From a bacterium (lineage in GTDB: Bacteria > Patescibacteriota > Patescibacteriia > Magasanikbacterales > GWA2-37-8), in contig JBDRCM010000012.1 in the NCBI GenBank assembly GCA_043821725.1, forward strand, positions 1 through 62,881: DNA of 62,881 nucleotides. The letters run 5' to 3'. The notes under the pieces were generated by a model. That model made no database searches and had not been told where the DNA came from. It saw nothing but the letters and a program-made list of their open reading frames with translations. Of this stretch, positions 1 to 62,881 are shown in pieces. The position numbers were made by a program, and so were the translations under genes. Positions within the stretch are counted from its first letter, which is position 1. Each line of letters starts with the position of its first letter.

Positions 1-186
1 GACAGGCAGAAAAACGATCAGGATGACAGGCAGAAAAACGATCAGGATGACAGGCAGAAAAACGATCAGGATGACAGGCAGAAAAACGATCAGGATGACA
101 GGCAGAAAAACGATCAGGATGACAGGCAGAAAAACGCTCAGGATGACAGGCAGAAAAACGCTCAGGATGACAGGCAGAAAAACGCT
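1..186. repeat. 24-bp tandem repeat array, unit GACAGGCAGAAAAACGATCAGGAT. There are 5 identical copies, then 2 copies with CGATC->CGCTC, then a partial copy. The array is cut by the window edge.
   Basis: Direct reading: identical units at 1-24, 25-48, 49-72, 73-96 and 97-120; variants at 121-144 and 145-168; partial copy at 169-186. Several frames are open on both strands, so coding status is unresolved. Confidence 0.95.
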
Positions 187-272
187 TGTTATTTGGCTAA
201 TAATAGCACATTATATTGAATAACTTACAATGAGTTCAATCAGTACTCATCAAATAACACCATTTAAACTTT

Positions 273-833
273 ATGAATACATACAAAACAAGTAATGAAT
301 CTTCAACAGTATTCGGCGAAGCTGTAAAACCCAATAATAAAAAAGATCGCTATTTGTCATTGGAGGATAAAGTTATAGTTGATCCTGAAATGCTCGCAAC
401 AGCTGAGAAAATGCTTAAACCGGTTGAAAAAAAGGTTATAGAACTAATTGACGCACTTTCCGATGAAATTCAACTTACTAAAAAAAGTATAGTTATTGAG
501 AAAGCATCATCGGACCCAATTAATGGAAATAGAGGCAGAGGATCGTATCTGTCTCCGAGCGCTAAAATAGCTGATGCAAAATATTGGATATATATTAACG
601 CGATAAACAAATTTCAAGAAATAATTGAAACCTCCTATTTGGCTGAACAACTGGAAATAGCGGATTCTTATACAGAATATTTGGGACAAAGGATTCAACA
701 AGCAGAAAAGTTATTATTAAAAGAAAATGGCGAGTTAAAAAAAAATATAGTGGCAGAAATTGATAGTTGTAATTTTATTAAGGATCTTTGTAATCAAACA
801 GCCGACTTAATTAGGGAGGAATTAAAAAAATAA
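273..833 (+). CDS. hypothetical protein (186 aa), probably co-transcribed with recG
   Basis: ORF ends 7 nt before the recG start on the same strand. No motif recognised. Confidence 0.6.
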   Translation: MNTYKTSNESSTVFGEAVKPNNKKDRYLSLEDKVIVDPEMLATAEKMLKPVEKKVIELIDALSDEIQLTKKSIVIEKASSDPINGNRGRGSYLSPSAKIADAKYWIYINAINKFQEIIETSYLAEQLEIADSYTEYLGQRIQQAEKLLLKENGELKKNIVAEIDSCNFIKDLCNQTADLIREELKK

Positions 834-840
834 TATTTTA

Positions 841-2985
841 ATGGACTTAAACACAAATGTTGAACAATTAAGCGCAGTTGGCAAGACAGTTGCAAAGCGC
901 TTGGCACGGCTTAATATTAAAACAGCGCGCGACCTTCTGTATTATTTTCCATTCCGCTATGAGGATTATCGGGATATAGTGAAGATAAAGGATCTGCGCG
1001 ACAAGCAGACAGCCACAGTAAGAGCAAAGGTGGACTTCATATCAAACAAAAGGTCTTGGAAGAAAAAGAGAATAATTACAGAAGCTTTAGTGAGCGATGA
1101 TACCGGAAGCATGCGCGTTGTATGGTTTGGTCAGCCATTTATTACAAAAAATCTTGACAGTGGCCAAGATGTTTTTTTGTCAGGCAAAATAAAAGAAGAT
1201 ATGCTTGGCTCACAAATGGTAGGACCTGCTTATGAAAAAGCAACTGCCACAATGCCAGACCATGGCAAAAACAGATTGGAAACTGTGCATACTGCGCGTT
1301 TAATTCCAATTTATCCGCTCACAGCCAATATCACCCAAAAGCAGATTCGCTTTTTAGTCAGTCAGGTGATAGGGTTGTCAGACAAAATAGATGAATGGCT
1401 TGACCGATCAATTTTAGAGCATGCTGACTTGATTCCAATTGGACATGCTATTCGCGGGATTCATTTTCCAATTGATGAGAATGATTTTAAGCAAAGCTCT
1501 GACCGGCTGAAGTTTGACGAATTGTTTCACCTTCAGCTTAAAGCGCAAATTTCAAGGCGCGAGAAAAGCAAGTTAAAAGCCAATCCTCTTGCATTTAAAG
1601 AAAAGCAGATTAAAAACTTTGTGAAGTCGCTTCCTTTTACTCTTACAAAACCGCAGAAAATTTCAAGCTGGGAGATTTTGCAGGATTTGGGCAGGAGCGT
1701 GCCTATGAACCGCTTGCTTTCCGGCGATGTCGGGTCAGGCAAGACTGTCGTGGCAGTAATGGCAATATTAAATACCGTGCTAAACAATAGCCAGGCCGTG
1801 TTAATGGCTCCAACTGAAATATTGGCAGTTCAGCATTATAAGTCAGTAAGTAATTTGCTTGGTAAAAGCCACACAATTGGATTATATACGCAGTCCGAGA
1901 TTGAGCTGGACAATCGAAAATTGCCTGTGACGAAAAGCGCGCGGAAAAAACAATTTTTGTCGCTTCTTAAATCAGGCGACATCAAGATTTGCATTGGAAC
2001 ACATGCTCTTTTATCTGAAACAGTTGATTTTAAAAAATTAGGGTTGGTAATTGTTGATGAACAGCACAGGTTTGGAGTTGAACAAAGAAAGACCATCAAG
2101 GAAAAGCACAAAGGTGCACATTTTTTGTCAATGACAGCCACTCCAATTCCGCGCTCGTTGGCTCTTCTTTTTTATGGCGATCTTGATATATCAATAATTA
2201 ATGAATTGCCACCTGGGCGAAGGCCGATTATTACGCGAGTTGTGGAGTTGAAAAATCGCAATAAAGCGTATGATTTTATTGCTAAACAGATAAAATGTGG
2301 ACGGCAAATTTTTGTTGTCTGCCCGCTGATTGAAGAAAAAATAATTGACAATTGCAGTGAAGATTATGATTCAACGGCCTACGGTGATTTAAGCGTTTAT
2401 GGCGAAAAGAAAACTGTAATGAATGAATACAAAAAATTGTCTGAAAAGATATTCCCGAATTTCAAAATCAACTATCTTCATGGAAAGATGAAGCCGATTG
2501 ACAAACAAAAGGCAATGGATGAATTTAAGAATCATTTAATTGATATTTTGGTAAGCACTTCTGTTGTTGAAGTTGGGGTTGATATTCCAAACGCAAGCGT
2601 AATGATGGTTGAGGGAGCCGAGAGATTCGGGCTTGCCCAGCTACACCAGTTCAGAGGGAGAGTAGGAAGATCAAGTCATCAGTCATACAACTTTTTGTTT
2701 ATGGAAAAATCAAGCGAAAAAGCAGTTCGTCGGCTTGATTATTTTGAAAAAAACAGTGACGGCTTTAAGCTTGCTGAAAAGGATCTGCAAATGCGCGGGC
2801 CGGGCGAGGTTTTTGGTTTTCAACAGAGCGGTAAAATGAATTTACGCCTTGCTCGTCTTACAGACAGGGATATTATAAAAAAAGCGCGTGATTGCGCGCG
2901 GTTGGTTATGGATAATCAAGGAAAATACAAAATGCTAATCAGGAGCTTGCTCGGCTCTGAAAAACAAGCTGTGCATTTTGAGTAA
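841..2985 (+). CDS. recG: ATP-dependent DNA helicase RecG
   Basis: 714 aa. Walker A GDVGSGKT, DEQHRFG box, TATPIPRS and QLHQFRGRVGR helicase motifs. Confidence 0.93.
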   Translation: MDLNTNVEQLSAVGKTVAKRLARLNIKTARDLLYYFPFRYEDYRDIVKIKDLRDKQTATVRAKVDFISNKRSWKKKRIITEALVSDDTGSMRVVWFGQPFITKNLDSGQDVFLSGKIKEDMLGSQMVGPAYEKATATMPDHGKNRLETVHTARLIPIYPLTANITQKQIRFLVSQVIGLSDKIDEWLDRSILEHADLIPIGHAIRGIHFPIDENDFKQSSDRLKFDELFHLQLKAQISRREKSKLKANPLAFKEKQIKNFVKSLPFTLTKPQKISSWEILQDLGRSVPMNRLLSGDVGSGKTVVAVMAILNTVLNNSQAVLMAPTEILAVQHYKSVSNLLGKSHTIGLYTQSEIELDNRKLPVTKSARKKQFLSLLKSGDIKICIGTHALLSETVDFKKLGLVIVDEQHRFGVEQRKTIKEKHKGAHFLSMTATPIPRSLALLFYGDLDISIINELPPGRRPIITRVVELKNRNKAYDFIAKQIKCGRQIFVVCPLIEEKIIDNCSEDYDSTAYGDLSVYGEKKTVMNEYKKLSEKIFPNFKINYLHGKMKPIDKQKAMDEFKNHLIDILVSTSVVEVGVDIPNASVMMVEGAERFGLAQLHQFRGRVGRSSHQSYNFLFMEKSSEKAVRRLDYFEKNSDGFKLAEKDLQMRGPGEVFGFQQSGKMNLRLARLTDRDIIKKARDCARLVMDNQGKYKMLIRSLLGSEKQAVHFE

Positions 2986-3109
2986 AATCATCCGCTTGTT
3001 GGAAGCAACTCTTTTTCACAAGTATTTGAAAAGCTGTCCAATCTTTTTAATCTGTCCGCATTGCTCATTCCGATTTTTGACCAGTCAAACCCTCTTGGAT
3101 CCAATTTTT

Positions 3110-5095
3110 TTACTTTGCGCATCTTGATATTCCTTTTATATATGATCTGATATATGATTCAGCGCCTGCGACTGCCGCACATCTTAATCCTTTTCTCGTA
3201 CCATCAAAGCATACGCCAATTCGACCCTCTGGACGCGGATTAGGTACAATACAGCCTCCAACAGTGGTTTGGCAACATAAATATGAGCCACCGGGGCAAC
3301 CGCCACCAAAGTCATGTTTTGTAGTTGGAAGCGCCCAAGCATTTGGCGGAATGCAAGATGCTTTTATTAGATAGTCAACACTGACGCCTGATTTTAATTT
3401 CGACAGCAATTCCTCTTCGTTAAATTTTTCTGGCACGCATCTTTTGACTTTTAAGTATAAGTTATAAGAACCTGATCCCATGCCGTAGGCCGAAGCTGCA
3501 GATATCGGATTTGCAGTTTTCTTTGCCCATGTTCTTATTATCGCGGCAACAATAAGATTACCTTCAGCGTCATTTAGGAGCCAGTTACCTATGTCTTGGT
3601 CGGAAGCGCCTAAAGCAGGGCATTCTGGGCATTTTTTTGAGTGTTTATTAATTAGTTGTTCGCGTTGAGAAGCTGTATTAAGTATACCTTTTGCGTTACT
3701 TAAACTAACCTGCCCTAGTCCATAACAACAACCGGTTCTTGCTGTTGGATTCCAACCAGATTCTTTGCCGAGCTGAACGGCAAATAGGCAACCATTGAAG
3801 CCAAATTTATCTGCAATTTCATTTGCGAGTTTTTCATATATTGCATTACTTTTATAATCGTATGTAATTCCTGATACGCCTTCAAAATCGGGCATTTCGG
3901 CTTCTGCAATAAATTTTATCTTCAATGCTTTAAATTCAACAAGATCAGGGTTGATATTATATAGTAGAGCATAAGAGCCCCATGCGATTACAAGACCGAT
4001 GAATATCTGACCAATTTTTTTATACGCGCCTTGCGTTGTTTGCTTTTGATCGCCTTCGCCTTTTGTAATCCAGCCCTGGCCTGTAAGTATTACAATCCCC
4101 TGCATTAATATCATAAGCACGGCAACAATGCTTACAGCCACCATGCTAAATTTGTATAAAGCTGTAATATATTGACCGATCCAAGGGATGTGGATATAGC
4201 CCTCCGAATCCAATGTATTTTTTAAATCAGTTAAGGTCAAGCCGGGTATGCGGATACTTAACTTTGGTTGTTGTAAATCAAGAGTGAGCTTTGTGCCAAG
4301 CAGTGTTGGGGCGCCTTCATACGCCGATAGTGCATCTCCGGCCAGATAACATTTTTTATTAGGAAGATCACATAATGATTTGGAAAGATTACTGCCCATG
4401 GCGCTACATTCTTTGTCAGTGTTGCAATTTCCAACTAATTTAAAACATTCATCTTTAATACATCTTTGGCCTATAGCGCAAGTTTTTGTTCCGCATTTTT
4501 CCAGACTTTCAATATATGGACACTCTAACAATGCAGTGCAGTCTTTGGACACTTTTGTATAAACTTCCGATCCACTTTTATCATATGTGCTACAATTAGT
4601 ATGCGTCCACGCTGTTTTGCATCCAATAGTTGTTTTAGTTGTTCCTCCAACCATGGTGCCAACACAACAGAGTCCTGTTATTGTGGAGCCACCGCTCGTA
4701 GCAGGAGGAGCTGTACCCGGAATTATTTTTTCACATAAGTTTGTCGCAAACTTACATTCTTCATTTACTGAACAGTCTTCATTAGAAGCACAGGTACACT
4801 TTTTTTCTTTTGCGTCATAACCATGTTTGCATCCTGTAGCCTCGCATTGCCCGCTGGTTGTGTCGCATTTTCCGCTTGTGCATTCGCTATTGCTTTTGCA
4901 TTTGGTGTTGCAAATCTTATTTATGGAATCGCAGATTAAATTTGGCACACTATTGCACTCCGAATCATTGGTACAATTTTCTCCAACATTTTTTGCAACT
5001 GTATTTGAAGGCGAAAAAATATTAAAAAAACAGGCGAACAACACGACTACTATCATGATTTTGAATGCCTTTATCATAATTCTATTCTTCAACAA
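3110..5095 (-). CDS. exported cysteine-rich membrane protein with a lytic transglycosylase (SLT-like) domain
   Basis: 661 aa. N-terminal signal anchor, then a Cys-rich region with C-x2-[DNS]-x-[DE]-C modules (CTNDSEC, CKSNSEC, CASNEDC, CNTDKEC). Two central TM helices follow, then the GKESGWNP...YGLGQV motif typical of SLT catalytic domains, then a Cys-rich C-terminus. Confidence 0.7.
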   Translation of the reverse strand: MLKNRIMIKAFKIMIVVVLFACFFNIFSPSNTVAKNVGENCTNDSECNSVPNLICDSINKICNTKCKSNSECTSGKCDTTSGQCEATGCKHGYDAKEKKCTCASNEDCSVNEECKFATNLCEKIIPGTAPPATSGGSTITGLCCVGTMVGGTTKTTIGCKTAWTHTNCSTYDKSGSEVYTKVSKDCTALLECPYIESLEKCGTKTCAIGQRCIKDECFKLVGNCNTDKECSAMGSNLSKSLCDLPNKKCYLAGDALSAYEGAPTLLGTKLTLDLQQPKLSIRIPGLTLTDLKNTLDSEGYIHIPWIGQYITALYKFSMVAVSIVAVLMILMQGIVILTGQGWITKGEGDQKQTTQGAYKKIGQIFIGLVIAWGSYALLYNINPDLVEFKALKIKFIAEAEMPDFEGVSGITYDYKSNAIYEKLANEIADKFGFNGCLFAVQLGKESGWNPTARTGCCYGLGQVSLSNAKGILNTASQREQLINKHSKKCPECPALGASDQDIGNWLLNDAEGNLIVAAIIRTWAKKTANPISAASAYGMGSGSYNLYLKVKRCVPEKFNEEELLSKLKSGVSVDYLIKASCIPPNAWALPTTKHDFGGGCPGGSYLCCQTTVGGCIVPNPRPEGRIGVCFDGTRKGLRCAAVAGAESYIRSYIKGISRCAK

Positions 5096-5750
5096 ACTGT
5101 TTTAAAACATCAGTGAGCTTTATTTCTTCCTGCAAATTTACCCATTTGTTATTTATAAACAAAGTGGGAACACTTCTTATATCAAGTTGCCTTGCCGCAA
5201 TAGTGGAAGATGCAAGCCGTTCCAGCGAGTCAGTTGAATTTACACATGCCCACCATCTTGCCGTGTCAAGATTTAGCGATTGAGCCGTCTTTTTCATTTC
5301 ATCAATGGCAGTATATTTTCTGCTTTGTATGGTAGAGCTTATAAACTGCCAGAATTTTCCCTGATCATGCGCACAAAAAGCGGCTTGATGCTGGATTGTA
5401 TATGGATCGCTGATTATTTTTGGCATTACAATGCTTTTCCATATTATTCGCATCTTTGTTGGATTTGCTTTTACAAAATCAACAAGCGTATTATGAAGCT
5501 CCAAGCATTTTTTGCAGTCAAAATCAATGAATTCAACCGCTGTAATCGGCGCGCCCGGATTTCCATAAATCGGGTCGCTCGCATCGAGTGAGATATTAAA
5601 TGATACAGAGGATACCACAGGCGTGTAGGTTTTTTTAACTGTAATTGAAGATGTAAGCTTAACTTCTTTAATCAAAAGAAATAAAATTATGCCGATGACA
5701 ATTACAAGTATAAGATAAAGTTTTTTATGCCCGCTGTTTGTTGTTGACAT
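5082..5750 (-). CDS. DsbA-like thiol:disulfide oxidoreductase, membrane anchored
   Basis: 222 aa. N-terminal TM helix and thioredoxin-fold CxxC (FDCKKC). The ORF overlaps the start of the downstream Cys-rich gene by 14 nt. Confidence 0.75.
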   Translation of the reverse strand: MSTTNSGHKKLYLILVIVIGIILFLLIKEVKLTSSITVKKTYTPVVSSVSFNISLDASDPIYGNPGAPITAVEFIDFDCKKCLELHNTLVDFVKANPTKMRIIWKSIVMPKIISDPYTIQHQAAFCAHDQGKFWQFISSTIQSRKYTAIDEMKKTAQSLNLDTARWWACVNSTDSLERLASSTIAARQLDIRSVPTLFINNKWVNLQEEIKLTDVLKQFVEE

Positions 5751-5809
5751 ATTAACAAATTGTTTTTTAATTTTTTTTAAGCGAAAAAATCACAGGCATC
5801 TTAAACATC

Positions 5810-7036
5810 TTAAAGTCCTGCCTCATATATGCCGGTTTTATTCTTGTCAGTGAATATTAGTTTTTTCTGAATTGAATCATAATAAATATCATCCACTGTA
5901 TAATTTTCCGCTCCGGTTGAAATCGGCGTCTTAAGCCCTGACTGCAAATCTATTTTATACAAATCATCATATGATTGGTTTGCCACAACAGGGGACATGC
6001 CCGCGCCGGTTGGCAGTGATCGAGGAACAGCGCAAAAAATTGTTTGATCATCTCCAAATGCGCATTTTTCAGCCCAGGTGCTAAGTTCAAGCATTTGCCT
6101 GTTAGATCCTATTGTTTGGCCGTAAGCGTCAACTATCCACAACTCCGGCTTATAGTCGGATCGCGCGCTATATACGTTATATAGCAAATGCTGTCCGCTC
6201 GGCGACCAGCTGGAATCAAAACCAGATCCTTCCACCACCAGTGACTTGAAATTTTCGCCATGCAATCCTACAAGCAATATCTCACGGCGATCTGCTCCCT
6301 TAGCACTGCCGGTTTGTGAAAATGCGACTGACTGTCCGCTTGGCGACCAATCAACAGTAACTTCGTTGGCAAAAGCTCCCATTGGCTCAACAACTTTTGT
6401 GCCAGTGCCATCGTCATTGATTGTCACAAGCCATCTATTTTCATCAGCAAGCCCAATGCTTTTAGCGGCAATTAAACTGCTGTCAGGAGAAAAAGAAAAT
6501 TCTTGCCAGTGCTTTGGAAGAGTCACTTGCTTGTTTTTATCAAAATCATAAATTATTTTTGAATCGTCAGGGTATTCCAGAACTGCTTTATTTGCGGTAT
6601 TTGCCCATGTAACATTTTTTACATTGTAAAATGTCTGGCTGGAAAGCTGTGATATTTTGCCGTCAGATCCTATGCTGTAAAATTTGCCGTCCAAAGCATT
6701 ATGATAGCGAACGAGGCCGGTGTTGCTCATTGAAGTATATCCGGCGTAATCACTGCTTATTTTTTTGACTGGCTCGGGTTGATAATATGTCGGTGAAGTG
6801 GTTGCTTGTATTATTCCGGCAGTTGGCAAATATCCTTCAGGAACAACAACACCCGCTCCAACAGTTGTTGTTCTTTGGCCTGCTGTCGGCAGTTGGCCAA
6901 TAGGAGTTGTTGTTGCTGTTGGGGCTGTCGGGCCGAACAAAGCAACTGTTTTGAACATGTAATATAACCCGTACGCGATTAAAAGAGAAGCAATCAGCAG
7001 GATTACCAGCAAAATGATTTTTTTATATCTGGACAT
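5810..7036 (-). CDS. TolB-like PD40 beta-propeller repeat protein, N-terminally anchored
   Basis: 408 aa. N-terminal TM helix and repeated FSPDSS / WSPSGQ (x2) PD40-type motifs. Confidence 0.6.
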   Translation of the reverse strand: MSRYKKIILLVILLIASLLIAYGLYYMFKTVALFGPTAPTATTTPIGQLPTAGQRTTTVGAGVVVPEGYLPTAGIIQATTSPTYYQPEPVKKISSDYAGYTSMSNTGLVRYHNALDGKFYSIGSDGKISQLSSQTFYNVKNVTWANTANKAVLEYPDDSKIIYDFDKNKQVTLPKHWQEFSFSPDSSLIAAKSIGLADENRWLVTINDDGTGTKVVEPMGAFANEVTVDWSPSGQSVAFSQTGSAKGADRREILLVGLHGENFKSLVVEGSGFDSSWSPSGQHLLYNVYSARSDYKPELWIVDAYGQTIGSNRQMLELSTWAEKCAFGDDQTIFCAVPRSLPTGAGMSPVVANQSYDDLYKIDLQSGLKTPISTGAENYTVDDIYYDSIQKKLIFTDKNKTGIYEAGL

Positions 7037-7066
7037 AAGTTTTTTTTGAAAAAATAATTGTCAAAA

Positions 7067-8785
7067 TCATGTATTTTGTTCGGCCTGGGCTTCCTGCATT
7101 TGCCGTTGCCGGGCCACCGCTTGATTCATCTGCTGTTCTTTTTGCTTCTGCTTGAATACTTTTAAAAGCTCGTTTATTCTTTTTTGAATTTTATTTTTAA
7201 TTTTTTCCAATCTTTTTATTTTCATTTTATGCTTTTTTATTTTTGCATATGTCGTAGCAATGCTTCTAAGGCAGAAATAAATTGCTGGTCCTGTAAGCGG
7301 GCTCGCCCATCCAATGGTAAGCAATGTTGCAATGCCCAGCATTATTATGCTGATTACCAAATTAAATATTTTTCCTTTTAAAAGGGCTATTTGTATTCTT
7401 AGCGAGCGGATTAGGCGATCAATTTTTTTAAGCCGTTTTTTTAATGACCTCAACTGCTTTCTATGCTTTAGTCCCATTATGCCTCTTGCCCGCTTATTAA
7501 TAAAATCCTTGGCGCTGTTTGCGCCACGCTCTCGGATGCCTCTTTTTCTTTTCTTTTCTTTGGCTTTTTTTGACTGCATTTCATCCGCAGCCTTTTGCTG
7601 TTTGTCTTCTTTCAGTCCTTTTTGTTCAGGCACTTCACTATCTTGCGTTGGTTTGGCTTGTTCATCTTTTGACGGTTCTTTTTTTTCTTTTTCTCCGGGT
7701 TTTTGCTCTTCGGGTTTTTCTGTTGTCTGTTTTTCTTCGGGCTTGCTTTCATCTTTTGGTTTTTTTTGGCCTTCTGGCTTTTGTTCTTCAGGCCTTTTTT
7801 CTCCGGGTTTTTTTTCTTCGCCCTCTTCGGGCTTTTTCTCGCCTTCTTTCTCGTCTTTTTTTTCGCCTGCTTTTTCGTCCGATGGTTTTTCTTCAGGTTT
7901 TTTGTGTTCTTTTTCGCCTTTTTTTGGCTCTTCTTTTTTTTCTCCGCCTTTTTGTTCTTCGTCTTCTCCGTCTCCGAGTTTTTCTTCTTCACCTACTCCT
8001 TCTTTTTTACCTTCTTGATCTTGTCCTTGTTCTGCTTGTTTTTCACCTGGTTTTTGTTCCTTGGGCTCACCTTCTGCTTTTTTGCCTTCTGGCGCTTCTC
8101 CGGGTTTTTGTTCGCCTGGTTTTTGTTTTTCTTTATCTTCGTCTGATGGTTTTTCTTCGGGTTTGCCGGCTTCTTCTGGTTTTTGTTCTTCTGATTTTTT
8201 TTCACTTTCTCCTTCTTTGGATTTTTCGCCTTCTTTTTCCGGCTCCAGGCCTTGTTCTGGTTTTTCGCTCTCTGCTTTTTCTTCATTTGGTTTTTGTTCT
8301 TCGTCACCGGCTTCTTGTGGTTCTTGTTCGCCGGGTTCTTGATTTTCTTGCTCCTGTAAAATCGGCTCACCTTCTTCTTGTTGAGGTGCTATTGTTTGGG
8401 CTTGTTTGTTAGAAAGTTCTTCAGAAAGTTCTTCCTGATCTGCTTCAACTGCCGGTTCTTTTTTTGGTTTTTTTACTTCAAAATCCAATTCAACTGCGCC
8501 AGGTGATCCTACATTCCTACGATAGCCAACTCCTTTTACTCCTTGAATGTCAGCAACTTGTTCGCCCATTTCCGTCTTTAAGTCGTCTGAATCCATTTTT
8601 ACGGCTTTTTTCCCCTGCTTATAGCTTGTTTTTTGCGTTATATCAGCGCGCTTGGCAAAAAACGAGCCAGCGCTCTCTATGCCTTTATCGCGTAGTTTTC
8701 GTTTTTTTCTTACCTGCTTTGGGGCCGGCTTTTTTTTATTGTCTTTATTTTCATCCGGCATGAAATTAATGTTAATGTGTTGCAA
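7067..8785 (-). CDS. E/K/P-rich low-complexity protein with a C-terminal TM hairpin
   Basis: 572 aa. A central run of about 300 aa consists of EKPEE/QKPGE-like repeats, followed by a basic segment and hydrophobic helices (IFNLVISIIMLGIATLLTIGW...). The antisense and alternate-frame ORFs here are low-complexity artefacts. Confidence 0.65.
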   Translation of the reverse strand: MQHININFMPDENKDNKKKPAPKQVRKKRKLRDKGIESAGSFFAKRADITQKTSYKQGKKAVKMDSDDLKTEMGEQVADIQGVKGVGYRRNVGSPGAVELDFEVKKPKKEPAVEADQEELSEELSNKQAQTIAPQQEEGEPILQEQENQEPGEQEPQEAGDEEQKPNEEKAESEKPEQGLEPEKEGEKSKEGESEKKSEEQKPEEAGKPEEKPSDEDKEKQKPGEQKPGEAPEGKKAEGEPKEQKPGEKQAEQGQDQEGKKEGVGEEEKLGDGEDEEQKGGEKKEEPKKGEKEHKKPEEKPSDEKAGEKKDEKEGEKKPEEGEEKKPGEKRPEEQKPEGQKKPKDESKPEEKQTTEKPEEQKPGEKEKKEPSKDEQAKPTQDSEVPEQKGLKEDKQQKAADEMQSKKAKEKKRKRGIRERGANSAKDFINKRARGIMGLKHRKQLRSLKKRLKKIDRLIRSLRIQIALLKGKIFNLVISIIMLGIATLLTIGWASPLTGPAIYFCLRSIATTYAKIKKHKMKIKRLEKIKNKIQKRINELLKVFKQKQKEQQMNQAVARQRQMQEAQAEQNT

Positions 8786-8791
8786 TGCCGT

Positions 8792-11332
8792 TTATTCAAG
8801 CGATAGTTTTCCTGATTTGATTTTGGCTTTGTATTGCGTCTTGATAACACCTTTTAAAATTATATTGGTAATCAGTTTTTCCAGTTCAGCTCGCACAAGT
8901 GTTCGCATGTCTCGAGCGTTGGCTTGGTTTTGTGGTATTCTTTTAATAAGCCGACTAATTATTGCATCACCAGCTTCCAATTTTGTTTTATGGATTTTTA
9001 GCTGTTCATTAAGGGCTGATATTTCAAGATTTGCTATTTTTTTCAGATCTTTGTCATTAAGATCATTGAATAAAATAATTTTGTCCATCCTTTTAATGAA
9101 TTCTTCTCCAAAATGTTCTTTAAGTTCTTGCTCCACAATTTCTTGTCTTTGCTTTATATTGTCGCTATCACCAAATCCGATCCCTTTTTTAAGAGCCTGG
9201 CGCGCCCCTATAGATGTTGTCATTATTATTATAGCATGTTTTAATGATATTTTCCTCCCTTCAGAGTCGGTTACTTCTCCATCTTCAAGCATTTGCAAAA
9301 ATAATTTAGAAATATCATTGTGAGCTTTGTCAATCTCATCAAGCAGTATAATGCAATGCGGATTCATTTTAATTTTGTCAGTAAATCTATTGCTCTCTTT
9401 ATAGCCGACATAACCGGCAGGTGAGCCAAGGAGCTTGGAAACGCTGTAGCTCTCGTTGAATTCGTTCATATCAAGTCGGATTAAGCCGTCCGATCCCGGA
9501 TAAAGCGATTGCGCTAGCGTTTTTGCCAATTCGGTTTTGCCGGTTCCGCTCAAGCCGGCGAGCATAATTGATGCTCTGGGCCTATTGGGATTTGTAAGAT
9601 TGAGCTCTGATCTTGCTACCAGATCAACAACTTCATCTATTGCCTTATCCTGTCCAATGATTGTTTTTTTGATTTCGCTTTTCAGATTTGCAAATCTGTT
9701 TTGATTGCTGTTGGATATTTTTTCCAAAGGAACATCAATAATTTTTGATAGTTGAATCATAATGTCATTGGCCGTAATTGTTCCAAGCTGGATCAAAGCA
9801 GAATCGTTGTCGCCATTTTTCATAATTTTTTGCAGGCGGTTTGTAAGTTGTGCCTGTTTTTCTTTCAGTTTGACCGCCTTCTTAAAGTCATCTGATAAAG
9901 CGGCCTGTTCTTTTTTATTTATCATTATTTCAATTTCTTTTTGCAATTCCCAGATTTTGTTTTGCTTAGGGCTTGGCTTTATTGTAAGTTTTTTAGCGGC
10001 CATACATTCATCCATAAGATCAATGGCTTTATCCGGCATGAATTTGCCTGTTAAATATTGATCTGCCAGTTTTGACGCTACTTCAATTGCCTGATCCGTG
10101 ATTTTAAAACTATGGAAATTTTCGTAATTTTTTCTTATTCCTTTAAGAATTTTTATTGTGTCATCAATGCTGGATTCTTTTAAATAAATTGGCTGAAAGC
10201 GTCGCTCCAAAGCAGGATCGCTTTCAATATATTTTTTAAATTCTCCCGGAGTTGTAGCTCCGATGCATCTGATTTGTCCTCTTGCCAAAGCCGGCTTAAG
10301 TATGTTGGACGCGTCCATTGCTCCATGATTTGAACCTGCTCCGACTATGTTATGGATTTCGTCTATAAAAAGAATAATATCAGGATCACTGCTTACTTCA
10401 GCCATAATGTGCTGAAGGCGCGATTCAAACTCACCTCTGAAAGTGGTGCCTGCAATAAGCATGCCCATATCTAAGGCATATATTTTTTTTCTTAAAAGGG
10501 CGCCGGGAGCTTCGCCTGCCATAATTTTTTTTGCCAATCCCTCAACTATAGCGGTTTTGCCCACTCCGGGATCTCCGAGCAGTACGGGATTGTTTTTGTG
10601 GCGTCTGCATAAAATCTGGCACATTCTTTCTATTTCTTTTTGCCTTCCAATTACAGGATCAATAGCGTCCTGTATTTTTGGATTGGTTAGGCATGTTGCA
10701 AAAACTTCAAGAGCTTTTTGAGGACGGCCAAAACCAGCCATATTGTGCACGCCAATGCCAATTGCGTTTGCGCCCGGCGTTGGTCCGTTAAAAGGCATTG
10801 AATCCGGATCCAAGTTGTTTGTTATATTGTTTATGGTATCTGCAATTTCATTTACCTGTGGGAACGAGCTGGCATTGTCCAGCATTATTTGAATTTGTTC
10901 ACTGATCTTTTTTTTGCTAACCGAATTTGTCTTTAATATTTGGTTCACAAGAGGATCATTTATTTCCAACAGCGCGAACAGCAAGTGCTCTGTACCAACA
11001 TAGTTGTGCTTTTTGGCATGTGCTAAAATCATGGCTTTCTCAACGGTCATTCTTGCGGAGCGAGAAAGCGAGGAAAGTTCAAGAGTGGCTACCTTTTTGT
11101 CGGTTGTTTTCTTTTTTGGCATAACCGGAAGAGTGAGCACGCATTGTTCAATTGTTTTGTGGTCAATTCCAATCCTTGATATTATTTCAGATGCAGTGGA
11201 TCCTTTGATTGATACAAGGGCGAACATAAGATGAACCGGCTCAACATAAGCATTCTGGAGTTCAGTTGCCAAAGTAATGCTTCTTGTAAGCGCTTCGCGC
11301 AGATGTGTTGAAAAGCGGTCTATTATGTTCAT
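8792..11332 (-). CDS. clpC: AAA+ chaperone / Clp protease ATP-binding subunit, ClpC-type
   Basis: 846 aa. Two Walker A motifs (GDPGVGKT, GLSGTGKT), Walker B motifs ILFIDEIH and ILLDEIDKAH, a short UVR-like middle domain, and a GIGFG ClpP-docking-type loop. Confidence 0.88.
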   Translation of the reverse strand: MNIIDRFSTHLREALTRSITLATELQNAYVEPVHLMFALVSIKGSTASEIISRIGIDHKTIEQCVLTLPVMPKKKTTDKKVATLELSSLSRSARMTVEKAMILAHAKKHNYVGTEHLLFALLEINDPLVNQILKTNSVSKKKISEQIQIMLDNASSFPQVNEIADTINNITNNLDPDSMPFNGPTPGANAIGIGVHNMAGFGRPQKALEVFATCLTNPKIQDAIDPVIGRQKEIERMCQILCRRHKNNPVLLGDPGVGKTAIVEGLAKKIMAGEAPGALLRKKIYALDMGMLIAGTTFRGEFESRLQHIMAEVSSDPDIILFIDEIHNIVGAGSNHGAMDASNILKPALARGQIRCIGATTPGEFKKYIESDPALERRFQPIYLKESSIDDTIKILKGIRKNYENFHSFKITDQAIEVASKLADQYLTGKFMPDKAIDLMDECMAAKKLTIKPSPKQNKIWELQKEIEIMINKKEQAALSDDFKKAVKLKEKQAQLTNRLQKIMKNGDNDSALIQLGTITANDIMIQLSKIIDVPLEKISNSNQNRFANLKSEIKKTIIGQDKAIDEVVDLVARSELNLTNPNRPRASIMLAGLSGTGKTELAKTLAQSLYPGSDGLIRLDMNEFNESYSVSKLLGSPAGYVGYKESNRFTDKIKMNPHCIILLDEIDKAHNDISKLFLQMLEDGEVTDSEGRKISLKHAIIIMTTSIGARQALKKGIGFGDSDNIKQRQEIVEQELKEHFGEEFIKRMDKIILFNDLNDKDLKKIANLEISALNEQLKIHKTKLEAGDAIISRLIKRIPQNQANARDMRTLVRAELEKLITNIILKGVIKTQYKAKIKSGKLSLE

Positions 11333-12747
11333 AATGCGTCCACATTTACTCCATAATCCCAGTCAATTTCTTGATATTGGTGTAGGAGCTTGTTAATATA
11401 TTTTTTAAGTTCATCATAATCGTCTGTGGTTTTTGCTTCAAATTTAGTGGTTAAATACGGACCGTTTTGCGAGTATCTCACCACAAACATTCTATCTTCC
11501 ATATCCAAGCGTACGCCATCGCCGGCTCTTTCATCGTCTATTACTCCAGCATCAGGAAAGTCATTTTTCAGTTTTTCTGCAATTTTTTTCATTAGGACGA
11601 TTTTTTTATCATCTGCGCAACCGACTTTAATTTCAGGGCTGGAAATATATTTTGGAAGCTTGTCAATTTCTTCTGACAGAAAAAGGCCTGACTCGCTCAA
11701 ATAGCGCAAAAGTCGCAGAGATGAATACAGGCCATCATCATGGTTGTAAAAATCTTTGGAAAAGAAAAAATGGCCTGACAGTTCGCCGATAAAAGCGGCT
11801 TTGACTTCTTGATTTTTTTTCTTTAAAAATGAATGTCCGGTCCTCCACATGAATGGTAGGCCTCCGTTGGATTTTATTGTATCTTCAACAACTTTGGAAC
11901 ACAGCGTGTTGTACATTATTGTACTGCCAGGATACTGTTGCAGAACATCTGCTGAAAAAAGCGCAACCAAAACATCATTCCAAATAATTCGGCCTTTTTC
12001 ATCAACAATTCCAATGCGGTCGCCATCTGCGTCATATGAAAAGCCCAAGTCCGCCTTGGACTCAATAACTTTTTTGCTTAATCTTTCTGCCACATTCATT
12101 TCCGTTGGGTCAGGAGTGCCAAGAGGGAACAAAGGATCTATCTTACAATTGCTTTCCACTACTTCACAGCCGGCTTGGCGCAGAAATTCTGGTGCAATTG
12201 CGCCTGCTGTTGCGTTGCTGGCTTCTATCACCACTTTGAATTTTCTTTTTAAAGGCAAGCGCTTAATAATGTCAGAATTGTATTCTATTTTAATATCCTG
12301 ATGCTCAATTTTGCCTGCTTGGTCGCATATGTCATAATCTTCTTGTTCAACCATTTTTCTTATTTCTTGAATTTCTTTGCTTACCATGGTTTGAGAATAT
12401 CCAATTGAAAATTTAAAGCCATTGTATTCTGATGGATTGTGAGACGCAGTAACAAAAGCCCCGCCTGGTATTTCCAAAAAATACTGAGCCCAGTAAAATG
12501 TGCCTACCATGTTCATTCCGATATTTATTGAGTCAATTCCGACCTTGCTATATCCTCGCGCCAGTGCTTGCGCATATTGAGGTGAAGTGGCTCGGCAGTC
12601 ATAACCTATAAGAGCTTTTTTAATTTTGGAGCGTTTCATAAAAGTGCCGTGAGCCATGCCCAAATGCTCCACAATTTCTTCGTTCAAATCTTGATCTACC
12701 AAGCCCCTTAAATCATAGCCACGAAACATGTATGGATTTACCTTCAT
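11329..12747 (-). CDS. phosphoglucomutase/phosphomannomutase family protein
   Basis: 472 aa. Active-site TASHNPSEYNGFK, metal loop DADGDRIG and GELSGHFFF. ATGA overlap with the clpC start. Confidence 0.88.
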   Translation of the reverse strand: MKVNPYMFRGYDLRGLVDQDLNEEIVEHLGMAHGTFMKRSKIKKALIGYDCRATSPQYAQALARGYSKVGIDSINIGMNMVGTFYWAQYFLEIPGGAFVTASHNPSEYNGFKFSIGYSQTMVSKEIQEIRKMVEQEDYDICDQAGKIEHQDIKIEYNSDIIKRLPLKRKFKVVIEASNATAGAIAPEFLRQAGCEVVESNCKIDPLFPLGTPDPTEMNVAERLSKKVIESKADLGFSYDADGDRIGIVDEKGRIIWNDVLVALFSADVLQQYPGSTIMYNTLCSKVVEDTIKSNGGLPFMWRTGHSFLKKKNQEVKAAFIGELSGHFFFSKDFYNHDDGLYSSLRLLRYLSESGLFLSEEIDKLPKYISSPEIKVGCADDKKIVLMKKIAEKLKNDFPDAGVIDDERAGDGVRLDMEDRMFVVRYSQNGPYLTTKFEAKTTDDYDELKKYINKLLHQYQEIDWDYGVNVDAL

Positions 12748-12767
12748 AATACTGTATTTTATGTTAT

Positions 12768-12820
12768 GTGTCTATCGCTAATTACGCTTTCGTCACGAAA
12801 GTGCACTTGGCGTCAGACCC
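12768..12820. repeat. diverged 53-nt copy of the GGGTCTGTCGCCAAAT palindromic (MITE-like) element
   Basis: GTGTCTATCGCTAATTACGCTTTCG...CACTTGGCGTCAGACCC aligns to both ends of the 235-bp element at 24385-24619. It lies between a putative promoter and the phosphohexomutase start. Confidence 0.7.
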
Positions 12821-12892
12821 TTAGTAGCAGATTCTCTAAGTTGTTCTGAATTGTAGCAAAAAACAGGTAAAAATACAAGGGTCAAAATAAAT

Positions 12893-12923
12893 AAAACACA
12901 GCTCATATTTATGGCTGTGTTTT
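12893..12923 (-). terminator. rho-independent terminator downstream of htpX
   Basis: AAAACACAGC / GCTGTGTTTT 10-bp stem with an 11-nt loop, flanked by A/T runs. Confidence 0.7.
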
Positions 12924-12947
12924 GAATCAAGTCAATTATCCGTTTGT

Positions 12948-13826
12948 TTATGCCATCAGGCGCAACTCCTTTACCCTGTCTTCAATCGGCGGGTGGGTTG
13001 AGAAATATCTGTTGACTTTTTTTCCGCTAAACGGGCTTGCAATAAAAAGATGGGCTGTGGCAGTGGAGGCCTTTTTCAGAGGAACGTTATCATCGCGTAT
13101 TTTTTCAAGCGCGCGCGCCAGCCCTTCGGGATAGCGGGTTAAAAGCGATCCGGAAGCGTCAGCCAGATATTCCCGCTTGCGCGAAATTGATAGCTTGATA
13201 AGTTCAGCCACAACAGGCGAAATAAGCGCCAGCACAATGCCGACGAACATAAATAGAACCGCCAGCTGGTTATTTCCTCTATCCTTGCTTCTAAACAGGT
13301 TCATTCGCAGAAAAAAGTTTGAGAGCATTGCGATTGCTCCAACCATTACGGCAACTAAAGTCATAAAGCGGATGTCATAGTTGCCTATATGGGAGAGTTC
13401 ATGTGCAAGAACACCTTCCAGCTCTTCATTTTCCAACTTTTCAATTGCACCGCGCGTTACGGCAATAGAAGCGAATTTTGGATTTCTTCCTGTGGCAAAA
13501 GCATTAATGGCGCTGTCTTCCATTATATACAATTTTGGCATTGGCAGTCCTGCTGTAATACATAGATTTTCAACCATGTTATAAAAATAGCGGTTATCTT
13601 TTTTCAGGATTGGCTTGGCGCCTGAAGCATGAAGCGCCAGCCGGTCTCCGGCAAAATATGATACTGCTGTTAAAAGCAAAGATATAATTATGGCGATCCA
13701 AGTGCCTTGAAATCCATTTCCTCCCATTGCAATATCAAAAACATAGCCAATTCCCAATAAAATGGCAATAAACAAAATCATCAGCACTACTGATTTGCGC
13801 TTGTTGGAATCAATTTGACTGTACAT
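12948..13826 (-). CDS. htpX: zinc metalloprotease HtpX (M48)
   Basis: 292 aa. HELSH zinc motif and four TM segments. Overlaps the lemA stop by 1 nt. Confidence 0.9.
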   Translation of the reverse strand: MYSQIDSNKRKSVVLMILFIAILLGIGYVFDIAMGGNGFQGTWIAIIISLLLTAVSYFAGDRLALHASGAKPILKKDNRYFYNMVENLCITAGLPMPKLYIMEDSAINAFATGRNPKFASIAVTRGAIEKLENEELEGVLAHELSHIGNYDIRFMTLVAVMVGAIAMLSNFFLRMNLFRSKDRGNNQLAVLFMFVGIVLALISPVVAELIKLSISRKREYLADASGSLLTRYPEGLARALEKIRDDNVPLKKASTATAHLFIASPFSGKKVNRYFSTHPPIEDRVKELRLMA

Positions 13827-14392
13827 TAGAATTTCATTTTAATATTTTCTTTTTCCTCGGATTGTGCCTGGAAAAAGTCGTAATTCACAAATTTTAGGGA
13901 TTTGGCAATAAGATTTGTTGGAAATACTTGAATTTTTGTATTAAAGTCGCGAACATTGCCGTTATAGAACCGCCTTGAGGCCTGAATTTTATTTTCTGTA
14001 TCGCTGATTTCATCTTGAAGCTGGAGAAAATTTTGATTGGCCTTTAAGTCCGGGTAGGCCTCTGATAGGGCGAATAAGCTTTTTAATGTATTTGTAAGCA
14101 TATTTTCCACGTTGCCGCGTTCTTCCATTGTTGCCTCCCTATTATTATTAACTGCCATGGCTTGATTTCGAGCCATAACAACTTTTTCAAAGGTTTCGCT
14201 TTCATGCTTAACGTACCCTTTAACTGTTTCCACTAAATTTGGGATAAGATCGTATCTGCGTTTTAGCTGGACGTCAATGTCGCTGAATGATTCATCCACT
14301 CGGTTGCGGGATCGTATAAGTCCGTTGTATGTAAAAATAAGCCATACAACAACTATTGCCACAGCAACTAAAATAATGTAAAGTATATTCAT
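13826..14392 (-). CDS. lemA: LemA family membrane protein
   Basis: 188 aa. N-terminal TM helix and the RRYDLIPNLVETVKGY LemA signature. Confidence 0.88.
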   Translation of the reverse strand: MNILYIILVAVAIVVVWLIFTYNGLIRSRNRVDESFSDIDVQLKRRYDLIPNLVETVKGYVKHESETFEKVVMARNQAMAVNNNREATMEERGNVENMLTNTLKSLFALSEAYPDLKANQNFLQLQDEISDTENKIQASRRFYNGNVRDFNTKIQVFPTNLIAKSLKFVNYDFFQAQSEEKENIKMKF

Positions 14393-14548
14393 AATTTAAT
14401 ATACACAAAGAGTTAGTCCTCTTTTATATTGATATTCTATAATAAATAATGCCAATTTGCAATAGGTGGAATTGTCAAAGCTGTCTTCCTTGTTGCTTAG
14501 CCGGATAACCCGCTAAGCCGGGGAAACTACTCACTTTTTAATCGGATT

Positions 14549-15781
14549 ATGTTCACATTATTTGTCTTCTTAATAATACTCGGGCTGTTGGTTTTGTCGC
14601 ATGAGGCAGGCCATTTTGTTGCCGCTCGTAAAAGCGGAATGAAGGTCTATGAATTCGGTTTTGGATTTCCTCCTCGCGCTTTTGGCGTGCGGGTTTTGAC
14701 CAAATTACCGGAAGAAGATGACTCCAAAGAAGTCGGTTTGTTAAAGCAGAAAAAGCCAATAAAAAAATATAAATTTATAAGTGGCCGAGGAAGAGTTGAA
14801 GACATGCCTGTTGAAAGCGGGTGGGAAGGTGGAACAATTTATTCAATGAACTGGTTTCCGCTCGGCGGTTTTGTAAGAATCAAGGGCGAAGAAGGGCAAG
14901 AAAGCGGGCCGGACAGTTTTGTCAGTAAGTCATTCACTCGCAAAGCAATTGTGCTTGTGTCAGGCGTTGCAATGAATGTTTTGCTTGCGGCTGTAATTTT
15001 TTCAATTGGATTTATGGTTGGCCTGCCTCAAGCATTGGATGGCGTTGATAATTCTTTAATGGTGAAAGACAGAAAGTTGCAAATAATGCAGATTCTTCCA
15101 AATAAGCCAGCTGAATCAGCCGGACTTAAAGTAGGTGATTCTTTCCTTAAAATCGGAGAGATTGTAAGCCCAACTCTTGAGCAAATGCAGGAATATGTAA
15201 ATGCCAATAAAGATAGTGAAATTACATTTCAAATTGAGCGAGGCAGTGAACTGATTGAAAAAACAATCAAGCCGGAAATTTATATAGACACAGGCAAGGG
15301 CGGAATCGGCGTTGCAATAAGCGAGGTTGGAATGGTGAAATATCCTTGGCACAAGGCTATATACAATGGATTTTTAATGACATTTATTTATTTGAAAGAA
15401 ATTCTCATTGCTTTTTATTTTATAATAAAAGGACTTTTTGCAGGCAATGGCGCTGGAGCGGCTGTGTCCGGACCAATAGGGATAGCTGTGATGACAGGGC
15501 AGATTGCCAAACTTGGCATTCCATATCTTTTGAATTTTACAGCAATACTTTCTCTTAATCTCGCGATAATTAACATATTGCCTTTGCCGGCATTGGATGG
15601 CGGGCGCTTGCTTTTTCTTGCTTTTGGAAGGATTTTCAAACGTGATGTCCCGTTGAAGTTTGAACAGCTCGCTCATACATTGGGTTTTTTGGCTCTTATG
15701 GCTTTGGTAATAGTTATTACAGTTAAGGATATAAGCAGATTCAGCAATGTTTTCACCGGACTGTTTAATAAATTATTTTAA
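14549..15781 (+). CDS. rseP: site-2 protease RseP (M50) with PDZ domain
   Basis: 410 aa. HEAGHF zinc motif, central PDZ domain, NILPLPALDGG motif. Confidence 0.9.
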   Translation: MFTLFVFLIILGLLVLSHEAGHFVAARKSGMKVYEFGFGFPPRAFGVRVLTKLPEEDDSKEVGLLKQKKPIKKYKFISGRGRVEDMPVESGWEGGTIYSMNWFPLGGFVRIKGEEGQESGPDSFVSKSFTRKAIVLVSGVAMNVLLAAVIFSIGFMVGLPQALDGVDNSLMVKDRKLQIMQILPNKPAESAGLKVGDSFLKIGEIVSPTLEQMQEYVNANKDSEITFQIERGSELIEKTIKPEIYIDTGKGGIGVAISEVGMVKYPWHKAIYNGFLMTFIYLKEILIAFYFIIKGLFAGNGAGAAVSGPIGIAVMTGQIAKLGIPYLLNFTAILSLNLAIINILPLPALDGGRLLFLAFGRIFKRDVPLKFEQLAHTLGFLALMALVIVITVKDISRFSNVFTGLFNKLF

Positions 15782-15806
15782 TCAGGTCTGATACTATTTT
15801 TAATGT

Positions 15807-16238
15807 ATGAATGATAGACCAAGAAATAGAGATCTATTTGAAAAAAGGCGCGCTGAAGTTATAATTCAAAAAGAAAAAAAAGAGGCCGAATTAAAGCAAA
15901 ATTTAATGGTTGAAATACAAAAGCATATTATTGCGCGAATGAATCAAATCAGCAGGCATGAATTGATTAAGGCGGAAATAAGCATGATTTTTTTAAAAAA
16001 TGCACTGGCTGATATTTTTTACTCTGAATTTGATGAGCGTACATATAAAGAATGGATGAAGGAACTTGTAGAATATATAAAAAAGAATTTCCACGCGCAT
16101 AAAGTCGCCAATATTGAAGTGGCGCTTGATGAACTTAATGATTTGGTACAAGAGTTTAGGAAAAAAAAGGAAAGCGAACCGGAAGTTGAAGGCGAAGAAC
16201 AGGATAATGTAGTCCGTCTTTTTAAAAAGGAAAGTTGA
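15807..16238 (+). CDS. hypothetical charged, coiled-coil-like protein
   Basis: 143-aa ORF in an operon-like position between rseP and pheS. No motif recognised. Confidence 0.5.
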   Translation: MNDRPRNRDLFEKRRAEVIIQKEKKEAELKQNLMVEIQKHIIARMNQISRHELIKAEISMIFLKNALADIFYSEFDERTYKEWMKELVEYIKKNFHAHKVANIEVALDELNDLVQEFRKKKESEPEVEGEEQDNVVRLFKKES

Positions 16239-16319
16239 AATAATATTTTTACTAATCCACATGGCTTGCACTCAGTCATGGCGGGGTCTCGTTGCGCTTG
16301 AAAATTAAATTGTTAATAT

Positions 16320-17351
16320 ATGCACTTGCAGTTTGAAAAATTAAAAAAAGAGGCGATTTTGGCTATCAAATCCATTAAGGACAAAGCTGGTCTTCAAGAG
16401 CTTGAAATTAAATTGCTCGGCCGCAAGAGCGGACAATTAACCGCTCTCATGAAAAGCATAAAAGATCTGGGAGAAGAGGCCAAAAAGTCAGCCGGCATGG
16501 CTGCCAATGAAGCGAGGAGTCGCATAGAAATGGCATTTTATGAAAAAATCAAGGAATTAAATTCCAAAGAAGCTGAAAAAGATTCAATAAATGAAAAAAT
16601 TGATATTACTCAGCCGTCTTTAATTGCAATCCCTGATGGTCATTTTCATCCAATGACAATTGTTCATCGCCAATTAGAAGAACTTTTTTCATCAATGGGA
16701 TTTATGGTTTTGGATGGTCCTGAATTGGAAAGCGACTATTACAGTTTTGAGGCACTTAACTTTCTGGATTCGCATCCGGCCAGAGAGAGCATGGATACCT
16801 TTTATATTAAGGATCATAAGGATTGGTGCATGCGGCCGCATACTTCACCTGTGCAGGTAAGAGCCATGCAAAAATACGGTGCGCCTTTGCGAGCCGTTGC
16901 CACAGGAAGATGTTATAGAAATGAAGCTACTGACGCCAGCCATGAGCATACATTCTACCAAATGGAAGGATTGGTTATAGATAAAAACATATCAATTGCC
17001 AACCTCATAGGCGTTATGAAGGAACTGCTAAAAGGAATTTTGAAAAAAGAAGTTGAAATACGGCTAAGGCCCGGGTATTTTCCTTTTGTGGAACCCGGAT
17101 TTGAGCTTGATATGAAATGCCTGGTTTGCGATGGCATTGGATGCGGAGCGTGCAAGCACAGCGGGTGGGTGGAGACATTGCCTTGCGGGCTGGTGCATCC
17201 GAATGTCATTAAGCATGGAGGCCTGGATCCAAAACAATGGAGCGGATTCGCATTCGGCCTCGGCTCAATGCGTTTAGCAATGCAAAAGTTTGGCATTGAC
17301 GACATACGGCTTTTATATGGAAACGATTTGAGGTTCATTAATCAATTTTAA
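16320..17351 (+). CDS. pheS: phenylalanine--tRNA ligase alpha subunit
   Basis: 343 aa. Class II core motifs (RPGYFPFVEPGFELD, LVHPNV). Located directly upstream of pheT. Confidence 0.93.
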   Translation: MHLQFEKLKKEAILAIKSIKDKAGLQELEIKLLGRKSGQLTALMKSIKDLGEEAKKSAGMAANEARSRIEMAFYEKIKELNSKEAEKDSINEKIDITQPSLIAIPDGHFHPMTIVHRQLEELFSSMGFMVLDGPELESDYYSFEALNFLDSHPARESMDTFYIKDHKDWCMRPHTSPVQVRAMQKYGAPLRAVATGRCYRNEATDASHEHTFYQMEGLVIDKNISIANLIGVMKELLKGILKKEVEIRLRPGYFPFVEPGFELDMKCLVCDGIGCGACKHSGWVETLPCGLVHPNVIKHGGLDPKQWSGFAFGLGSMRLAMQKFGIDDIRLLYGNDLRFINQF

Positions 17352-17352
17352 T

Positions 17353-27594: not shown

Positions 27595-27683
27595 TGTCTT
27601 TTCTTCCTCTCGAGGTAGGTAGGGTTGAACTTCCAATAAACTTGGAAAATATTATATATCAAATTTATTTTTTTGTCAATGAT

Positions 27684-28220
27684 ATGCTTTCAAAACAGCG
27701 TGGCAATAATCAAATTTTAGTGCATACTTGGTTATTGACAAAAAGTAAAAAATATAGCACAGTGACAGTGGAATATTTTTACATATTGAAGTTGTCGGAT
27801 TTCAAATCAACGGCAATGTGTAAAGCTCTTTATAAATTGTATGGCATTAGCAATCACATGCATTGGCAATCAAGGGATTGCATGGAGGATATTATGGAAA
27901 ATGGTTCGCCTTATAGAGACGGGCAGGATCAAGAAATAAGATATTGGTATTTGGTTTTTTCGGCGTTGGTATGCTTAAGGCAACAAGACATGAACACAAA
28001 CGTTAGCATTTTGTGTGTCAGCCGGGGCATGTTTGACGTGCAAAAAGTAGAAAAGGCAGTAGTCGGAAGGGGTATTACAATAACAGGAGATTCGAGTATG
28101 AGGTTCCCAATAATATTAGTTTTTCCTGTAACTGCCACTTTATCCAGCTGGAAAGAATTGGATCAGGCAACTCATGAACGATGGAAAAAAGCAAAGACCA
28201 ACATTGACTTGACCGGTTGA
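27684..28220 (+). CDS. hypothetical protein (start uncertain)
   Basis: This is the in-frame ATG within ORF 27594-28220. The upstream part would overlap the divergent gene's start. No motif recognised. Confidence 0.35.
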   Translation: MLSKQRGNNQILVHTWLLTKSKKYSTVTVEYFYILKLSDFKSTAMCKALYKLYGISNHMHWQSRDCMEDIMENGSPYRDGQDQEIRYWYLVFSALVCLRQQDMNTNVSILCVSRGMFDVQKVEKAVVGRGITITGDSSMRFPIILVFPVTATLSSWKELDQATHERWKKAKTNIDLTG

Positions 28221-28322
28221 TCTCTGTAGCTAACCAACAAAGCCGTAATCTTCTCCGGCCATCTTCTCATAAAAGCTCTGATTATTAAAAATCTGCACAT
28301 GGCTTTTTTGAGAACCGGAGAA

Positions 28323-28357
28323 GAAAAAAACACGCGCGTTAAGCGCGTGTTTTTTTT
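28323..28357. terminator. bidirectional rho-independent terminator
   Basis: A-run, ACACGCGC / GCGCGTGT GC-rich stem, then a T-run. Sits between the hypothetical + strand gene and the 3' end of tRNA-Glu. Confidence 0.75.
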
Positions 28358-28358
28358 G

Positions 28359-28430
28359 TACCGCCACGGGGAATTGAACCCCGGTTTATAGGATGAAAAC
28401 CTATTGTCCTAACCACTAGACGATGGCGGC
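28359..28430 (-). tRNA. tRNA-Glu (UUC)
   Basis: A 72-nt cloverleaf folded by hand: GCCGCCA acceptor, TCGTCTAGTGGTTAGGAC D arm typical of tRNA-Glu, ATAGG-TTTTCAT-CCTAT anticodon arm, CGGGG/CCCCG T stem. Confidence 0.88.
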
Positions 28431-28464
28431 GTAAACCAACCTAAAAAAATTTAATTTCCACCAT

Positions 28465-28493
28465 ATAATAAACTGTTTTAATTGCAAAGTCAA
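28465..28493 (-). promoter_or_regulatory. sigma70-type promoter for tRNA-Glu
   Basis: Minus strand: TTGACT, 17 nt, TATTAT. Confidence 0.55.
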
Positions 28494-28569
28494 GAGGTTT
28501 GCAAAAAATAGCAAAACAAAAACACCCGATAAACGGGAGTTTTTGTTATGGTTTTTCAAACCGTAGAAA

Positions 28570-28845
28570 TTATTTCAAAGCGTCCTTTAATGCTTTTCCT
28601 GCTTTAAATTTAGGTACGGTGACAGCTGCGATCTGGATTTTCTGAGTAGGATTTTGTGGGTTAACGCCTGTTCTGGCGGCTCGCCTTTTTGAGCTGAAAG
28701 CTCCAAATCCGGTAAGTACCACTTCGTCGCCTGCTTTCAATGTACTGGTAATCAATTCAAGCAAAGCATTCAACATGTCTTCTGCTTCCTTTTTGGAAGA
28801 TCCGACTTTGTCGGCTAAAGCTTGGGCTAATTGTGCTTTATTCAT
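28570..28845 (-). CDS. hup: DNA-binding protein HU
   Basis: 91 aa. MNKAQL...GFGAF...RTGVNPQNP...KFKAGKALKDA is a typical HU/IHF fold sequence. Strong SD (GAGGGGGTGA). Confidence 0.93.
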   Translation of the reverse strand: MNKAQLAQALADKVGSSKKEAEDMLNALLELITSTLKAGDEVVLTGFGAFSSKRRAARTGVNPQNPTQKIQIAAVTVPKFKAGKALKDALK

Positions 28846-29044
28846 AGTTTCACCCCCTCTCTGTTTAAGGGTTAGAACCCCGAATTTTTCGCAAAAAGTT
28901 CGGGTTTAAGCGCTTTAGATTAAATTATCTAAATGCGATTTGGCTAAAAACTGATATTTTTATATCTGCATTATAACACCTTTTATTGTTTTTGGCTATA
29001 GTTAGACAAATTTAGTTGTCCACAGGCAATTGAGCTCAATTTTT

Positions 29045-30583
29045 TTATCTTGCGTATTCAACTATCCTGTTTTCTCTAATCACAGTTATCCTTATTTCAC
29101 CAGGGTATTGCAAATCCTGCTCTATTTTTCTGGCAATATCTTTTGCCAGTTGATGAGCCGCATAATCATCAACCTCGCTTGGCTGGACAAAAATGCGAAC
29201 TTCCCGGCCGGCTTGTATTGCATAAACCTTATCAATTCCCGGAAAGCCCTTGGCTGTTTCTTCAAGTTCTTCAAGTCGGGCGACAAATTGTTCATAAGTA
29301 TCTTTGCGTGCTCCAATTCTGGCTCCGGAAATGGCATCAGCCGCTTTTACAATACTGGAAAAGATGTCAGCTGGTTTGTCATCATGGTGGGTAAGAGCCG
29401 ATAGCACGACGCTTTCATCCATTTTAAATTTACGAAGAATCATTTCGCCAATTTGCGGATGTGAACCTTGTGTTTCCTGGTCAACTGCCTTGCCAATGTC
29501 ATGAAAAAAGCCGCACTTTTTTGCTTTAGCGCCGTCAAGTCCAACTTCATTGGCTATAATTGAAGCAAGATGAGCAACTTCCATTGAGTGATTGAGGATA
29601 TTCTGTCCATAGCTTGTTCTGTATTTAAGCCGTCCGATTATGCTAATCAATTTGGGATCTATGCCTGTCATTCCCATTTTGTACAATGCTTCTTCTCCGG
29701 CTTTTTTTATCTCAATCGCAAGTTCTTGTTTTGCCTTTTCAATAAACTCTTCTATTCTTGCCGGCTGTATTCTGCCGTCAGCCATTAATTTTTCCAAAGC
29801 AATCTTGGCAATCTGGCGGCGTATCGGAGAAAAACCTGATACCATAATGGAATCAGGCGTTTCATCAATCACCAATTCGCATCCTGTTAACTTTTCAATT
29901 GTTTTAATATTGCGTCCTTCTTTGCCGATTATGCGCCCTTTCATTTCCTCATTTGGAAGATGGACTGTTGTGGACGTTATCTCAGCTGCGTGTGAAGCTG
30001 CGCATCTTTGCACCGAGTCGGTGATGATCTGCCTCACTTTGTTTTCATACTCTTCACTGCCGGTTTTTTCCAATTTCATAATTCTGATCATCAAATCATT
30101 TCTGCTTTCTTCTTCAACTCTCTGCATAAGCTCTTCTCTGGCCGCATCGCGATCCAAATTGGCAATGTTTTGCAACTTAGCCAGCTGTTGTTCCTTAATT
30201 TGCTCAACTTCCTTTTTTATCCCCTGCACTTTTTCAACTCCTTCTTGCAGTTTTTGTTGTTTATCCTGAAATTCAATCAGCCTTTGGTCAAACATATTTT
30301 CCCTTTTTTCCAAACGCTGTTGTTGGGACTGCATGTCCCGTCTAATTTGCCTTTCTTCCTTTTTCGCCTCATCAATTACTTTAACGGATTTTTCTTTTGC
30401 CTGCAAAATCAAGTCCTGTTGTTTTGTTTTTGCGTCATTCAATATTTTGGCCGCTTTGGCTTCTATTGAATCGGCTTGTGCTTGGGCGATTTTTTTGCGC
30501 AAGAAATATCCAAGCGCTATGCTTCCGCTGATGCCGACCAGCCCGCCCAGGGCAATGGCCGCGAATAGTGTAACTCCGGTCAT
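29045..30583 (-). CDS. rny: ribonuclease Y
   Basis: 512 aa. N-terminal TM helix, coiled coil, KH domain (GRIIGKEGRNIK), HD domain (FFHDIGKA, HHDDK). Confidence 0.93.
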   Translation of the reverse strand: MTGVTLFAAIALGGLVGISGSIALGYFLRKKIAQAQADSIEAKAAKILNDAKTKQQDLILQAKEKSVKVIDEAKKEERQIRRDMQSQQQRLEKRENMFDQRLIEFQDKQQKLQEGVEKVQGIKKEVEQIKEQQLAKLQNIANLDRDAAREELMQRVEEESRNDLMIRIMKLEKTGSEEYENKVRQIITDSVQRCAASHAAEITSTTVHLPNEEMKGRIIGKEGRNIKTIEKLTGCELVIDETPDSIMVSGFSPIRRQIAKIALEKLMADGRIQPARIEEFIEKAKQELAIEIKKAGEEALYKMGMTGIDPKLISIIGRLKYRTSYGQNILNHSMEVAHLASIIANEVGLDGAKAKKCGFFHDIGKAVDQETQGSHPQIGEMILRKFKMDESVVLSALTHHDDKPADIFSSIVKAADAISGARIGARKDTYEQFVARLEELEETAKGFPGIDKVYAIQAGREVRIFVQPSEVDDYAAHQLAKDIARKIEQDLQYPGEIRITVIRENRIVEYAR

Positions 30584-30970
30584 AAAAAAAACCTCAAATT
30601 AATATCTGAGGAATATTTTACAGGATTATTTATGCCGACTTATTGGCTGATAAAACAAAAAAAATAAAATAAGATTAGGCCTGAACGCCGAAATTATTGC
30701 AAAAGCATGCCTGTTTGCTATGTAGTACTGCTTTTGAACCAATAGAGAAGTCTGCCCTTATTTTGTTATTATTTTTGAATATTTGAGCCATATTTGCTTT
30801 TGATCCGCTTGAGTGTTTTTTTGATTCCATCTTCATTATTTGCGGTAGCAGTCGGGTTTTATTCAGCTGTAAAAAATTCTCAGATAACTGTTATTAATTA
30901 AATGTACATTTACTATAGCATATTTATTGGTTGTTGTCAATGGCATGACATGCAACTCTTTATATAACTG

Positions 30971-30999
30971 TTGACCGATACCTACTTGTAGTATATAAT
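30971..30999 (+). promoter_or_regulatory. consensus sigma70 promoter for infB
   Basis: TTGACC, 17 nt, TATAAT. The predicted leader is only about 12 nt and has no SD. Confidence 0.65.
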
Positions 31000-31017
31000 G
31001 AAACTGCATTAAAAATT

Positions 31018-33033
31018 ATGAATGTTACTGAATTGGCAAGACAATTAAGAGTTCATCCTAAAAAGCTTTTGGAAGTGCTTCCGGAGTTTGGTTTTGATAT
31101 TGGAGCGCGTGCCATTAAGGTTGATGACAGAATAGCACAGAAAATAATGCGTTCATGGCGCAGGATTAAGCGCGAGCTGGAGAAAAAAGAAGAAGAGGAA
31201 AAGCAGAAAATACGCGAACTTGAAAAAATACAAAGGCGCGAAAGAGGAGAAGTTATAAAGGTGCCGATGTGGCTCACTGTAAGCGAACTGGCTGACATTT
31301 TAAGTATACAAACCACGCGTTTGATAATGGAGTTGATGAAGAACGGTATATTGGCCACAAAAAATGAAGACATTGATCATGATACTGCTGTTTTAATAGC
31401 TGAAGAGCTTGGTTATGTTGTTGAACAGATAGATGAACAATCTATTGGAAAAGACGTTGGCAAGCACGTGAACAATCTGGAAGACATACTTACTGATGTA
31501 AAAACAAGCAAGCGTCCGCCAGTTATTGTTGTTGTCGGCCATGTTGATCATGGAAAAACAAAACTGCTGGATGCCATTAGAAACGCCGATGTGGCAGGAA
31601 AGGAAGCCGGTGGAATTACACAGCATATTGGCGCTTATCAGGTAATATGGAAGGATCCAAAGACAAAAATTGATTCTCCACTTACTTTTATTGATACTCC
31701 CGGCCATGAAGCGTTTACAGTTATGCGAAGCAGAGGAGCAAAAGTTGCTGATATTGCAATTTTAGTTGTTGCCGCAGATGACAGTGTTAAGCCACAGACA
31801 ATTGAGTCCATCAATATAATCAAAGCGGCCAAAATACCGGTTGTAGTTGCGATAAATAAAATTGATAAAGAAGAAGCTGATGTGGAAAAAGTAAAAGTTG
31901 ACCTATCCAAGCAAGGAGTGGTTTGTGAAGAATGGGGGGGCGACACGCCAATGGTGGCGCTTTCCGCAAAGCAAAATCAGAACATTGACAAGCTTCTTGA
32001 TGTTTTATTGCTGGTTGACGAAATGCACAAAGATGATATAAAAGCCAATCCAAACAGGCCGGCGGCCGGCACTGTGATTGAGGCGCATATAGACAAGGGA
32101 GAAGGAAGCGTTGCTTCAGTGCTTGTGCAAACAGGGATTTTAAGAATAAATGACCCTCTGGTTATTAACGGTGAAATTTACGGCAAAGTAAGAGCAATGA
32201 AAAACGATCGTAATGAAACAATTGACCAAGCGCCTCCAAGCTGTCCTGTGCGCGTGCTTGGATTTAAAGTGGCTCCGCAAGTCGGAGATGTGCTTGATGT
32301 TGGATCTGTTGGCATGGCTGAAAAAATAGATATAAAGGCAAAAAAAACAATACAATCAAGAGCTGAAAGAAAGACAGCCGTCTATGGCAGGACAGAAGAA
32401 GAGGAGTTGGCGTCGCAACTATTAAATTTAGTGGTAAAGGCCGACACACTTGGATCTTTGGAAGCGGTTATTGCATCTTTATCCAAAATTCAGAGCCATG
32501 AAGTCGGAGTGCGCATAATAGGCAAGGGCTTGGGCAATGTAACCGCTGATGACGTTGCTAAAGCTGAAGCGGCTGGTGCGTTGATTTGCGCTTTCAATGT
32601 TTCAGTACCGTTTTCAATTCAGGAAATGATATCTGAAAAGTCGCTTAAATTTATTGAGCATAAAATAATTTATGATCTCATAGACGCGGTCAAGATCGAT
32701 CTTCAAAGCTTGGTGCGCACTGAAACAATAATTAAAGAACTTGGAACTTTTGAAGTTAAAGCTGTATTTAGGACAGATAAAAATAAAATGATTGTTGGTG
32801 GTTTGGTTTTAGACGGAAAGCTGGAAAAAGGAGCAAAGGCAAAAGTATCGCGCAATTCAGAGGAATTGGAAGTCGGTGAAATATCCCAACTTCAATCAGG
32901 CAAGCAAGATGTAACTGAAGTCCCGCAAGGAAGCGAGTGTGGACTGTGTTATGTTGGAAAGGAGCGTTTACAAATTGGAGACGTACTTGCGCTTTATAAA
33001 GAAGAGTTTATAACAAAAAAATTAGAATTATAA
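31018..33033 (+). CDS. infB: translation initiation factor IF-2
   Basis: 671 aa. G domain GHVDHGKT, DTPGHEAF, NKIDK. Confidence 0.95.
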   Translation: MNVTELARQLRVHPKKLLEVLPEFGFDIGARAIKVDDRIAQKIMRSWRRIKRELEKKEEEEKQKIRELEKIQRRERGEVIKVPMWLTVSELADILSIQTTRLIMELMKNGILATKNEDIDHDTAVLIAEELGYVVEQIDEQSIGKDVGKHVNNLEDILTDVKTSKRPPVIVVVGHVDHGKTKLLDAIRNADVAGKEAGGITQHIGAYQVIWKDPKTKIDSPLTFIDTPGHEAFTVMRSRGAKVADIAILVVAADDSVKPQTIESINIIKAAKIPVVVAINKIDKEEADVEKVKVDLSKQGVVCEEWGGDTPMVALSAKQNQNIDKLLDVLLLVDEMHKDDIKANPNRPAAGTVIEAHIDKGEGSVASVLVQTGILRINDPLVINGEIYGKVRAMKNDRNETIDQAPPSCPVRVLGFKVAPQVGDVLDVGSVGMAEKIDIKAKKTIQSRAERKTAVYGRTEEEELASQLLNLVVKADTLGSLEAVIASLSKIQSHEVGVRIIGKGLGNVTADDVAKAEAAGALICAFNVSVPFSIQEMISEKSLKFIEHKIIYDLIDAVKIDLQSLVRTETIIKELGTFEVKAVFRTDKNKMIVGGLVLDGKLEKGAKAKVSRNSEELEVGEISQLQSGKQDVTEVPQGSECGLCYVGKERLQIGDVLALYKEEFITKKLEL

Positions 33034-33042
33034 TATACGCAT

Positions 33043-33366
33043 ATGTCTTTTGTGTTTACAGATCAAAATTTTAATGAGGAGGTAGTTCAATCGGATGTTC
33101 CGGTGTTTATTGATTTTTGGGCTCCATGGTGCGGTCCTTGCCAGATGATGGGTCCAATTATTGATGAGCTTGCGGATGAATATAAGGACAAAAAAATAAA
33201 GATAGGAAAGTGTAATGTTGATGAAAACGGGAATATTGCCGCGCAGTTCAAAATAATGAGCATTCCGGCGTTTATGGTTTTTAAAGATGGTAAGCCGTCA
33301 GATCAGATGACAGGCGGAGTTCCAAAGGAAAAGCTGGCTGAAATGATTGACAGGGCTGTTGAGTAA
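33043..33366 (+). CDS. trxA: thioredoxin
   Basis: 107 aa with the WCGPC active site. Confidence 0.93.
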   Translation: MSFVFTDQNFNEEVVQSDVPVFIDFWAPWCGPCQMMGPIIDELADEYKDKKIKIGKCNVDENGNIAAQFKIMSIPAFMVFKDGKPSDQMTGGVPKEKLAEMIDRAVE

Positions 33367-33462
33367 TATGGGATGCGAAAATCGCCTCCGATCAAATAAA
33401 ATCTTTTAAAAGCAAATCTCAGCCAATTCATACATTTGATTGCGGGATATAAAACAAAAAAT

Positions 33463-33489
33463 AAAAAAGGCAGTTCAGCTGTCTTTTTT
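33463..33489 (+). terminator. A/T-flanked hairpin terminator after trxA
   Basis: AAAAAAGGCAG-TTCAG-CTGTCTTTTTT. Confidence 0.55.
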
Positions 33490-33618
33490 AAGTGTGGAAA
33501 ATCAATACCATGATTTGATTTTTTAGCGCTGATTAGGTAAGATATACACAATACAGAATTTGTGGTGAGTTTAAGATCTTGTCGTCCTCGGTATAATATA
33601 CTTGGCATCAGGCATAAC

Positions 33619-33671
33619 GGGTCTGTCACCAAATACCATTTTGTTACGAAAGCGCATTTGGCGACAGACCC
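33619..33671. repeat. 53-nt short copy of the MITE-like palindromic element
   Basis: GGGTCTGTCACCAAAT...ATTTGGCGACAGACCC forms a 15/16-bp stem. It is flanked on both sides by ATAAC (33614-33618 and 33672-33676) and ends 12 nt upstream of the IMPase ATG. Confidence 0.8.
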
Positions 33672-33683
33672 ATAACGATTTTT

Positions 33684-34466
33684 ATGGAAAAATTTTTACA
33701 GGATATTATTAAAGAAGCCGGATTTCTCGCAAAAGGATATTATCAGCAGGAAATATCTCATACCTTTAAGTCAGATCCGACTGACATACTCACAGTTGCC
33801 GACACCGCGGTTGAAAGTTTTTTAATAAATAAAATACTTGAGCGCTATCCTGATCATGGAATAATTTCCGAAGAAAGGGAAGATCCAATAAATCCTGAGG
33901 CGGAATATGTTTGGGTGATTGATCCAATTGACGGGACTAGAAATTTTTCCCGCCATATAGCAATGTGGTGCACAATGGTAGGAATAACCAAAAAAGGAAA
34001 GCCCTATATGGGCGCGGTTTATGATGCTGTAAATGACGAACTATTTTTTGCGAAAAAAGGCAAGGGAGCTTTTTTAAATAACAACAAAATTCATGTGAGC
34101 AAGCATGCTGATGTAAAGCATTCATTTTTGGTTTTTAGCGGAGGGGTCATGAATCAAGATTCTCCATACAATGCAGGTGAATTTGAACGCTATGCTAAAT
34201 TTCATGACAAGCTTGTTGCTGAAGATGGCCATTGGATACATAATTTTGGAACCACAATGTCATTGTGCGCGCTGGCTGCCGGGCGCGTTGACGCAATGAT
34301 AATGAACAGCGGGCTATATCACGATTATTTGGCCAATTATGTGATTGCAACTGAAGCAGGGGCTCTGTTTACTGACAGCCATGGAAATGATTGGAAAAAA
34401 GGACGCATGGATGTTGTGGTGGCCAATTCAACTCTTCATAAAAATCTTATGGCAATGTTTAATTGA
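33684..34466 (+). CDS. inositol monophosphatase family protein
   Basis: 260 aa. SEE...WVIDPIDGTRNF metal-binding motifs. Confidence 0.88.
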   Translation: MEKFLQDIIKEAGFLAKGYYQQEISHTFKSDPTDILTVADTAVESFLINKILERYPDHGIISEEREDPINPEAEYVWVIDPIDGTRNFSRHIAMWCTMVGITKKGKPYMGAVYDAVNDELFFAKKGKGAFLNNNKIHVSKHADVKHSFLVFSGGVMNQDSPYNAGEFERYAKFHDKLVAEDGHWIHNFGTTMSLCALAAGRVDAMIMNSGLYHDYLANYVIATEAGALFTDSHGNDWKKGRMDVVVANSTLHKNLMAMFN

Positions 34467-34477
34467 TTTTATTGAAA

Positions 34478-37400
34478 ATGAAAATTATGAAAAAAAATAA
34501 TTTAAAAAAAATAAAGCCAAAATCACCTGCCTTTTTCAAAGCTTTGGCAGATAAGCAAAAATACAATCCTAAACTGATTGAATCAAAATGGCAGAAATAT
34601 TGGCAGGAAAACGCCATTTTTAATGTTAAAGAAGATAAAAACAAGGAAAAGTTTTACGCATTGATTGAGTTTCCATATCCTTCGGGCGACGGTCTTCATG
34701 TTGGACATGCCAGGCCGTTTACCGGAATGGATGTAATTGCGCGTAAAAAAAGAATGCAGGGCTTGAATGTGCTGTATCCCATTGGATTTGACGCTTTTGG
34801 ACTTCCAACTGAAAATCATGCCATTAAAACAGGGCGTGCTCCGGCTCAAGTAACAGCTGAAAACATAGCAACATTCACTTGCCAGCTTAAAATGCTCGGA
34901 TATAGTTTTGATTGGTTGCGATGCGTGAACACAACAGATCCGGATTATTACAAATGGACCCAGTGGATTTTTTTGCAATTATTTAAGCACGGCCTTGCGT
35001 ATAAAAAAAATATGCCCATCAATTGGTGCTTGGATTGTAAAATAGGTTTGGCCAATGAAGAAGTTGTTGAAGGCAGATGCGAGCGTTGCGGTGGGGAAGT
35101 TGAAAAGCGCGATAAAAGCCAATGGATGCTTGCAATTACAAAATATGCAGACAAGTTGTTGGACGGCTTGGATGAAGTTGACTATATTGAACGCGCGAAA
35201 ATTCAGCAGAAAAATTGGATTGGGAAGAGTGAGGGCGTAAGCATTAAATTTTCTGTCATTCTGAACGAGTCCAAACGGCGAAGTGAAGTATCCCTTGTGG
35301 CATTTACAACTCGTCCTGATACTTTATTCGGCGTTACATATATGGTGGTGGCGCCCGAGCATGAATTGATTAAGAAGTGTCAATCAATAATCACCAATCA
35401 GGACGAAATCAAAGATTACGTGAAAAAAGCCAAATTAAAATCCGATCTGCAAAGAGCCGAGATTCAAAAAGAAAAAACAGGCGTGGAATTAAAAGGCATA
35501 AAGGCAGTTAATCCGGTAAATAATCAAGAGATTCCAATCTGGGTTGCTGATTATGTACTGGATTCCTATGGCACGGGCGCTATAATGGCTGTTCCAGGGC
35601 ACGATGAAAGAGATTTTGAATTCGCTCAAATAATGGGCTTGGAAATAGTCAGGGTAGTAGTAGGGCTTGATGGGGACAAATCTCCAATTACGAAAATAGA
35701 ACAAGTTCAAGAAAAGGAAGGAAAAATGATGAATAGTGATTTTCTCAACGGATTGGACATACATGAGGCAACAAAAAAGATAATGGATTATATTGAAGAT
35801 AAGAAATGGGGCAAAAGAGAAATCAATTATAAACTCCGTGATTGGATATTTTCGCGCCAGCGGTATTGGGGCGAGCCAATTCCGTTGGTTCATTGCGAAA
35901 AGTGTGCGAGCAAAAAGCCAAAAATTTTACTAATTCATGGTTATGGCGGGCAAGATAAAGAAAATTGGTTTCCGTGGTTCAAAGCAAAGATGGAAAAAAA
36001 GGGATACGAAGTATTGATTCCGAATTTGCCAAATTCAGAAAATCCGAATTTAGATGAATGGTTAGACGCTTTAAATAAACTTGAAATCAAGTCAGATGAC
36101 AATCTTTTTGTCGTTGGACACAGTTTAGGAGGTCCCACTGCTTGTCATTTTATTATAAAAAATAATTTGAAAGTTAAAAAATTGGTTTTAGTAGCTCCTT
36201 GCGGTTATAGCAATGATTGGAAGCATTTGATGAAATATGATTTTCCAAAAGAAGCTCCGCAAATTATCACAAGTTTTATTCATGAGAAATTTGATTTTAA
36301 TAAATTAAATGAATTGGTTGAAAGTATAAGCTTGTATTTTTCAGAAGATGATCCATATATTCCTATTTCAACAAAGAATGATTATAAAGATGCCAAGGGA
36401 TTTGTCAGAATATATAAAAACAAGGGACATTTTAATAAAAAAATTTCCGGCATGACTGAATTTCCGGATATCTTATCTGAATTTCCAGAAGAATCAAGTA
36501 TTGGTTGGATCCCGCTTCCTGAAGATCAATTGCCATTAGAACTTCCAAAAATTGAAAAATACGAGCCAACTGATACGGGAGAGTCGCCATTAGCTGTTAT
36601 GGCGGATTGGGTAAATACAACATGCCCGAAATGCAAAGCGCCTGCCAAGCGTGAAACAGACACTATGCCGAATTGGGCGGGCAGTTCTTGGTATTTTTTG
36701 CGCTATTGTGACTCAAAAAATCATGAAAAATTCGCAAGCAAAAACAATCTTGAATATTGGGGGCCTGTTGACTGGTACAACGGGGGAATGGAGCATACAG
36801 TTTTGCATTTGCTGTATTCCCGCTTTTGGAACCATTTTTTATATGACATAAAAGCGGTTCCATTTAAGGAGCCATACAAAAAGCGCACTTCACACGGAAT
36901 GATTCTTGGAGAAGATGGAGAAAAGATGTCTAAATCGCGTGGTAATGTGATAAACCCGGATCAAATGGTTGACAAATTCGGCGCAGATGCTTTGCGAACA
37001 TATATAATGTTCATGGGACCGTTTGATCAGGCGGTCGCTTGGGATACCAACGGTGTTGTGGGAGTAAAAAGATTTTTAGACAGGGTATGGATATTGTCTC
37101 AAAAAATTGAAAAATCCGCAAAAGATGACAAGAAAATAGAGCGTCTTGTCCATAAAACAATAAAAAAAGTTACCGAAGATATTGATAAAATGCATTTTAA
37201 TACGGCAATTGCCAAAATGATGGAGATGGTTAATGAATTTGCAAAACATCCGACAATTTCAAAGTCACATTTTTCAGTTCTTATCAAACTACTTTCTCCG
37301 TTTGCTCCTCATGTATGCGAGGAATTATGGAAACAGCTTGGAAATGCATCTGGCATAGCGCTTGAACAATGGCCTTGTTATGATAAAGATAAAATTATTG

Positions 37401-37591
37401 AAGACAAAGCAGTAATAGCCGTACAAATTAACGGAAAAGTTCGTGATCAAATTGAGATTGATATTGACGCGGATGAGCAAACAGTTAAACAGCTTGCGCA
37501 AAAATCCGAAAAAGCTCAAAAATGGCTTAAAGGAAAAAATCCTAAGAAAATTATATATATAAAGGATAAATTAGTTAGTATTGTTGTTTAA
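34478..37591 (+). CDS. leuS: leucine--tRNA ligase carrying an inserted alpha/beta serine-hydrolase domain
   Basis: HVGH (HIGH-type) and KMSKS motifs, TTRPDT editing-domain entry, RQRYWGEPIP. A 196-aa insertion with GHSLGG lies at 35912-36499. The start is ambiguous (TTG 34463, ATG 34478 or ATG 34487). Confidence 0.93.
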   Translation: MKIMKKNNLKKIKPKSPAFFKALADKQKYNPKLIESKWQKYWQENAIFNVKEDKNKEKFYALIEFPYPSGDGLHVGHARPFTGMDVIARKKRMQGLNVLYPIGFDAFGLPTENHAIKTGRAPAQVTAENIATFTCQLKMLGYSFDWLRCVNTTDPDYYKWTQWIFLQLFKHGLAYKKNMPINWCLDCKIGLANEEVVEGRCERCGGEVEKRDKSQWMLAITKYADKLLDGLDEVDYIERAKIQQKNWIGKSEGVSIKFSVILNESKRRSEVSLVAFTTRPDTLFGVTYMVVAPEHELIKKCQSIITNQDEIKDYVKKAKLKSDLQRAEIQKEKTGVELKGIKAVNPVNNQEIPIWVADYVLDSYGTGAIMAVPGHDERDFEFAQIMGLEIVRVVVGLDGDKSPITKIEQVQEKEGKMMNSDFLNGLDIHEATKKIMDYIEDKKWGKREINYKLRDWIFSRQRYWGEPIPLVHCEKCASKKPKILLIHGYGGQDKENWFPWFKAKMEKKGYEVLIPNLPNSENPNLDEWLDALNKLEIKSDDNLFVVGHSLGGPTACHFIIKNNLKVKKLVLVAPCGYSNDWKHLMKYDFPKEAPQIITSFIHEKFDFNKLNELVESISLYFSEDDPYIPISTKNDYKDAKGFVRIYKNKGHFNKKISGMTEFPDILSEFPEESSIGWIPLPEDQLPLELPKIEKYEPTDTGESPLAVMADWVNTTCPKCKAPAKRETDTMPNWAGSSWYFLRYCDSKNHEKFASKNNLEYWGPVDWYNGGMEHTVLHLLYSRFWNHFLYDIKAVPFKEPYKKRTSHGMILGEDGEKMSKSRGNVINPDQMVDKFGADALRTYIMFMGPFDQAVAWDTNGVVGVKRFLDRVWILSQKIEKSAKDDKKIERLVHKTIKKVTEDIDKMHFNTAIAKMMEMVNEFAKHPTISKSHFSVLIKLLSPFAPHVCEELWKQLGNASGIALEQWPCYDKDKIIEDKAVIAVQINGKVRDQIEIDIDADEQTVKQLAQKSEKAQKWLKGKNPKKIIYIKDKLVSIVV

Positions 37592-37630
37592 AATTTCTTT
37601 GTCTAGAATGGAATCCTTTTGGGTTTAGAA

Positions 37631-37703
37631 AGAACATACAGATATATCTTTTTCGCAGACGCGGCGAAGTCCGTAGCGCGAAAAAGATATATCTGTATGT
37701 TCT
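37631..37703 (+). terminator. 73-nt hairpin with a perfect 26-bp stem followed by a T-run, downstream of leuS
   Basis: AGAACATACAGATATATCTTTTTCGC (37631-37656) is the exact reverse complement of 37678-37703. The loop is 21 nt, followed by ACATATTTTTTT. Confidence 0.7.
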
Positions 37704-37713
37704 ACATATTTTT

Positions 37714-37742
37714 TTGCAATAGGTTTATCAAAATTTTATATT
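37714..37742 (+). promoter_or_regulatory. sigma70-type promoter for comEC
   Basis: TTGCAA, 17 nt, TATATT. Confidence 0.5.
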
Positions 37743-37784
37743 TTTTTTAATTTTGCTTCATCTGCAATAATTTAAAATGACGCA

Positions 37785-39329
37785 ATGAAGGAGGGAAAGT
37801 TGATCGAAATAGCGCGATCCAAAAGCAGAACATTTTTAATGTTTTGCTTTTGTTTTGTCTTAGGAGTGTCTGCTACCTTAGCGCTTGAAATAGGGCGAAA
37901 TTTTTTAATGCCTGCATATTGCTTGACTCTCGTGTGTGTTTTTTGCGCATCTTTATTAACACAACGCAATCGCAAAGGCAGAATTTCTTCAGGTAAAAAA
38001 GTTGTCAGATTATTATTCATTTCAGTTACTATTTTGATCCTTGGAATGGTGCGCGTTTTGATTGCATTGCCAAAAGTTAATGAAAATCATGTTGCTCATT
38101 ATAATGGATCATGGGTTGAATTCATCGGCATAATAGCCAGTGAGCCGGATGCCAGAATTGCATACACAAATTACACAATAAAAAAATTGCATCCAACGAG
38201 CGCGACTATATCCGAATTATCAATGCCATCCATTGTTAAAGGTAAAATATTGATTAAGACCGGAATTTATCCGACTTTCAATTTAGGTGATGAATTGACA
38301 GTCGCGTGCGAACTGCAAAAGCCGAAAAACACAAGCGCAAAATTCAAATATGACAAATATTTGCAGATGCAGGGGATTCATTCAATCTGTTATTACCCTA
38401 GAATTTCACTTTTTAGAAGCGCCGATGATGTTGGAATAGGTAATTTAAAACTCAGCAGTATTTATCGCGCGATTGTTCGTCTGAAAGTCAAGGTTGCCGA
38501 TCGTGTAAATCTGCTATGGCCGGAGCCGAAAAGTGGATTTATGGCCGGCCTGCTTTATGGCTCCAGAAGCGGATTGCCTGAAGATGTAATTGAATATTTT
38601 AATGCTTCCGGTATAACGCACATTATAGCCATTTCCGGATATAATATAAGCATCATAGTTGTGGTCATAATGAATTGTTTAATCCACATTGGATTTAACA
38701 GGCGATCTGCTTTTTGGCTGGTGTTGGCAGTAATATTCGCGTTTGTGATTTTTACCGGCGCTTCCGCTTCAGTAATGCGCGCGGCCATTATGGGATGCAT
38801 TGTTTTATTGGCAGGCCAACTCGGGCGTGCTTCCAAAGTATTCAATTTGTTGGTAATGGTGCTGGTCGTTATGGTGTTAATTAATCCACTTTCCATTTTT
38901 TATGATTGCGGATTTCAGCTTTCTTTTTTAGCAACAATTGGCTTGGTATATCTGTCTCCTTTAGTCAAGCCAATTTTAAAATGGGAAACTGTGGCATCCA
39001 CTTTTTCAGCAATAATAGCCACAATGCCTTTGATGTTGTACCAGTTTGAGCGCTTTTCAATTGTTGCAATAGCCGCAAATATTTTGATTTTATGGATAAT
39101 ACCGATTTTAATGCTTGGAGGTTTTATTGCCACGGCAATAAGTTTTGTCTTTTTTTTGCTTGGCCTTGCAGTGGCGCATATTACAGGAGTCGGAATGGAT
39201 TATGTACTGGCAGTTGCAAAATACTTAGGTTCAAAGCCATTCAGTTCAGTTGAGTTATCAATTTCTTTGCCTGTAATGCTTTTGCTTTACGCTATAATGC
39301 TGGTTGCATATTTTAAACGCAAGAAGTAA
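37785..39329 (+). CDS. comEC: ComEC/Rec2 DNA-uptake channel (membrane 'competence' domain part only)
   Basis: 514 aa and polytopic. SGITHIIAISGYNISI is a competence-domain signature. An alternative TTG start at 37800 follows GGAGGG. Confidence 0.82.
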   Translation: MKEGKLIEIARSKSRTFLMFCFCFVLGVSATLALEIGRNFLMPAYCLTLVCVFCASLLTQRNRKGRISSGKKVVRLLFISVTILILGMVRVLIALPKVNENHVAHYNGSWVEFIGIIASEPDARIAYTNYTIKKLHPTSATISELSMPSIVKGKILIKTGIYPTFNLGDELTVACELQKPKNTSAKFKYDKYLQMQGIHSICYYPRISLFRSADDVGIGNLKLSSIYRAIVRLKVKVADRVNLLWPEPKSGFMAGLLYGSRSGLPEDVIEYFNASGITHIIAISGYNISIIVVVIMNCLIHIGFNRRSAFWLVLAVIFAFVIFTGASASVMRAAIMGCIVLLAGQLGRASKVFNLLVMVLVVMVLINPLSIFYDCGFQLSFLATIGLVYLSPLVKPILKWETVASTFSAIIATMPLMLYQFERFSIVAIAANILILWIIPILMLGGFIATAISFVFFLLGLAVAHITGVGMDYVLAVAKYLGSKPFSSVELSISLPVMLLLYAIMLVAYFKRKK

Positions 39330-39332
39330 GCC

Positions 39333-39360
39333 CTTGCCTGCCGATAGGTAGGCAGGCAGG
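39333..39360 (+). other. GC-rich hairpin between the two ComEC-derived genes
   Basis: CTTGCCTGCC / GGCAGGCAGG 10-bp stem with one G-U pair and an 8-nt loop. No T-run follows. Confidence 0.6.
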
Positions 39361-39382
39361 TCTGCTAATAACTGTATTTCGC

Positions 39383-40219
39383 ATGAAAAAATTTTTAATT
39401 GCAGTTTTAGGCATATTTTTAATATCAGTTTTCTTGCTTTTACAAATTAATTTTAATGATGAGCAAAAGCTTAAAGTTGTTTTTTTTAACATTGGACAGG
39501 GCGACTCTTCAATTATTTTTTTTAAGGACAAATCAAAAATGCTGATTGACTGCGGGCCGGACAAAAAAGTAATTGCAAGTTTGGGCAACTATCTGCCTTT
39601 CTATGATCGGACCATAGATTATTTATTGATTACTCATTTTGACCTTGACCATTATGGCGGATGTATTGATGTTCTAAAAAGATACAAAGTTAAAAATATA
39701 ATTGTGAACGGTGATATAAAGACAGGTGACCATTATTGGGTTGAATGGGAAAAGCAAAAGAACAAGGAGGGTGCACAGGAGATTATTATTTATGCGCCTG
39801 CTGTCTGGCAGATGGCTGGTGCTGATATTGATTTTTGGTGGCCTAAAATGGTTGCTGATTTTATTCCAAAAGATTCCAATGATAAATCCATTGTTTTTCG
39901 CTTGCAAGCTGATGATTTCTCCATTTTATTTACAGGCGACATGGAGGAACAATTGGAAAATTATTTAATAAAAAATTTATGCAAGGTTGGGCGGTCGCCT
40001 TGTCCGTCCTTGCATGCTGAAATATTAAAAGTCGGCCATCATGGAAGCAAAAGTTCAACCGGACAAGATTTTTTGAATGCAGTCAGTCCTTCAAGAGCAA
40101 TTGTTTCAGTGGGTAAAAATCGCTTTGGTCATCCATCAGAGCGCATAATGTTCCGATTGCGAAGATCTGGAGTTGAGATTTTGCGAACAGATTTGATTGG
40201 TGATATTATTATAGAGTAG
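39383..40219 (+). CDS. ComEC-type metallo-beta-lactamase domain protein, encoded separately with its own N-terminal anchor
   Basis: 278 aa. N-terminal TM helix, NIGQGDS, THFDLDHYGG (HxHxDH-type), KVGHHGS. Confidence 0.82.
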   Translation: MKKFLIAVLGIFLISVFLLLQINFNDEQKLKVVFFNIGQGDSSIIFFKDKSKMLIDCGPDKKVIASLGNYLPFYDRTIDYLLITHFDLDHYGGCIDVLKRYKVKNIIVNGDIKTGDHYWVEWEKQKNKEGAQEIIIYAPAVWQMAGADIDFWWPKMVADFIPKDSNDKSIVFRLQADDFSILFTGDMEEQLENYLIKNLCKVGRSPCPSLHAEILKVGHHGSKSSTGQDFLNAVSPSRAIVSVGKNRFGHPSERIMFRLRRSGVEILRTDLIGDIIIE

Positions 40220-40271
40220 GTGATTGTTATTAGCATTTAATCAAACATGCACACGCATCTGGCATGACATC

Positions 40272-40300
40272 TTGACAGTTTACAATAATAGTGGTATGAT
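40272..40300 (+). promoter_or_regulatory. sigma70 promoter for nusA
   Basis: TTGACA, 17 nt, TATGAT. Confidence 0.65.
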
Positions 40301-40311
40301 AATCTCAGAGA

Positions 40312-40338
40312 GTACCTTAATAAGGTGCTTGTTTTTTT
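40312..40338 (+). terminator. leader hairpin plus T-run between the nusA promoter and start codon (candidate attenuator)
   Basis: GTACCTT-AAT-AAGGTGC followed by TTGTTTTTTT. Located about 5 nt after the predicted TSS and 28 nt before the ATG. Confidence 0.4.
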
Positions 40339-40366
40339 AGAAAATTAATATTATTAATCATAATAT

Positions 40367-41809
40367 ATGTCAGACATAACAAAAGCAATTCAAATGCTTT
40401 GCGATGAAAAAAATCTTTCGCAAGAAGCTGTAATGGAAGCCATTGAATTTGCATTGGCGGCTGCTTATCGTAAAGATTTTGGAAATAAGCAGATGAATAT
40501 CAAAGTTGAGTATGATCCTGAAAAAAATGTCATGAAAGCATGGGATGTAAAAGAAGTTGCAGATGATATTGATGAGGACGTTCTTAAGGAAGCGCAGGAA
40601 GAGCTTTCCGCACGCAGGGAAAAGGCAAGGGAAGAAGATCGTGATCTAGCCGAAGAGGAAATGGATGATCTTCCGCGTTTTAATCCAAAAACGCAAATTA
40701 TGCTTACTCAAGCAAAGGAAATTAAAAAAAGTGCCAAAATAGGTGATGTTCTTGAAATTAAATTGGAGATTCCGGATGAATTTGGCAGAATGGCAGCTCA
40801 AACTGCCAAGCAGGTTATTATTCAAAAAGTCAGGGAAGCAGAGCGAAGTATGGTTTTTGACGACTATAAGGCGCAGGAAGGCGAGATAGTAATGGGAACA
40901 GTGCAAAGAGTAGAAGGCAGAAAGGTTCTTATTGATTTTGGAAAAGTAACAGGCATACTTCCGATTGAAATGCAGGTAAGAAGGGATTTGTACAGGCCGG
41001 GCGCCAGAATGAAATTTTTAGTTGTTTCCGTTGAGATGACAATCCGCGGGCCGCAGATAATTTTATCGCGCAATGACAACAAATTTGTTGAAGAGGTCTT
41101 TAAGCAGGAAATTCCTGAGATCGCCGATAATATCATACAGATTAAAGGAATTGCGCGCGACGCCGGCTTTCGTTCCAAAGTTGCCGTGTCCACTTCTGAT
41201 GATTCAATTGACCCGATCGGTTCATGCATTGGCCAGCGCGGAGGGCGAATAAATACTATTATAGAAGAACTTGGCGGTGAAAAAGTTGATGTTATCAGCT
41301 ATTCTGACAAAGCCGAGGACTATATTACAAACTCTCTTGCTCCGGCTAAAATATCAGGCGTTAATTTGGATGAGCAAGAAAAAACAGCTGAAGTTTTGGT
41401 ATCAAGCGACCAATTTTCTTTGGCAATCGGGCGCGGTGGTCAGAATGTACGGTTGGCCGCTGAATTGACTGGTTGGACATTGAAAATAAAAGAAGAAGGC
41501 GGTGAAGGCAAAGAGATTTCCAGCGTAGAAGAAGATAAAAAAGATGAAGAGATCTCTGAAGACACTGTTGAAAAACCAATTGAAGGCGATGCTGAACATT
41601 TTGTTGAGGAAGTTAAAAAATCCGCTAAAAAAGCTTCCAAAGCTGATGCTAAAGACGTTTCTGAAAAAAGCAAGCCAAAAGAAAGAACAAAGAAGACGAA
41701 AAAGAAAAAAGATGAAGAGCCGGCCAAAGAAGATGAAGAATCAAAAAAGACAGCAGAGTCCGTTTCCGAACAGACAGCAGAACCGGCTTCTGAAGAGGTT
41801 GCTTCATAA
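40367..41809 (+). CDS. nusA: transcription termination/antitermination factor NusA with an acidic/Lys-rich C-terminal tail
   Basis: 480 aa. S1 domain (GTVQRVEGRKVLIDFG) and two KH domains (GSCIGQRGGRI, LAIGRGGQNVRLA). Confidence 0.92.
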   Translation: MSDITKAIQMLCDEKNLSQEAVMEAIEFALAAAYRKDFGNKQMNIKVEYDPEKNVMKAWDVKEVADDIDEDVLKEAQEELSARREKAREEDRDLAEEEMDDLPRFNPKTQIMLTQAKEIKKSAKIGDVLEIKLEIPDEFGRMAAQTAKQVIIQKVREAERSMVFDDYKAQEGEIVMGTVQRVEGRKVLIDFGKVTGILPIEMQVRRDLYRPGARMKFLVVSVEMTIRGPQIILSRNDNKFVEEVFKQEIPEIADNIIQIKGIARDAGFRSKVAVSTSDDSIDPIGSCIGQRGGRINTIIEELGGEKVDVISYSDKAEDYITNSLAPAKISGVNLDEQEKTAEVLVSSDQFSLAIGRGGQNVRLAAELTGWTLKIKEEGGEGKEISSVEEDKKDEEISEDTVEKPIEGDAEHFVEEVKKSAKKASKADAKDVSEKSKPKERTKKTKKKKDEEPAKEDEESKKTAESVSEQTAEPASEEVAS

Positions 41810-41838
41810 TATTTAACCAATTAAAATATCAGCATCCT

Positions 41839-42609
41839 ATGTTAGCTCTGTTTCATACTTTTCTATACCAGCCAATCTTCAATATATTTGTTGGGTTATA
41901 TGACCTCATACCCGGCCATGATGTAGGTTTGGTAATTTTAGTGATAACGATTCTTATTCGCCTTGCGCTTTATCCAATGACCGGTAAATCAATTAAGGCG
42001 CAAAGATCTCTCCAAGAGCTTCAGCCGAAAATGGAGGAAATAAAACAAAAATACAAGGACGACAAGCAGAAGCAGACGCAGGCCATAATGGAACTATATA
42101 AGAACAATAAGGTGAATCCGCTTGGATCATGCCTTCCAATGCTTATCCAGCTTCCAATTTTAATTGCTCTGTACATGGTTTTGCGAGACGGATTGGTTTC
42201 AAACAATTTGTCTGAAGTGCTTTATTCATATATTCCAAATCCGCAAACCATAAATCCAATGTCGTTCGGTTTTTTTGATCTTGCAAAGCCAAATGTGGTT
42301 TTGGCTTTTTTGGCGGGTGGAGCTCAATATTGGCAAGCAAGGACATTAAGCCGTAAGCAGGCTCCAAAATCAGCAGGCACCGGTTCAAAAGACGAAAACA
42401 TGATGTCAATGATGAATAAGCAAATGCTATATTTTATGCCTGTTCTTACAGTTGTAATTGGAATGAGCCTGCCGGCCGGCCTCACTCTTTATTGGTTTTT
42501 CAGCACTCTCTTAATGGCTCTTCAGCAAGTTTGGCTAAATAAGAAGGAGCCACTTGCAAAAAAAATTCAGGATGATAAAGTAATAGAAGGTAAAATAGTT
42601 GAAAAATAA
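41839..42609 (+). CDS. yidC: membrane protein insertase YidC (short form)
   Basis: 256 aa. LQPKMEEIKQKYKDD...NPLGSCLPMLIQLPI motifs typical of YidC/Oxa1. Confidence 0.9.
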   Translation: MLALFHTFLYQPIFNIFVGLYDLIPGHDVGLVILVITILIRLALYPMTGKSIKAQRSLQELQPKMEEIKQKYKDDKQKQTQAIMELYKNNKVNPLGSCLPMLIQLPILIALYMVLRDGLVSNNLSEVLYSYIPNPQTINPMSFGFFDLAKPNVVLAFLAGGAQYWQARTLSRKQAPKSAGTGSKDENMMSMMNKQMLYFMPVLTVVIGMSLPAGLTLYWFFSTLLMALQQVWLNKKEPLAKKIQDDKVIEGKIVEK

Positions 42610-42611
42610 TT

Positions 42612-42905
42612 ATGTTATTCAATTTTCATCATCTTACGCATTTGCCGGTTATTACAGCATCAGGCACAAAGCTCGGCAGAGTTCATGATATTAATTTTGA
42701 TATTGAATCGCATGCAATATTCGGTTATTGCGTGCGCTCCAGCGTTATAGGGCGGTCATATTTGATTAAGCCGTCCCAGGTTGTTGAAATAACAAATGAA
42801 AAAATGGTGGTTGAAGATGCTGTTTCAAAAACCGCGATTCAACCAGAATCCCAAAGTGAAAAAACAGGCGCGCTAGCCGGAGTTGCCTTAACCAAAGAAA
42901 ATTAA
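42612..42905 (+). CDS. PRC-barrel domain protein
   Basis: 97 aa. LPVITASGTKLGRVHDINFD resembles YlmC/YmxH-type PRC barrels. Confidence 0.55.
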   Translation: MLFNFHHLTHLPVITASGTKLGRVHDINFDIESHAIFGYCVRSSVIGRSYLIKPSQVVEITNEKMVVEDAVSKTAIQPESQSEKTGALAGVALTKEN

Positions 42906-42928
42906 TATCACATAAATTAATATTACAT

Positions 42929-43153
42929 ATGGAACAGATGCCAATTTTTAAAAATGAAAAGTTCAGAGACGTTATTGATAAAGGTTTTTCAAAGCCGGAT
43001 GATGATGAAGAAAATTTTTTGTTTGGACACAATGAGGATCCTGATGCGTTAAAAACAAAACTTGATGAACGATTTTTTAAGTCATTTGTTCTTGGAAAAA
43101 GCAATGATATGAATGATGGCGCAAAAAAAAAGCATACTAGAGAAAAAAATTGA
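42929..43153 (+). CDS. hypothetical acidic protein
   Basis: 74-aa ORF. No motif recognised. Confidence 0.4.
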   Translation: MEQMPIFKNEKFRDVIDKGFSKPDDDEENFLFGHNEDPDALKTKLDERFFKSFVLGKSNDMNDGAKKKHTREKN

Positions 43154-43229
43154 TGTTTGGCTCTATACAAAGTGGCATTTATTGAAAAACAGAATTGAAT
43201 TTTAGAATGAATTGTGAAACAACAGCGTA

Positions 43230-43258
43230 TTGGCTGTTTTTTTTGTTTGCGCTATAAT
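43230..43258 (+). promoter_or_regulatory. sigma70 promoter positioned for a leaderless transcript
   Basis: TTGGCT, 17 nt, TATAAT. The -10 element ends 7 nt before the ATG at 43265. Confidence 0.55.
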
Positions 43259-43264
43259 GGCTTT

Positions 43265-44209
43265 ATGGATAATTTAGAAAAATCAATAATTCAGACGCTT
43301 GCGTATTTTGACTATTTCAGCCATCCTTTAACAAATGAAGAGCTTTTTAGGTATTTATGGAAGCCGCCCTTAGATATTAAATATGATGTTTTTTTGGCTC
43401 GTCTTAATGAGTTTTCAATAATTGGTGATAAAATACAGAAGAAATACTGTTATTATTTTTTATCAGGGCGTGAAAGCATTGTGGAAGACAGGCGATTGAA
43501 AACATATATTAATGACCGCAAGCACAAGCTCGCACGCAAGGCAGTTAAAAAAATTCGATATATCCCGTTTGTAAGAGCGGTTATGCTGTGCAACAACAGC
43601 TCATTTGAAATGGCAAAAGAGGAAAGCGATATTGATATTGCCATAATAGTGAAAAGCAAGCGTATGTGGATTGCGCGGCTGTTTACCACTATTATTTTGA
43701 GCGTGTTTGGAATGAGGCGTCATAGGAAGAAAATAACTAACAGAATCTGCCTTTCTTTTTACGCTTGCGATGAAAATCTTGACTTCAGCTCTTTGATTAT
43801 AACTGAGCCGGATATAGGGCTTGTTTATTGGATAGCGCAGTTTGTTGCCATTTATGATCCAAAAGGAATCAGGGCGTTATTAACGCGAGAAAATTCATGG
43901 CTGAAAAAATATGTTCCAAATGCGCTTGAGTGTGATACGCTTTCAGATAGGTTTTTTGTAAATGGTTGCCTTTTTTCAAAAGCCATAAAATTTTTTTTTG
44001 AAAAGATGTGGGAAGGATGGTATGGTAATATTATTGACAGCCAGGCAAAAAACTTTCAGCTTGCTAAAATGAAAATGAACTCACACAGCGTGCAAAACGA
44101 GCCGGATACAAGAGTTATTATAAGCGATCAAGTTTTAAAATTTCACGAAAAAGACAGGCGGATTGAATATAAAGAGGAGTGGGTAAGAAAAGTGGACGCA
44201 TTGATATAG
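43265..44209 (+). CDS. nucleotidyltransferase-fold protein (hypothetical)
   Basis: 314 aa from ATG 43265. The ORF-track GTG at 43214 lies upstream of the promoter. ...EESDIDIAIIV resembles the Pol-beta NTase hG[GS]-x(n)-DxD motif. Confidence 0.5.
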   Translation: MDNLEKSIIQTLAYFDYFSHPLTNEELFRYLWKPPLDIKYDVFLARLNEFSIIGDKIQKKYCYYFLSGRESIVEDRRLKTYINDRKHKLARKAVKKIRYIPFVRAVMLCNNSSFEMAKEESDIDIAIIVKSKRMWIARLFTTIILSVFGMRRHRKKITNRICLSFYACDENLDFSSLIITEPDIGLVYWIAQFVAIYDPKGIRALLTRENSWLKKYVPNALECDTLSDRFFVNGCLFSKAIKFFFEKMWEGWYGNIIDSQAKNFQLAKMKMNSHSVQNEPDTRVIISDQVLKFHEKDRRIEYKEEWVRKVDALI

Positions 44210-44242
44210 CGTATTTTCTACATTTTTTGTGGCACACTTATT

Positions 44243-45604
44243 ATGAAAAAAATTGAAAAAATTACAAATTTACTTATCCTTGCGTTTTTGTTTTTTCTGC
44301 CTTGGCAGACGAGATATATTTATGAGTATGGTTATCTTAACAATGGATCATGGGAATACGGCACATACAGTATTTACGCCATAGAAATCCTGTTGTGGAT
44401 AATAATTATTTTGTTTGCAATCAACAAATTCGCAAAGCGCGATTTTTTTATTCAAATTTGTTCTCCGGCTAACTTCAAAAAAAATTGCAGGCCGGCCACG
44501 TTTGTGATCATTTTTATTATTTTTAACATTTGCATGCTGGCCACAAGTTTGGATTTTGAATTAAGCTACCAGCATGTCGTGCGCGTGCTTGGAGCGATTT
44601 GTCTTGGCATGGTAATTTTAAGCAACGCGCCTCGCGTTAAAAGCGCATTAATCGTTTTTTGGGTCGGTGGAGTTGTTCAAGGAGCTTTGGCAATATTTCA
44701 GTTTTTCGCGCAAAAAGTTTGGGCTTGCAAATGGCTTGGCATGGCATCACACAGTGCCGCTGATCAGGGCGCTTCAGTGGTTGAGTTTGCTGGCGAGCGA
44801 TGGTTGCGCGCTTATGGAAGTTTTGGATGGCCGAATATTTTGGGAGGATATTTGGCGATTGTTTTTATAGTAGGGCTGTTGATTATTTTAATAAACTCTC
44901 GCTGTATTTCCAATCATATAGGCGCTTATCATTCTTTTTCATACAAATGGCTGATCAACGCCGGACAGATTGTTGTTCTTGCCGGCCTTATCTTGTCTTT
45001 CAGCAGGGGAGCTTGGATTGCACTGGCAATAGGCGTTGCGTCTTTGCTGTTAATATCCAAAAAGTTGTTTAAGCAAGGAGAATTCTGTTGTTCGCCGATA
45101 TATTTTTTAAGTAAACAATTTTTTTACGGAATAATATTGCTGGTGTGCGCTATGATCATTTTATTTCCATTATTTTTAGCGCGATTCAATCTAATGAACC
45201 GCGTTGAACAAACTTCAATCAGCGAGCATAAATATCAATATGTTGATGCCTCCAATGCAATATACAATAATTTCTGGCTTGGGTCAGGAGCCGGTGCTTA
45301 TACATTACTTCAGTTTCAAGAGGAGCCGAATTTAGAGTCATGGCAGTATCAGCCGATTCACAATATATTTGTTTTGATATTTGCTGAAACAGGCATACTT
45401 GGCATTCTAATATATGGAATAATATTTGCATCTGTTTTTTTATTTGTTTGGAAAAATAACCGACTATTCGCGCCGTTGCTAATAACCATGGCTGTGTTGG
45501 GCATATTTGACCATTGGCTATGGACAATCTATACTGGGCTGGTATTGTGGTGGATAGTATCGGCCATTTCGCTTAAAAAAATAGCTAAAAATAGCCATAT
45601 TTAA
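44243..45604 (+). CDS. O-antigen ligase (Wzy_C/WaaL-like) family membrane protein
   Basis: 453 aa and polytopic. SFSRGAWIALAIG and HNIFVLIFAETGILG motifs are typical of the family. Confidence 0.8.
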   Translation: MKKIEKITNLLILAFLFFLPWQTRYIYEYGYLNNGSWEYGTYSIYAIEILLWIIIILFAINKFAKRDFFIQICSPANFKKNCRPATFVIIFIIFNICMLATSLDFELSYQHVVRVLGAICLGMVILSNAPRVKSALIVFWVGGVVQGALAIFQFFAQKVWACKWLGMASHSAADQGASVVEFAGERWLRAYGSFGWPNILGGYLAIVFIVGLLIILINSRCISNHIGAYHSFSYKWLINAGQIVVLAGLILSFSRGAWIALAIGVASLLLISKKLFKQGEFCCSPIYFLSKQFFYGIILLVCAMIILFPLFLARFNLMNRVEQTSISEHKYQYVDASNAIYNNFWLGSGAGAYTLLQFQEEPNLESWQYQPIHNIFVLIFAETGILGILIYGIIFASVFLFVWKNNRLFAPLLITMAVLGIFDHWLWTIYTGLVLWWIVSAISLKKIAKNSHI

Positions 45605-45677
45605 TACAAAAATACCCATATTTAATACAAAAGCGGATTAAGTGCTATTTCCAGATAGTTATCCATAAGCTTGTCCC

Positions 45678-45705
45678 TTGACATTTTTTTTTATTCTGTT
45701 AAAAT
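45678..45705 (+). promoter_or_regulatory. sigma70 promoter for groES-groEL
   Basis: TTGACA, 16 nt, TAAAAT. Confidence 0.65.
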
Positions 45706-45706
45706 G

Positions 45707-45733
45707 TTATCACTCTGCACTTATGAGTGATAA
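45707..45733 (+). promoter_or_regulatory. CIRCE-type HrcA operator
   Basis: TTATCACTC-N9-GAGTGATAA compared with the consensus TTAGCACTC-N9-GAGTGCTAA. The two arm changes are symmetric. It lies immediately after the -10 element. Confidence 0.85.
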
Positions 45734-45855
45734 GCATTATAATGGCTAAAGGGTATCGTATATGTCGTTGGTAAGTTTTGTTAATGCAGGCACAGAAATG
45801 GATTAATTTAATAAAAAAATAATCAACAAAAAATTTAATTAATTAACTCAAAGGT

Positions 45856-46143
45856 ATGAACATAAAACCATTGGGAGATCGCGTGCTTGTAAAGCCGCAG
45901 GAAGAAGAATTTACTACAGCGTCAGGCATAGTATTGCCGGACACAATGGATAAGGAGAAAAAAGCCCAGGGAGAAATTATTGCTTTGGGAGCTGGTGAAA
46001 AATTGGCAAAGTTTAATTTAAAGGTCGGTGATATTGTTATCTATGAAAAATGGGGAGGAGAAGAAGTAAAAATTGGAAGAGGCGTTGATGAAGTTGAATA
46101 CAAAATTCTTCCGCATGATAAAATTTTAGCTCTTGTTGAATAA
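45856..46143 (+). CDS. groES: co-chaperonin GroES
   Basis: 95 aa. MNIKPLGDRVLVK... Confidence 0.95.
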   Translation: MNIKPLGDRVLVKPQEEEFTTASGIVLPDTMDKEKKAQGEIIALGAGEKLAKFNLKVGDIVIYEKWGGEEVKIGRGVDEVEYKILPHDKILALVE

Positions 46144-46194
46144 TTATTGCAGTTTTTTGCAAAGCAAATTATTAAGTACAACAATAATTCATAA

Positions 46195-47835
<1,641 letters not shown>

Positions 47836-47854
47836 AGGCCTGAAAAAAATTTTT

Positions 47855-47890
47855 AAAAAACGCCGGTCTGTAGAAAGAATCGGCGTTTTT
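47855..47890 (+). terminator. groEL terminator
   Basis: AACGCCG...CGGCGTT stem followed by TTTTT. A second CGCCG segment downstream allows an alternative hairpin. Confidence 0.6.
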
Positions 47891-47945
47891 AATTTACGCC
47901 GGTTAATAAAATTTTTTTGCAAAATGGCATTTGGCCATAGATTAT

Positions 47946-47978
47946 AAAAAAAGCAAGACGGGCGCTGGATAGCCCGTC
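47946..47978 (-). terminator. rho-independent terminator of the micro-ORF operon
   Basis: Minus strand: GACGGGC-8 nt-GCCCGTC followed by TTGCTTTTTTT. The stem overlaps the stop codon of the last micro-ORF. Confidence 0.7.
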
Positions 47979-48063
47979 ATTTTTCAGGTGAGAGAATTGA
48001 GTGGATTATTGACGCCAAAATGAGTATGGCGACCACCCCCATGAGTGCGATGAACGCTTTCAT
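47977..48063 (-). CDS. 28-aa single-TM peptide (MKAFIALMGVVAILILASIIHSILSPEK)
   Basis: Hand translation. Its ATG overlaps the upstream stop as ATGA, and a terminator follows. It is too short to appear on its own in the ORF track. Confidence 0.5.
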   Translation of the reverse strand: MKAFIALMGVVAILILASIIHSILSPEK

Positions 48064-48176
48064 CGTATTTTGTCTGCGAAGTGCAAAAACGCGTAGTAGA
48101 TGGCCCAAGCCACTCCACCTGCGATCACCCCGGACATGAAGTTCGGGCGTCCAAAAATTCGTTTTATCCTGTTCAT
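48060..48176 (-). CDS. 38-aa membrane peptide (MNRIKRIFGRPNFMSGVIAGGVAWAIYYAFLHFADKIR)
   Basis: Hand translation. AAGGAG lies 8 nt upstream of the ATG, and there are ATGA overlaps at both ends. Confidence 0.55.
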   Translation of the reverse strand: MNRIKRIFGRPNFMSGVIAGGVAWAIYYAFLHFADKIR

Positions 48177-48394
48177 TTGTTCTGCTCCTTGTGGCTTTTC
48201 CTTGCGGTTTTGCCACACAGATTGTTTTTTGCGACGCCATATTTTTTTGGCGCAGTCAGCAATGCAAGAACGCTTTTGCCATCTGGTTTTACTTGACCCA
48301 ACCCATCCTTAATACTAAGTGGCAAAAGCCCTGTAACAGGCACGTCAACAGCAAGGCCAGGGAAATCATGCAAGCTATTGGGTACCTTTTCCAT
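48173..48394 (-). CDS. 73-aa hypothetical soluble protein
   Basis: ORF-track entry. Its stop overlaps the next ATG (ATGA). No obvious SD. Confidence 0.4.
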   Translation of the reverse strand: MEKVPNSLHDFPGLAVDVPVTGLLPLSIKDGLGQVKPDGKSVLALLTAPKKYGVAKNNLCGKTARKSHKEQNK

Positions 48395-48419
48395 AATCTT
48401 GAGAAAAATCCGGGTTCGC

Positions 48420-48542
48420 TCACCACTTCTTCCTTTTTTTATTTACGGACAGCATTGCAAATCCGTAAATTGAAATTGCAATCAAAAAACACACAAGACC
48501 CACTGCAACTCCAGCCGGATCTGATATCAGATTTGATAGCAT
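48420..48542 (-). CDS. 40-aa single-TM peptide with a basic C-terminus (MLSNLISDPAGVAVGLVCFLIAISIYGFAMLSVNKKRKKW)
   Basis: Hand translation. AGGAGAG SD lies 5 nt upstream of the ATG, with its own promoter upstream. The longer ORF-track entry 48420-48698 runs through that promoter. Confidence 0.6.
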   Translation of the reverse strand: MLSNLISDPAGVAVGLVCFLIAISIYGFAMLSVNKKRKKW

Positions 48543-48564
48543 GTTTACTCTCCTATTTGCAGTT

Positions 48565-48593
48565 ATTAAAGCGCTAAATGATTGTTTTGTCAA
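48565..48593 (-). promoter_or_regulatory. sigma70 promoter for the micro-ORF operon
   Basis: Minus strand: TTGACA, 17 nt, TTTAAT, then about 20 nt to the SD and ATG. Confidence 0.6.
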
Positions 48594-48714
48594 GCGGGCG
48601 TTTTGCATACAAATGTTTGTAGCTTCATTTTTTTTCAATAATTTTTTTTGGTCATAGTTCAGCATAAGTCCTGCTGGTTGCAAATTAAAGCAAAGCATAG
48701 TAAAATTATGTCAT

Positions 48715-49209
48715 ATGATGCAGTCATTTATGCAATTTTTTTCTAATTTCAGTCCTGAAGTTGCCACTTTTTTAATGGCAATGACTCCTTTTGGTGAACT
48801 TCGTTTGGCATTGCCTGTTGCTTTGCTTGCATATAAGCTTCCTTTGGCAGATGCTTTTTACATTGCAGTGCTTGGCAATATGATTCCTCCAACAATAATA
48901 CTTTTATTGGCTGCAAAATTTCACAAATGGCTGGAAAAAAAGAAAGGTTTTTTTGCAAAGCAATGGATAAAATATTTAGCCGACGTGCAGGAAAAATTTC
49001 AGGGAAAATACGGCAAATACGGACTTTTTGCTTTAGTTATTTTTGTTGGTATCCCTTTGCCAATGACAGGAGCATGGAGCGGAGCAATCGCGGCTTTCAT
49101 ATTTGGCTTGCCTGCAAAAAAAGCTTGGCCCTACATTGGCGTTGGGGTAATCATTTCAGGAGTTATCACGTCTATCATAGCTTTAGGATTGGGTAATTTG
49201 TTTTTTTAA
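48715..49209 (+). CDS. small polytopic membrane protein, 'putative small multidrug export' (COG2426-like) family
   Basis: 164 aa. The GELRLALPVA and GIPLPMTGAWSGA motifs are recalled from that family. Confidence 0.5.
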   Translation: MMQSFMQFFSNFSPEVATFLMAMTPFGELRLALPVALLAYKLPLADAFYIAVLGNMIPPTIILLLAAKFHKWLEKKKGFFAKQWIKYLADVQEKFQGKYGKYGLFALVIFVGIPLPMTGAWSGAIAAFIFGLPAKKAWPYIGVGVIISGVITSIIALGLGNLFF

Positions 49210-49210
49210 T

Positions 49211-49270
49211 GGATCTGTCGCCAAATATCATTTCTGCTACAATTGCGAAAGCGCATTTAACGACAGACCT
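49211..49270. repeat. 60-nt copy of the MITE-like palindromic element
   Basis: GGATCTGTCGCCAAAT...ATTTAACGACAGACCT. It is flanked by TTAAT on both sides (49206-49210 and 49271-49275) and starts 2 nt after the upstream stop codon. Confidence 0.8.
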
Positions 49271-49302
49271 TTAATAGGAAAATATATAAACAGCCAGAGA
49301 GC

Positions 49303-49330
49303 TTGACATTTTGGCTGTTTTTTGTATGAT
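49303..49330 (+). promoter_or_regulatory. sigma70 promoter for the 49395 gene
   Basis: TTGACA, 16 nt, TATGAT. Confidence 0.55.
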
Positions 49331-49339
49331 AGATGCAGT

Positions 49340-49362
49340 GGGTCTGTTTATACCACAGACCT
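49340..49362. repeat. minimal hairpin made of the MITE termini only
   Basis: GGGTCTGT-TTATACC-ACAGACCT. Lies in the predicted 5' UTR of the 49395 gene. Confidence 0.5.
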
Positions 49363-49394
49363 TTAACAACCAATCCGAACAAAGGGGACTGAAA

Positions 49395-49703
49395 ATGGAT
49401 TACAGGAGATTGAGATTTACATGGCTGTTGACTGCTATTTCATCCATAGGAAAGGGACTACTCCATCCTGTGGAATTTGTGGAAACCTTTGAACTTGATG
49501 AAACATCCATAAAAGCTGTCTGTAGCGCAATGAGTGATCTGTATAAGGTTGAAGTGCCTGTTGAGAAAGCTCCGCAACAGCTTGGGTTGTTGCTTGAATA
49601 TTTGCTAAAGTGTGTGGAGTCATCTGATGAGCGCCACATAGGAGCAAAGATCACGCTCAGATTTGCTCATTTCTACAAAATTCTGTTAGGCATGAAACAA
49701 TGA
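49395..49703 (+). CDS. hypothetical protein (orphan, 102 aa)
   Basis: ATG preceded by AGGGGA. The ORF-track version begins at an upstream TTG. No motif recognised. Confidence 0.5.
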   Translation: MDYRRLRFTWLLTAISSIGKGLLHPVEFVETFELDETSIKAVCSAMSDLYKVEVPVEKAPQQLGLLLEYLLKCVESSDERHIGAKITLRFAHFYKILLGMKQ

Positions 49704-49905
49704 TCATTTCCCTGCCTGCTCCTTCCAATCAAATACCCTTCTATTTCCGCTTTCTCTCTTTGTGTGCATATCTTGCGTACAAGGAAAGGGTTTAATTGGC
49801 TGTATGCCTGTTTTGCGGAAATATGTATTTTTAAATACTCTGTCGTAAGCAACAGGGTATTTGCGGGCTTCTAATAAAAAAATCGATATTAAATCGATTT
49901 TTTTA

Positions 49906-49934
49906 TTGCATTTTTAGCTAAGATGCGATAGAAT
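49906..49934 (+). promoter_or_regulatory. sigma70 promoter giving a leader of roughly 190 nt for prfB
   Basis: TTGCAT, 17 nt, TAGAAT. Confidence 0.55.
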
Positions 49935-49970
49935 AGAACAATAAAGGAATTCATACAGAGTTTCACCATC

Positions 49971-50101
49971 GTGTCATCCTGAGCGTGTCACCTGTCATCC
50001 TGAGTCCCGACTTAGTCGGGATTAAGAATGACAAACATTTTTAACATTTGTCATTTCGTTAGTAATAGCGCATTATGTTGGATAACTCTACATGAGTTCA
50101 A
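49971..50101 (+). promoter_or_regulatory. structured prfB leader: GTCATCCTGAG direct repeats, two overlapping hairpins and a 44-nt motif shared with positions 196-239
   Basis: GTGTCATCCTGAGCG (49971-49985) and CTGTCATCCTGAGTC (49992-50006). Hairpin 49994-50032 (core TCCCGAC-TTA-GTCGGGA). Hairpin 50027-50055 (AATGACAAA / TTTGTCATT). The two hairpins share GAATGAC. Confidence 0.6.
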
Positions 50102-50131
50102 GTATGTCCATGGGTTTATAGAATCGCCAAT

Positions 50132-51205
50132 ATGAGTGAAAATTTGGAAAATTTAAAGGAAAAAATATTAAGCACAATGAAATTGCTTAAAATTGAGGAC
50201 CTTAAAAAAAAAGCAAAGCAATTGTCAGAGCAGATGAATGCAAGAAATTTTTGGGATAATCAGCAATTAGCTACCGCTATTTCACAAGATTATCAAGACA
50301 TAATAACTGAAGTTAATAAATGGGAAGATTTATTGCAAAAAACCAATGATTTGCTTGAGCTTTCGCAAACGCAGGATCAATCAATTGCCGATGAAATTGA
50401 ATTCCAATCATTGGATTTAAAAAAGCAATTTGAAGATTATGAATTTTTTCTGCTTTTAAACGGGCCTTATGACAAAAACAATGCCATTATTGCCATACAT
50501 GCCGGTTCAGGAGGAACTGAAGCCCAGGATTGGGCGGAAATGCTTTTGCGCATGGTATTAAGATTTTCAGAAAAGCAGGGCTGGAAAGCAGTAATAGTTG
50601 ATGAGTCGCGCGGAAGTGAAGCCGGATATAAGTCAGTTATGTTAAGAATTGCAGGGCGTTATGCATACGGATATTTGAAATCAGAGAATGGGGTTCATCG
50701 TCTTGTGCGCATTTCTCCGTTTGATGCTGAAAAAATGAGGCACACGTCATTCGCTCTTATAGAAGTGTTGCCTGAGCTTGAAGAAAGCGCTGAAATTGAA
50801 ATTGAACCAAAGGATTTGAGAATTGATACTTTTAATGCGTCAGGCGCCGGCGGGCAGAGCGTAAATACAGCATACTCTGCTGTGCGCATTGTTCACATTC
50901 CAACTAAAATAACCGTAAGTTGCCAAAACGAAAGATCGCAAAAACAAAACAAAGAAACCGCAATGAAAATTTTGATTTCCAAACTTCATCAGCTTGAATT
51001 GGAAAAGAAAGCGCAGGAAAGGCAGGATTTGCGCGGAGAATTTAAAAGCGCTGAATGGGGAAACCAGATCAGATCATACGTACTTCATCCTTATCATATG
51101 GTTAAGGATCATAGAACAGATTATGAATCAGCAGATCCTGAATCAGTTCTTGAAGGAGACCTGCTAAAGCTTAGCGAAGCGTATTTAAGATGGAAGAAGG
51201 AATAA
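50132..51205 (+). CDS. prfB: peptide chain release factor 2, encoded in a single frame
   Basis: 357 aa with SPF (RISPFDA) and GGQ motifs. The N-terminus is contiguous, so no +1 frameshift site is present. Confidence 0.93.
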   Translation: MSENLENLKEKILSTMKLLKIEDLKKKAKQLSEQMNARNFWDNQQLATAISQDYQDIITEVNKWEDLLQKTNDLLELSQTQDQSIADEIEFQSLDLKKQFEDYEFFLLLNGPYDKNNAIIAIHAGSGGTEAQDWAEMLLRMVLRFSEKQGWKAVIVDESRGSEAGYKSVMLRIAGRYAYGYLKSENGVHRLVRISPFDAEKMRHTSFALIEVLPELEESAEIEIEPKDLRIDTFNASGAGGQSVNTAYSAVRIVHIPTKITVSCQNERSQKQNKETAMKILISKLHQLELEKKAQERQDLRGEFKSAEWGNQIRSYVLHPYHMVKDHRTDYESADPESVLEGDLLKLSEAYLRWKKE

Positions 51206-51210
51206 CAACC

Positions 51211-51828
51211 ATGATTGAATATTTAACGCAAAAGCAAATTGATTTGGCTGTTGAAAAAATCCAAAACGGCAAAATTTTGATTTTTCCAACTGAAACATCA
51301 TACGGCATTGGGTGCGACGCAACCAATCAATCGGCAGTCAATAAAATTTTTAAAATTAAAAAACGCGATATTGGTAAGCCGTTTCCAATAATAGTTAACA
51401 GCATTGCCAAAGCGCGCGAATATTTGCAGTGGAGCGACTTGCTTGATAAAATTGCAAAAAAATATTGGCCTGGAGCCCTTACTATTGTGGCGCAATGCCG
51501 TTCTGCAAAGCCGAAACTGGCAAAAGGAGTTGTTTCAGAGCAGGGGACGGTTGCCATTCGCGTCACAAGCGGTAAATTCGCAAGTCAATTATGTAAAATG
51601 ACCAATGTGCCCATAGTTGCCACTTCAGCGAATATCAGCGGACGCAATGAAATATATTCCATACAACAAATAAAAAAAGTTTTTTCAGATTTGGATTTTT
51701 TGCCTGATGCTATTTTTGATGCTGGTGATTTGCCTGCAAATTTGCCAAGCACCATAATTGCCGTTGCAAACAACAAGGTTGAATTATTAAGGCAGGGGGA
51801 TGTTATTATCCAAACAAAGAGGAAATGA
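51211..51828 (+). CDS. tsaC: L-threonylcarbamoyladenylate synthase (Sua5/YrdC/TsaC)
   Basis: About 205 aa from ATG 51211. FPTETSYGIGCDA, KKRDIGKPFPII, WPGALTIV and SANISG motifs. Confidence 0.88.
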   Translation: MIEYLTQKQIDLAVEKIQNGKILIFPTETSYGIGCDATNQSAVNKIFKIKKRDIGKPFPIIVNSIAKAREYLQWSDLLDKIAKKYWPGALTIVAQCRSAKPKLAKGVVSEQGTVAIRVTSGKFASQLCKMTNVPIVATSANISGRNEIYSIQQIKKVFSDLDFLPDAIFDAGDLPANLPSTIIAVANNKVELLRQGDVIIQTKRK

Positions 51829-52979
51829 AAAAACATAATATCAATCCGTATTTATCAATATTAATTGTTGCGTTCGCAGCTTGTTTTTGCGCTGTCATTA
51901 TTTATTCCCAGGTAATATCATCATCAGCGGATTTTGAATGGCTTGGATCTGAAAGTCAAATTGTTTCGCTTGCTTTGAACAAAAAAATTATTCAATCTAG
52001 AAAGCCGGATCCGATTAAAGTCAAAGGTTTGTATTTGACCGCCTATTCAGCCGGGAACAACGCGAAAATGAATGAAATAATATCTTTAATACAAGCCACA
52101 GAGCTTAACAGCGTTGTTATTGACATTAAGGATTACAGCGGATATGTGCTGTATGATTCGTCTTTGGCTTTAGTAAGCGAGCTTGGCTTAAAATCCCAAA
52201 GGATAAGCGATCTGCCATTGCTCTTGAAGACATTAAAGAAAAATAATATATATACTATTGCGCGGGTGAGTGTTTTTCAAGATCCTCTTCTTGCTTCAAA
52301 AAAACCAGAGTGGGCCATTAAATCAAAGCGCGGTGGATTATGGCGCGACCGCAAAGGACTGGCTTGGGTTGATCCGAGCTCTAAAGATGTTTGGGACTAT
52401 AATATAAGCATTGCAATTGAGGCCTCGTCAGCCGGATTTGATGAAATAAATTTTGACTACATAAGGTTTCCAACCGACGGACCTTTGGCTGATATAATTT
52501 ATTCAAATGACAACAAGAAAAAAAGATATGAAGTTATTGAGGATTTTTTTAAATATCTGTCAGTAAGGATGGCCGGACAGCGCGCATATATTTCAGCGGA
52601 TTTATTCGGACTTACAACAGAGCGTGGAGGGGAGGACGACATGATGATCGGCCAGCGGCTTGAAGACGCAGTCAAGTATTTTGATTATGTTTGTCCAATG
52701 GTATATCCGTCGCATTACCCGCCCGGCTATATGAATTTTAATAATCCCGCAGATCATCCTTATGAAGTGGTTTATCGCGCTATGAGTTCAGGTCAAAAAA
52801 AAGCTGATGGCAAGCGGGCTCAATTGCGAGCATGGATTCAGTCATTTGATTTGGGCGCTGTTTATGACGGCCAGAAAATTAAGGCGCAAATTGATGCGTC
52901 TGATGATGCTGGCGCAAACGGGTGGATATTGTGGAACGCGCGCAACTATTACAACAATCGCGGGTTGGCTGATGCTTAA
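51825..52979 (+). CDS. DUF4015-like putative glycoside hydrolase (TIM-barrel), N-terminally anchored
   Basis: 384 aa. N-terminal TM helix. VKGLYLTAYSAG...VVIDIKDYSG...DEINFDYIRFP pattern recalled from that family. Confidence 0.55.
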   Translation: MKKHNINPYLSILIVAFAACFCAVIIYSQVISSSADFEWLGSESQIVSLALNKKIIQSRKPDPIKVKGLYLTAYSAGNNAKMNEIISLIQATELNSVVIDIKDYSGYVLYDSSLALVSELGLKSQRISDLPLLLKTLKKNNIYTIARVSVFQDPLLASKKPEWAIKSKRGGLWRDRKGLAWVDPSSKDVWDYNISIAIEASSAGFDEINFDYIRFPTDGPLADIIYSNDNKKKRYEVIEDFFKYLSVRMAGQRAYISADLFGLTTERGGEDDMMIGQRLEDAVKYFDYVCPMVYPSHYPPGYMNFNNPADHPYEVVYRAMSSGQKKADGKRAQLRAWIQSFDLGAVYDGQKIKAQIDASDDAGANGWILWNARNYYNNRGLADA

Positions 52980-53829
52980 ACATTTTTTTATGCTTACAAT
53001 TCCTGAAGTAAAACAACTTTGCGCTCAATACAAGTTAAAGCCGTCAAAAAACCGAGGACAGAATTTTTTAATAAATGAAATGCCTATTGAAAAAATGATA
53101 AGCGCCTGTGAAATTACAAAATCCGATACAGTTGTTGAAATAGGGCCGGGCTTTGGGGCGTTGACTCTTGCGCTGGCAAAAAAAGCAAAAAAGGTTATTG
53201 CATTTGAAGTTGAAAAAAAATTGCAAAATTACTGGGACGAATTGTTGTTTGAAAAATCGTCTTCAAATAATATTGAAATAATCTGGCAAGACGCGCTGGC
53301 TGTACTTGCAAAAAATAACAATATAAATTTGCCTTCCAGCTACAAGGTAGTTGCCAACCTTCCTTACCAAATTACTTCACCAATAATCCGCACTTTTTTG
53401 GAATCAGGCAAAAAACCAAAATCAATGACCATTATGGTGCAAAAAGAAGTGGCTGAAAGAATATGCGCCAGTCCGCCAAATATGTCTTTGCTGTCAGTGG
53501 CTGTCCAATTTTATTCCAATGCCAAAATAGTGGTTAATGCGCCGAAAACATTTTTTTGGCCTCAGCCCAAAGTTGATTCTGCTGTAATCAAATTGGATAA
53601 TATTCAAAAAAAGCATAATATTGATGAAAAAAAGTTTTTCAAAGTGGTTAGGGCCGGGTTTGCCAACAAGCGAAAAAAATTATCAAGCAACTTATCCGGC
53701 TTGTTAAATATTTACGATAAATCAATTGTTTCAAGCGCTTTTGAAAAAGCCAAGCTCAACGCTAATGTTCGCGCTCAAGAATTATCTGTGGAACAATGGA
53801 TTGAACTTGTTATCCACAGTGGCGTTTAA
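52972..53829 (+). CDS. rsmA: 16S rRNA (adenine1518/1519-N6)-dimethyltransferase
   Basis: GQNFL, EIGPGFGALT SAM motif and VANLPYQITS. Start at ATG 52972 or 52990. The upstream part of ORF 52807-53829 overlaps the preceding gene and is discounted. Confidence 0.9.
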   Translation: MLKHFFMLTIPEVKQLCAQYKLKPSKNRGQNFLINEMPIEKMISACEITKSDTVVEIGPGFGALTLALAKKAKKVIAFEVEKKLQNYWDELLFEKSSSNNIEIIWQDALAVLAKNNNINLPSSYKVVANLPYQITSPIIRTFLESGKKPKSMTIMVQKEVAERICASPPNMSLLSVAVQFYSNAKIVVNAPKTFFWPQPKVDSAVIKLDNIQKKHNIDEKKFFKVVRAGFANKRKKLSSNLSGLLNIYDKSIVSSAFEKAKLNANVRAQELSVEQWIELVIHSGV

Positions 53830-53868
53830 AGGTTTTTTGTGATAAAATTAAGTTAAATAATACACAAC

Positions 53869-54507
53869 ATGGAGCAACAAGAACATCTAAAGCTGAAGCC
53901 CGAGCAAAAGATAGGATTTTTTTTATTGCTTGTTTTTGGCACTCTTTCCCTTGGGCTCGGCGTTCTGCATATCCGCAACACAATGTACAGGCCATTTGCT
54001 CTTAACAATTCTGTACCGCCTTTGTCAACAACAATCACGCAGGACCAATCGCATTTACGATTTCGCGATACTGACAATGACGCTGTAAATGATTTTGATG
54101 AACTGTATGTATATAAGACATCGCCATACCTTGCCGATACTGACTCAGACGGCATAACCGACGGCCAAGAAATAAATAACAATTCAGACCCTCTTTGTCC
54201 GCAAGGCCAGAGTTGCTCTAATTTTAACGCCAATGTTTCAATAGCGCCAACAAGTTCGTCTTACGCGATTTCCGCTTTGGGTGAGCCTCCAACAACCACT
54301 CTGCCTTTAGATCTTAACTCTGCATTAAGCGATCCGCAACAAGTAAGACAGCTTTTGCTTTCAGCCGGAATGGATCCATCTGCTTTAAGTGCGATTTCAG
54401 ATGTTGACCTTATGGCTTCAGTGAGCTCAATAATGCAGAGCAACAGCTTGAACTCAATGATTAACGCGAATAATGCGACTAATACTCATACTACAAGCAC
54501 TTCATAA
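53869..54507 (+). CDS. membrane-anchored protein with thrombospondin type-3-like Ca-binding repeats
   Basis: 212 aa. TM helix IGFFLLLVFGTLSLGLGVL, then DTDNDAVNDFDE and DTDSDGITDGQE (DxDxDGxxDxxE-type), then an S/T/N-rich tail. Confidence 0.7.
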   Translation: MEQQEHLKLKPEQKIGFFLLLVFGTLSLGLGVLHIRNTMYRPFALNNSVPPLSTTITQDQSHLRFRDTDNDAVNDFDELYVYKTSPYLADTDSDGITDGQEINNNSDPLCPQGQSCSNFNANVSIAPTSSSYAISALGEPPTTTLPLDLNSALSDPQQVRQLLLSAGMDPSALSAISDVDLMASVSSIMQSNSLNSMINANNATNTHTTSTS

Positions 54508-54509
54508 AT

Positions 54510-57500
54510 ATGCTTTTAAAATATAAAAAAATCGTGTTAAGCGGGTTGCTCGGTTTTTTTGTTATTGCCACACTGGCTGGATCAGTGCTTTTTTGGATTA
54601 GGCCGTCAAAGGCATTTCCTGTTGAAATAACAGCTGATCTTCCAAATGTGACGGATAAAATTTTGGATCAAGTTAAGCAAGGGCTTGAAGTGGCGGTTAT
54701 GAACGCAGCAATTGAGATGCTTTCATATTTTACCCGCAAGGTTGCCTATGATTCAGCCGTATGGCTTGCGGCCGGCGGAAAAGGTGAAAGCGCTTTGATT
54801 TTTCAAGATGGATTTGATGAATATTTGTCAGATACGGTAGATGAAGCTGCTGGTAAAGCCATTGAAGAGCTTGGAAAGCCGTTTGGATTGAATTTGTGCA
54901 ATATACCTGATGTTAATATTGACTTGGCTTTTAGGGTTGGCTTGCAGAAAAAATATAATCCTGTTTCCAAGCCGGCTTGCACGTTTAATAAATTCAAAGA
55001 AAATTGGAGCGCTGATAATTTTAATTCAAAATATTCAGGTCAAGCCCTTGAAGACAGATTTAACGCATCAATTAGCGCTGATGACAGCGATCTTGGTTTG
55101 TATCTTTCCGCAACAGACAAAATAGATAACTTAATTTCTCAAAAAAATGCGGCTGCAACCTTGGAGCGCCAGGAAGGCGGAGGAGTGAAAGGAATTGAAA
55201 AAGTGATTTCTGGCGACATTTTAACTCCGGCTCAGGTTGTGCAGGAAGAAACAAAGAAATTGGGGCCAAGCAAACAACAAGAATCATCTGAAGGGAAAGT
55301 GGGCAGTATAATGGGCGCTGGCTTATTTGAAGTTATTCCTTCAACTTTATCAACATTTTTAAATACTTTTCTTGGAGAAATGATGAACAACTTCCTTACC
55401 AAGGGAATGTTGCCGTTTGGAATCGGATATGATGATGGAAGTGGTTATTCCTCAACTGTAATGTCTTATGGAGCCGCAGGAACGGTTGGAAATAGAAGGT
55501 CTGCGGAAAAAATATTCGGCGAACTTTTAATGCCAAAGCCAAAAGCAATTGACAGATACAATATAATTACGCAGTTCAACAGTTGCCCTTCTTCTCCGGG
55601 TCAGGACAACTGCATAATGGATGAACAGCTTGTTGCCGCAGTGCAGGAAGAGCGATATGGAAAGCCGATTACAATAGGAGAAGCTATGGATAAAAATTGG
55701 TTGAAAGGAAAGTATAAGCTTGTTCCGCCGGTAAATACAACTGACAATACTGATAAAACATGCTATCAGCGTGCTTACTGCTATTCAAATATAGTTAAGA
55801 TGAGAAAGGCCGGCATACTTCCTCTAGGGTTTGAAATTGCTGCTCTTAACAGCAATCCTGATACCCCTTGGACTTTGGAGCAGGTTGTAAAGGGGTTTAC
55901 TGATTGCAATTTTGCGGGTGATGGTATAACGGTAATTGATGACCCTGTTAACAAACCGTTTTGCCATTTGATTGATCCAAATTGGGTGCTTAAGGCGCCT
56001 CTTTCAAGATGCAATGCAATGGCATATACAAATAATCTGCTTTCATCAGCAGGCCCTGACAGGCAGGAAGAATGCGTTGATATGTCAAGTTGCGTTGGAT
56101 TTGACTCAAAAGGCAATTGCATTGCTTACGGATACTGCACACGCTATCAAAACACATGGCGCTTTGATGCTGACAAATGTTCAGAGCAGTTTGATTCGTG
56201 CGTTTCTTTTAAGGACAGCAGTAACCAAAATGTAAGTTATCTTTACAGAACTTTAGAAACTTATGGATGCAATGAAAAAAATATTGGCTGTTCATCCTAT
56301 TCTCTAAGGCAGGATTCAAACGGCAAATGGATGGAATACTCAAATAGCGAGCTTGAGGATCTTAGAAAAGGATATGTTGACAATTTGTCTGTAATACATT
56401 TTAACAAAAATGTTTCGCAGAGCTGTACAGGAAGCAATTCTGCCGGTTGTTCCGCGTTTAGAATCAATCCTCTTCCATCGCGCGGAAAAAATCTATTTTT
56501 GTATTTGACTAAAGCGCCTGACTACTTAAACTGCTATGACGCTGACAATTCCAAACAAGGAGTTCAATGGCCGAATGTAAAAGCTGATTTTGTCCGCCTT
56601 AATCCAGCAAAGGACTGTTCAAACTATGCAAGTCCGTGCATACCTGATGAAGTCAATTGCGATCTATATTCTGAAGTCAATGGCTCATCAGTGGATATTC
56701 CGGGAAAATACAAGCCAGCTGAAATTAAAATAGATTCTCAAACATCTGTTGCAATAAAAGTATGGAATGATGAATGCGACGCATCATGCGTTGGGTATGA
56801 TTCGTATAAAGAAATGGATAGTAATTATTCCAATGGCGTTGATTTGGCATATATTATTCCAACAACCTTGGCATCTTGTTCATCAAAGGAAGATGGATGC
56901 TCCAGCTTTACAAATTTGAGTACAACAACTGCCGGTCTTGAAAAAGTAGAATATTATACTTATGTAAGGCCGTGCATTAAGCCGGATAAAAATAAACAAA
57001 AAGTTTTTTATACCTATGAAGGGTCTTCTCAAGGAGGATACCAATTAAAGGTCTATACTTTAGAGCAGGCAAGCGATGGTAGTCCACAGCAGTTCTACCG
57101 CACATTGGCTGAAAAGCAATTACTGGATCAGACATGCACTGTTGACCTTTACAAAGCAGGCAAAGCTCCGGCTGATTGCAGGCAGTTTAATGATGATCAA
57201 GGAAAAGTTTTTTACAAGCATCGTTCAAGAACAATCATAGTTGATAATGCGTGCGTTGATTTTCGGTTGAATGATACAGAATTGTATAGAGAAACAACAT
57301 ACGATAATAATCAAGCCGGATGCGAGGCACAGAATGGGCAGTACAAAAACAATCAATGCTATTTGTGTTTTCAACAAGGTAAATTTGACAATGGAAGTTG
57401 CTTTTATCAAGGACTACCGTCTGGGGTTTTAAACAATGCAGGCAACAGTATTGCTTGCGACTCTTCAGTAAAGTCATGCAGGGGCTATAAAGGAAATAAC

Positions 57501-60500
57501 GCAAACACAGTACGAAATGTATCGCTTAATTCAGCGAACGCCACATCATTGAATTTTGAGGACAGTTCAACCACGCTTGCTTTGGAAAATTGGAAAGACA
57601 ACTTAACTTTTGGCCAGCTTGCTGTTTCAGCTGAAGCAACCTATGTTGGCGGGCATTCTCTTTCATATAGCACTCCATCCAGCAGAGGATCGTTTGCAAA
57701 AAATGATCTTTCAATGTATCCAAATTGGAGCTATACAATCTCGTTTTGGGCAAAAGCAAATACCAACCGCACTGTGAGCGTGGAAATGAAGAACGATGCA
57801 AATGTAATTTTAGGTAATGTCACTCTTACAACCGATTGGAATCTCTATAAGCTAGGACCTATTGCTCTTAAAGGCACAACAACCTCAACACAATTAATTT
57901 TTTCTTACGGAGATCCAAGCAATACAGGCACTACAATATATTTGGATAACTTAAATATAATTGAAGTAATAGGGCAAGTATATTTGGTAAAGGAAAAGCT
58001 TAACGTTCCTATGGCATGCGACAGTGTTCAAACTGACAATCTTCCGGGAGAGGGGCTTGGATGCACTGCTTATAAAAATCTGCGCAATAACACAGTATAT
58101 TTAACCGGCTTTTCCAACTTGTGTAGGGAAGGCGCAATTGGGTGCACTGCTTTGTATGACACATTCAATACGCCTGAAGATCCATATCCTTCAGTACATA
58201 ATGTATGGATGGATGCGAAAGGAGCCAGTCCAATTGACTTAACACTAACATTACCTGGAAATTTTTCAGCAAAATGTTCAGTGGCAAAAGACGCTAAGGG
58301 ATGTTATGTTGACGTAAGTAGTTATTCTTATAGTGGCACAGATTTGATTGATGATATATTAAAAGCAGGAGGTGCGCTTACCACTTCATCTGTATATATT
58401 GCGCCTGACACGCCATCATCAACACCTATTTATTTGATTGCAAATAAAAGCGCCACATGCAACGAGCTTGATCTTGGGTGCGTTTATGCTGGGAAAAAGC
58501 AATTAACTCCATCAGGCGCCACTTTTACCACCGGCTTGATTAAGAATGATCCTTCATCATATTCAAAATCGCTTTGCACTAATGAAGAAGTTGGATGCAA
58601 TTCATACAGTTCAGAACAGGGCAACATATATTTTAAAGATCCTTTAATAACAGGCCAGCAAGTTTGCAAATATCTTACAGATGTTTCAATTAGCGGGAAG
58701 AAGTATTCCGGATGGTTCTGGCAGGGAGTTGGAGCATGCGTAAATACATCAACTGCGTCAGCAAGCTCCAACAAAATATGCTCAATTGATAAGGATTGCA
58801 ATACAGGAGAGACATGCCAGAACAAGGACAAACAGCCGTGCTATCCTGACTATTTACAGGCAAATAATATGTATGGGTTGTGGTCTTATGGCAACAAGGA
58901 TAAATACAAGGGGTTTGTTGGGTCATGTCCGGCTGACCAAAACGGATGCACAGGATTCAGGGATCCAAATGACAATGACAAAACATATTATCTTTTGAAT
59001 AATACTAAAATAACAACGGCTAAGGCGGCGTGCACTGAAGGAGCAAGTTTGGAAAAGGGGTGTGTGCTTTTTGATCAAACATCAATTACAGCAATGAATT
59101 GGAACGCAAAGCTTACCTATGACTTAAGCGCGAAAAATAAATATGATTATGTAAAGCCAGTTTCAAGTTCAACAATAAACAATACAAATATAGTGATGAA
59201 AGTTGTGCGGGATAGAGAATGCGGGGAGTGGATTCAGTGCAGTAAATCACAGAGATATTGGAATTCAATTGAAAGCAAGTTTAAAGAAACATGCGATGTT
59301 GTTGGAAGATGCAATAAAGTTGATCCGTCAGTTGATAAGTCAGATATGACCAACTGTGGGAATTGGATTGAAAATAATCATGCTTATGCCAATAAAACAC
59401 TTGAAGCAACTGACTATCGTTCAAGGCCTGTTGATTGGGCAAGTATGGATTTTAGCGGATACAGCATTCTGGGGATGTATCCATTGGAGGAGCTGGAGCA
59501 GATAAATCTTGGTAATTCAAAAATTCCTGATTGGCGCCTTGTAAAGGTCATTAAAGACCCCAATGATAAGTGCGAGCTGAAGAACACGCTTGATGCAACA
59601 TTATGCGGTAATTATAATGAGGGGATATGTTATAACAAAATTTGTCTTCAAACACCATTTGGCACAAAAAAAGATGTATCGGATATAACAAATTTGTCGC
59701 CTGCGCATGAATGCAGGGCATATCCTGAAAAAAATGCTCCATTTCCAAATACTGAAGCCACGCAAAAATCACAGTCATATGCTAATGCTAACTTTTGCTC
59801 TGAAAATCCTCTGCCAAGCTCTATTAGAAGCATTTATAACGCATGCGAATGCGACTATGCAAAAGTGCAGTATGGAGACAATGCAACGACATATTGGAAC
59901 TATTATAATCCAAATTCAAGCGGGGATTTGGTTTGGTATAACAGTATATTTGGTCTAGATATGAATGCTCCAAAAGGAGTGCCCATAGGGGTTTGTTATG
60001 GTACAAAAGGACTAATATACGATGGAAATTATTGCACAATGGATGCAGATTGCAAAAAGCTAAGTAGCAGTGATCCGGGCCAGTGCTTGTTTGCCAGGCA
60101 AGAAGATAAGTTCGTTGGCTGGCGTGGATTCTGTTTGGAACATGACACTTCGCGGTCTTTGAACGCACAACAGCGTCTAAATCCGTGCTTAACTTGGTAT
60201 CCTGTTGACAATATTACAGGGGCTATTGATATAACATCAAATCCCGAAGCAGGATATCAAGTAAAACAGTATGGCGCGTATTATTGCGCCAATGCTGTTG
60301 GAAATTATCGTTTCTATAGCGATGATTATGAAAAAGTTTATAAACTGCTTGTTCAGGAATTGAAAGATATTGACGCGCACTGTTATAGTCATTCTGCTTA
60401 CTCCTATCCAGTATACTGCAATGGATATCAGTCTGGCGGTTATTGCCATCATGATGAAAGTAAGTATTTATATAAGTGCTATGATGTAAAAATAGAAACA

Positions 60501-62881
60501 ATAGAAAAATACCAAAAAATATTTGGAGGATTAAAAGGGAATAATAAAATTTCAGGAGACGAAGATGGGACGCAATTTCCTCTGGTCAGTGCTTCAATCA
60601 GCCCACCACCGCCCACACCTCCATATTTTTATGATTTTCCTTATCTGGTAACTCTTACGCCAAAAGCTACTCAAGATAATGATTCAAAATACATGAGACC
60701 TAAGAACAAGAGCTTCTTTTATCTTGAAGGCCTGTATTGGAGCGAAGATGCCTATGTTAATTATTATTTAGCGGACAAGGTGAACAATCAAAGGCCAACA
60801 AATACTGGAGGATTGCAGGTGGGCCATGCTAAAACCACACAACCGTTCATGGACCAATATTTTCATCAATATAGTCCAAAAAATGGTAGTAATTATATAA
60901 AATTAGAATACGATCCTTACCGTACAAGCTATCTACCTGCAAATAGCAATCCATTAGACTCGAACCACCCTATTTATTTAGATGATATTGACATGGTTCG
61001 TATCAGAGTCGGTTCCTGTGTTAAACCGGATATCACCAGTGCAAATAGCGGTCAAAAATGTGTTGATGAGGATTATACAGTGCAGGCCGGCGATTACTAT
61101 ATTAGAAATAGTAGATTAGTGAATAATAATTATGAGGATGTAATTACATGGTATGGTGCAGGTTATGGAGATAAAAATTATAATAATAATAAACCGGGCT
61201 GTGTTGTTGTTACTGGAAGAGAATTTTTAAATTCAAACACTGGCAAGAATGAACGGATACAAGTGGAACCATGCTTGCAAGAATCAACTAATGGGGTATT
61301 TGGCGGTGAAAAGTGGTTGATAGCAAATAATGGAGATACTTATGGAGCGAATAATGATCCTGTTGGTCCAATGATAGCAGAAAGTAGGATTATCAGGAAT
61401 ACAGGATTAAAAGGAAATGAAACAGTTATGCGTTTTATGTTTGATAATAAGAGGTATGTTAGTTTATCCGGAACAGCTGAATATCCGGTTCGGTATATTG
61501 AAAATCGTAATGGCTTTTTTAATCAATATGGAGATAATTTGCGCACAAAGTCAAAAGACGGCGTGGATGATAAGAGCACAGATGAAATGTGTGATAATGG
61601 CGATGAGTCAGGTCAAGATTCATTGGAAGTTATGATCGTGTTTGATTCTCTAGGCAAGTTAACCAAAATATTGGTTGCTTATTGTAGCGCCGGAACAGGT
61701 AACGATGACGAACCATCTCTTCAAAATATACATATAGATGCCATATTGAAAGAAAATTGTAATTTAATAGCTGATGTTGCAAGCAATAATATGAATGTTG
61801 CATATACTGACAATTTGTGGAAGACAGGAATTAAAGCGTTTACTTATGATAAAACTACACCGGCTATTCCATTTGGATCTTTGGATATAACAGAAAATCC
61901 TACAAGCAAGAAATATACATTAGATGATATGGGTTTGTTTATACAGGATTCACCTTTTGTGTCGCCAAAATATAATAGAAAACCGACAAGGATTGGAGCT
62001 CCTTATGGTTGTGAAAAAGATTGCGGAGGTATCCTTGCTTATAATGAAACAAAATTGAATTTTGAACAAAAATCTGAAGTGAACAAAGATGGATATCAAT
62101 TAGGACGCGAGAATATAGGAGCGAATTTATTTGCGAAAAGCAACAGCATGTTCTATTATAATAGGTCTTTATCGTCGTTTACAGAGATAAAAAGTATTGG
62201 TGATCTTAAGGTCAACCAACAGGGAAATTCCAACTTCAATTATACCGAAGGCCCAAATTCCACTCAACCTATTTATTGGACTGCCCCGCGCGTTCGCTCT
62301 GTTGATATTAACAATTGTTCATCTGTTGGAACTTGCCTTGAAGGAAAAGACGATACAATAACTATAAATAATCAAAGCGGGGGCGATATTGTATTAACCA
62401 AATATCCTGCAAAAGCAACCATGAAATTTTATATGCTTGCCGACAAAAATCACATGCCAATTAAGAAAGTAACAGTTGATTGGGGAGATAATAGTGGCAA
62501 AGTTATAAAGGGCGATGGAATAACATCAAGCTATCGCAATCATAGGGGATTGACTGATGCTGTATGCAAAAAACCTCAAATTGCTACAGATAAAGTATGC
62601 TTTGTAAAATCAGATGACTGGAGTGTAAGCCAAGGCGCTTATGAAACTAAAATGACCACCCAGAAATGTAATTCAGACGCTGATTGCAAATTATTGGATA
62701 TATGCAAAATGGAAAGCAAAGCTCTTAACTGGGGTGAAATAATTGATAGAGCATGCAATGCAAGCTATATACAATTCACAGGCACATATAATTGCAAGGC
62801 AGACAGCAAAAATAAATATTATCACAGTGATTCAATGGACTGCGGTCTTGACACAGCCACTCAATCAGAATTTCCTGATGG
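54510..62881 (+). CDS. giant cysteine-rich surface protein, 5' part only (more than 2,790 codons, open at the window end)
   Basis: Hand translation from ATG 54510 found no stop codon up to the window edge. N-terminal anchor MLLKYKKIVLSGLLGFFVIATLAGSVLFWI. It is absent from the ORF track, presumably because no stop lies within the window. All annotated ORFs in these 8.4 kb are short and out of frame. Confidence 0.85.
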   Translation, partial: MLLKYKKIVLSGLLGFFVIATLAGSVLFWIRPSKAFPVEITADLPNVTDKILDQVKQGLEVAVMNAAIEMLSYFTRKVAYDSAVWLAAGGKGESALIFQDGFDEYLSDTVDEAAGKAIEELGKPFGLNLCNIPDVNIDLAFRVGLQKKYNPVSKPACTFNKFKENWSADNFNSKYSGQALEDRFNASISADDSDLGLYLSATDKIDNLISQKNAAATLERQEGGGVKGIEKVISGDILTPAQVVQEETKKLGPSKQQESSEGKVGSIMGAGLFEVIPSTLSTFLNTFLGEMMNNFLTKGMLPFGIGYDDGSGYSSTVMSYGAAGTVGNRRSAEKIFGELLMPKPKAIDRYNIITQFNSCPSSPGQDNCIMDEQLVAAVQEERYGKPITIGEAMDKNWLKGKYKLVPPVNTTDNTDKTCYQRAYCYSNIVKMRKAGILPLGFEIAALNSNPDTPWTLEQVVKGFTDCNFAGDGITVIDDPVNKPFCHLIDPNWVLKAPLSRCNAMAYTNNLLSSAGPDRQEECVDMSSCVGFDSKGNCIAYGYCTRYQNTWRFDADKCSEQFDSCVSFKDSSNQNVSYLYRTLETYGCNEKNIGCSSYSLRQDSNGKWMEYSNSELEDLRKGYVDNLSVIHFNKNVSQSCTGSNSAGCSAFRINPLPSRGKNLFLYLTKAPDYLNCYDADNSKQGVQWPNVKADFVRLNPAKDCSNYASPCIPDEVNCDLYSEVNGSSVDIPGKYKPAEIKIDSQTSVAIKVWNDECDASCVGYDSYKEMDSNYSNGVDLAYIIPTTLASCSSKEDGCSSFTNLSTTTAGLEKVEYYTYVRPCIKPDKNKQKVFYTYEGSSQGGYQLKVYTLEQASDGSPQQFYRTLAEKQLLDQTCTVDLYKAGKAPADCRQFNDDQGKVFYKHRSRTIIVDNACVDFRLNDTELYRETTYDNNQAGCEAQNGQYKNNQCYLCFQQGKFDNGSCFYQGLPSGVLNNAGNSIACDSSVKSCRGYKGNNANTVRNVSLNSANATSLNFEDSSTTLALENWKDNLTFGQLAVSAEATYVGGHSLSYSTPSSRGSFAKNDLSMYPNWSYTISFWAKANTNRTVSVEMKNDANVILGNVTLTTDWNLYKLGPIALKGTTTSTQLIFSYGDPSNTGTTIYLDNLNIIEVIGQVYLVKEKLNVPMACDSVQTDNLPGEGLGCTAYKNLRNNTVYLTGFSNLCREGAIGCTALYDTFNTPEDPYPSVHNVWMDAKGASPIDLTLTLPGNFSAKCSVAKDAKGCYVDVSSYSYSGTDLIDDILKAGGALTTSSVYIAPDTPSSTPIYLIANKSATCNELDLGCVYAGKKQLTPSGATFTTGLIKNDPSSYSKSLCTNEEVGCNSYSSEQGNIYFKDPLITGQQVCKYLTDVSISGKKYSGWFWQGVGACVNTSTASASSNKICSIDKDCNTGETCQNKDKQPCYPDYLQANNMYGLWSYGNKDKYKGFVGSCPADQNGCTGFRDPNDNDKTYYLLNNTKITTAKAACTEGASLEKGCVLFDQTSITAMNWNAKLTYDLSAKNKYDYVKPVSSSTINNTNIVMKVVRDRECGEWIQCSKSQRYWNSIESKFKETCDVVGRCNKVDPSVDKSDMTNCGNWIENNHAYANKTLEATDYRSRPVDWASMDFSGYSILGMYPLEELEQINLGNSKIPDWRLVKVIKDPNDKCELKNTLDATLCGNYNEGICYNKICLQTPFGTKKDVSDITNLSPAHECRAYPEKNAPFPNTEATQKSQSYANANFCSENPLPSSIRSIYNACECDYAKVQYGDNATTYWNYYNPNSSGDLVWYNSIFGLDMNAPKGVPIGVCYGTKGLIYDGNYCTMDADCKKLSSSDPGQCLFARQEDKFVGWRGFCLEHDTSRSLNAQQRLNPCLTWYPVDNITGAIDITSNPEAGYQVKQYGAYYCANAVGNYRFYSDDYEKVYKLLVQELKDIDAHCYSHSAYSYPVYCNGYQSGGYCHHDESKYLYKCYDVKIETIEKYQKIFGGLKGNNKISGDEDGTQFPLVSASISPPPPTPPYFYDFPYLVTLTPKATQDNDSKYMRPKNKSFFYLEGLYWSEDAYVNYYLADKVNNQRPTNTGGLQVGHAKTTQPFMDQYFHQYSPKNGSNYIKLEYDPYRTSYLPANSNPLDSNHPIYLDDIDMVRIRVGSCVKPDITSANSGQKCVDEDYTVQAGDYYIRNSRLVNNNYEDVITWYGAGYGDKNYNNNKPGCVVVTGREFLNSNTGKNERIQVEPCLQESTNGVFGGEKWLIANNGDTYGANNDPVGPMIAESRIIRNTGLKGNETVMRFMFDNKRYVSLSGTAEYPVRYIENRNGFFNQYGDNLRTKSKDGVDDKSTDEMCDNGDESGQDSLEVMIVFDSLGKLTKILVAYCSAGTGNDDEPSLQNIHIDAILKENCNLIADVASNNMNVAYTDNLWKTGIKAFTYDKTTPAIPFGSLDITENPTSKKYTLDDMGLFIQDSPFVSPKYNRKPTRIGAPYGCEKDCGGILAYNETKLNFEQKSEVNKDGYQLGRENIGANLFAKSNSMFYYNRSLSSFTEIKSIGDLKVNQQGNSNFNYTEGPNSTQPIYWTAPRVRSVDINNCSSVGTCLEGKDDTITINNQSGGDIVLTKYPAKATMKFYMLADKNHMPIKKVTVDWGDNSGKVIKGDGITSSYRNHRGLTDAVCKKPQIATDKVCFVKSDDWSVSQGAYETKMTTQKCNSDADCKLLDICKMESKALNWGEIIDRACNASYIQFTGTYNCKADSKNKYYHSDSMDCGLDTATQSEFPD

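What the first reader, a model, noticed from the sequence alone, without database searches (positions are those of the whole stretch)
35912..36499. Leucyl-tRNA synthetase with an inserted, apparently intact YdeN/RBBP9-type serine hydrolase domain
LeuS here is about 1,040 aa, against roughly 800-880 in typical bacteria. The extra 196 aa sit in frame between ...RQRYWGEPIPLVHCEKCAS and IGWIPLPEDQLPLELP.... In ordinary LeuS those two segments are adjacent (C-x2-C-G-x-VPVPE..LP).

The insert reads KILLIHGYGGQDKENWFPWFKAKMEKKGYEVLIPNLPNSENPNLDEWLDAL...LFVVGHSLGG...LVLVAP...YFSEDDPYIP...KNKGHF.... This matches the hallmark layout of the small alpha/beta 'Ser_hydrolase' family (B. subtilis YdeN, human RBBP9). 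It has the nucleophile elbow GHSLGG (Ser codon 36122-36124), an acidic residue in SEDDP (36347-36352) and His in GHF (36428-36430).

A complete catalytic triad inside an aminoacyl-tRNA synthetase is, to my knowledge, not a described architecture. It could be an extra editing or deacylase activity, or a moonlighting esterase.
Basis: partly seen in the sequence, partly recalled or inferred. Interest (0 to 1): 0.85.

Follow-up and report, generated by a model that had tools for sequence, protein, structure and literature searches.

The report
Serine hydrolase nested inside leucyl-tRNA synthetase
The enzyme that loads leucine onto tRNA here carries a complete, apparently active small esterase/peptidase domain in one of its surface loops; the arrangement was not found described in the papers searched, recurs across many ultra-small (CPR/Patescibacteria) bacteria, and may add an extra hydrolytic, proofreading-type activity.

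Summary
Window 34463-37591 (+) encodes an intact bacterial-type LeuRS of 1042 aa. It has HIGH, KMSKS, CP1 editing motifs and both Zn2 zinc knuckles.

A 196-aa YdeN/RBBP9-type serine hydrolase domain (nt 35912-36499) sits exactly in the turn after the first Zn2 CxxC. It scores 71 bits on Pfam PF06821 and E=5e-19 against YdeN. The AF2 model has pLDDT 96 and TM 0.80-0.84 to 1uxo. The triad is Ser554, Asp630, His656.

It is not an assembly artefact. 79 of the 121 closest LeuRS, all labelled Patescibacteria where a label can be trusted, carry the domain at the same junction. Ser is kept in 79/79 and His in 78/79. dN/dS is as low as in the LeuRS core.

The nearest free-standing homologues lie directly next to a plain leuS. 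Other relatives are fused to a tRNA-binding OB fold or to NUDIX. Relatives also use a second hot-spot inside CP1, holding NUDIX, HAD, ITPase or methyltransferase domains.

RBBP9 removes amino acids that have a free alpha-amine from amides or esters. I therefore infer, without direct proof, an aminoacyl-ester hydrolase acting on aminoacyl-tRNA or aminoacyl-adenylate. I found no paper describing this architecture.

The parts
34463..37591 (+). leuS ORF: bacterial-type leucyl-tRNA synthetase, 1042 aa, with a nested hydrolase domain
   Evidence: TIGR00396 996 bits. AF2 full-length model has mean pLDDT 85 and pTM 0.78. Best PDB fold matches are LeuRS structures 5on2, 2bte and 7nu3.
34697..34708 (+). 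HIGH signature (H79-V-G-H82)
   Evidence: H79, G81 and H82 are invariant in a 47-sequence alignment. Aligned to Tth LeuRS.
35210..35794 (+). CP1 editing domain (aa 250-444), uninterrupted in this protein. Editing motifs TTRPDT (35306-35323) and HDERD (35600-35614) are intact.
   Evidence: PF13603 scores 206 bits and covers profile positions 1-184 of 185. The motifs align to Tth TTRPDT and AHDQRD. T287, H380, D381, R383 and D384 are invariant.
35894..35905 (+). First Zn2 zinc knuckle, C478-E-K-C481
   Evidence: Aligns to Tth C439/C442. Invariant in relatives with and without the insert. Codons verified.
35912..36499 (+). Inserted YdeN/RBBP9-type serine hydrolase domain (aa 484-679)
   Evidence: PF06821 scores 71 bits. 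YdeN matches at E=5e-19. AF2 model of the insert alone has pLDDT 96.3 and pTM 0.92. Foldseek gives 1uxo TM 0.80/0.84 and RBBP9 TM 0.76-0.80.
35936..35941 (+). H492-G493 'HG' motif after strand beta1; I take it to be the oxyanion-hole motif of alpha/beta hydrolases (my inference from its position, not tested)
   Evidence: In the alignment of embedded and free-standing homologues, Gly is invariant and His is nearly invariant.
36122..36124 (+). Catalytic nucleophile Ser554 in G-H-S-L-G-G
   Evidence: Conserved in 79 of 79 LeuRS-embedded domains. Invariant. Aligns to RBBP9 Ser75.
36350..36352 (+). Catalytic acid Asp630 in S-E-D-D-P-Y
   Evidence: Invariant in the 25-sequence alignment. Aligns to RBBP9 Asp138. 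A second class of inserts has the Asp three residues earlier.
36428..36430 (+). Catalytic His656 in K-G-H-F
   Evidence: Conserved in 78 of 79 embedded domains. Invariant. Aligns to RBBP9 His165.
36623..36634 (+). Second Zn2 zinc knuckle, C721-P-K-C724
   Evidence: Aligns to Tth C484/C487. Invariant.
36923..36937 (+). KMSKS signature (K821-S825)
   Evidence: Invariant. Aligned to Tth.
33684..34466 (+). Upstream inositol-monophosphatase-family gene. Its stop overlaps the leuS TTG start by 4 nt, so the two may be co-translated. Listed as context only.
   Evidence: PF00459 scores 181 bits. This neighbour is not conserved in the related loci examined.

Best explanation
Shown:
- The gene encodes a fully equipped bacterial-type LeuRS.
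- A complete, folded YdeN/RBBP9-family serine hydrolase domain with an intact Ser-Asp-His triad is nested in the hairpin turn of its Zn2 zinc knuckle.
- The arrangement is an old feature, maintained by selection, of LeuRS in many Patescibacteria (CPR). It is not an accident of this genome.

Inferred: the domain is an aminoacyl-ester hydrolase that works with LeuRS.
- Ser554, activated by His656 and Asp630, would attack the carbonyl of an amino acid that has a free alpha-amine and is esterified to the 3'-terminal adenosine of tRNA. A less likely target is the same amino acid anhydride-linked to AMP.
- This would form an aminoacyl-enzyme, which water then resolves.
- The effect would be a second hydrolytic clearance site on the synthetase, alongside the intact CP1 editing site. 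It would act on mis-made or unwanted aminoacyl products that CP1 does not handle.

Which aminoacyl species it clears is unknown.
For: Identity of the domain:
- The insertion point is mapped.

Conservation and selection:
- 79 of the 121 closest LeuRS carry the insert at the same junction, with Ser in 79/79 and His in 78/79.
- dN/dS of the insert is 0.05-0.16, against 0.09-0.12 for the LeuRS C-terminal core in the same four pairs.
- A scan of GTDB species representatives found 22 further embedded cases.

Functional link to LeuRS and tRNA:
1. The nearest free-standing homologues are encoded directly beside a plain leuS. P0124 lies 40 bp upstream, P0129 lies 1 bp downstream, P0135 lies 125 bp upstream, and locus L052 is also directly upstream.
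2. By best BLAST hit, those adjacent genes resemble LeuRS-embedded domains or one another, and not any of the 204 other free-standing domains.
3. The same hydrolase is also inserted at a second LeuRS site, inside CP1.
4. At least 15 protein clusters fuse the hydrolase to a PF01588 tRNA-binding OB fold, with the catalytic Asp and His kept in all 15 and Ser in 14 of 15. That fold binds the tRNA 3' CCA end (PMC12021450).

Chemistry of the family:
- RBBP9 needs a free alpha-amine.
[quoted passage not shown] - It was also reported, by title, as a valacyclovir-activating enzyme (Shenoy 2020, listed in PMC7730578). From my own knowledge, valacyclovir is an L-valyl ester of a nucleoside analogue.

Among the 150 best representatives, every long host protein is LeuRS and none is another synthetase.
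Against: - No biochemical data exist for any member of this LeuRS-linked clade.
- CP1 editing motifs are intact, so there is no obvious gap in proofreading to fill.
- I could not obtain model coordinates. Whether the hydrolase pocket faces the tRNA acceptor path is therefore unknown.
- PF01588-type domains also occur in the CsaA chaperone (my own knowledge), so the fusion is not proof of a tRNA substrate.
- Unrelated enzymes occupy the other LeuRS hot-spot, and the hydrolase also fuses to adenylate kinase, NUDIX and peptidase S51. That pattern fits a looser 'housekeeping enzyme' theme.
- About 30 close LeuRS relatives lack any insert, so it is dispensable.
- More distant family members show no leuS linkage.
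- dS in the selection test is near saturation.
Confidence: 0.45

Rival explanations
1. Leucine supply. The domain is an RBBP9-like aminopeptidase that clips N-terminal leucine or other hydrophobic residues from scavenged peptides and hands them to the LeuRS active site. This would be useful in amino-acid-auxotrophic CPR cells.
For: - RBBP9 is an aminopeptidase, and its acyl-enzyme traps included Leu/Ile.
- The association is specific to LeuRS.
- One relative is fused to a peptidase S51 domain.
Against: - RBBP9 prefers aromatic residues.
- The fusions to a tRNA-binding OB fold, and to NUDIX and adenylate kinase, are not explained.
- Free leucine diffuses quickly, so tethering gives little benefit (inference).
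Confidence: 0.15
2. Passenger enzyme. Two LeuRS surface loops are simply permissive. Small housekeeping hydrolases (esterase, NUDIX, HAD, ITPase) ride in an essential, constitutively expressed gene of a regulation-poor minimal genome. Their chemistry has nothing to do with leucylation.
For: - Diverse unrelated domains occur at the CP1 hot-spot.
- The Zn2 loop varies from 3 to 42 aa even in plain LeuRS.
- Near-identical LeuRS cores differ in which inserts they carry.
- The inserted NUDIX, HAD and ITPase domains fit no specific subfamily.
Against: - This does not explain why free-standing copies of the same clade sit next to leuS on either side.
- It does not explain why only LeuRS is the host.
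- It does not explain the tRNA-binding-domain fusions.
Confidence: 0.2
3. Self-defence. The domain destroys aminoacyl-nucleotide 'Trojan-horse' inhibitors of LeuRS, meaning leucyl-adenylate mimics of the agrocin-84 or microcin-C type, right at their target.
For: - Patchy gain and loss, and class swapping, among close relatives resemble an arms race.
- The partner inserts (NUDIX, HAD, ITPase) all act on nucleotides.
- The precedent of the MccF serine peptidase and the MccE acetyltransferase is from my own knowledge only. An NCBIfam model for IleRS with a GNAT domain exists.
Against: - No inhibitor or biosynthetic cluster is known in these habitats.
- Nothing in the window points to one.
- The tRNA-binding fusions are unexplained.
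Confidence: 0.07
4. Leucyl-transferase. The serine accepts leucine from Leu-tRNA or Leu-AMP and passes it to a non-water acceptor such as a lipid, cell-wall precursor or small molecule. LeuRS would then act like an adenylation domain.
For: The family forms stable aminoacyl-enzyme intermediates. That alpha/beta hydrolases can act as acyltransferases is general knowledge.
Against: No acceptor-binding domain or pathway genes are linked. The context is not conserved.
Confidence: 0.05
5. Artefact or selfish element: a chimeric assembly, an intein, or a decaying insertion.
For: The insert has 30.4% GC against 38.8% in the LeuRS core, which places it in the lowest 0.1% of same-size windows.
Against: - The same GC drop occurs in 15 of 15 relatives, so it is a property of the domain.
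- There is no Hint or endonuclease domain.
- The frame is intact and dN/dS is low.
- The domain occurs in dozens of independent assemblies.
Confidence: 0.01

Closest known systems
B. subtilis YdeN (PDB 1uxo) and human RBBP9 (2qs9, 7oex); Pfam Ser_hydrolase PF06821
   Same: Same family and fold: about 190 aa, a minimal alpha/beta hydrolase. It shares GHSxG, the D-P and GHF triad motifs and the W-x-x-W motif. Scores are E=5e-19 and TM 0.80-0.84 to 1uxo.
   Different: Known members are free-standing proteins. This one is nested inside another enzyme with linkers of about 3 and 7 residues, and it belongs to a subclade that is physically or genomically tied to LeuRS. Identity is about 27% to YdeN and 21% to RBBP9.
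Bacterial-type LeuRS, e.g. T. thermophilus 1h3n/2bte, E. coli 4aq7, N. gonorrhoeae 6q89
   Same: All catalytic and editing signatures are present, as are both zinc knuckles of the Zn2 module, the anticodon-binding domain and the C-terminal domain.
   Different: About 198 extra residues sit at Tth Gly443 in the Zn2 hairpin. The leucine-specific domain (Tth 581-636) is reduced to 3 residues.
Cis and trans aminoacyl-tRNA editing modules: CP1 of LeuRS/IleRS/ValRS, YbaK/ProXp, AlaX, DTD
   Same: The proposed job is the same: hydrolysing the aminoacyl ester on tRNA. Like several of these modules, the hydrolase occurs both fused to and free-standing beside its synthetase.
   Different: There is no homology to any of them. 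It would use a covalent serine-nucleophile mechanism. In the papers searched, the term 'serine hydrolase' did not occur alongside the tRNA-deacylase terms. The activity itself is not shown.
Trbp111/Arc1p/MCP1-type tRNA-binding OB fold (PF01588)
   Same: Relatives of the insert are fused to this domain in at least 15 clusters. The domain binds the tRNA CCA end and can deacylate Ala-tRNA (PMC12021450).
   Different: The window protein has no such domain in LeuRS. It is relevant only as a Rosetta-stone clue.
IleRS with an added GNAT domain (NCBIfam NF040702 ileS_w_GNAT)
   Same: It is another class Ia synthetase carrying an extra small-molecule-modifying enzyme domain. The model exists in NCBIfam.
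   Different: The synthetase and the fold are different, and that form is curated as a named exception. No curated model covers the LeuRS-hydrolase form.

Membership tests
Bacterial-type leucyl-tRNA synthetase (TIGR00396 leuS_bact) | Whole-protein score above the curated cut-off | tested here: met
   996.4 bits against a cut-off of 548.4, split into two stretches by the insert.
Bacterial-type leucyl-tRNA synthetase (TIGR00396 leuS_bact) | HIGH and KMSKS class I signatures | tested here: met
   HVGH at aa 79-82 and KMSKS at aa 821-825, both invariant in relatives.
Bacterial-type leucyl-tRNA synthetase (TIGR00396 leuS_bact) | CP1 editing domain with the T-rich motif and the conserved Asp residues | tested here: met
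   PF13603 scores 206 bits. TTRPDT and HDERD align to Tth TTRPDT and AHDQRD.
Bacterial-type leucyl-tRNA synthetase (TIGR00396 leuS_bact) | Leucylation of tRNALeu | not testable with these tools
   Needs an enzyme assay. It is the only leuS in the window, but the rest of the genome is unseen.
Ser_hydrolase / YdeN-RBBP9 family (PF06821) | Pfam score above the gathering threshold over the full profile | tested here: met
   71.2 bits against 22, covering profile positions 1-168 of 172.
Ser_hydrolase / YdeN-RBBP9 family (PF06821) | Ser-Asp-His triad at the family positions | tested here: met
   S554, D630 and H656 align to RBBP9 S75, D138 and H165. They are invariant.
Ser_hydrolase / YdeN-RBBP9 family (PF06821) | Compact alpha/beta hydrolase fold matching solved members | tested here: met
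   AF2 pLDDT 96.3. 1uxo TM 0.80/0.84 at rmsd 2.5; RBBP9 TM 0.76-0.80.
Ser_hydrolase / YdeN-RBBP9 family (PF06821) | Hydrolytic activity on aminoacyl amides or esters with a free alpha-amine | not testable with these tools
   Known for RBBP9 only (PMC8866121).
Known aminoacyl-tRNA editing domain families (CP1, YbaK/INS, AlaX/tRNA_SAD, DTD) | Sequence homology of the insert to one of these families | tested here: not met
   Pfam and NCBIfam scans of the insert hit only alpha/beta hydrolase families. The 'works like' claim therefore rests on context and not on membership.
Inteins / mobile in-frame elements | Hint splicing domain or homing endonuclease, with a Cys/Ser/Thr at the junctions | tested here: not met
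   No such Pfam hit. The junctions are CAS|KKPK and ESS|IGW.

The most novel reading that the evidence does not exclude
CPR/Patescibacteria LeuRS is a modular platform that carries extra catalytic domains at two fixed loops. The Zn2-loop domain would be the first aminoacyl-tRNA (or aminoacyl-adenylate) deacylase built on an alpha/beta serine-hydrolase fold. That would make it a new, covalent-catalysis class of translational proofreading factor, existing in three forms: nested in LeuRS, encoded beside leuS, and fused to a tRNA-binding domain.
Probability: 0.35. Interest if true: 0.85.

Novelty: new variant of a known kind. Interest (0 to 1): 0.7.

Why it matters
All known aminoacyl-tRNA proofreading domains belong to a handful of folds. 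A serine-hydrolase type would be a new mechanistic class.

It would also show that minimal-genome CPR bacteria invest in extra quality control or product clearance on one particular synthetase.

Even if the hydrolase acts on something else, the finding has value. Two fixed loops of an essential, universally conserved enzyme repeatedly host intact foreign enzymes: esterase, NUDIX, HAD, ITPase and methyltransferase. That is a striking case of domain nesting, useful for protein engineering and for understanding how reduced genomes package functions.

It also gives an orphan family (YdeN/RBBP9) a concrete, testable physiological partner.

Tried and rejected
1. A word-index homologue search with the insert alone found only 2 distant free-standing proteins. 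The exhaustive representative search and the full-length search were needed to find the relatives.
2. The low GC of the insert looked like recent horizontal transfer. This was rejected because 15 of 15 relatives show the same drop.
3. The idea that the hydrolase replaces a dead CP1 editing site was rejected, because the CP1 motifs are intact and invariant.
4. Independent insertions of different hydrolase classes were considered, because insert identity (26-29%) disagrees with core identity (74-76%) for the closest relatives. The junctions are identical in all classes, so I favour one old insertion followed by divergence, loss or recombination. This is not resolved. The NJ tree is rough.
5. The first alignment was too diverse for the genome scan. 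A closer subset worked, but its patterns (ENWFPW, HSLG[AG]P[TA]AC) bias the sample toward one insert class.
6. Subfamily assignment of the NUDIX, HAD and ITPase inserts was tried. No NCBIfam equivalog was reached, so there is no substrate clue.
7. Contigs for P0128, P0141 and P0142 were too short to show neighbours.
8. No paper on this architecture was found in ten searches. Surveys of unusual synthetase domains in Leishmania and fungi do not mention it.
9. Docking of the domain relative to the tRNA path could not be assessed, because the structure tool returns no coordinates.
Full report
**1. What is in the sequence**

A single ORF at 34463-37591 (+) encodes 1042 aa. Pfam finds the two halves of the class I catalytic domain, the LeuRS CP1 editing domain (aa 250-444, 206 bits, uninterrupted) and the anticodon-binding domain. 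Between them it finds Ser_hydrolase PF06821 at aa 488-671. PF06821 scores 66 bits in the whole protein and 71 bits for the insert alone, against a gathering score of 22. NCBIfam leuS_bact scores 996 bits against a cut-off of 548, in two stretches.

The alignment to T. thermophilus LeuRS (1h3n) is unambiguous. Window aa 32-482 match Tth 2-443, aa 681-817 match Tth 443-580, and aa 821-1042 match Tth 637-876. About 198 residues are therefore inserted exactly at Tth Gly443. This is the turn after the first CxxC (Tth C439/C442, window C478/C481) of the zinc module. The second knuckle of that module is Tth C484/C487, window C721/C724. A N. gonorrhoeae LeuRS paper lists a 'Zn2' zinc-binding domain among the LeuRS domains (PMC9424281); equating it with this module is my inference, because the passages read give no residue range. 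All four cysteines are invariant in 47 relatives, with or without the insert.

HIGH (HVGH), KMSKS and the CP1 editing motifs (TTRPDT, HDERD) are intact. There is no second leuS or hydrolase in the window.

**2. The insert is a bona fide, folded YdeN/RBBP9-type hydrolase**

- phmmer against PDB sequences gives YdeN 1uxo at E=5e-19 and RBBP9 at E=6e-8. GHSLGG aligns to the RBBP9 Ser75 motif, SEDDPY to Asp138 and KGHF to His165.
- AlphaFold2 on an alignment of 25 embedded and free-standing homologues gives pLDDT 96.3 and pTM 0.92, with a beta-alpha-beta pattern.
- Foldseek ranks 1uxo first (TM 0.80/0.84, rmsd 2.5 Å), followed by RBBP9 structures (TM 0.76-0.80).
- In the full-length model (mean pLDDT 85, pTM 0.78) the insert blocks score about 87-96, falling to 76-82 in the last three blocks. 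The LeuRS part matches solved LeuRS structures.
- Linkers are short: about 3 residues on the N side and about 7 on the C side.

**3. It is a conserved lineage feature and not an artefact**

- Among the 120 best LeuRS relatives, plus the window protein, 79 carry a 240-277-aa segment between the RQRYWG.PIP motif and the ETDT motif. Plain forms have 57-96 aa there.
- Source names, where given, are Magasanikbacteria, Falkowbacteria, Uhrbacteria and 'Patescibacteria group'.
- The nucleophile Ser is present in 79/79 and His in 78/79. The acid is either in S-x-D-D-P (52 sequences, including the window) or three residues earlier in an A-D-x-x-F variant.
- The junctions are the same in all variants: CxxC, then 1-4 residues (often x-K-K), then strand beta1 ending in HG. 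On the C side the pattern is (N/T/S)-G-W-[IV]-P-L-P-E. Plain LeuRS have 3-4 residues or a 12-42-aa loop at that spot.
- A scan of GTDB species representatives found 22 more embedded cases: 17 at the Zn2 site and 5 inside CP1.
- dN/dS of the insert in four pairs is 0.05-0.16, against 0.09-0.12 for the adjacent LeuRS core. dS is 0.9-2.5, so these numbers are rough.
- The insert is AT-richer than the core: 30.4% against 38.8% GC. The same is true in 15 of 15 relatives, so this is not a sign of recent transfer.

**4. Distribution is patchy**

On a rough NJ tree of 769 core columns, plain and decorated LeuRS interleave, and near-identical cores differ in their inserts. The window's closest core relatives (74-76% identity) carry inserts only 26-29% identical to the window's. 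Slightly more distant relatives (70-72% core identity) have inserts 46-49% identical. Because the junctions are shared, I favour one old insertion followed by divergence, repeated loss and/or recombination. This is not settled.

**5. A second hot-spot**

Relatives carry further domains inside CP1. After PF13603 profile position about 145 they carry NUDIX, HAD, a methyltransferase or another Ser_hydrolase. At profile position about 20 they carry a PD-(D/E)XK or Ham1/ITPase domain. The window protein has none of these. The NUDIX, HAD and ITPase inserts reach no NCBIfam equivalog.

**6. Evidence that the hydrolase is functionally tied to LeuRS and tRNA**

(a) The closest free-standing homologues of the insert are encoded directly next to a plain leuS:
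- P0124 (49% identity): 40 bp upstream.
- P0129: 1 bp downstream.
- P0135: 125 bp upstream.
- Peribacteria locus L052: directly upstream.

(b) In a nearest-neighbour test on 349 domains, these adjacent genes hit LeuRS-embedded domains or one another (3/3). They do not hit the 204 other free-standing copies. Zn2-site domains hit Zn2-site domains in 86 of 89 cases.

(c) More distant members show no leuS within 4-5 kb. These include 57 GTDB loci from Peregrinibacteria, DPANN archaea and Clostridia, plus P0137 and P0001.

(d) At least 15 clusters fuse the hydrolase to a PF01588 tRNA-binding OB fold, with Asp and His kept in all 15 and Ser in 14 of 15. That fold binds the tRNA 3' CCA end and can itself deacylate Ala-tRNA (PMC12021450).

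(e) Other fusions are to NUDIX (in both orders), adenylate kinase and peptidase S51.

(f) Of the 150 best representatives, 22 are LeuRS and none is another synthetase.

**7. Chemistry of the family**

RBBP9 is a serine aminopeptidase that requires a free alpha-amine. [quoted passage not shown] It was also reported, by title, as a valacyclovir-activating enzyme (Shenoy et al. 2020, listed in PMC7730578). From my own knowledge, valacyclovir is an L-valyl ester of a nucleoside analogue. An aminoacyl ester on a nucleoside with a free amine is what the 3' end of an aminoacyl-tRNA looks like.

**8. Interpretation**

The identity and architecture are shown. The mechanism is inferred.

My preferred reading is that the domain is an aminoacyl-ester hydrolase serving LeuRS. 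It would give a second clearance site for aminoacyl-tRNA, or possibly aminoacyl-adenylate, in addition to CP1.

Main weaknesses:
- There is no assay.
- There is no spatial information on where the pocket points.
- CP1 is intact, so no obvious gap exists.
- The mixed bag of other inserted enzymes fits a looser 'housekeeping passenger' picture.

Rivals, in order of my estimate: a passenger enzyme in a permissive loop; an aminopeptidase feeding leucine; detoxification of aminoacyl-nucleotide inhibitors; a leucyl-transferase; an artefact.

**9. Novelty**

Ten full-text searches, and checks of synthetase domain surveys, found no description of an alpha/beta serine hydrolase in or with a synthetase. 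Automated annotation has noticed the two-domain nature, but no curated model exists. I file it as a new variant of a known kind: a LeuRS with a nested extra enzyme. There is a realistic chance that it represents a new class of proofreading factor.

Noticed in passing
Relatives only: e.g. P0011 aa 378-494 (NUDIX), P0026 aa 377-535 (HAD), P0072 aa 421-554 (methyltransferase), P0122 aa 277-390 (PDDEXK_3), P0134 aa 255-326 (Ham1/ITPase): There is a second insertion hot-spot inside the CP1 editing domain of CPR LeuRS. It hosts several different intact enzyme domains, often together with the Zn2-site hydrolase. One protein (P0039, 1358 aa) carries NUDIX, HAD and Ser_hydrolase. Whether CP1 editing survives these insertions was not checked.
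   Followed up: partly
window 36914-36922 (aa 818-820): The window LeuRS lacks the leucine-specific domain: Tth residues 581-636 correspond to only 3 residues here. Plain relatives are about 800-850 aa long, which would fit the same absence, but their alignment at this region was not examined.
   Followed up: partly
window 33684-34466 (+): An inositol-monophosphatase-family (SuhB/CysQ-like) gene ends 4 nt inside the leuS ORF, overlapping its TTG start, which suggests translational coupling. This neighbour is not seen in the related loci examined.
   Followed up: partly
window 35912-36499: The insert has 30.4% GC (GC3 24.5%) against 38.8% for the LeuRS core, which places it in the lowest 0.1% of same-size windows. 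The same drop, averaging -5.5 points, occurs in 15 of 15 relatives. The cause was not determined; it could be amino-acid composition or weaker codon constraint.
   Followed up: yes
P0163 and P0273-P0286; L087 5640-6542: These are free-standing Ser_hydrolase + tRNA_bind (PF01588) proteins of about 300 aa in Patescibacteria (the one labelled example is Harrisonbacteria). NCBI names one of them 'methionine--tRNA ligase subunit beta'. This is an apparently uncharacterised architecture.
   Followed up: partly
P0174 (415 aa), P0209 and P0215, P0249: The same hydrolase family is fused to adenylate kinase, to NUDIX (in both orders) and to peptidase S51, which hints at a link to nucleotide or aminoacyl metabolism.
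   Followed up: no
P0123 (1169 aa); P0009 and P0046: Some LeuRS variants carry two Ser_hydrolase domains. P0009 and P0046 have one at CP1 and one at Zn2. P0123 has a tandem pair before the editing domain and seems to lack the N-terminal Rossmann half, which could mean a split gene or a mis-called start.
   Followed up: no
L007 (OZ246416.1, 886,192-bp 'chromosome') and other loci titled 'uncultured Gammaproteobacteria': Several records that carry the CPR-type LeuRS-hydrolase are labelled Gammaproteobacteria or Saccharibacteria. Given the genome size and the LeuRS similarity, these labels are probably wrong.
   Followed up: no
window 3110-5095 (-) and 7067-8785 (-): Two large ORFs (661 and 572 aa) have no Pfam hit at E<=1e-5. 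The second overlaps ORFs on the opposite strand.
   Followed up: no

What the first reader, a model, noticed from the sequence alone, without database searches (positions are those of the whole stretch)
54510..62881. Giant open-ended ORF missing from the ORF track: an anchored, cysteine-rich surface protein of more than 2,790 aa
The last 8.4 kb of the window has no long ORF in the supplied track, although the rest of the window is almost fully coding. I read the + strand from the ATG at 54510, which lies 2 nt after the stop of the preceding gene, and found an uninterrupted frame to position 62881. The track probably drops ORFs that have no in-window stop.

The product starts with a single hydrophobic anchor. 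The rest is hydrophilic and rich in N, Y, D, K and especially Cys, often as closely spaced pairs (for example CVDMSSC, CTGSNSAGC, CEAQNGQYKNNQCYLC). I recognised no catalytic motif. Only a lectin-like segment and short Cys modules stand out, and these are reported separately.

Proteins of this size and composition in reduced genomes are candidate host-attachment or envelope-scaffold molecules, and they are essentially uncharacterised.
Basis: seen in the sequence. Interest (0 to 1): 0.78.

Follow-up and report, generated by a model that had tools for sequence, protein, structure and literature searches.

The report
Giant secreted cysteine-rich protein beside T4SS
The last 8.4 kb of the window is a real, intact gene, cut off by the contig end, for a ~2,850-residue secreted, disulfide-rich protein; its uncharacterised family occurs in hundreds of Magasanikbacteria-type ultrasmall bacteria, always next to a small membrane protein and usually just upstream of their type IV secretion genes, which makes it a candidate host-contact protein.

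Summary
Window 54510-62881 (+) is one open frame of 2,790 codons with no stop; the other five frames carry 113-315 stops. It runs off the contig about 64 residues before the family's normal end.

It is a genuine, conserved gene. Colinear homologues of 2,500-3,300 aa occur in 260 species-level genomes, nearly all labelled Magasanikbacteria or Patescibacteria. Its N-terminal module is found in 1,597 clusters at 50% identity. All are annotated "hypothetical".

Of its 100 Cys, 89 are conserved. The only recognisable domain is a CBM4/9-type lectin jelly-roll (aa ~1001-1140). A hypervariable segment (aa ~1950-2400) diverges faster than the rest.

The "anchor" looks like a cleavable Sec signal peptide, with a conserved small-x-small/AxA site (SKA|F after residue 35). 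The preceding gene is not rsmA. It is a conserved 212-aa membrane protein with a TSP3 calcium-binding repeat, 2 nt upstream.

In relatives the pair lies upstream of a VirB6/VirB3/TrsD-like/VirB4 cluster, sometimes only 2-161 nt away.

My best reading is an extracellular, disulfide-stapled host-contact or adhesion protein working with the patescibacterial type IV secretion system. That function is inferred, not shown.

The parts
53869..54507 (+). Conserved small partner gene (212 aa): N-terminal TM helix with no AxA site, two TSP3-type Ca-binding D-x-D-x-D-G loops, a Cys pair, and a conserved C-terminal helical stretch. It ends 2 nt before the giant ORF.
   Evidence: Pfam TSP3_bac E=2.9e-5, 24.2 bits, just below the cut-off of 25; 28.1 bits in the L001 orthologue. 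Directly upstream of the giant gene in 77 of 78 loci. Median gap 8 nt, range 1-71, in 68 loci; family consensus.
54510..62881 (+). Giant ORF, 2,790 codons, open to the contig end. About 64 residues (10th-90th percentile 52-92) are missing, so the predicted full length is ~2,850 aa.
   Evidence: no stop; colinear homologues of 2,500-3,300 aa; missing tail estimated from 106 homologues.
54510..54614 (+). Signal peptide (aa 1-35): n-region KYKK, long h-region, c-region RPSKA|F.
   Evidence: Hydrophobic stretch at aa 6-32. Conserved small-x-small/AxA site in 84 of 84 / 65 of 84 unique homologue N-termini. No SignalP-type predictor was available.
54615..55544 (+). Conserved N-terminal region (aa 36-345), predicted helical at low confidence, with only 2 Cys. 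Motifs include RKxAYDSAVWLASGGKGQ and IPxxLSxFLNTL.
   Evidence: Conservation. AF2 gives helices with pLDDT mostly below 50. No PDB sequence match at E<=10.
55545..56039 (+). Most conserved module (aa 346-510), a mixed alpha/beta domain. Invariant residues are C359, C368, C424, N427, R432, P438, G440, E442, A444, L487, P490, W492 and C501.
   Evidence: Highest identity in every divergence bin. AF2 pLDDT 76-91. No Pfam, NCBIfam or PDB sequence match.
56040..57509 (+). Cys-rich beta-rich region 1 (aa 511-1000), with repeated 'aromatic strand ... C-x5-8-[G/K/N]-C-x2-[Y/F]' units.
   Evidence: Motif list; conserved Cys positions; AF2 is confident only for aa ~790-990.
57510..57929 (+). CBM4/9-type (CenC-like) carbohydrate-binding jelly-roll (aa ~1001-1140).
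   Evidence: Pfam PF02018 E=1e-5, 26.4 bits against a cut-off of 25.9. Profile against PDB: laminarinase 16A CBM 1gui E=2.6e-6 and CBM16 modules. Foldseek PDB: CBM4-2, CBM16 and CBM22 at E ~1e-7, TM(target) 0.57-0.67. BFVD: phage tail-fibre CenC-like modules.
57930..60299 (+). Cys-rich region 2 (aa 1141-1930), with further C-x5-8-GC units and invariant motifs such as RDRECGEW, CRAYPE and GWxGYCLE.
   Evidence: NHL beta-propellers are inserted at the position equivalent to aa ~1445-1461 in homologues P0110 and P0113.
60357..61709 (+). Hypervariable segment (aa ~1950-2400). Alignment occupancy is 0.16-0.6 and length in homologues ranges from 31 to 523 aa.
   Evidence: One pair is 92% identical in the core but 68% here; another is 81% against 28%.
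61710..62879 (+). Moderately conserved C-terminal region (aa 2401-2790), truncated by the contig end. It contains KFYxxADxNxMPI...VDWGD and conserved Cys.
   Evidence: AF2 pLDDT 64-88 for aa ~2590-2760. No structural match and no Pfam PKD hit.
52807..53829 (+). rsmA/ksgA (context): a conserved neighbour two genes upstream.
   Evidence: RrnaAD E=1.9e-57. Found ~1.5 kb upstream of the giant gene in 75 of 78 loci.
5082..5750 (-). DsbA-like thioredoxin (supporting context for extracytoplasmic disulfide formation).
   Evidence: Thioredoxin_4 E=8e-16, DSBA E=1e-4.

Best explanation
The ORF encodes the N-terminal ~98% of a ~2,850-aa secreted extracellular protein. It belongs to a large, uncharacterised family found almost entirely in genomes labelled Magasanikbacteria or Patescibacteria.

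Proposed mechanism, step by step:
(1) It is co-transcribed, and probably translationally coupled, with the upstream 212-aa type-II membrane protein. The spacing is shown; coupling is inferred.
(2) It is exported by Sec and its signal peptide is cleaved after Ala35. This is inferred from the conserved AxA-type site.
(3) Its ~90 conserved Cys form roughly 45 disulfides that staple a long, mostly beta, non-repetitive stalk. This is inferred; a DsbA-like gene is present in the window.
(4) The conserved N-terminal 500 residues keep it at the producer's surface, perhaps by Ca-dependent docking to the TSP3 repeat of the small partner or to the large VirB6-like protein. This is speculative.
(5) The CBM4/9 lectin module, the loop sites that accept NHL propellers in some relatives, and the hypervariable segment near the distal end recognise host-cell surface glycans or proteins. 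The domain identity and the variability are shown; the ligand is inferred.
(6) This contact positions or stabilises the adjacent MPF-FATA-like type IV secretion machine (VirB6-like, VirB3/PrgI, TrsD/TraC-like, VirB4) on the host. The synteny is shown in relatives; the functional coupling is inferred. The window ends before the expected position of that cluster.
For: Real, conserved gene: (260 species-level genomes; 1,597 clusters at 50% identity, and in the 150 best matches listed the module lies at the N-terminus, 127 of them proteins of 2,500-3,300 aa and the shorter ones presumably fragments).

Secreted: signal-peptide signature; no second TM segment; 89 of 100 Cys conserved in more than 80% of 116 homologues; DsbA-like gene.

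Binding modules: CBM; NHL propeller insertions; hypervariable segment.

Partner gene.

T4SS linkage in homologous loci:
- Searches show PrgI, TraC-like and DUF87/AAA_10/P-loop_TraG genes downstream; TrbL E=1.7e-6.
- A VirB6-like gene lies downstream on the same strand in 50 of 57 loci with at least 9.5 kb of flank.
- The large downstream ORF follows directly, with gaps of 2-161 nt, in L004, L023, L029, L043 and L084; in L023 its VirB6 identity was not detected by tblastn.
- The block RF1-rsmA-small-giant-T4SS persists while the outer flanks differ.

Literature: the patescibacterial T4SS is MPF-FATA-like, lacks relaxases, is often near ksgA, and 'no adhesins such as PrgB were detected' (PMC12102498). 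The T4SS and predicted adhesins are essential in a cultivated Saccharibacterium, and the role of its T4SS is unknown (PMC11665869).
Against: The T4SS genes are not in this window, so the link rests on relatives at 30-50% identity.

Synteny within one lineage is weak functional evidence. Unrelated housekeeping genes (RF1, Sua5, rsmA) are equally syntenic.

In most loci one to three small genes, often on the opposite strand, separate the giant gene from the VirB6-like gene.

The core of the giant protein diverges about as fast as RsmA (~40-48% identity), so it is not unusually fast-evolving.

No adhesin family (PrgB, Ig-like, LPXTG) is detectable.

The AF2 models are poor (mean pLDDT 58.8 and 53.2), so 'stalk' is not a structural result.

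No signal-peptide predictor and no expression or proteome data were available.
Confidence: 0.5

Rival explanations
1. It is a general envelope or surface-layer scaffold. On this view the secreted, disulfide-rich giant protein coats the ultrasmall cell, or forms its fibrous surface, and has no mechanistic tie to the type IV secretion system. The adjacency is inherited gene order in one lineage.
For: Housekeeping genes are just as syntenic as the T4SS genes. Intervening and opposite-strand genes separate the giant gene from the VirB6-like gene in most loci. The family appears near-universal in this lineage and its core evolves at a housekeeping-like rate. Giant membrane or surface proteins giving a fibrous surface are reported in another CPR bacterium (PMC8080830).
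Against: Classical S-layer proteins are Cys-poor and carry SLH or similar anchoring modules (general knowledge). Here Cys is 3.6% and no such module is found. The small-giant-T4SS order survives rearrangement of the outer flanks and is contiguous in several lineages. The lectin module, propeller insertions and hypervariable segment look more like target recognition.
Confidence: 0.25
2. It is a host-envelope-breaching enzyme. The very conserved aa 346-510 module (invariant E442 and R432, near-invariant H486 and D489) or another unrecognised region would be a new hydrolase that opens the host or producer cell wall. It would substitute for the VirB1-type hydrolase that is rarely found beside patescibacterial virB4, and the CBM would target it to polysaccharide.
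For: CBM4/9 modules usually accompany glycoside hydrolases (family knowledge; hits). VirB1 homologues are mostly not associated with virB4 outside Paceibacteria, and other glycosidases may fill the role (PMC12102498). Conserved acidic and His residues sit in a confidently modelled domain. Giant proteins of predatory Omnitrophota are linked to cell-wall degradation (bioRxiv 10.1101/2023.11.21.568195).
Against: No hydrolase family is detected by Pfam, NCBIfam, PDB profile search or Foldseek in any part of the protein. The invariant residues are not a recognisable catalytic motif. A separate DUF4015 putative glycosyl-hydrolase gene already sits nearby.
Confidence: 0.12
3. It is a membrane-anchored protein. 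The N-terminal hydrophobic segment is an uncleaved signal anchor that tethers the protein to the cytoplasmic membrane.
For: The h-region is long, about 20-23 residues, which is enough to span a membrane. No other retention signal was found.
Against: A small-x-small/AxA motif follows the h-region at a fixed distance in all 84 unique N-termini; conservation like this is expected only if signal peptidase I uses it. Long h-regions are typical of monoderm signal peptides (general knowledge). The adjacent small protein has a TM helix without such a site and could supply the anchor.
Confidence: 0.2
4. It is an assembly artefact, a pseudogene, or several fused smaller genes.
For: None found, apart from the fact that the ORF is truncated by the contig end.
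Against: There are zero stops in 2,790 codons. The alignment to more than 100 full-length homologues from independent assemblies is colinear end to end. No repeats are present and composition is homogeneous.
Confidence: 0.01

Closest known systems
Surface adhesins of monoderm conjugative T4SS (PrgB/aggregation substance and PrgC of pCF10, MPF-FATA class)
   Same: A large secreted surface protein encoded with a Gram-positive-type T4SS (VirB6/PrgH-like, VirB3/PrgI, VirB4/PrgJ-like genes in the homologous loci). The proposed role is the same: establishing contact with the target cell.
   Different: There is no sequence or domain similarity, no LPXTG sortase signal, and no GbpC/Ig-like adhesin domains. 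It is 2-3 times larger, extremely Cys-rich, chromosomal, and sits in a relaxase-less system. The published survey found no PrgB-like adhesins in Patescibacteria (PMC12102498). It is an analogue at most, not a member.
CBM4/CBM9/CBM16/CBM22 carbohydrate-binding modules (Pfam CBM_4_9, 'CenC-like')
   Same: Residues ~1001-1140 match the family HMM just above its threshold, match solved CBM structures by profile, and have the beta-jelly-roll fold.
   Different: The module is 5% of the protein and is attached to no recognisable glycoside hydrolase. Ligand-binding residues and specificity are unknown. In several homologues the Pfam score falls below threshold, and one homologue has an NHL propeller inserted in it.
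Giant surface proteins of other episymbiotic or predatory ultrasmall prokaryotes (e.g. Vampirococcus lugosii, 1,392-4,163 aa; Omnitrophota giant genes beside secretion systems)
   Same: Very large, predicted extracellular proteins in reduced-genome episymbionts, proposed to mediate host recognition or attachment. Some are encoded next to secretion-system genes (PMC8080830; bioRxiv 10.1101/2023.11.21.568195).
   Different: Those proteins are built from recognisable interaction domains (WD40, PKD, integrin, fibronectin, DUF11). This family is largely unrecognisable, non-repetitive and disulfide-rich, and it has a fixed architecture and a fixed genomic position across hundreds of species.
Phage receptor-binding proteins and tail fibres carrying CenC-like modules
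   Same: Foldseek against BFVD returns tail fibre, minor tail and tip attachment proteins through the shared jelly-roll module. Both show a conserved proximal part and a variable distal part.
   Different: Similarity is limited to the ~140-aa jelly-roll. There is no phage context in the window.

Membership tests
Uncharacterised Magasanikbacteria giant-protein family (no Pfam or NCBIfam model; defined here by homology) | Colinear full-length homology with the N-terminal 530-aa module at the N-terminus | tested here: met
   120 listed homologues at 32-50% identity over ~69% of the query in one HSP. tblastn matches span query residues 1 to ~2790. Profile search: the query itself scores E=2.5e-219.
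Uncharacterised Magasanikbacteria giant-protein family | Conserved Cys framework | tested here: met
   89 of the query's 100 Cys lie in columns that are Cys in more than 80% of 116 homologues.
Uncharacterised Magasanikbacteria giant-protein family | Genomic position: rsmA, then small TM/TSP3 gene, then giant gene | tested here: met
   The window has rsmA at 52807-53829, the small gene at 53869-54507 and the giant ORF from 54510. The same order is seen in 75-77 of 78 loci.
Uncharacterised Magasanikbacteria giant-protein family | T4SS gene cluster (VirB6-like ... PrgI, TraC-like, VirB4) downstream | not testable with these tools
   The window ends inside the giant gene. The cluster is present in 50 of 57 homologous loci with enough flank. 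In the closest relative, L006, a 1,312-aa ORF starts 1.45 kb after the giant gene and a 141-aa ORF lies at +9.1 kb; tblastn identifies them as VirB6-like and PrgI-like.
Pfam CBM_4_9 (PF02018) | HMM score at or above the gathering threshold of 25.9 bits | tested here: met
   26.4 bits, E=1e-5, aa 1015-1114. This is marginal. It is supported by the PDB profile hit 1gui at E=2.6e-6 and by Foldseek to CBM4-2/16/22 at E~1e-7.
Pfam CBM_4_9 (PF02018) | Carbohydrate binding (ligand-contacting aromatic or polar residues in the cleft) | not tested
   No ligand-site analysis or binding assay was possible. The model pLDDT for this module is 67-89.
Gram-positive T4SS adhesins (PrgB-like) | LPXTG sortase anchor at the C-terminus | tested here: not met
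   Full-length homologues end in ...(V/I)IVAP(Q/K), with no LPXTG and no C-terminal TM segment. The query's own C-terminus is outside the window.
Gram-positive T4SS adhesins (PrgB-like) | Recognisable adhesin domains (GbpC/polymer-adhesin, Ig-like) | tested here: not met
   No Pfam or NCBIfam hit other than the CBM. There are no PDB sequence hits.
Sec-type cleavable signal peptide | n-region with positive charge, hydrophobic h-region, and small residues at -3 and -1 | tested here: met
   KYKK, then hydrophobic aa 6-32, then S-K-A|F at 33-36. The motif is conserved in 84 of 84 unique homologue N-termini. A trained predictor was not available.
S-layer proteins | SLH or other cell-wall anchoring module; Cys-poor composition | tested here: not met
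   No SLH or similar Pfam hit. Cys is 3.6%.
Rhs/teneurin-type polymorphic toxins | YD/Rhs repeats and a variable extreme C-terminal toxin followed by an immunity gene | tested here: not met
   No RHS/YD Pfam hit. The variable segment is internal and the extreme C-terminus is conserved.
DGR (diversity-generating retroelement) target protein | Template/variable repeat pair and a nearby reverse transcriptase | tested here: not met
   No direct repeat involving the giant gene anywhere in the window. The Pfam-scanned ORFs include no reverse transcriptase.

The most novel reading that the evidence does not exclude
The giant protein and its small Ca-binding membrane partner are integral extracellular parts of the patescibacterial type IV secretion machine. 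On this reading they form a disulfide-stapled stalk or conduit, replacing the missing pilus or adhesin, that bridges the epibiont to its host. The lectin and hypervariable modules would set host range. It would then be the first identified host-contact component of the essential but functionally unexplained CPR T4SS.
Probability: 0.12. Interest if true: 0.85.

Novelty: new variant of a known kind. Interest (0 to 1): 0.55.

Why it matters
Patescibacteria make up a large fraction of bacterial diversity and live attached to host cells. How they recognise and exploit hosts is largely unknown.

Their chromosomal type IV secretion system is essential in the one species tested genetically, and its role is described as completely unknown (PMC11665869). 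The only systematic survey found no adhesin associated with it (PMC12102498).

This work identifies a conserved gene pair: a small Ca-binding membrane protein plus a ~2,850-aa secreted, disulfide-rich protein that carries a lectin module and a hypervariable segment. The pair sits at the upstream edge of the T4SS locus in hundreds of Magasanikbacteria genomes. That gives a concrete, testable candidate for the host-contact element.

It also defines a large protein family (at least 1,000 clusters at 50% identity with E<=1e-30) that has almost no recognisable folds. The family is a target for structure determination and for a new family model in the domain databases.

Tried and rejected
Searches that found nothing beyond the CBM:
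- Pfam on the whole protein at E<=1, and on three homologues at E<=0.1: only CBM_4_9.
- NCBIfam: nothing.
- Profile of 40 full-length homologues against PDB sequences: only CBM modules.
- N-terminal 530-aa profile against PDB at E<=10: no hit.

Structure prediction and fold search:
- AF2 of aa 1-1150 with a 29-sequence alignment gave mean pLDDT 58.8. Only aa 345-510, 790-990 and 1010-1150 are confident.
- Foldseek of that model against PDB and BFVD is dominated by the CBM jelly-roll.
- AF2 of aa 1591-2790 gave mean pLDDT 53.2, and Foldseek found nothing at E<=0.001.

Ideas dropped:
- The C-terminal 'VDWGD' stretch reminded me of a PKD domain. No Pfam or PDB support was found, so I do not claim it.
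- DGR-driven diversification: there is no template/variable repeat pair in the window.
- Tandem or dispersed DNA repeats as a sign of mis-assembly: none.

Searches that did not reach their aim:
- The VirB4 search was meant to reach other CPR classes. Its 120 listed hits were all at least 78% identical, apparently Magasanikbacteria-type proteins, so whether other classes have an analogous giant gene beside their T4SS remains open.
- Literature searches for this family (Magasanikbacteria, Patescibacteria, cysteine-rich, giant, secretion system) found no description of it.
Full report
**1. The observation**

Translating window 54510-62881 on the + strand gives 2,790 sense codons and no stop. The other two + frames of the same stretch contain 147 and 315 stops, and the three - frames contain 113-142. 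An 8.4-kb open frame is therefore far beyond chance.

The previous in-frame stop ends at 54482, and ATG 54510 is the first start codon after it. It lies 2 nt after the stop of ORF 53869-54507. The ORF is missing from mechanical ORF lists only because ORFs that run off the source are not listed.

Cys is 3.6% (100 residues), Asn 8.2%, Tyr 6.1%, and there is one strongly hydrophobic stretch at aa 6-32. The gene contains no tandem or dispersed DNA repeats, and its GC content matches the rest of the window. Nothing points to a chimeric assembly.

**2. It is a conserved gene of a large, unnamed family**

A search of 5.8 billion proteins returned 284 relatives. The best 120 are almost all 2,500-3,100 aa long, 32-50% identical, and named "hypothetical protein". 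Where a taxon is given it is Patescibacteria or Candidatus Magasanikbacteria. UniRef calls one member "CBM-cenC domain-containing protein".

A scan of one genome per GTDB species found 260 species with a relative. The informative record titles are overwhelmingly Magasanikbacteria or Magasanikiibacteriota.

A profile of the N-terminal 530 residues was searched exhaustively against 1.84 billion cluster representatives. It matched 1,597 proteins (1,052 at E<=1e-30). In the 150 best matches listed the module lies at the N-terminus; 127 of them are 2,500-3,300 aa long, and the shorter ones are presumably fragments.

Comparison of the query's last 200 residues with 106 full-length homologues indicates that about 64 residues (10th-90th percentile 52-92) lie beyond the contig end. 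The full protein should therefore be ~2,850 aa. Homologues end in a conserved ...DNWGWCNG.C...(V/I)IVAP(Q/K).

**3. Anatomy**

In an alignment of 116 homologues, residues 1-1930 are well conserved, residues ~1950-2400 are hypervariable, and residues 2400 to the end are moderately conserved. Of the query's 100 Cys, 89 sit in columns that are Cys in more than 80% of sequences, and many are invariant. They often occur as a repeated unit, "aromatic beta-strand ... C-x5-8-[G/K/N]-C-x2-[Y/F]", with ten copies matched by a simple pattern.

The only recognisable domain is a CBM4/9-type jelly-roll at aa ~1001-1140:
- Pfam PF02018 scores 26.4 bits against a threshold of 25.9.
- The family profile matches solved CBMs, with 1gui at E=2.6e-6.
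- The AF2 model matches CBM4-2, CBM16 and CBM22 structures at E~1e-7, and CenC-like modules of phage tail fibres.

Nothing else matches Pfam, NCBIfam or PDB sequences.

The AF2 models were poor overall, with mean pLDDT 58.8 and 53.2. Confident islands are at aa 345-510, 790-990, 1010-1150 and ~2590-2760. The C-terminal half has no structural neighbour.

The hypervariable segment diverges faster than the core at every level of relatedness. One pair is 92% identical in the core and 68% there; another is 81% against 28%. Its length ranges from 31 to 523 aa. Two homologues carry NHL beta-propellers inserted at the position equivalent to aa ~1445-1461, and one of them also has a propeller inside the CBM. 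The scaffold thus tolerates, and evidently exploits, insertion of binding modules.

**4. Secreted rather than anchored**

In all 84 unique family N-termini the hydrophobic stretch is followed by a small-x-small motif. It is a strict A-x-A in 65 of them, at median position 34 (for example ...PAQA|Q and ...PAKA|F). The query has RPSKA|FPVE.

Conservation like this is what a signal peptidase I site looks like, and the long h-region fits monoderm-type signal peptides (general knowledge). There is no second TM segment and no LPXTG in full-length relatives. I therefore read the protein as secreted, with its many conserved Cys forming disulfides outside the cell. A DsbA-like thioredoxin gene is present in the window at 5082-5750. 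No trained signal-peptide predictor was available, so cleavage remains an inference.

**5. Context**

The window is ordinary Patescibacteria chromosome. It encodes RecG, ClpB, PheRS, DnaE, IF-2, LeuRS, ComEC, NusA, YidC, GroEL, RF1, Sua5, a DUF4015 protein and RsmA.

The gene immediately upstream of the giant ORF is not rsmA. It encodes a 212-aa protein with an N-terminal TM helix that lacks a cleavage motif, two TSP3-type Ca-binding loops, a Cys pair and a conserved C-terminal stretch. This small gene directly precedes the giant gene in 77 of 78 homologous loci. The median gap is 8 nt. rsmA lies ~1.5 kb upstream in 75 of 78 loci.

Four annotated loci at 33-44% identity carry the following genes downstream:
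- a 1,050-1,290-aa protein, TrbL/VirB6 in L001 at E=1.7e-6
- two genes of ~300-480 aa
- PrgI (VirB3-like)
- a TraC-like protein
- a DUF87/AAA_10/P-loop_TraG VirB4 ATPase

Across all fetched loci a VirB6-like gene lies downstream on the same strand in 50 of 57 cases with at least 9.5 kb of flank. Most of the remainder have a divergent ORF of 800 aa or more in that position. In L004, L023, L029, L043 and L084 the large downstream ORF follows the giant gene after only 2-161 nt. It is confirmed as VirB6-like by tblastn in four of these, but not in L023. Elsewhere one to three small genes, often on the opposite strand, intervene. The outer flanks differ between genomes while the block RF1...rsmA-small-giant-...-T4SS persists.

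The window ends before this region, so for this genome the cluster is only predicted. In the closest relative, L006, the VirB6-like ORF begins 1.45 kb after the giant gene.

**6. What is known**

A 2025 survey showed that the patescibacterial T4SS is a distinct MPF-FATA-like system. [quoted passage not shown]

In the genetically tractable Saccharibacterium Southlakia, the T4SS and several predicted surface adhesins are essential, and the role of the T4SS is called completely unknown (PMC11665869). A 2026 preprint on a cultivated host-specific ectoparasite reports tubular structures at the host interface that may be T4SS pili (bioRxiv 10.64898/2026.06.21.733656). Giant surface proteins have been proposed as host-attachment factors in another CPR bacterium (PMC8080830).

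I found no paper describing this family.

**7. Interpretation**

What is firmly established:
- The gene is real and lacks only its ~64-residue C-terminal tail, cut off by the contig end.
- The product is extracytoplasmic and disulfide-rich.
- Its architecture is fixed: signal peptide, conserved N-terminal ~500 aa, Cys-rich region, CBM, Cys-rich region, hypervariable segment, conserved C-terminus.
- It is paired with a small membrane protein.
- In relatives it sits next to the T4SS locus.

What is inferred is its function. I propose that it projects from the cell surface and binds host envelope components through the lectin and variable modules. This would help the T4SS-like machine engage the host. 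Docking to the small partner or to the VirB6-like protein is speculative.

The main caveats are these. Synteny inside one lineage also links unrelated housekeeping genes. The giant protein's core evolves at about the rate of RsmA, ~40-48% identity across the loci, whereas VirB4 is ~80% identical. The structure models are weak.

The rival readings are a general envelope scaffold, a novel wall-breaching enzyme, and a true membrane anchor. They are scored separately in this report. An assembly or pseudogene artefact is effectively excluded.

**8. Verdict**

The "anchor" is most likely a cleaved signal peptide, and the reference to rsmA was imprecise.

The added value from this stage is threefold: the size and uniformity of the family, the conserved partner gene, and the T4SS neighbourhood. 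I rate it as a new variant of a known kind, namely giant secreted adhesin-like proteins of episymbionts. Interest is moderate: it is a concrete candidate for an open question, but its function rests on context.

Noticed in passing
window 34463-37591 (+): The leucyl-tRNA synthetase (1,042 aa) carries an inserted alpha/beta-hydrolase domain (Ser_hydrolase PF06821, E=4e-18) at aa 488-671. It lies between the editing domain and the C-terminal catalytic and anticodon-binding parts, which is an unusual insertion for LeuRS.
   Followed up: no
window 1-208 (+): A perfect 24-nt tandem repeat (GACAGGCAGAAAAACGATCAGGAT, ~8 copies) sits at the very start of the contig. It may be why the assembly broke there.
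   Followed up: no
window 7067-8785 (-), repeats at 7685-8349: A 572-aa ORF with no Pfam hit contains a long low-complexity, imperfectly repeated stretch (15 overlapping 56-nt copies). It is flanked by two further ORFs with no Pfam match: 5810-7036 (408 aa) and 3110-5095 (661 aa).
   Followed up: no
window 5082-5750 (-): A DsbA-like thioredoxin (Thioredoxin_4, E=8e-16). It is consistent with an extracytoplasmic disulfide-forming system that could serve Cys-rich secreted proteins such as the giant one.
   Followed up: partly
window 51825-52979 and 52807-53829 (+): The longest rsmA ORF overlaps the preceding DUF4015 (putative glycosyl hydrolase) gene by 173 nt. The RrnaAD match starts only at aa 81, so the true rsmA start is probably further downstream.
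   Followed up: no
window 841-2985 (+) and 37785-39329 (+): RecG and ComEC genes lie in the same window. The T4SS survey notes that ABY1-class T4SS loci commonly sit near competence and recombination genes.
   Followed up: no
L001 18624-20576 (-): In one relative, a 650-aa Cys-rich protein with Stig1 (E=9e-10) and MopE-type metal-binding motifs is encoded on the opposite strand between the giant gene and the T4SS cluster.
   Followed up: no
L005 2821-3177 and 26627-26989: Two bAvd / 23S_rRNA_IVP-type genes (accessory proteins of diversity-generating retroelements) lie near the giant-T4SS locus of a Magasanikbacteria genome. No DGR template/variable repeat pair was found in the present window.
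   Followed up: partly
loci L001-L085 (T4SS genes downstream of the giant gene): Within this lineage VirB4 is ~80% identical, the TraC-like protein ~72% and PrgI ~68%. The VirB6-like protein (~44%), the two ~300-aa cluster proteins (33-37%), the giant protein and its small partner (~40-45%) diverge much more. This looks like a split between cytoplasmic or membrane-core parts and exposed parts.
   Followed up: partly
L052 (record titled Methanoregula sp.), L022 (Udaeobacter sp.), many 'uncultured Gammaproteobacteria' records: Several contigs that carry the giant gene with typical Magasanikbacteria synteny are deposited under unrelated organism names. These are probably mis-binned contigs or placeholder labels.
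   Followed up: no
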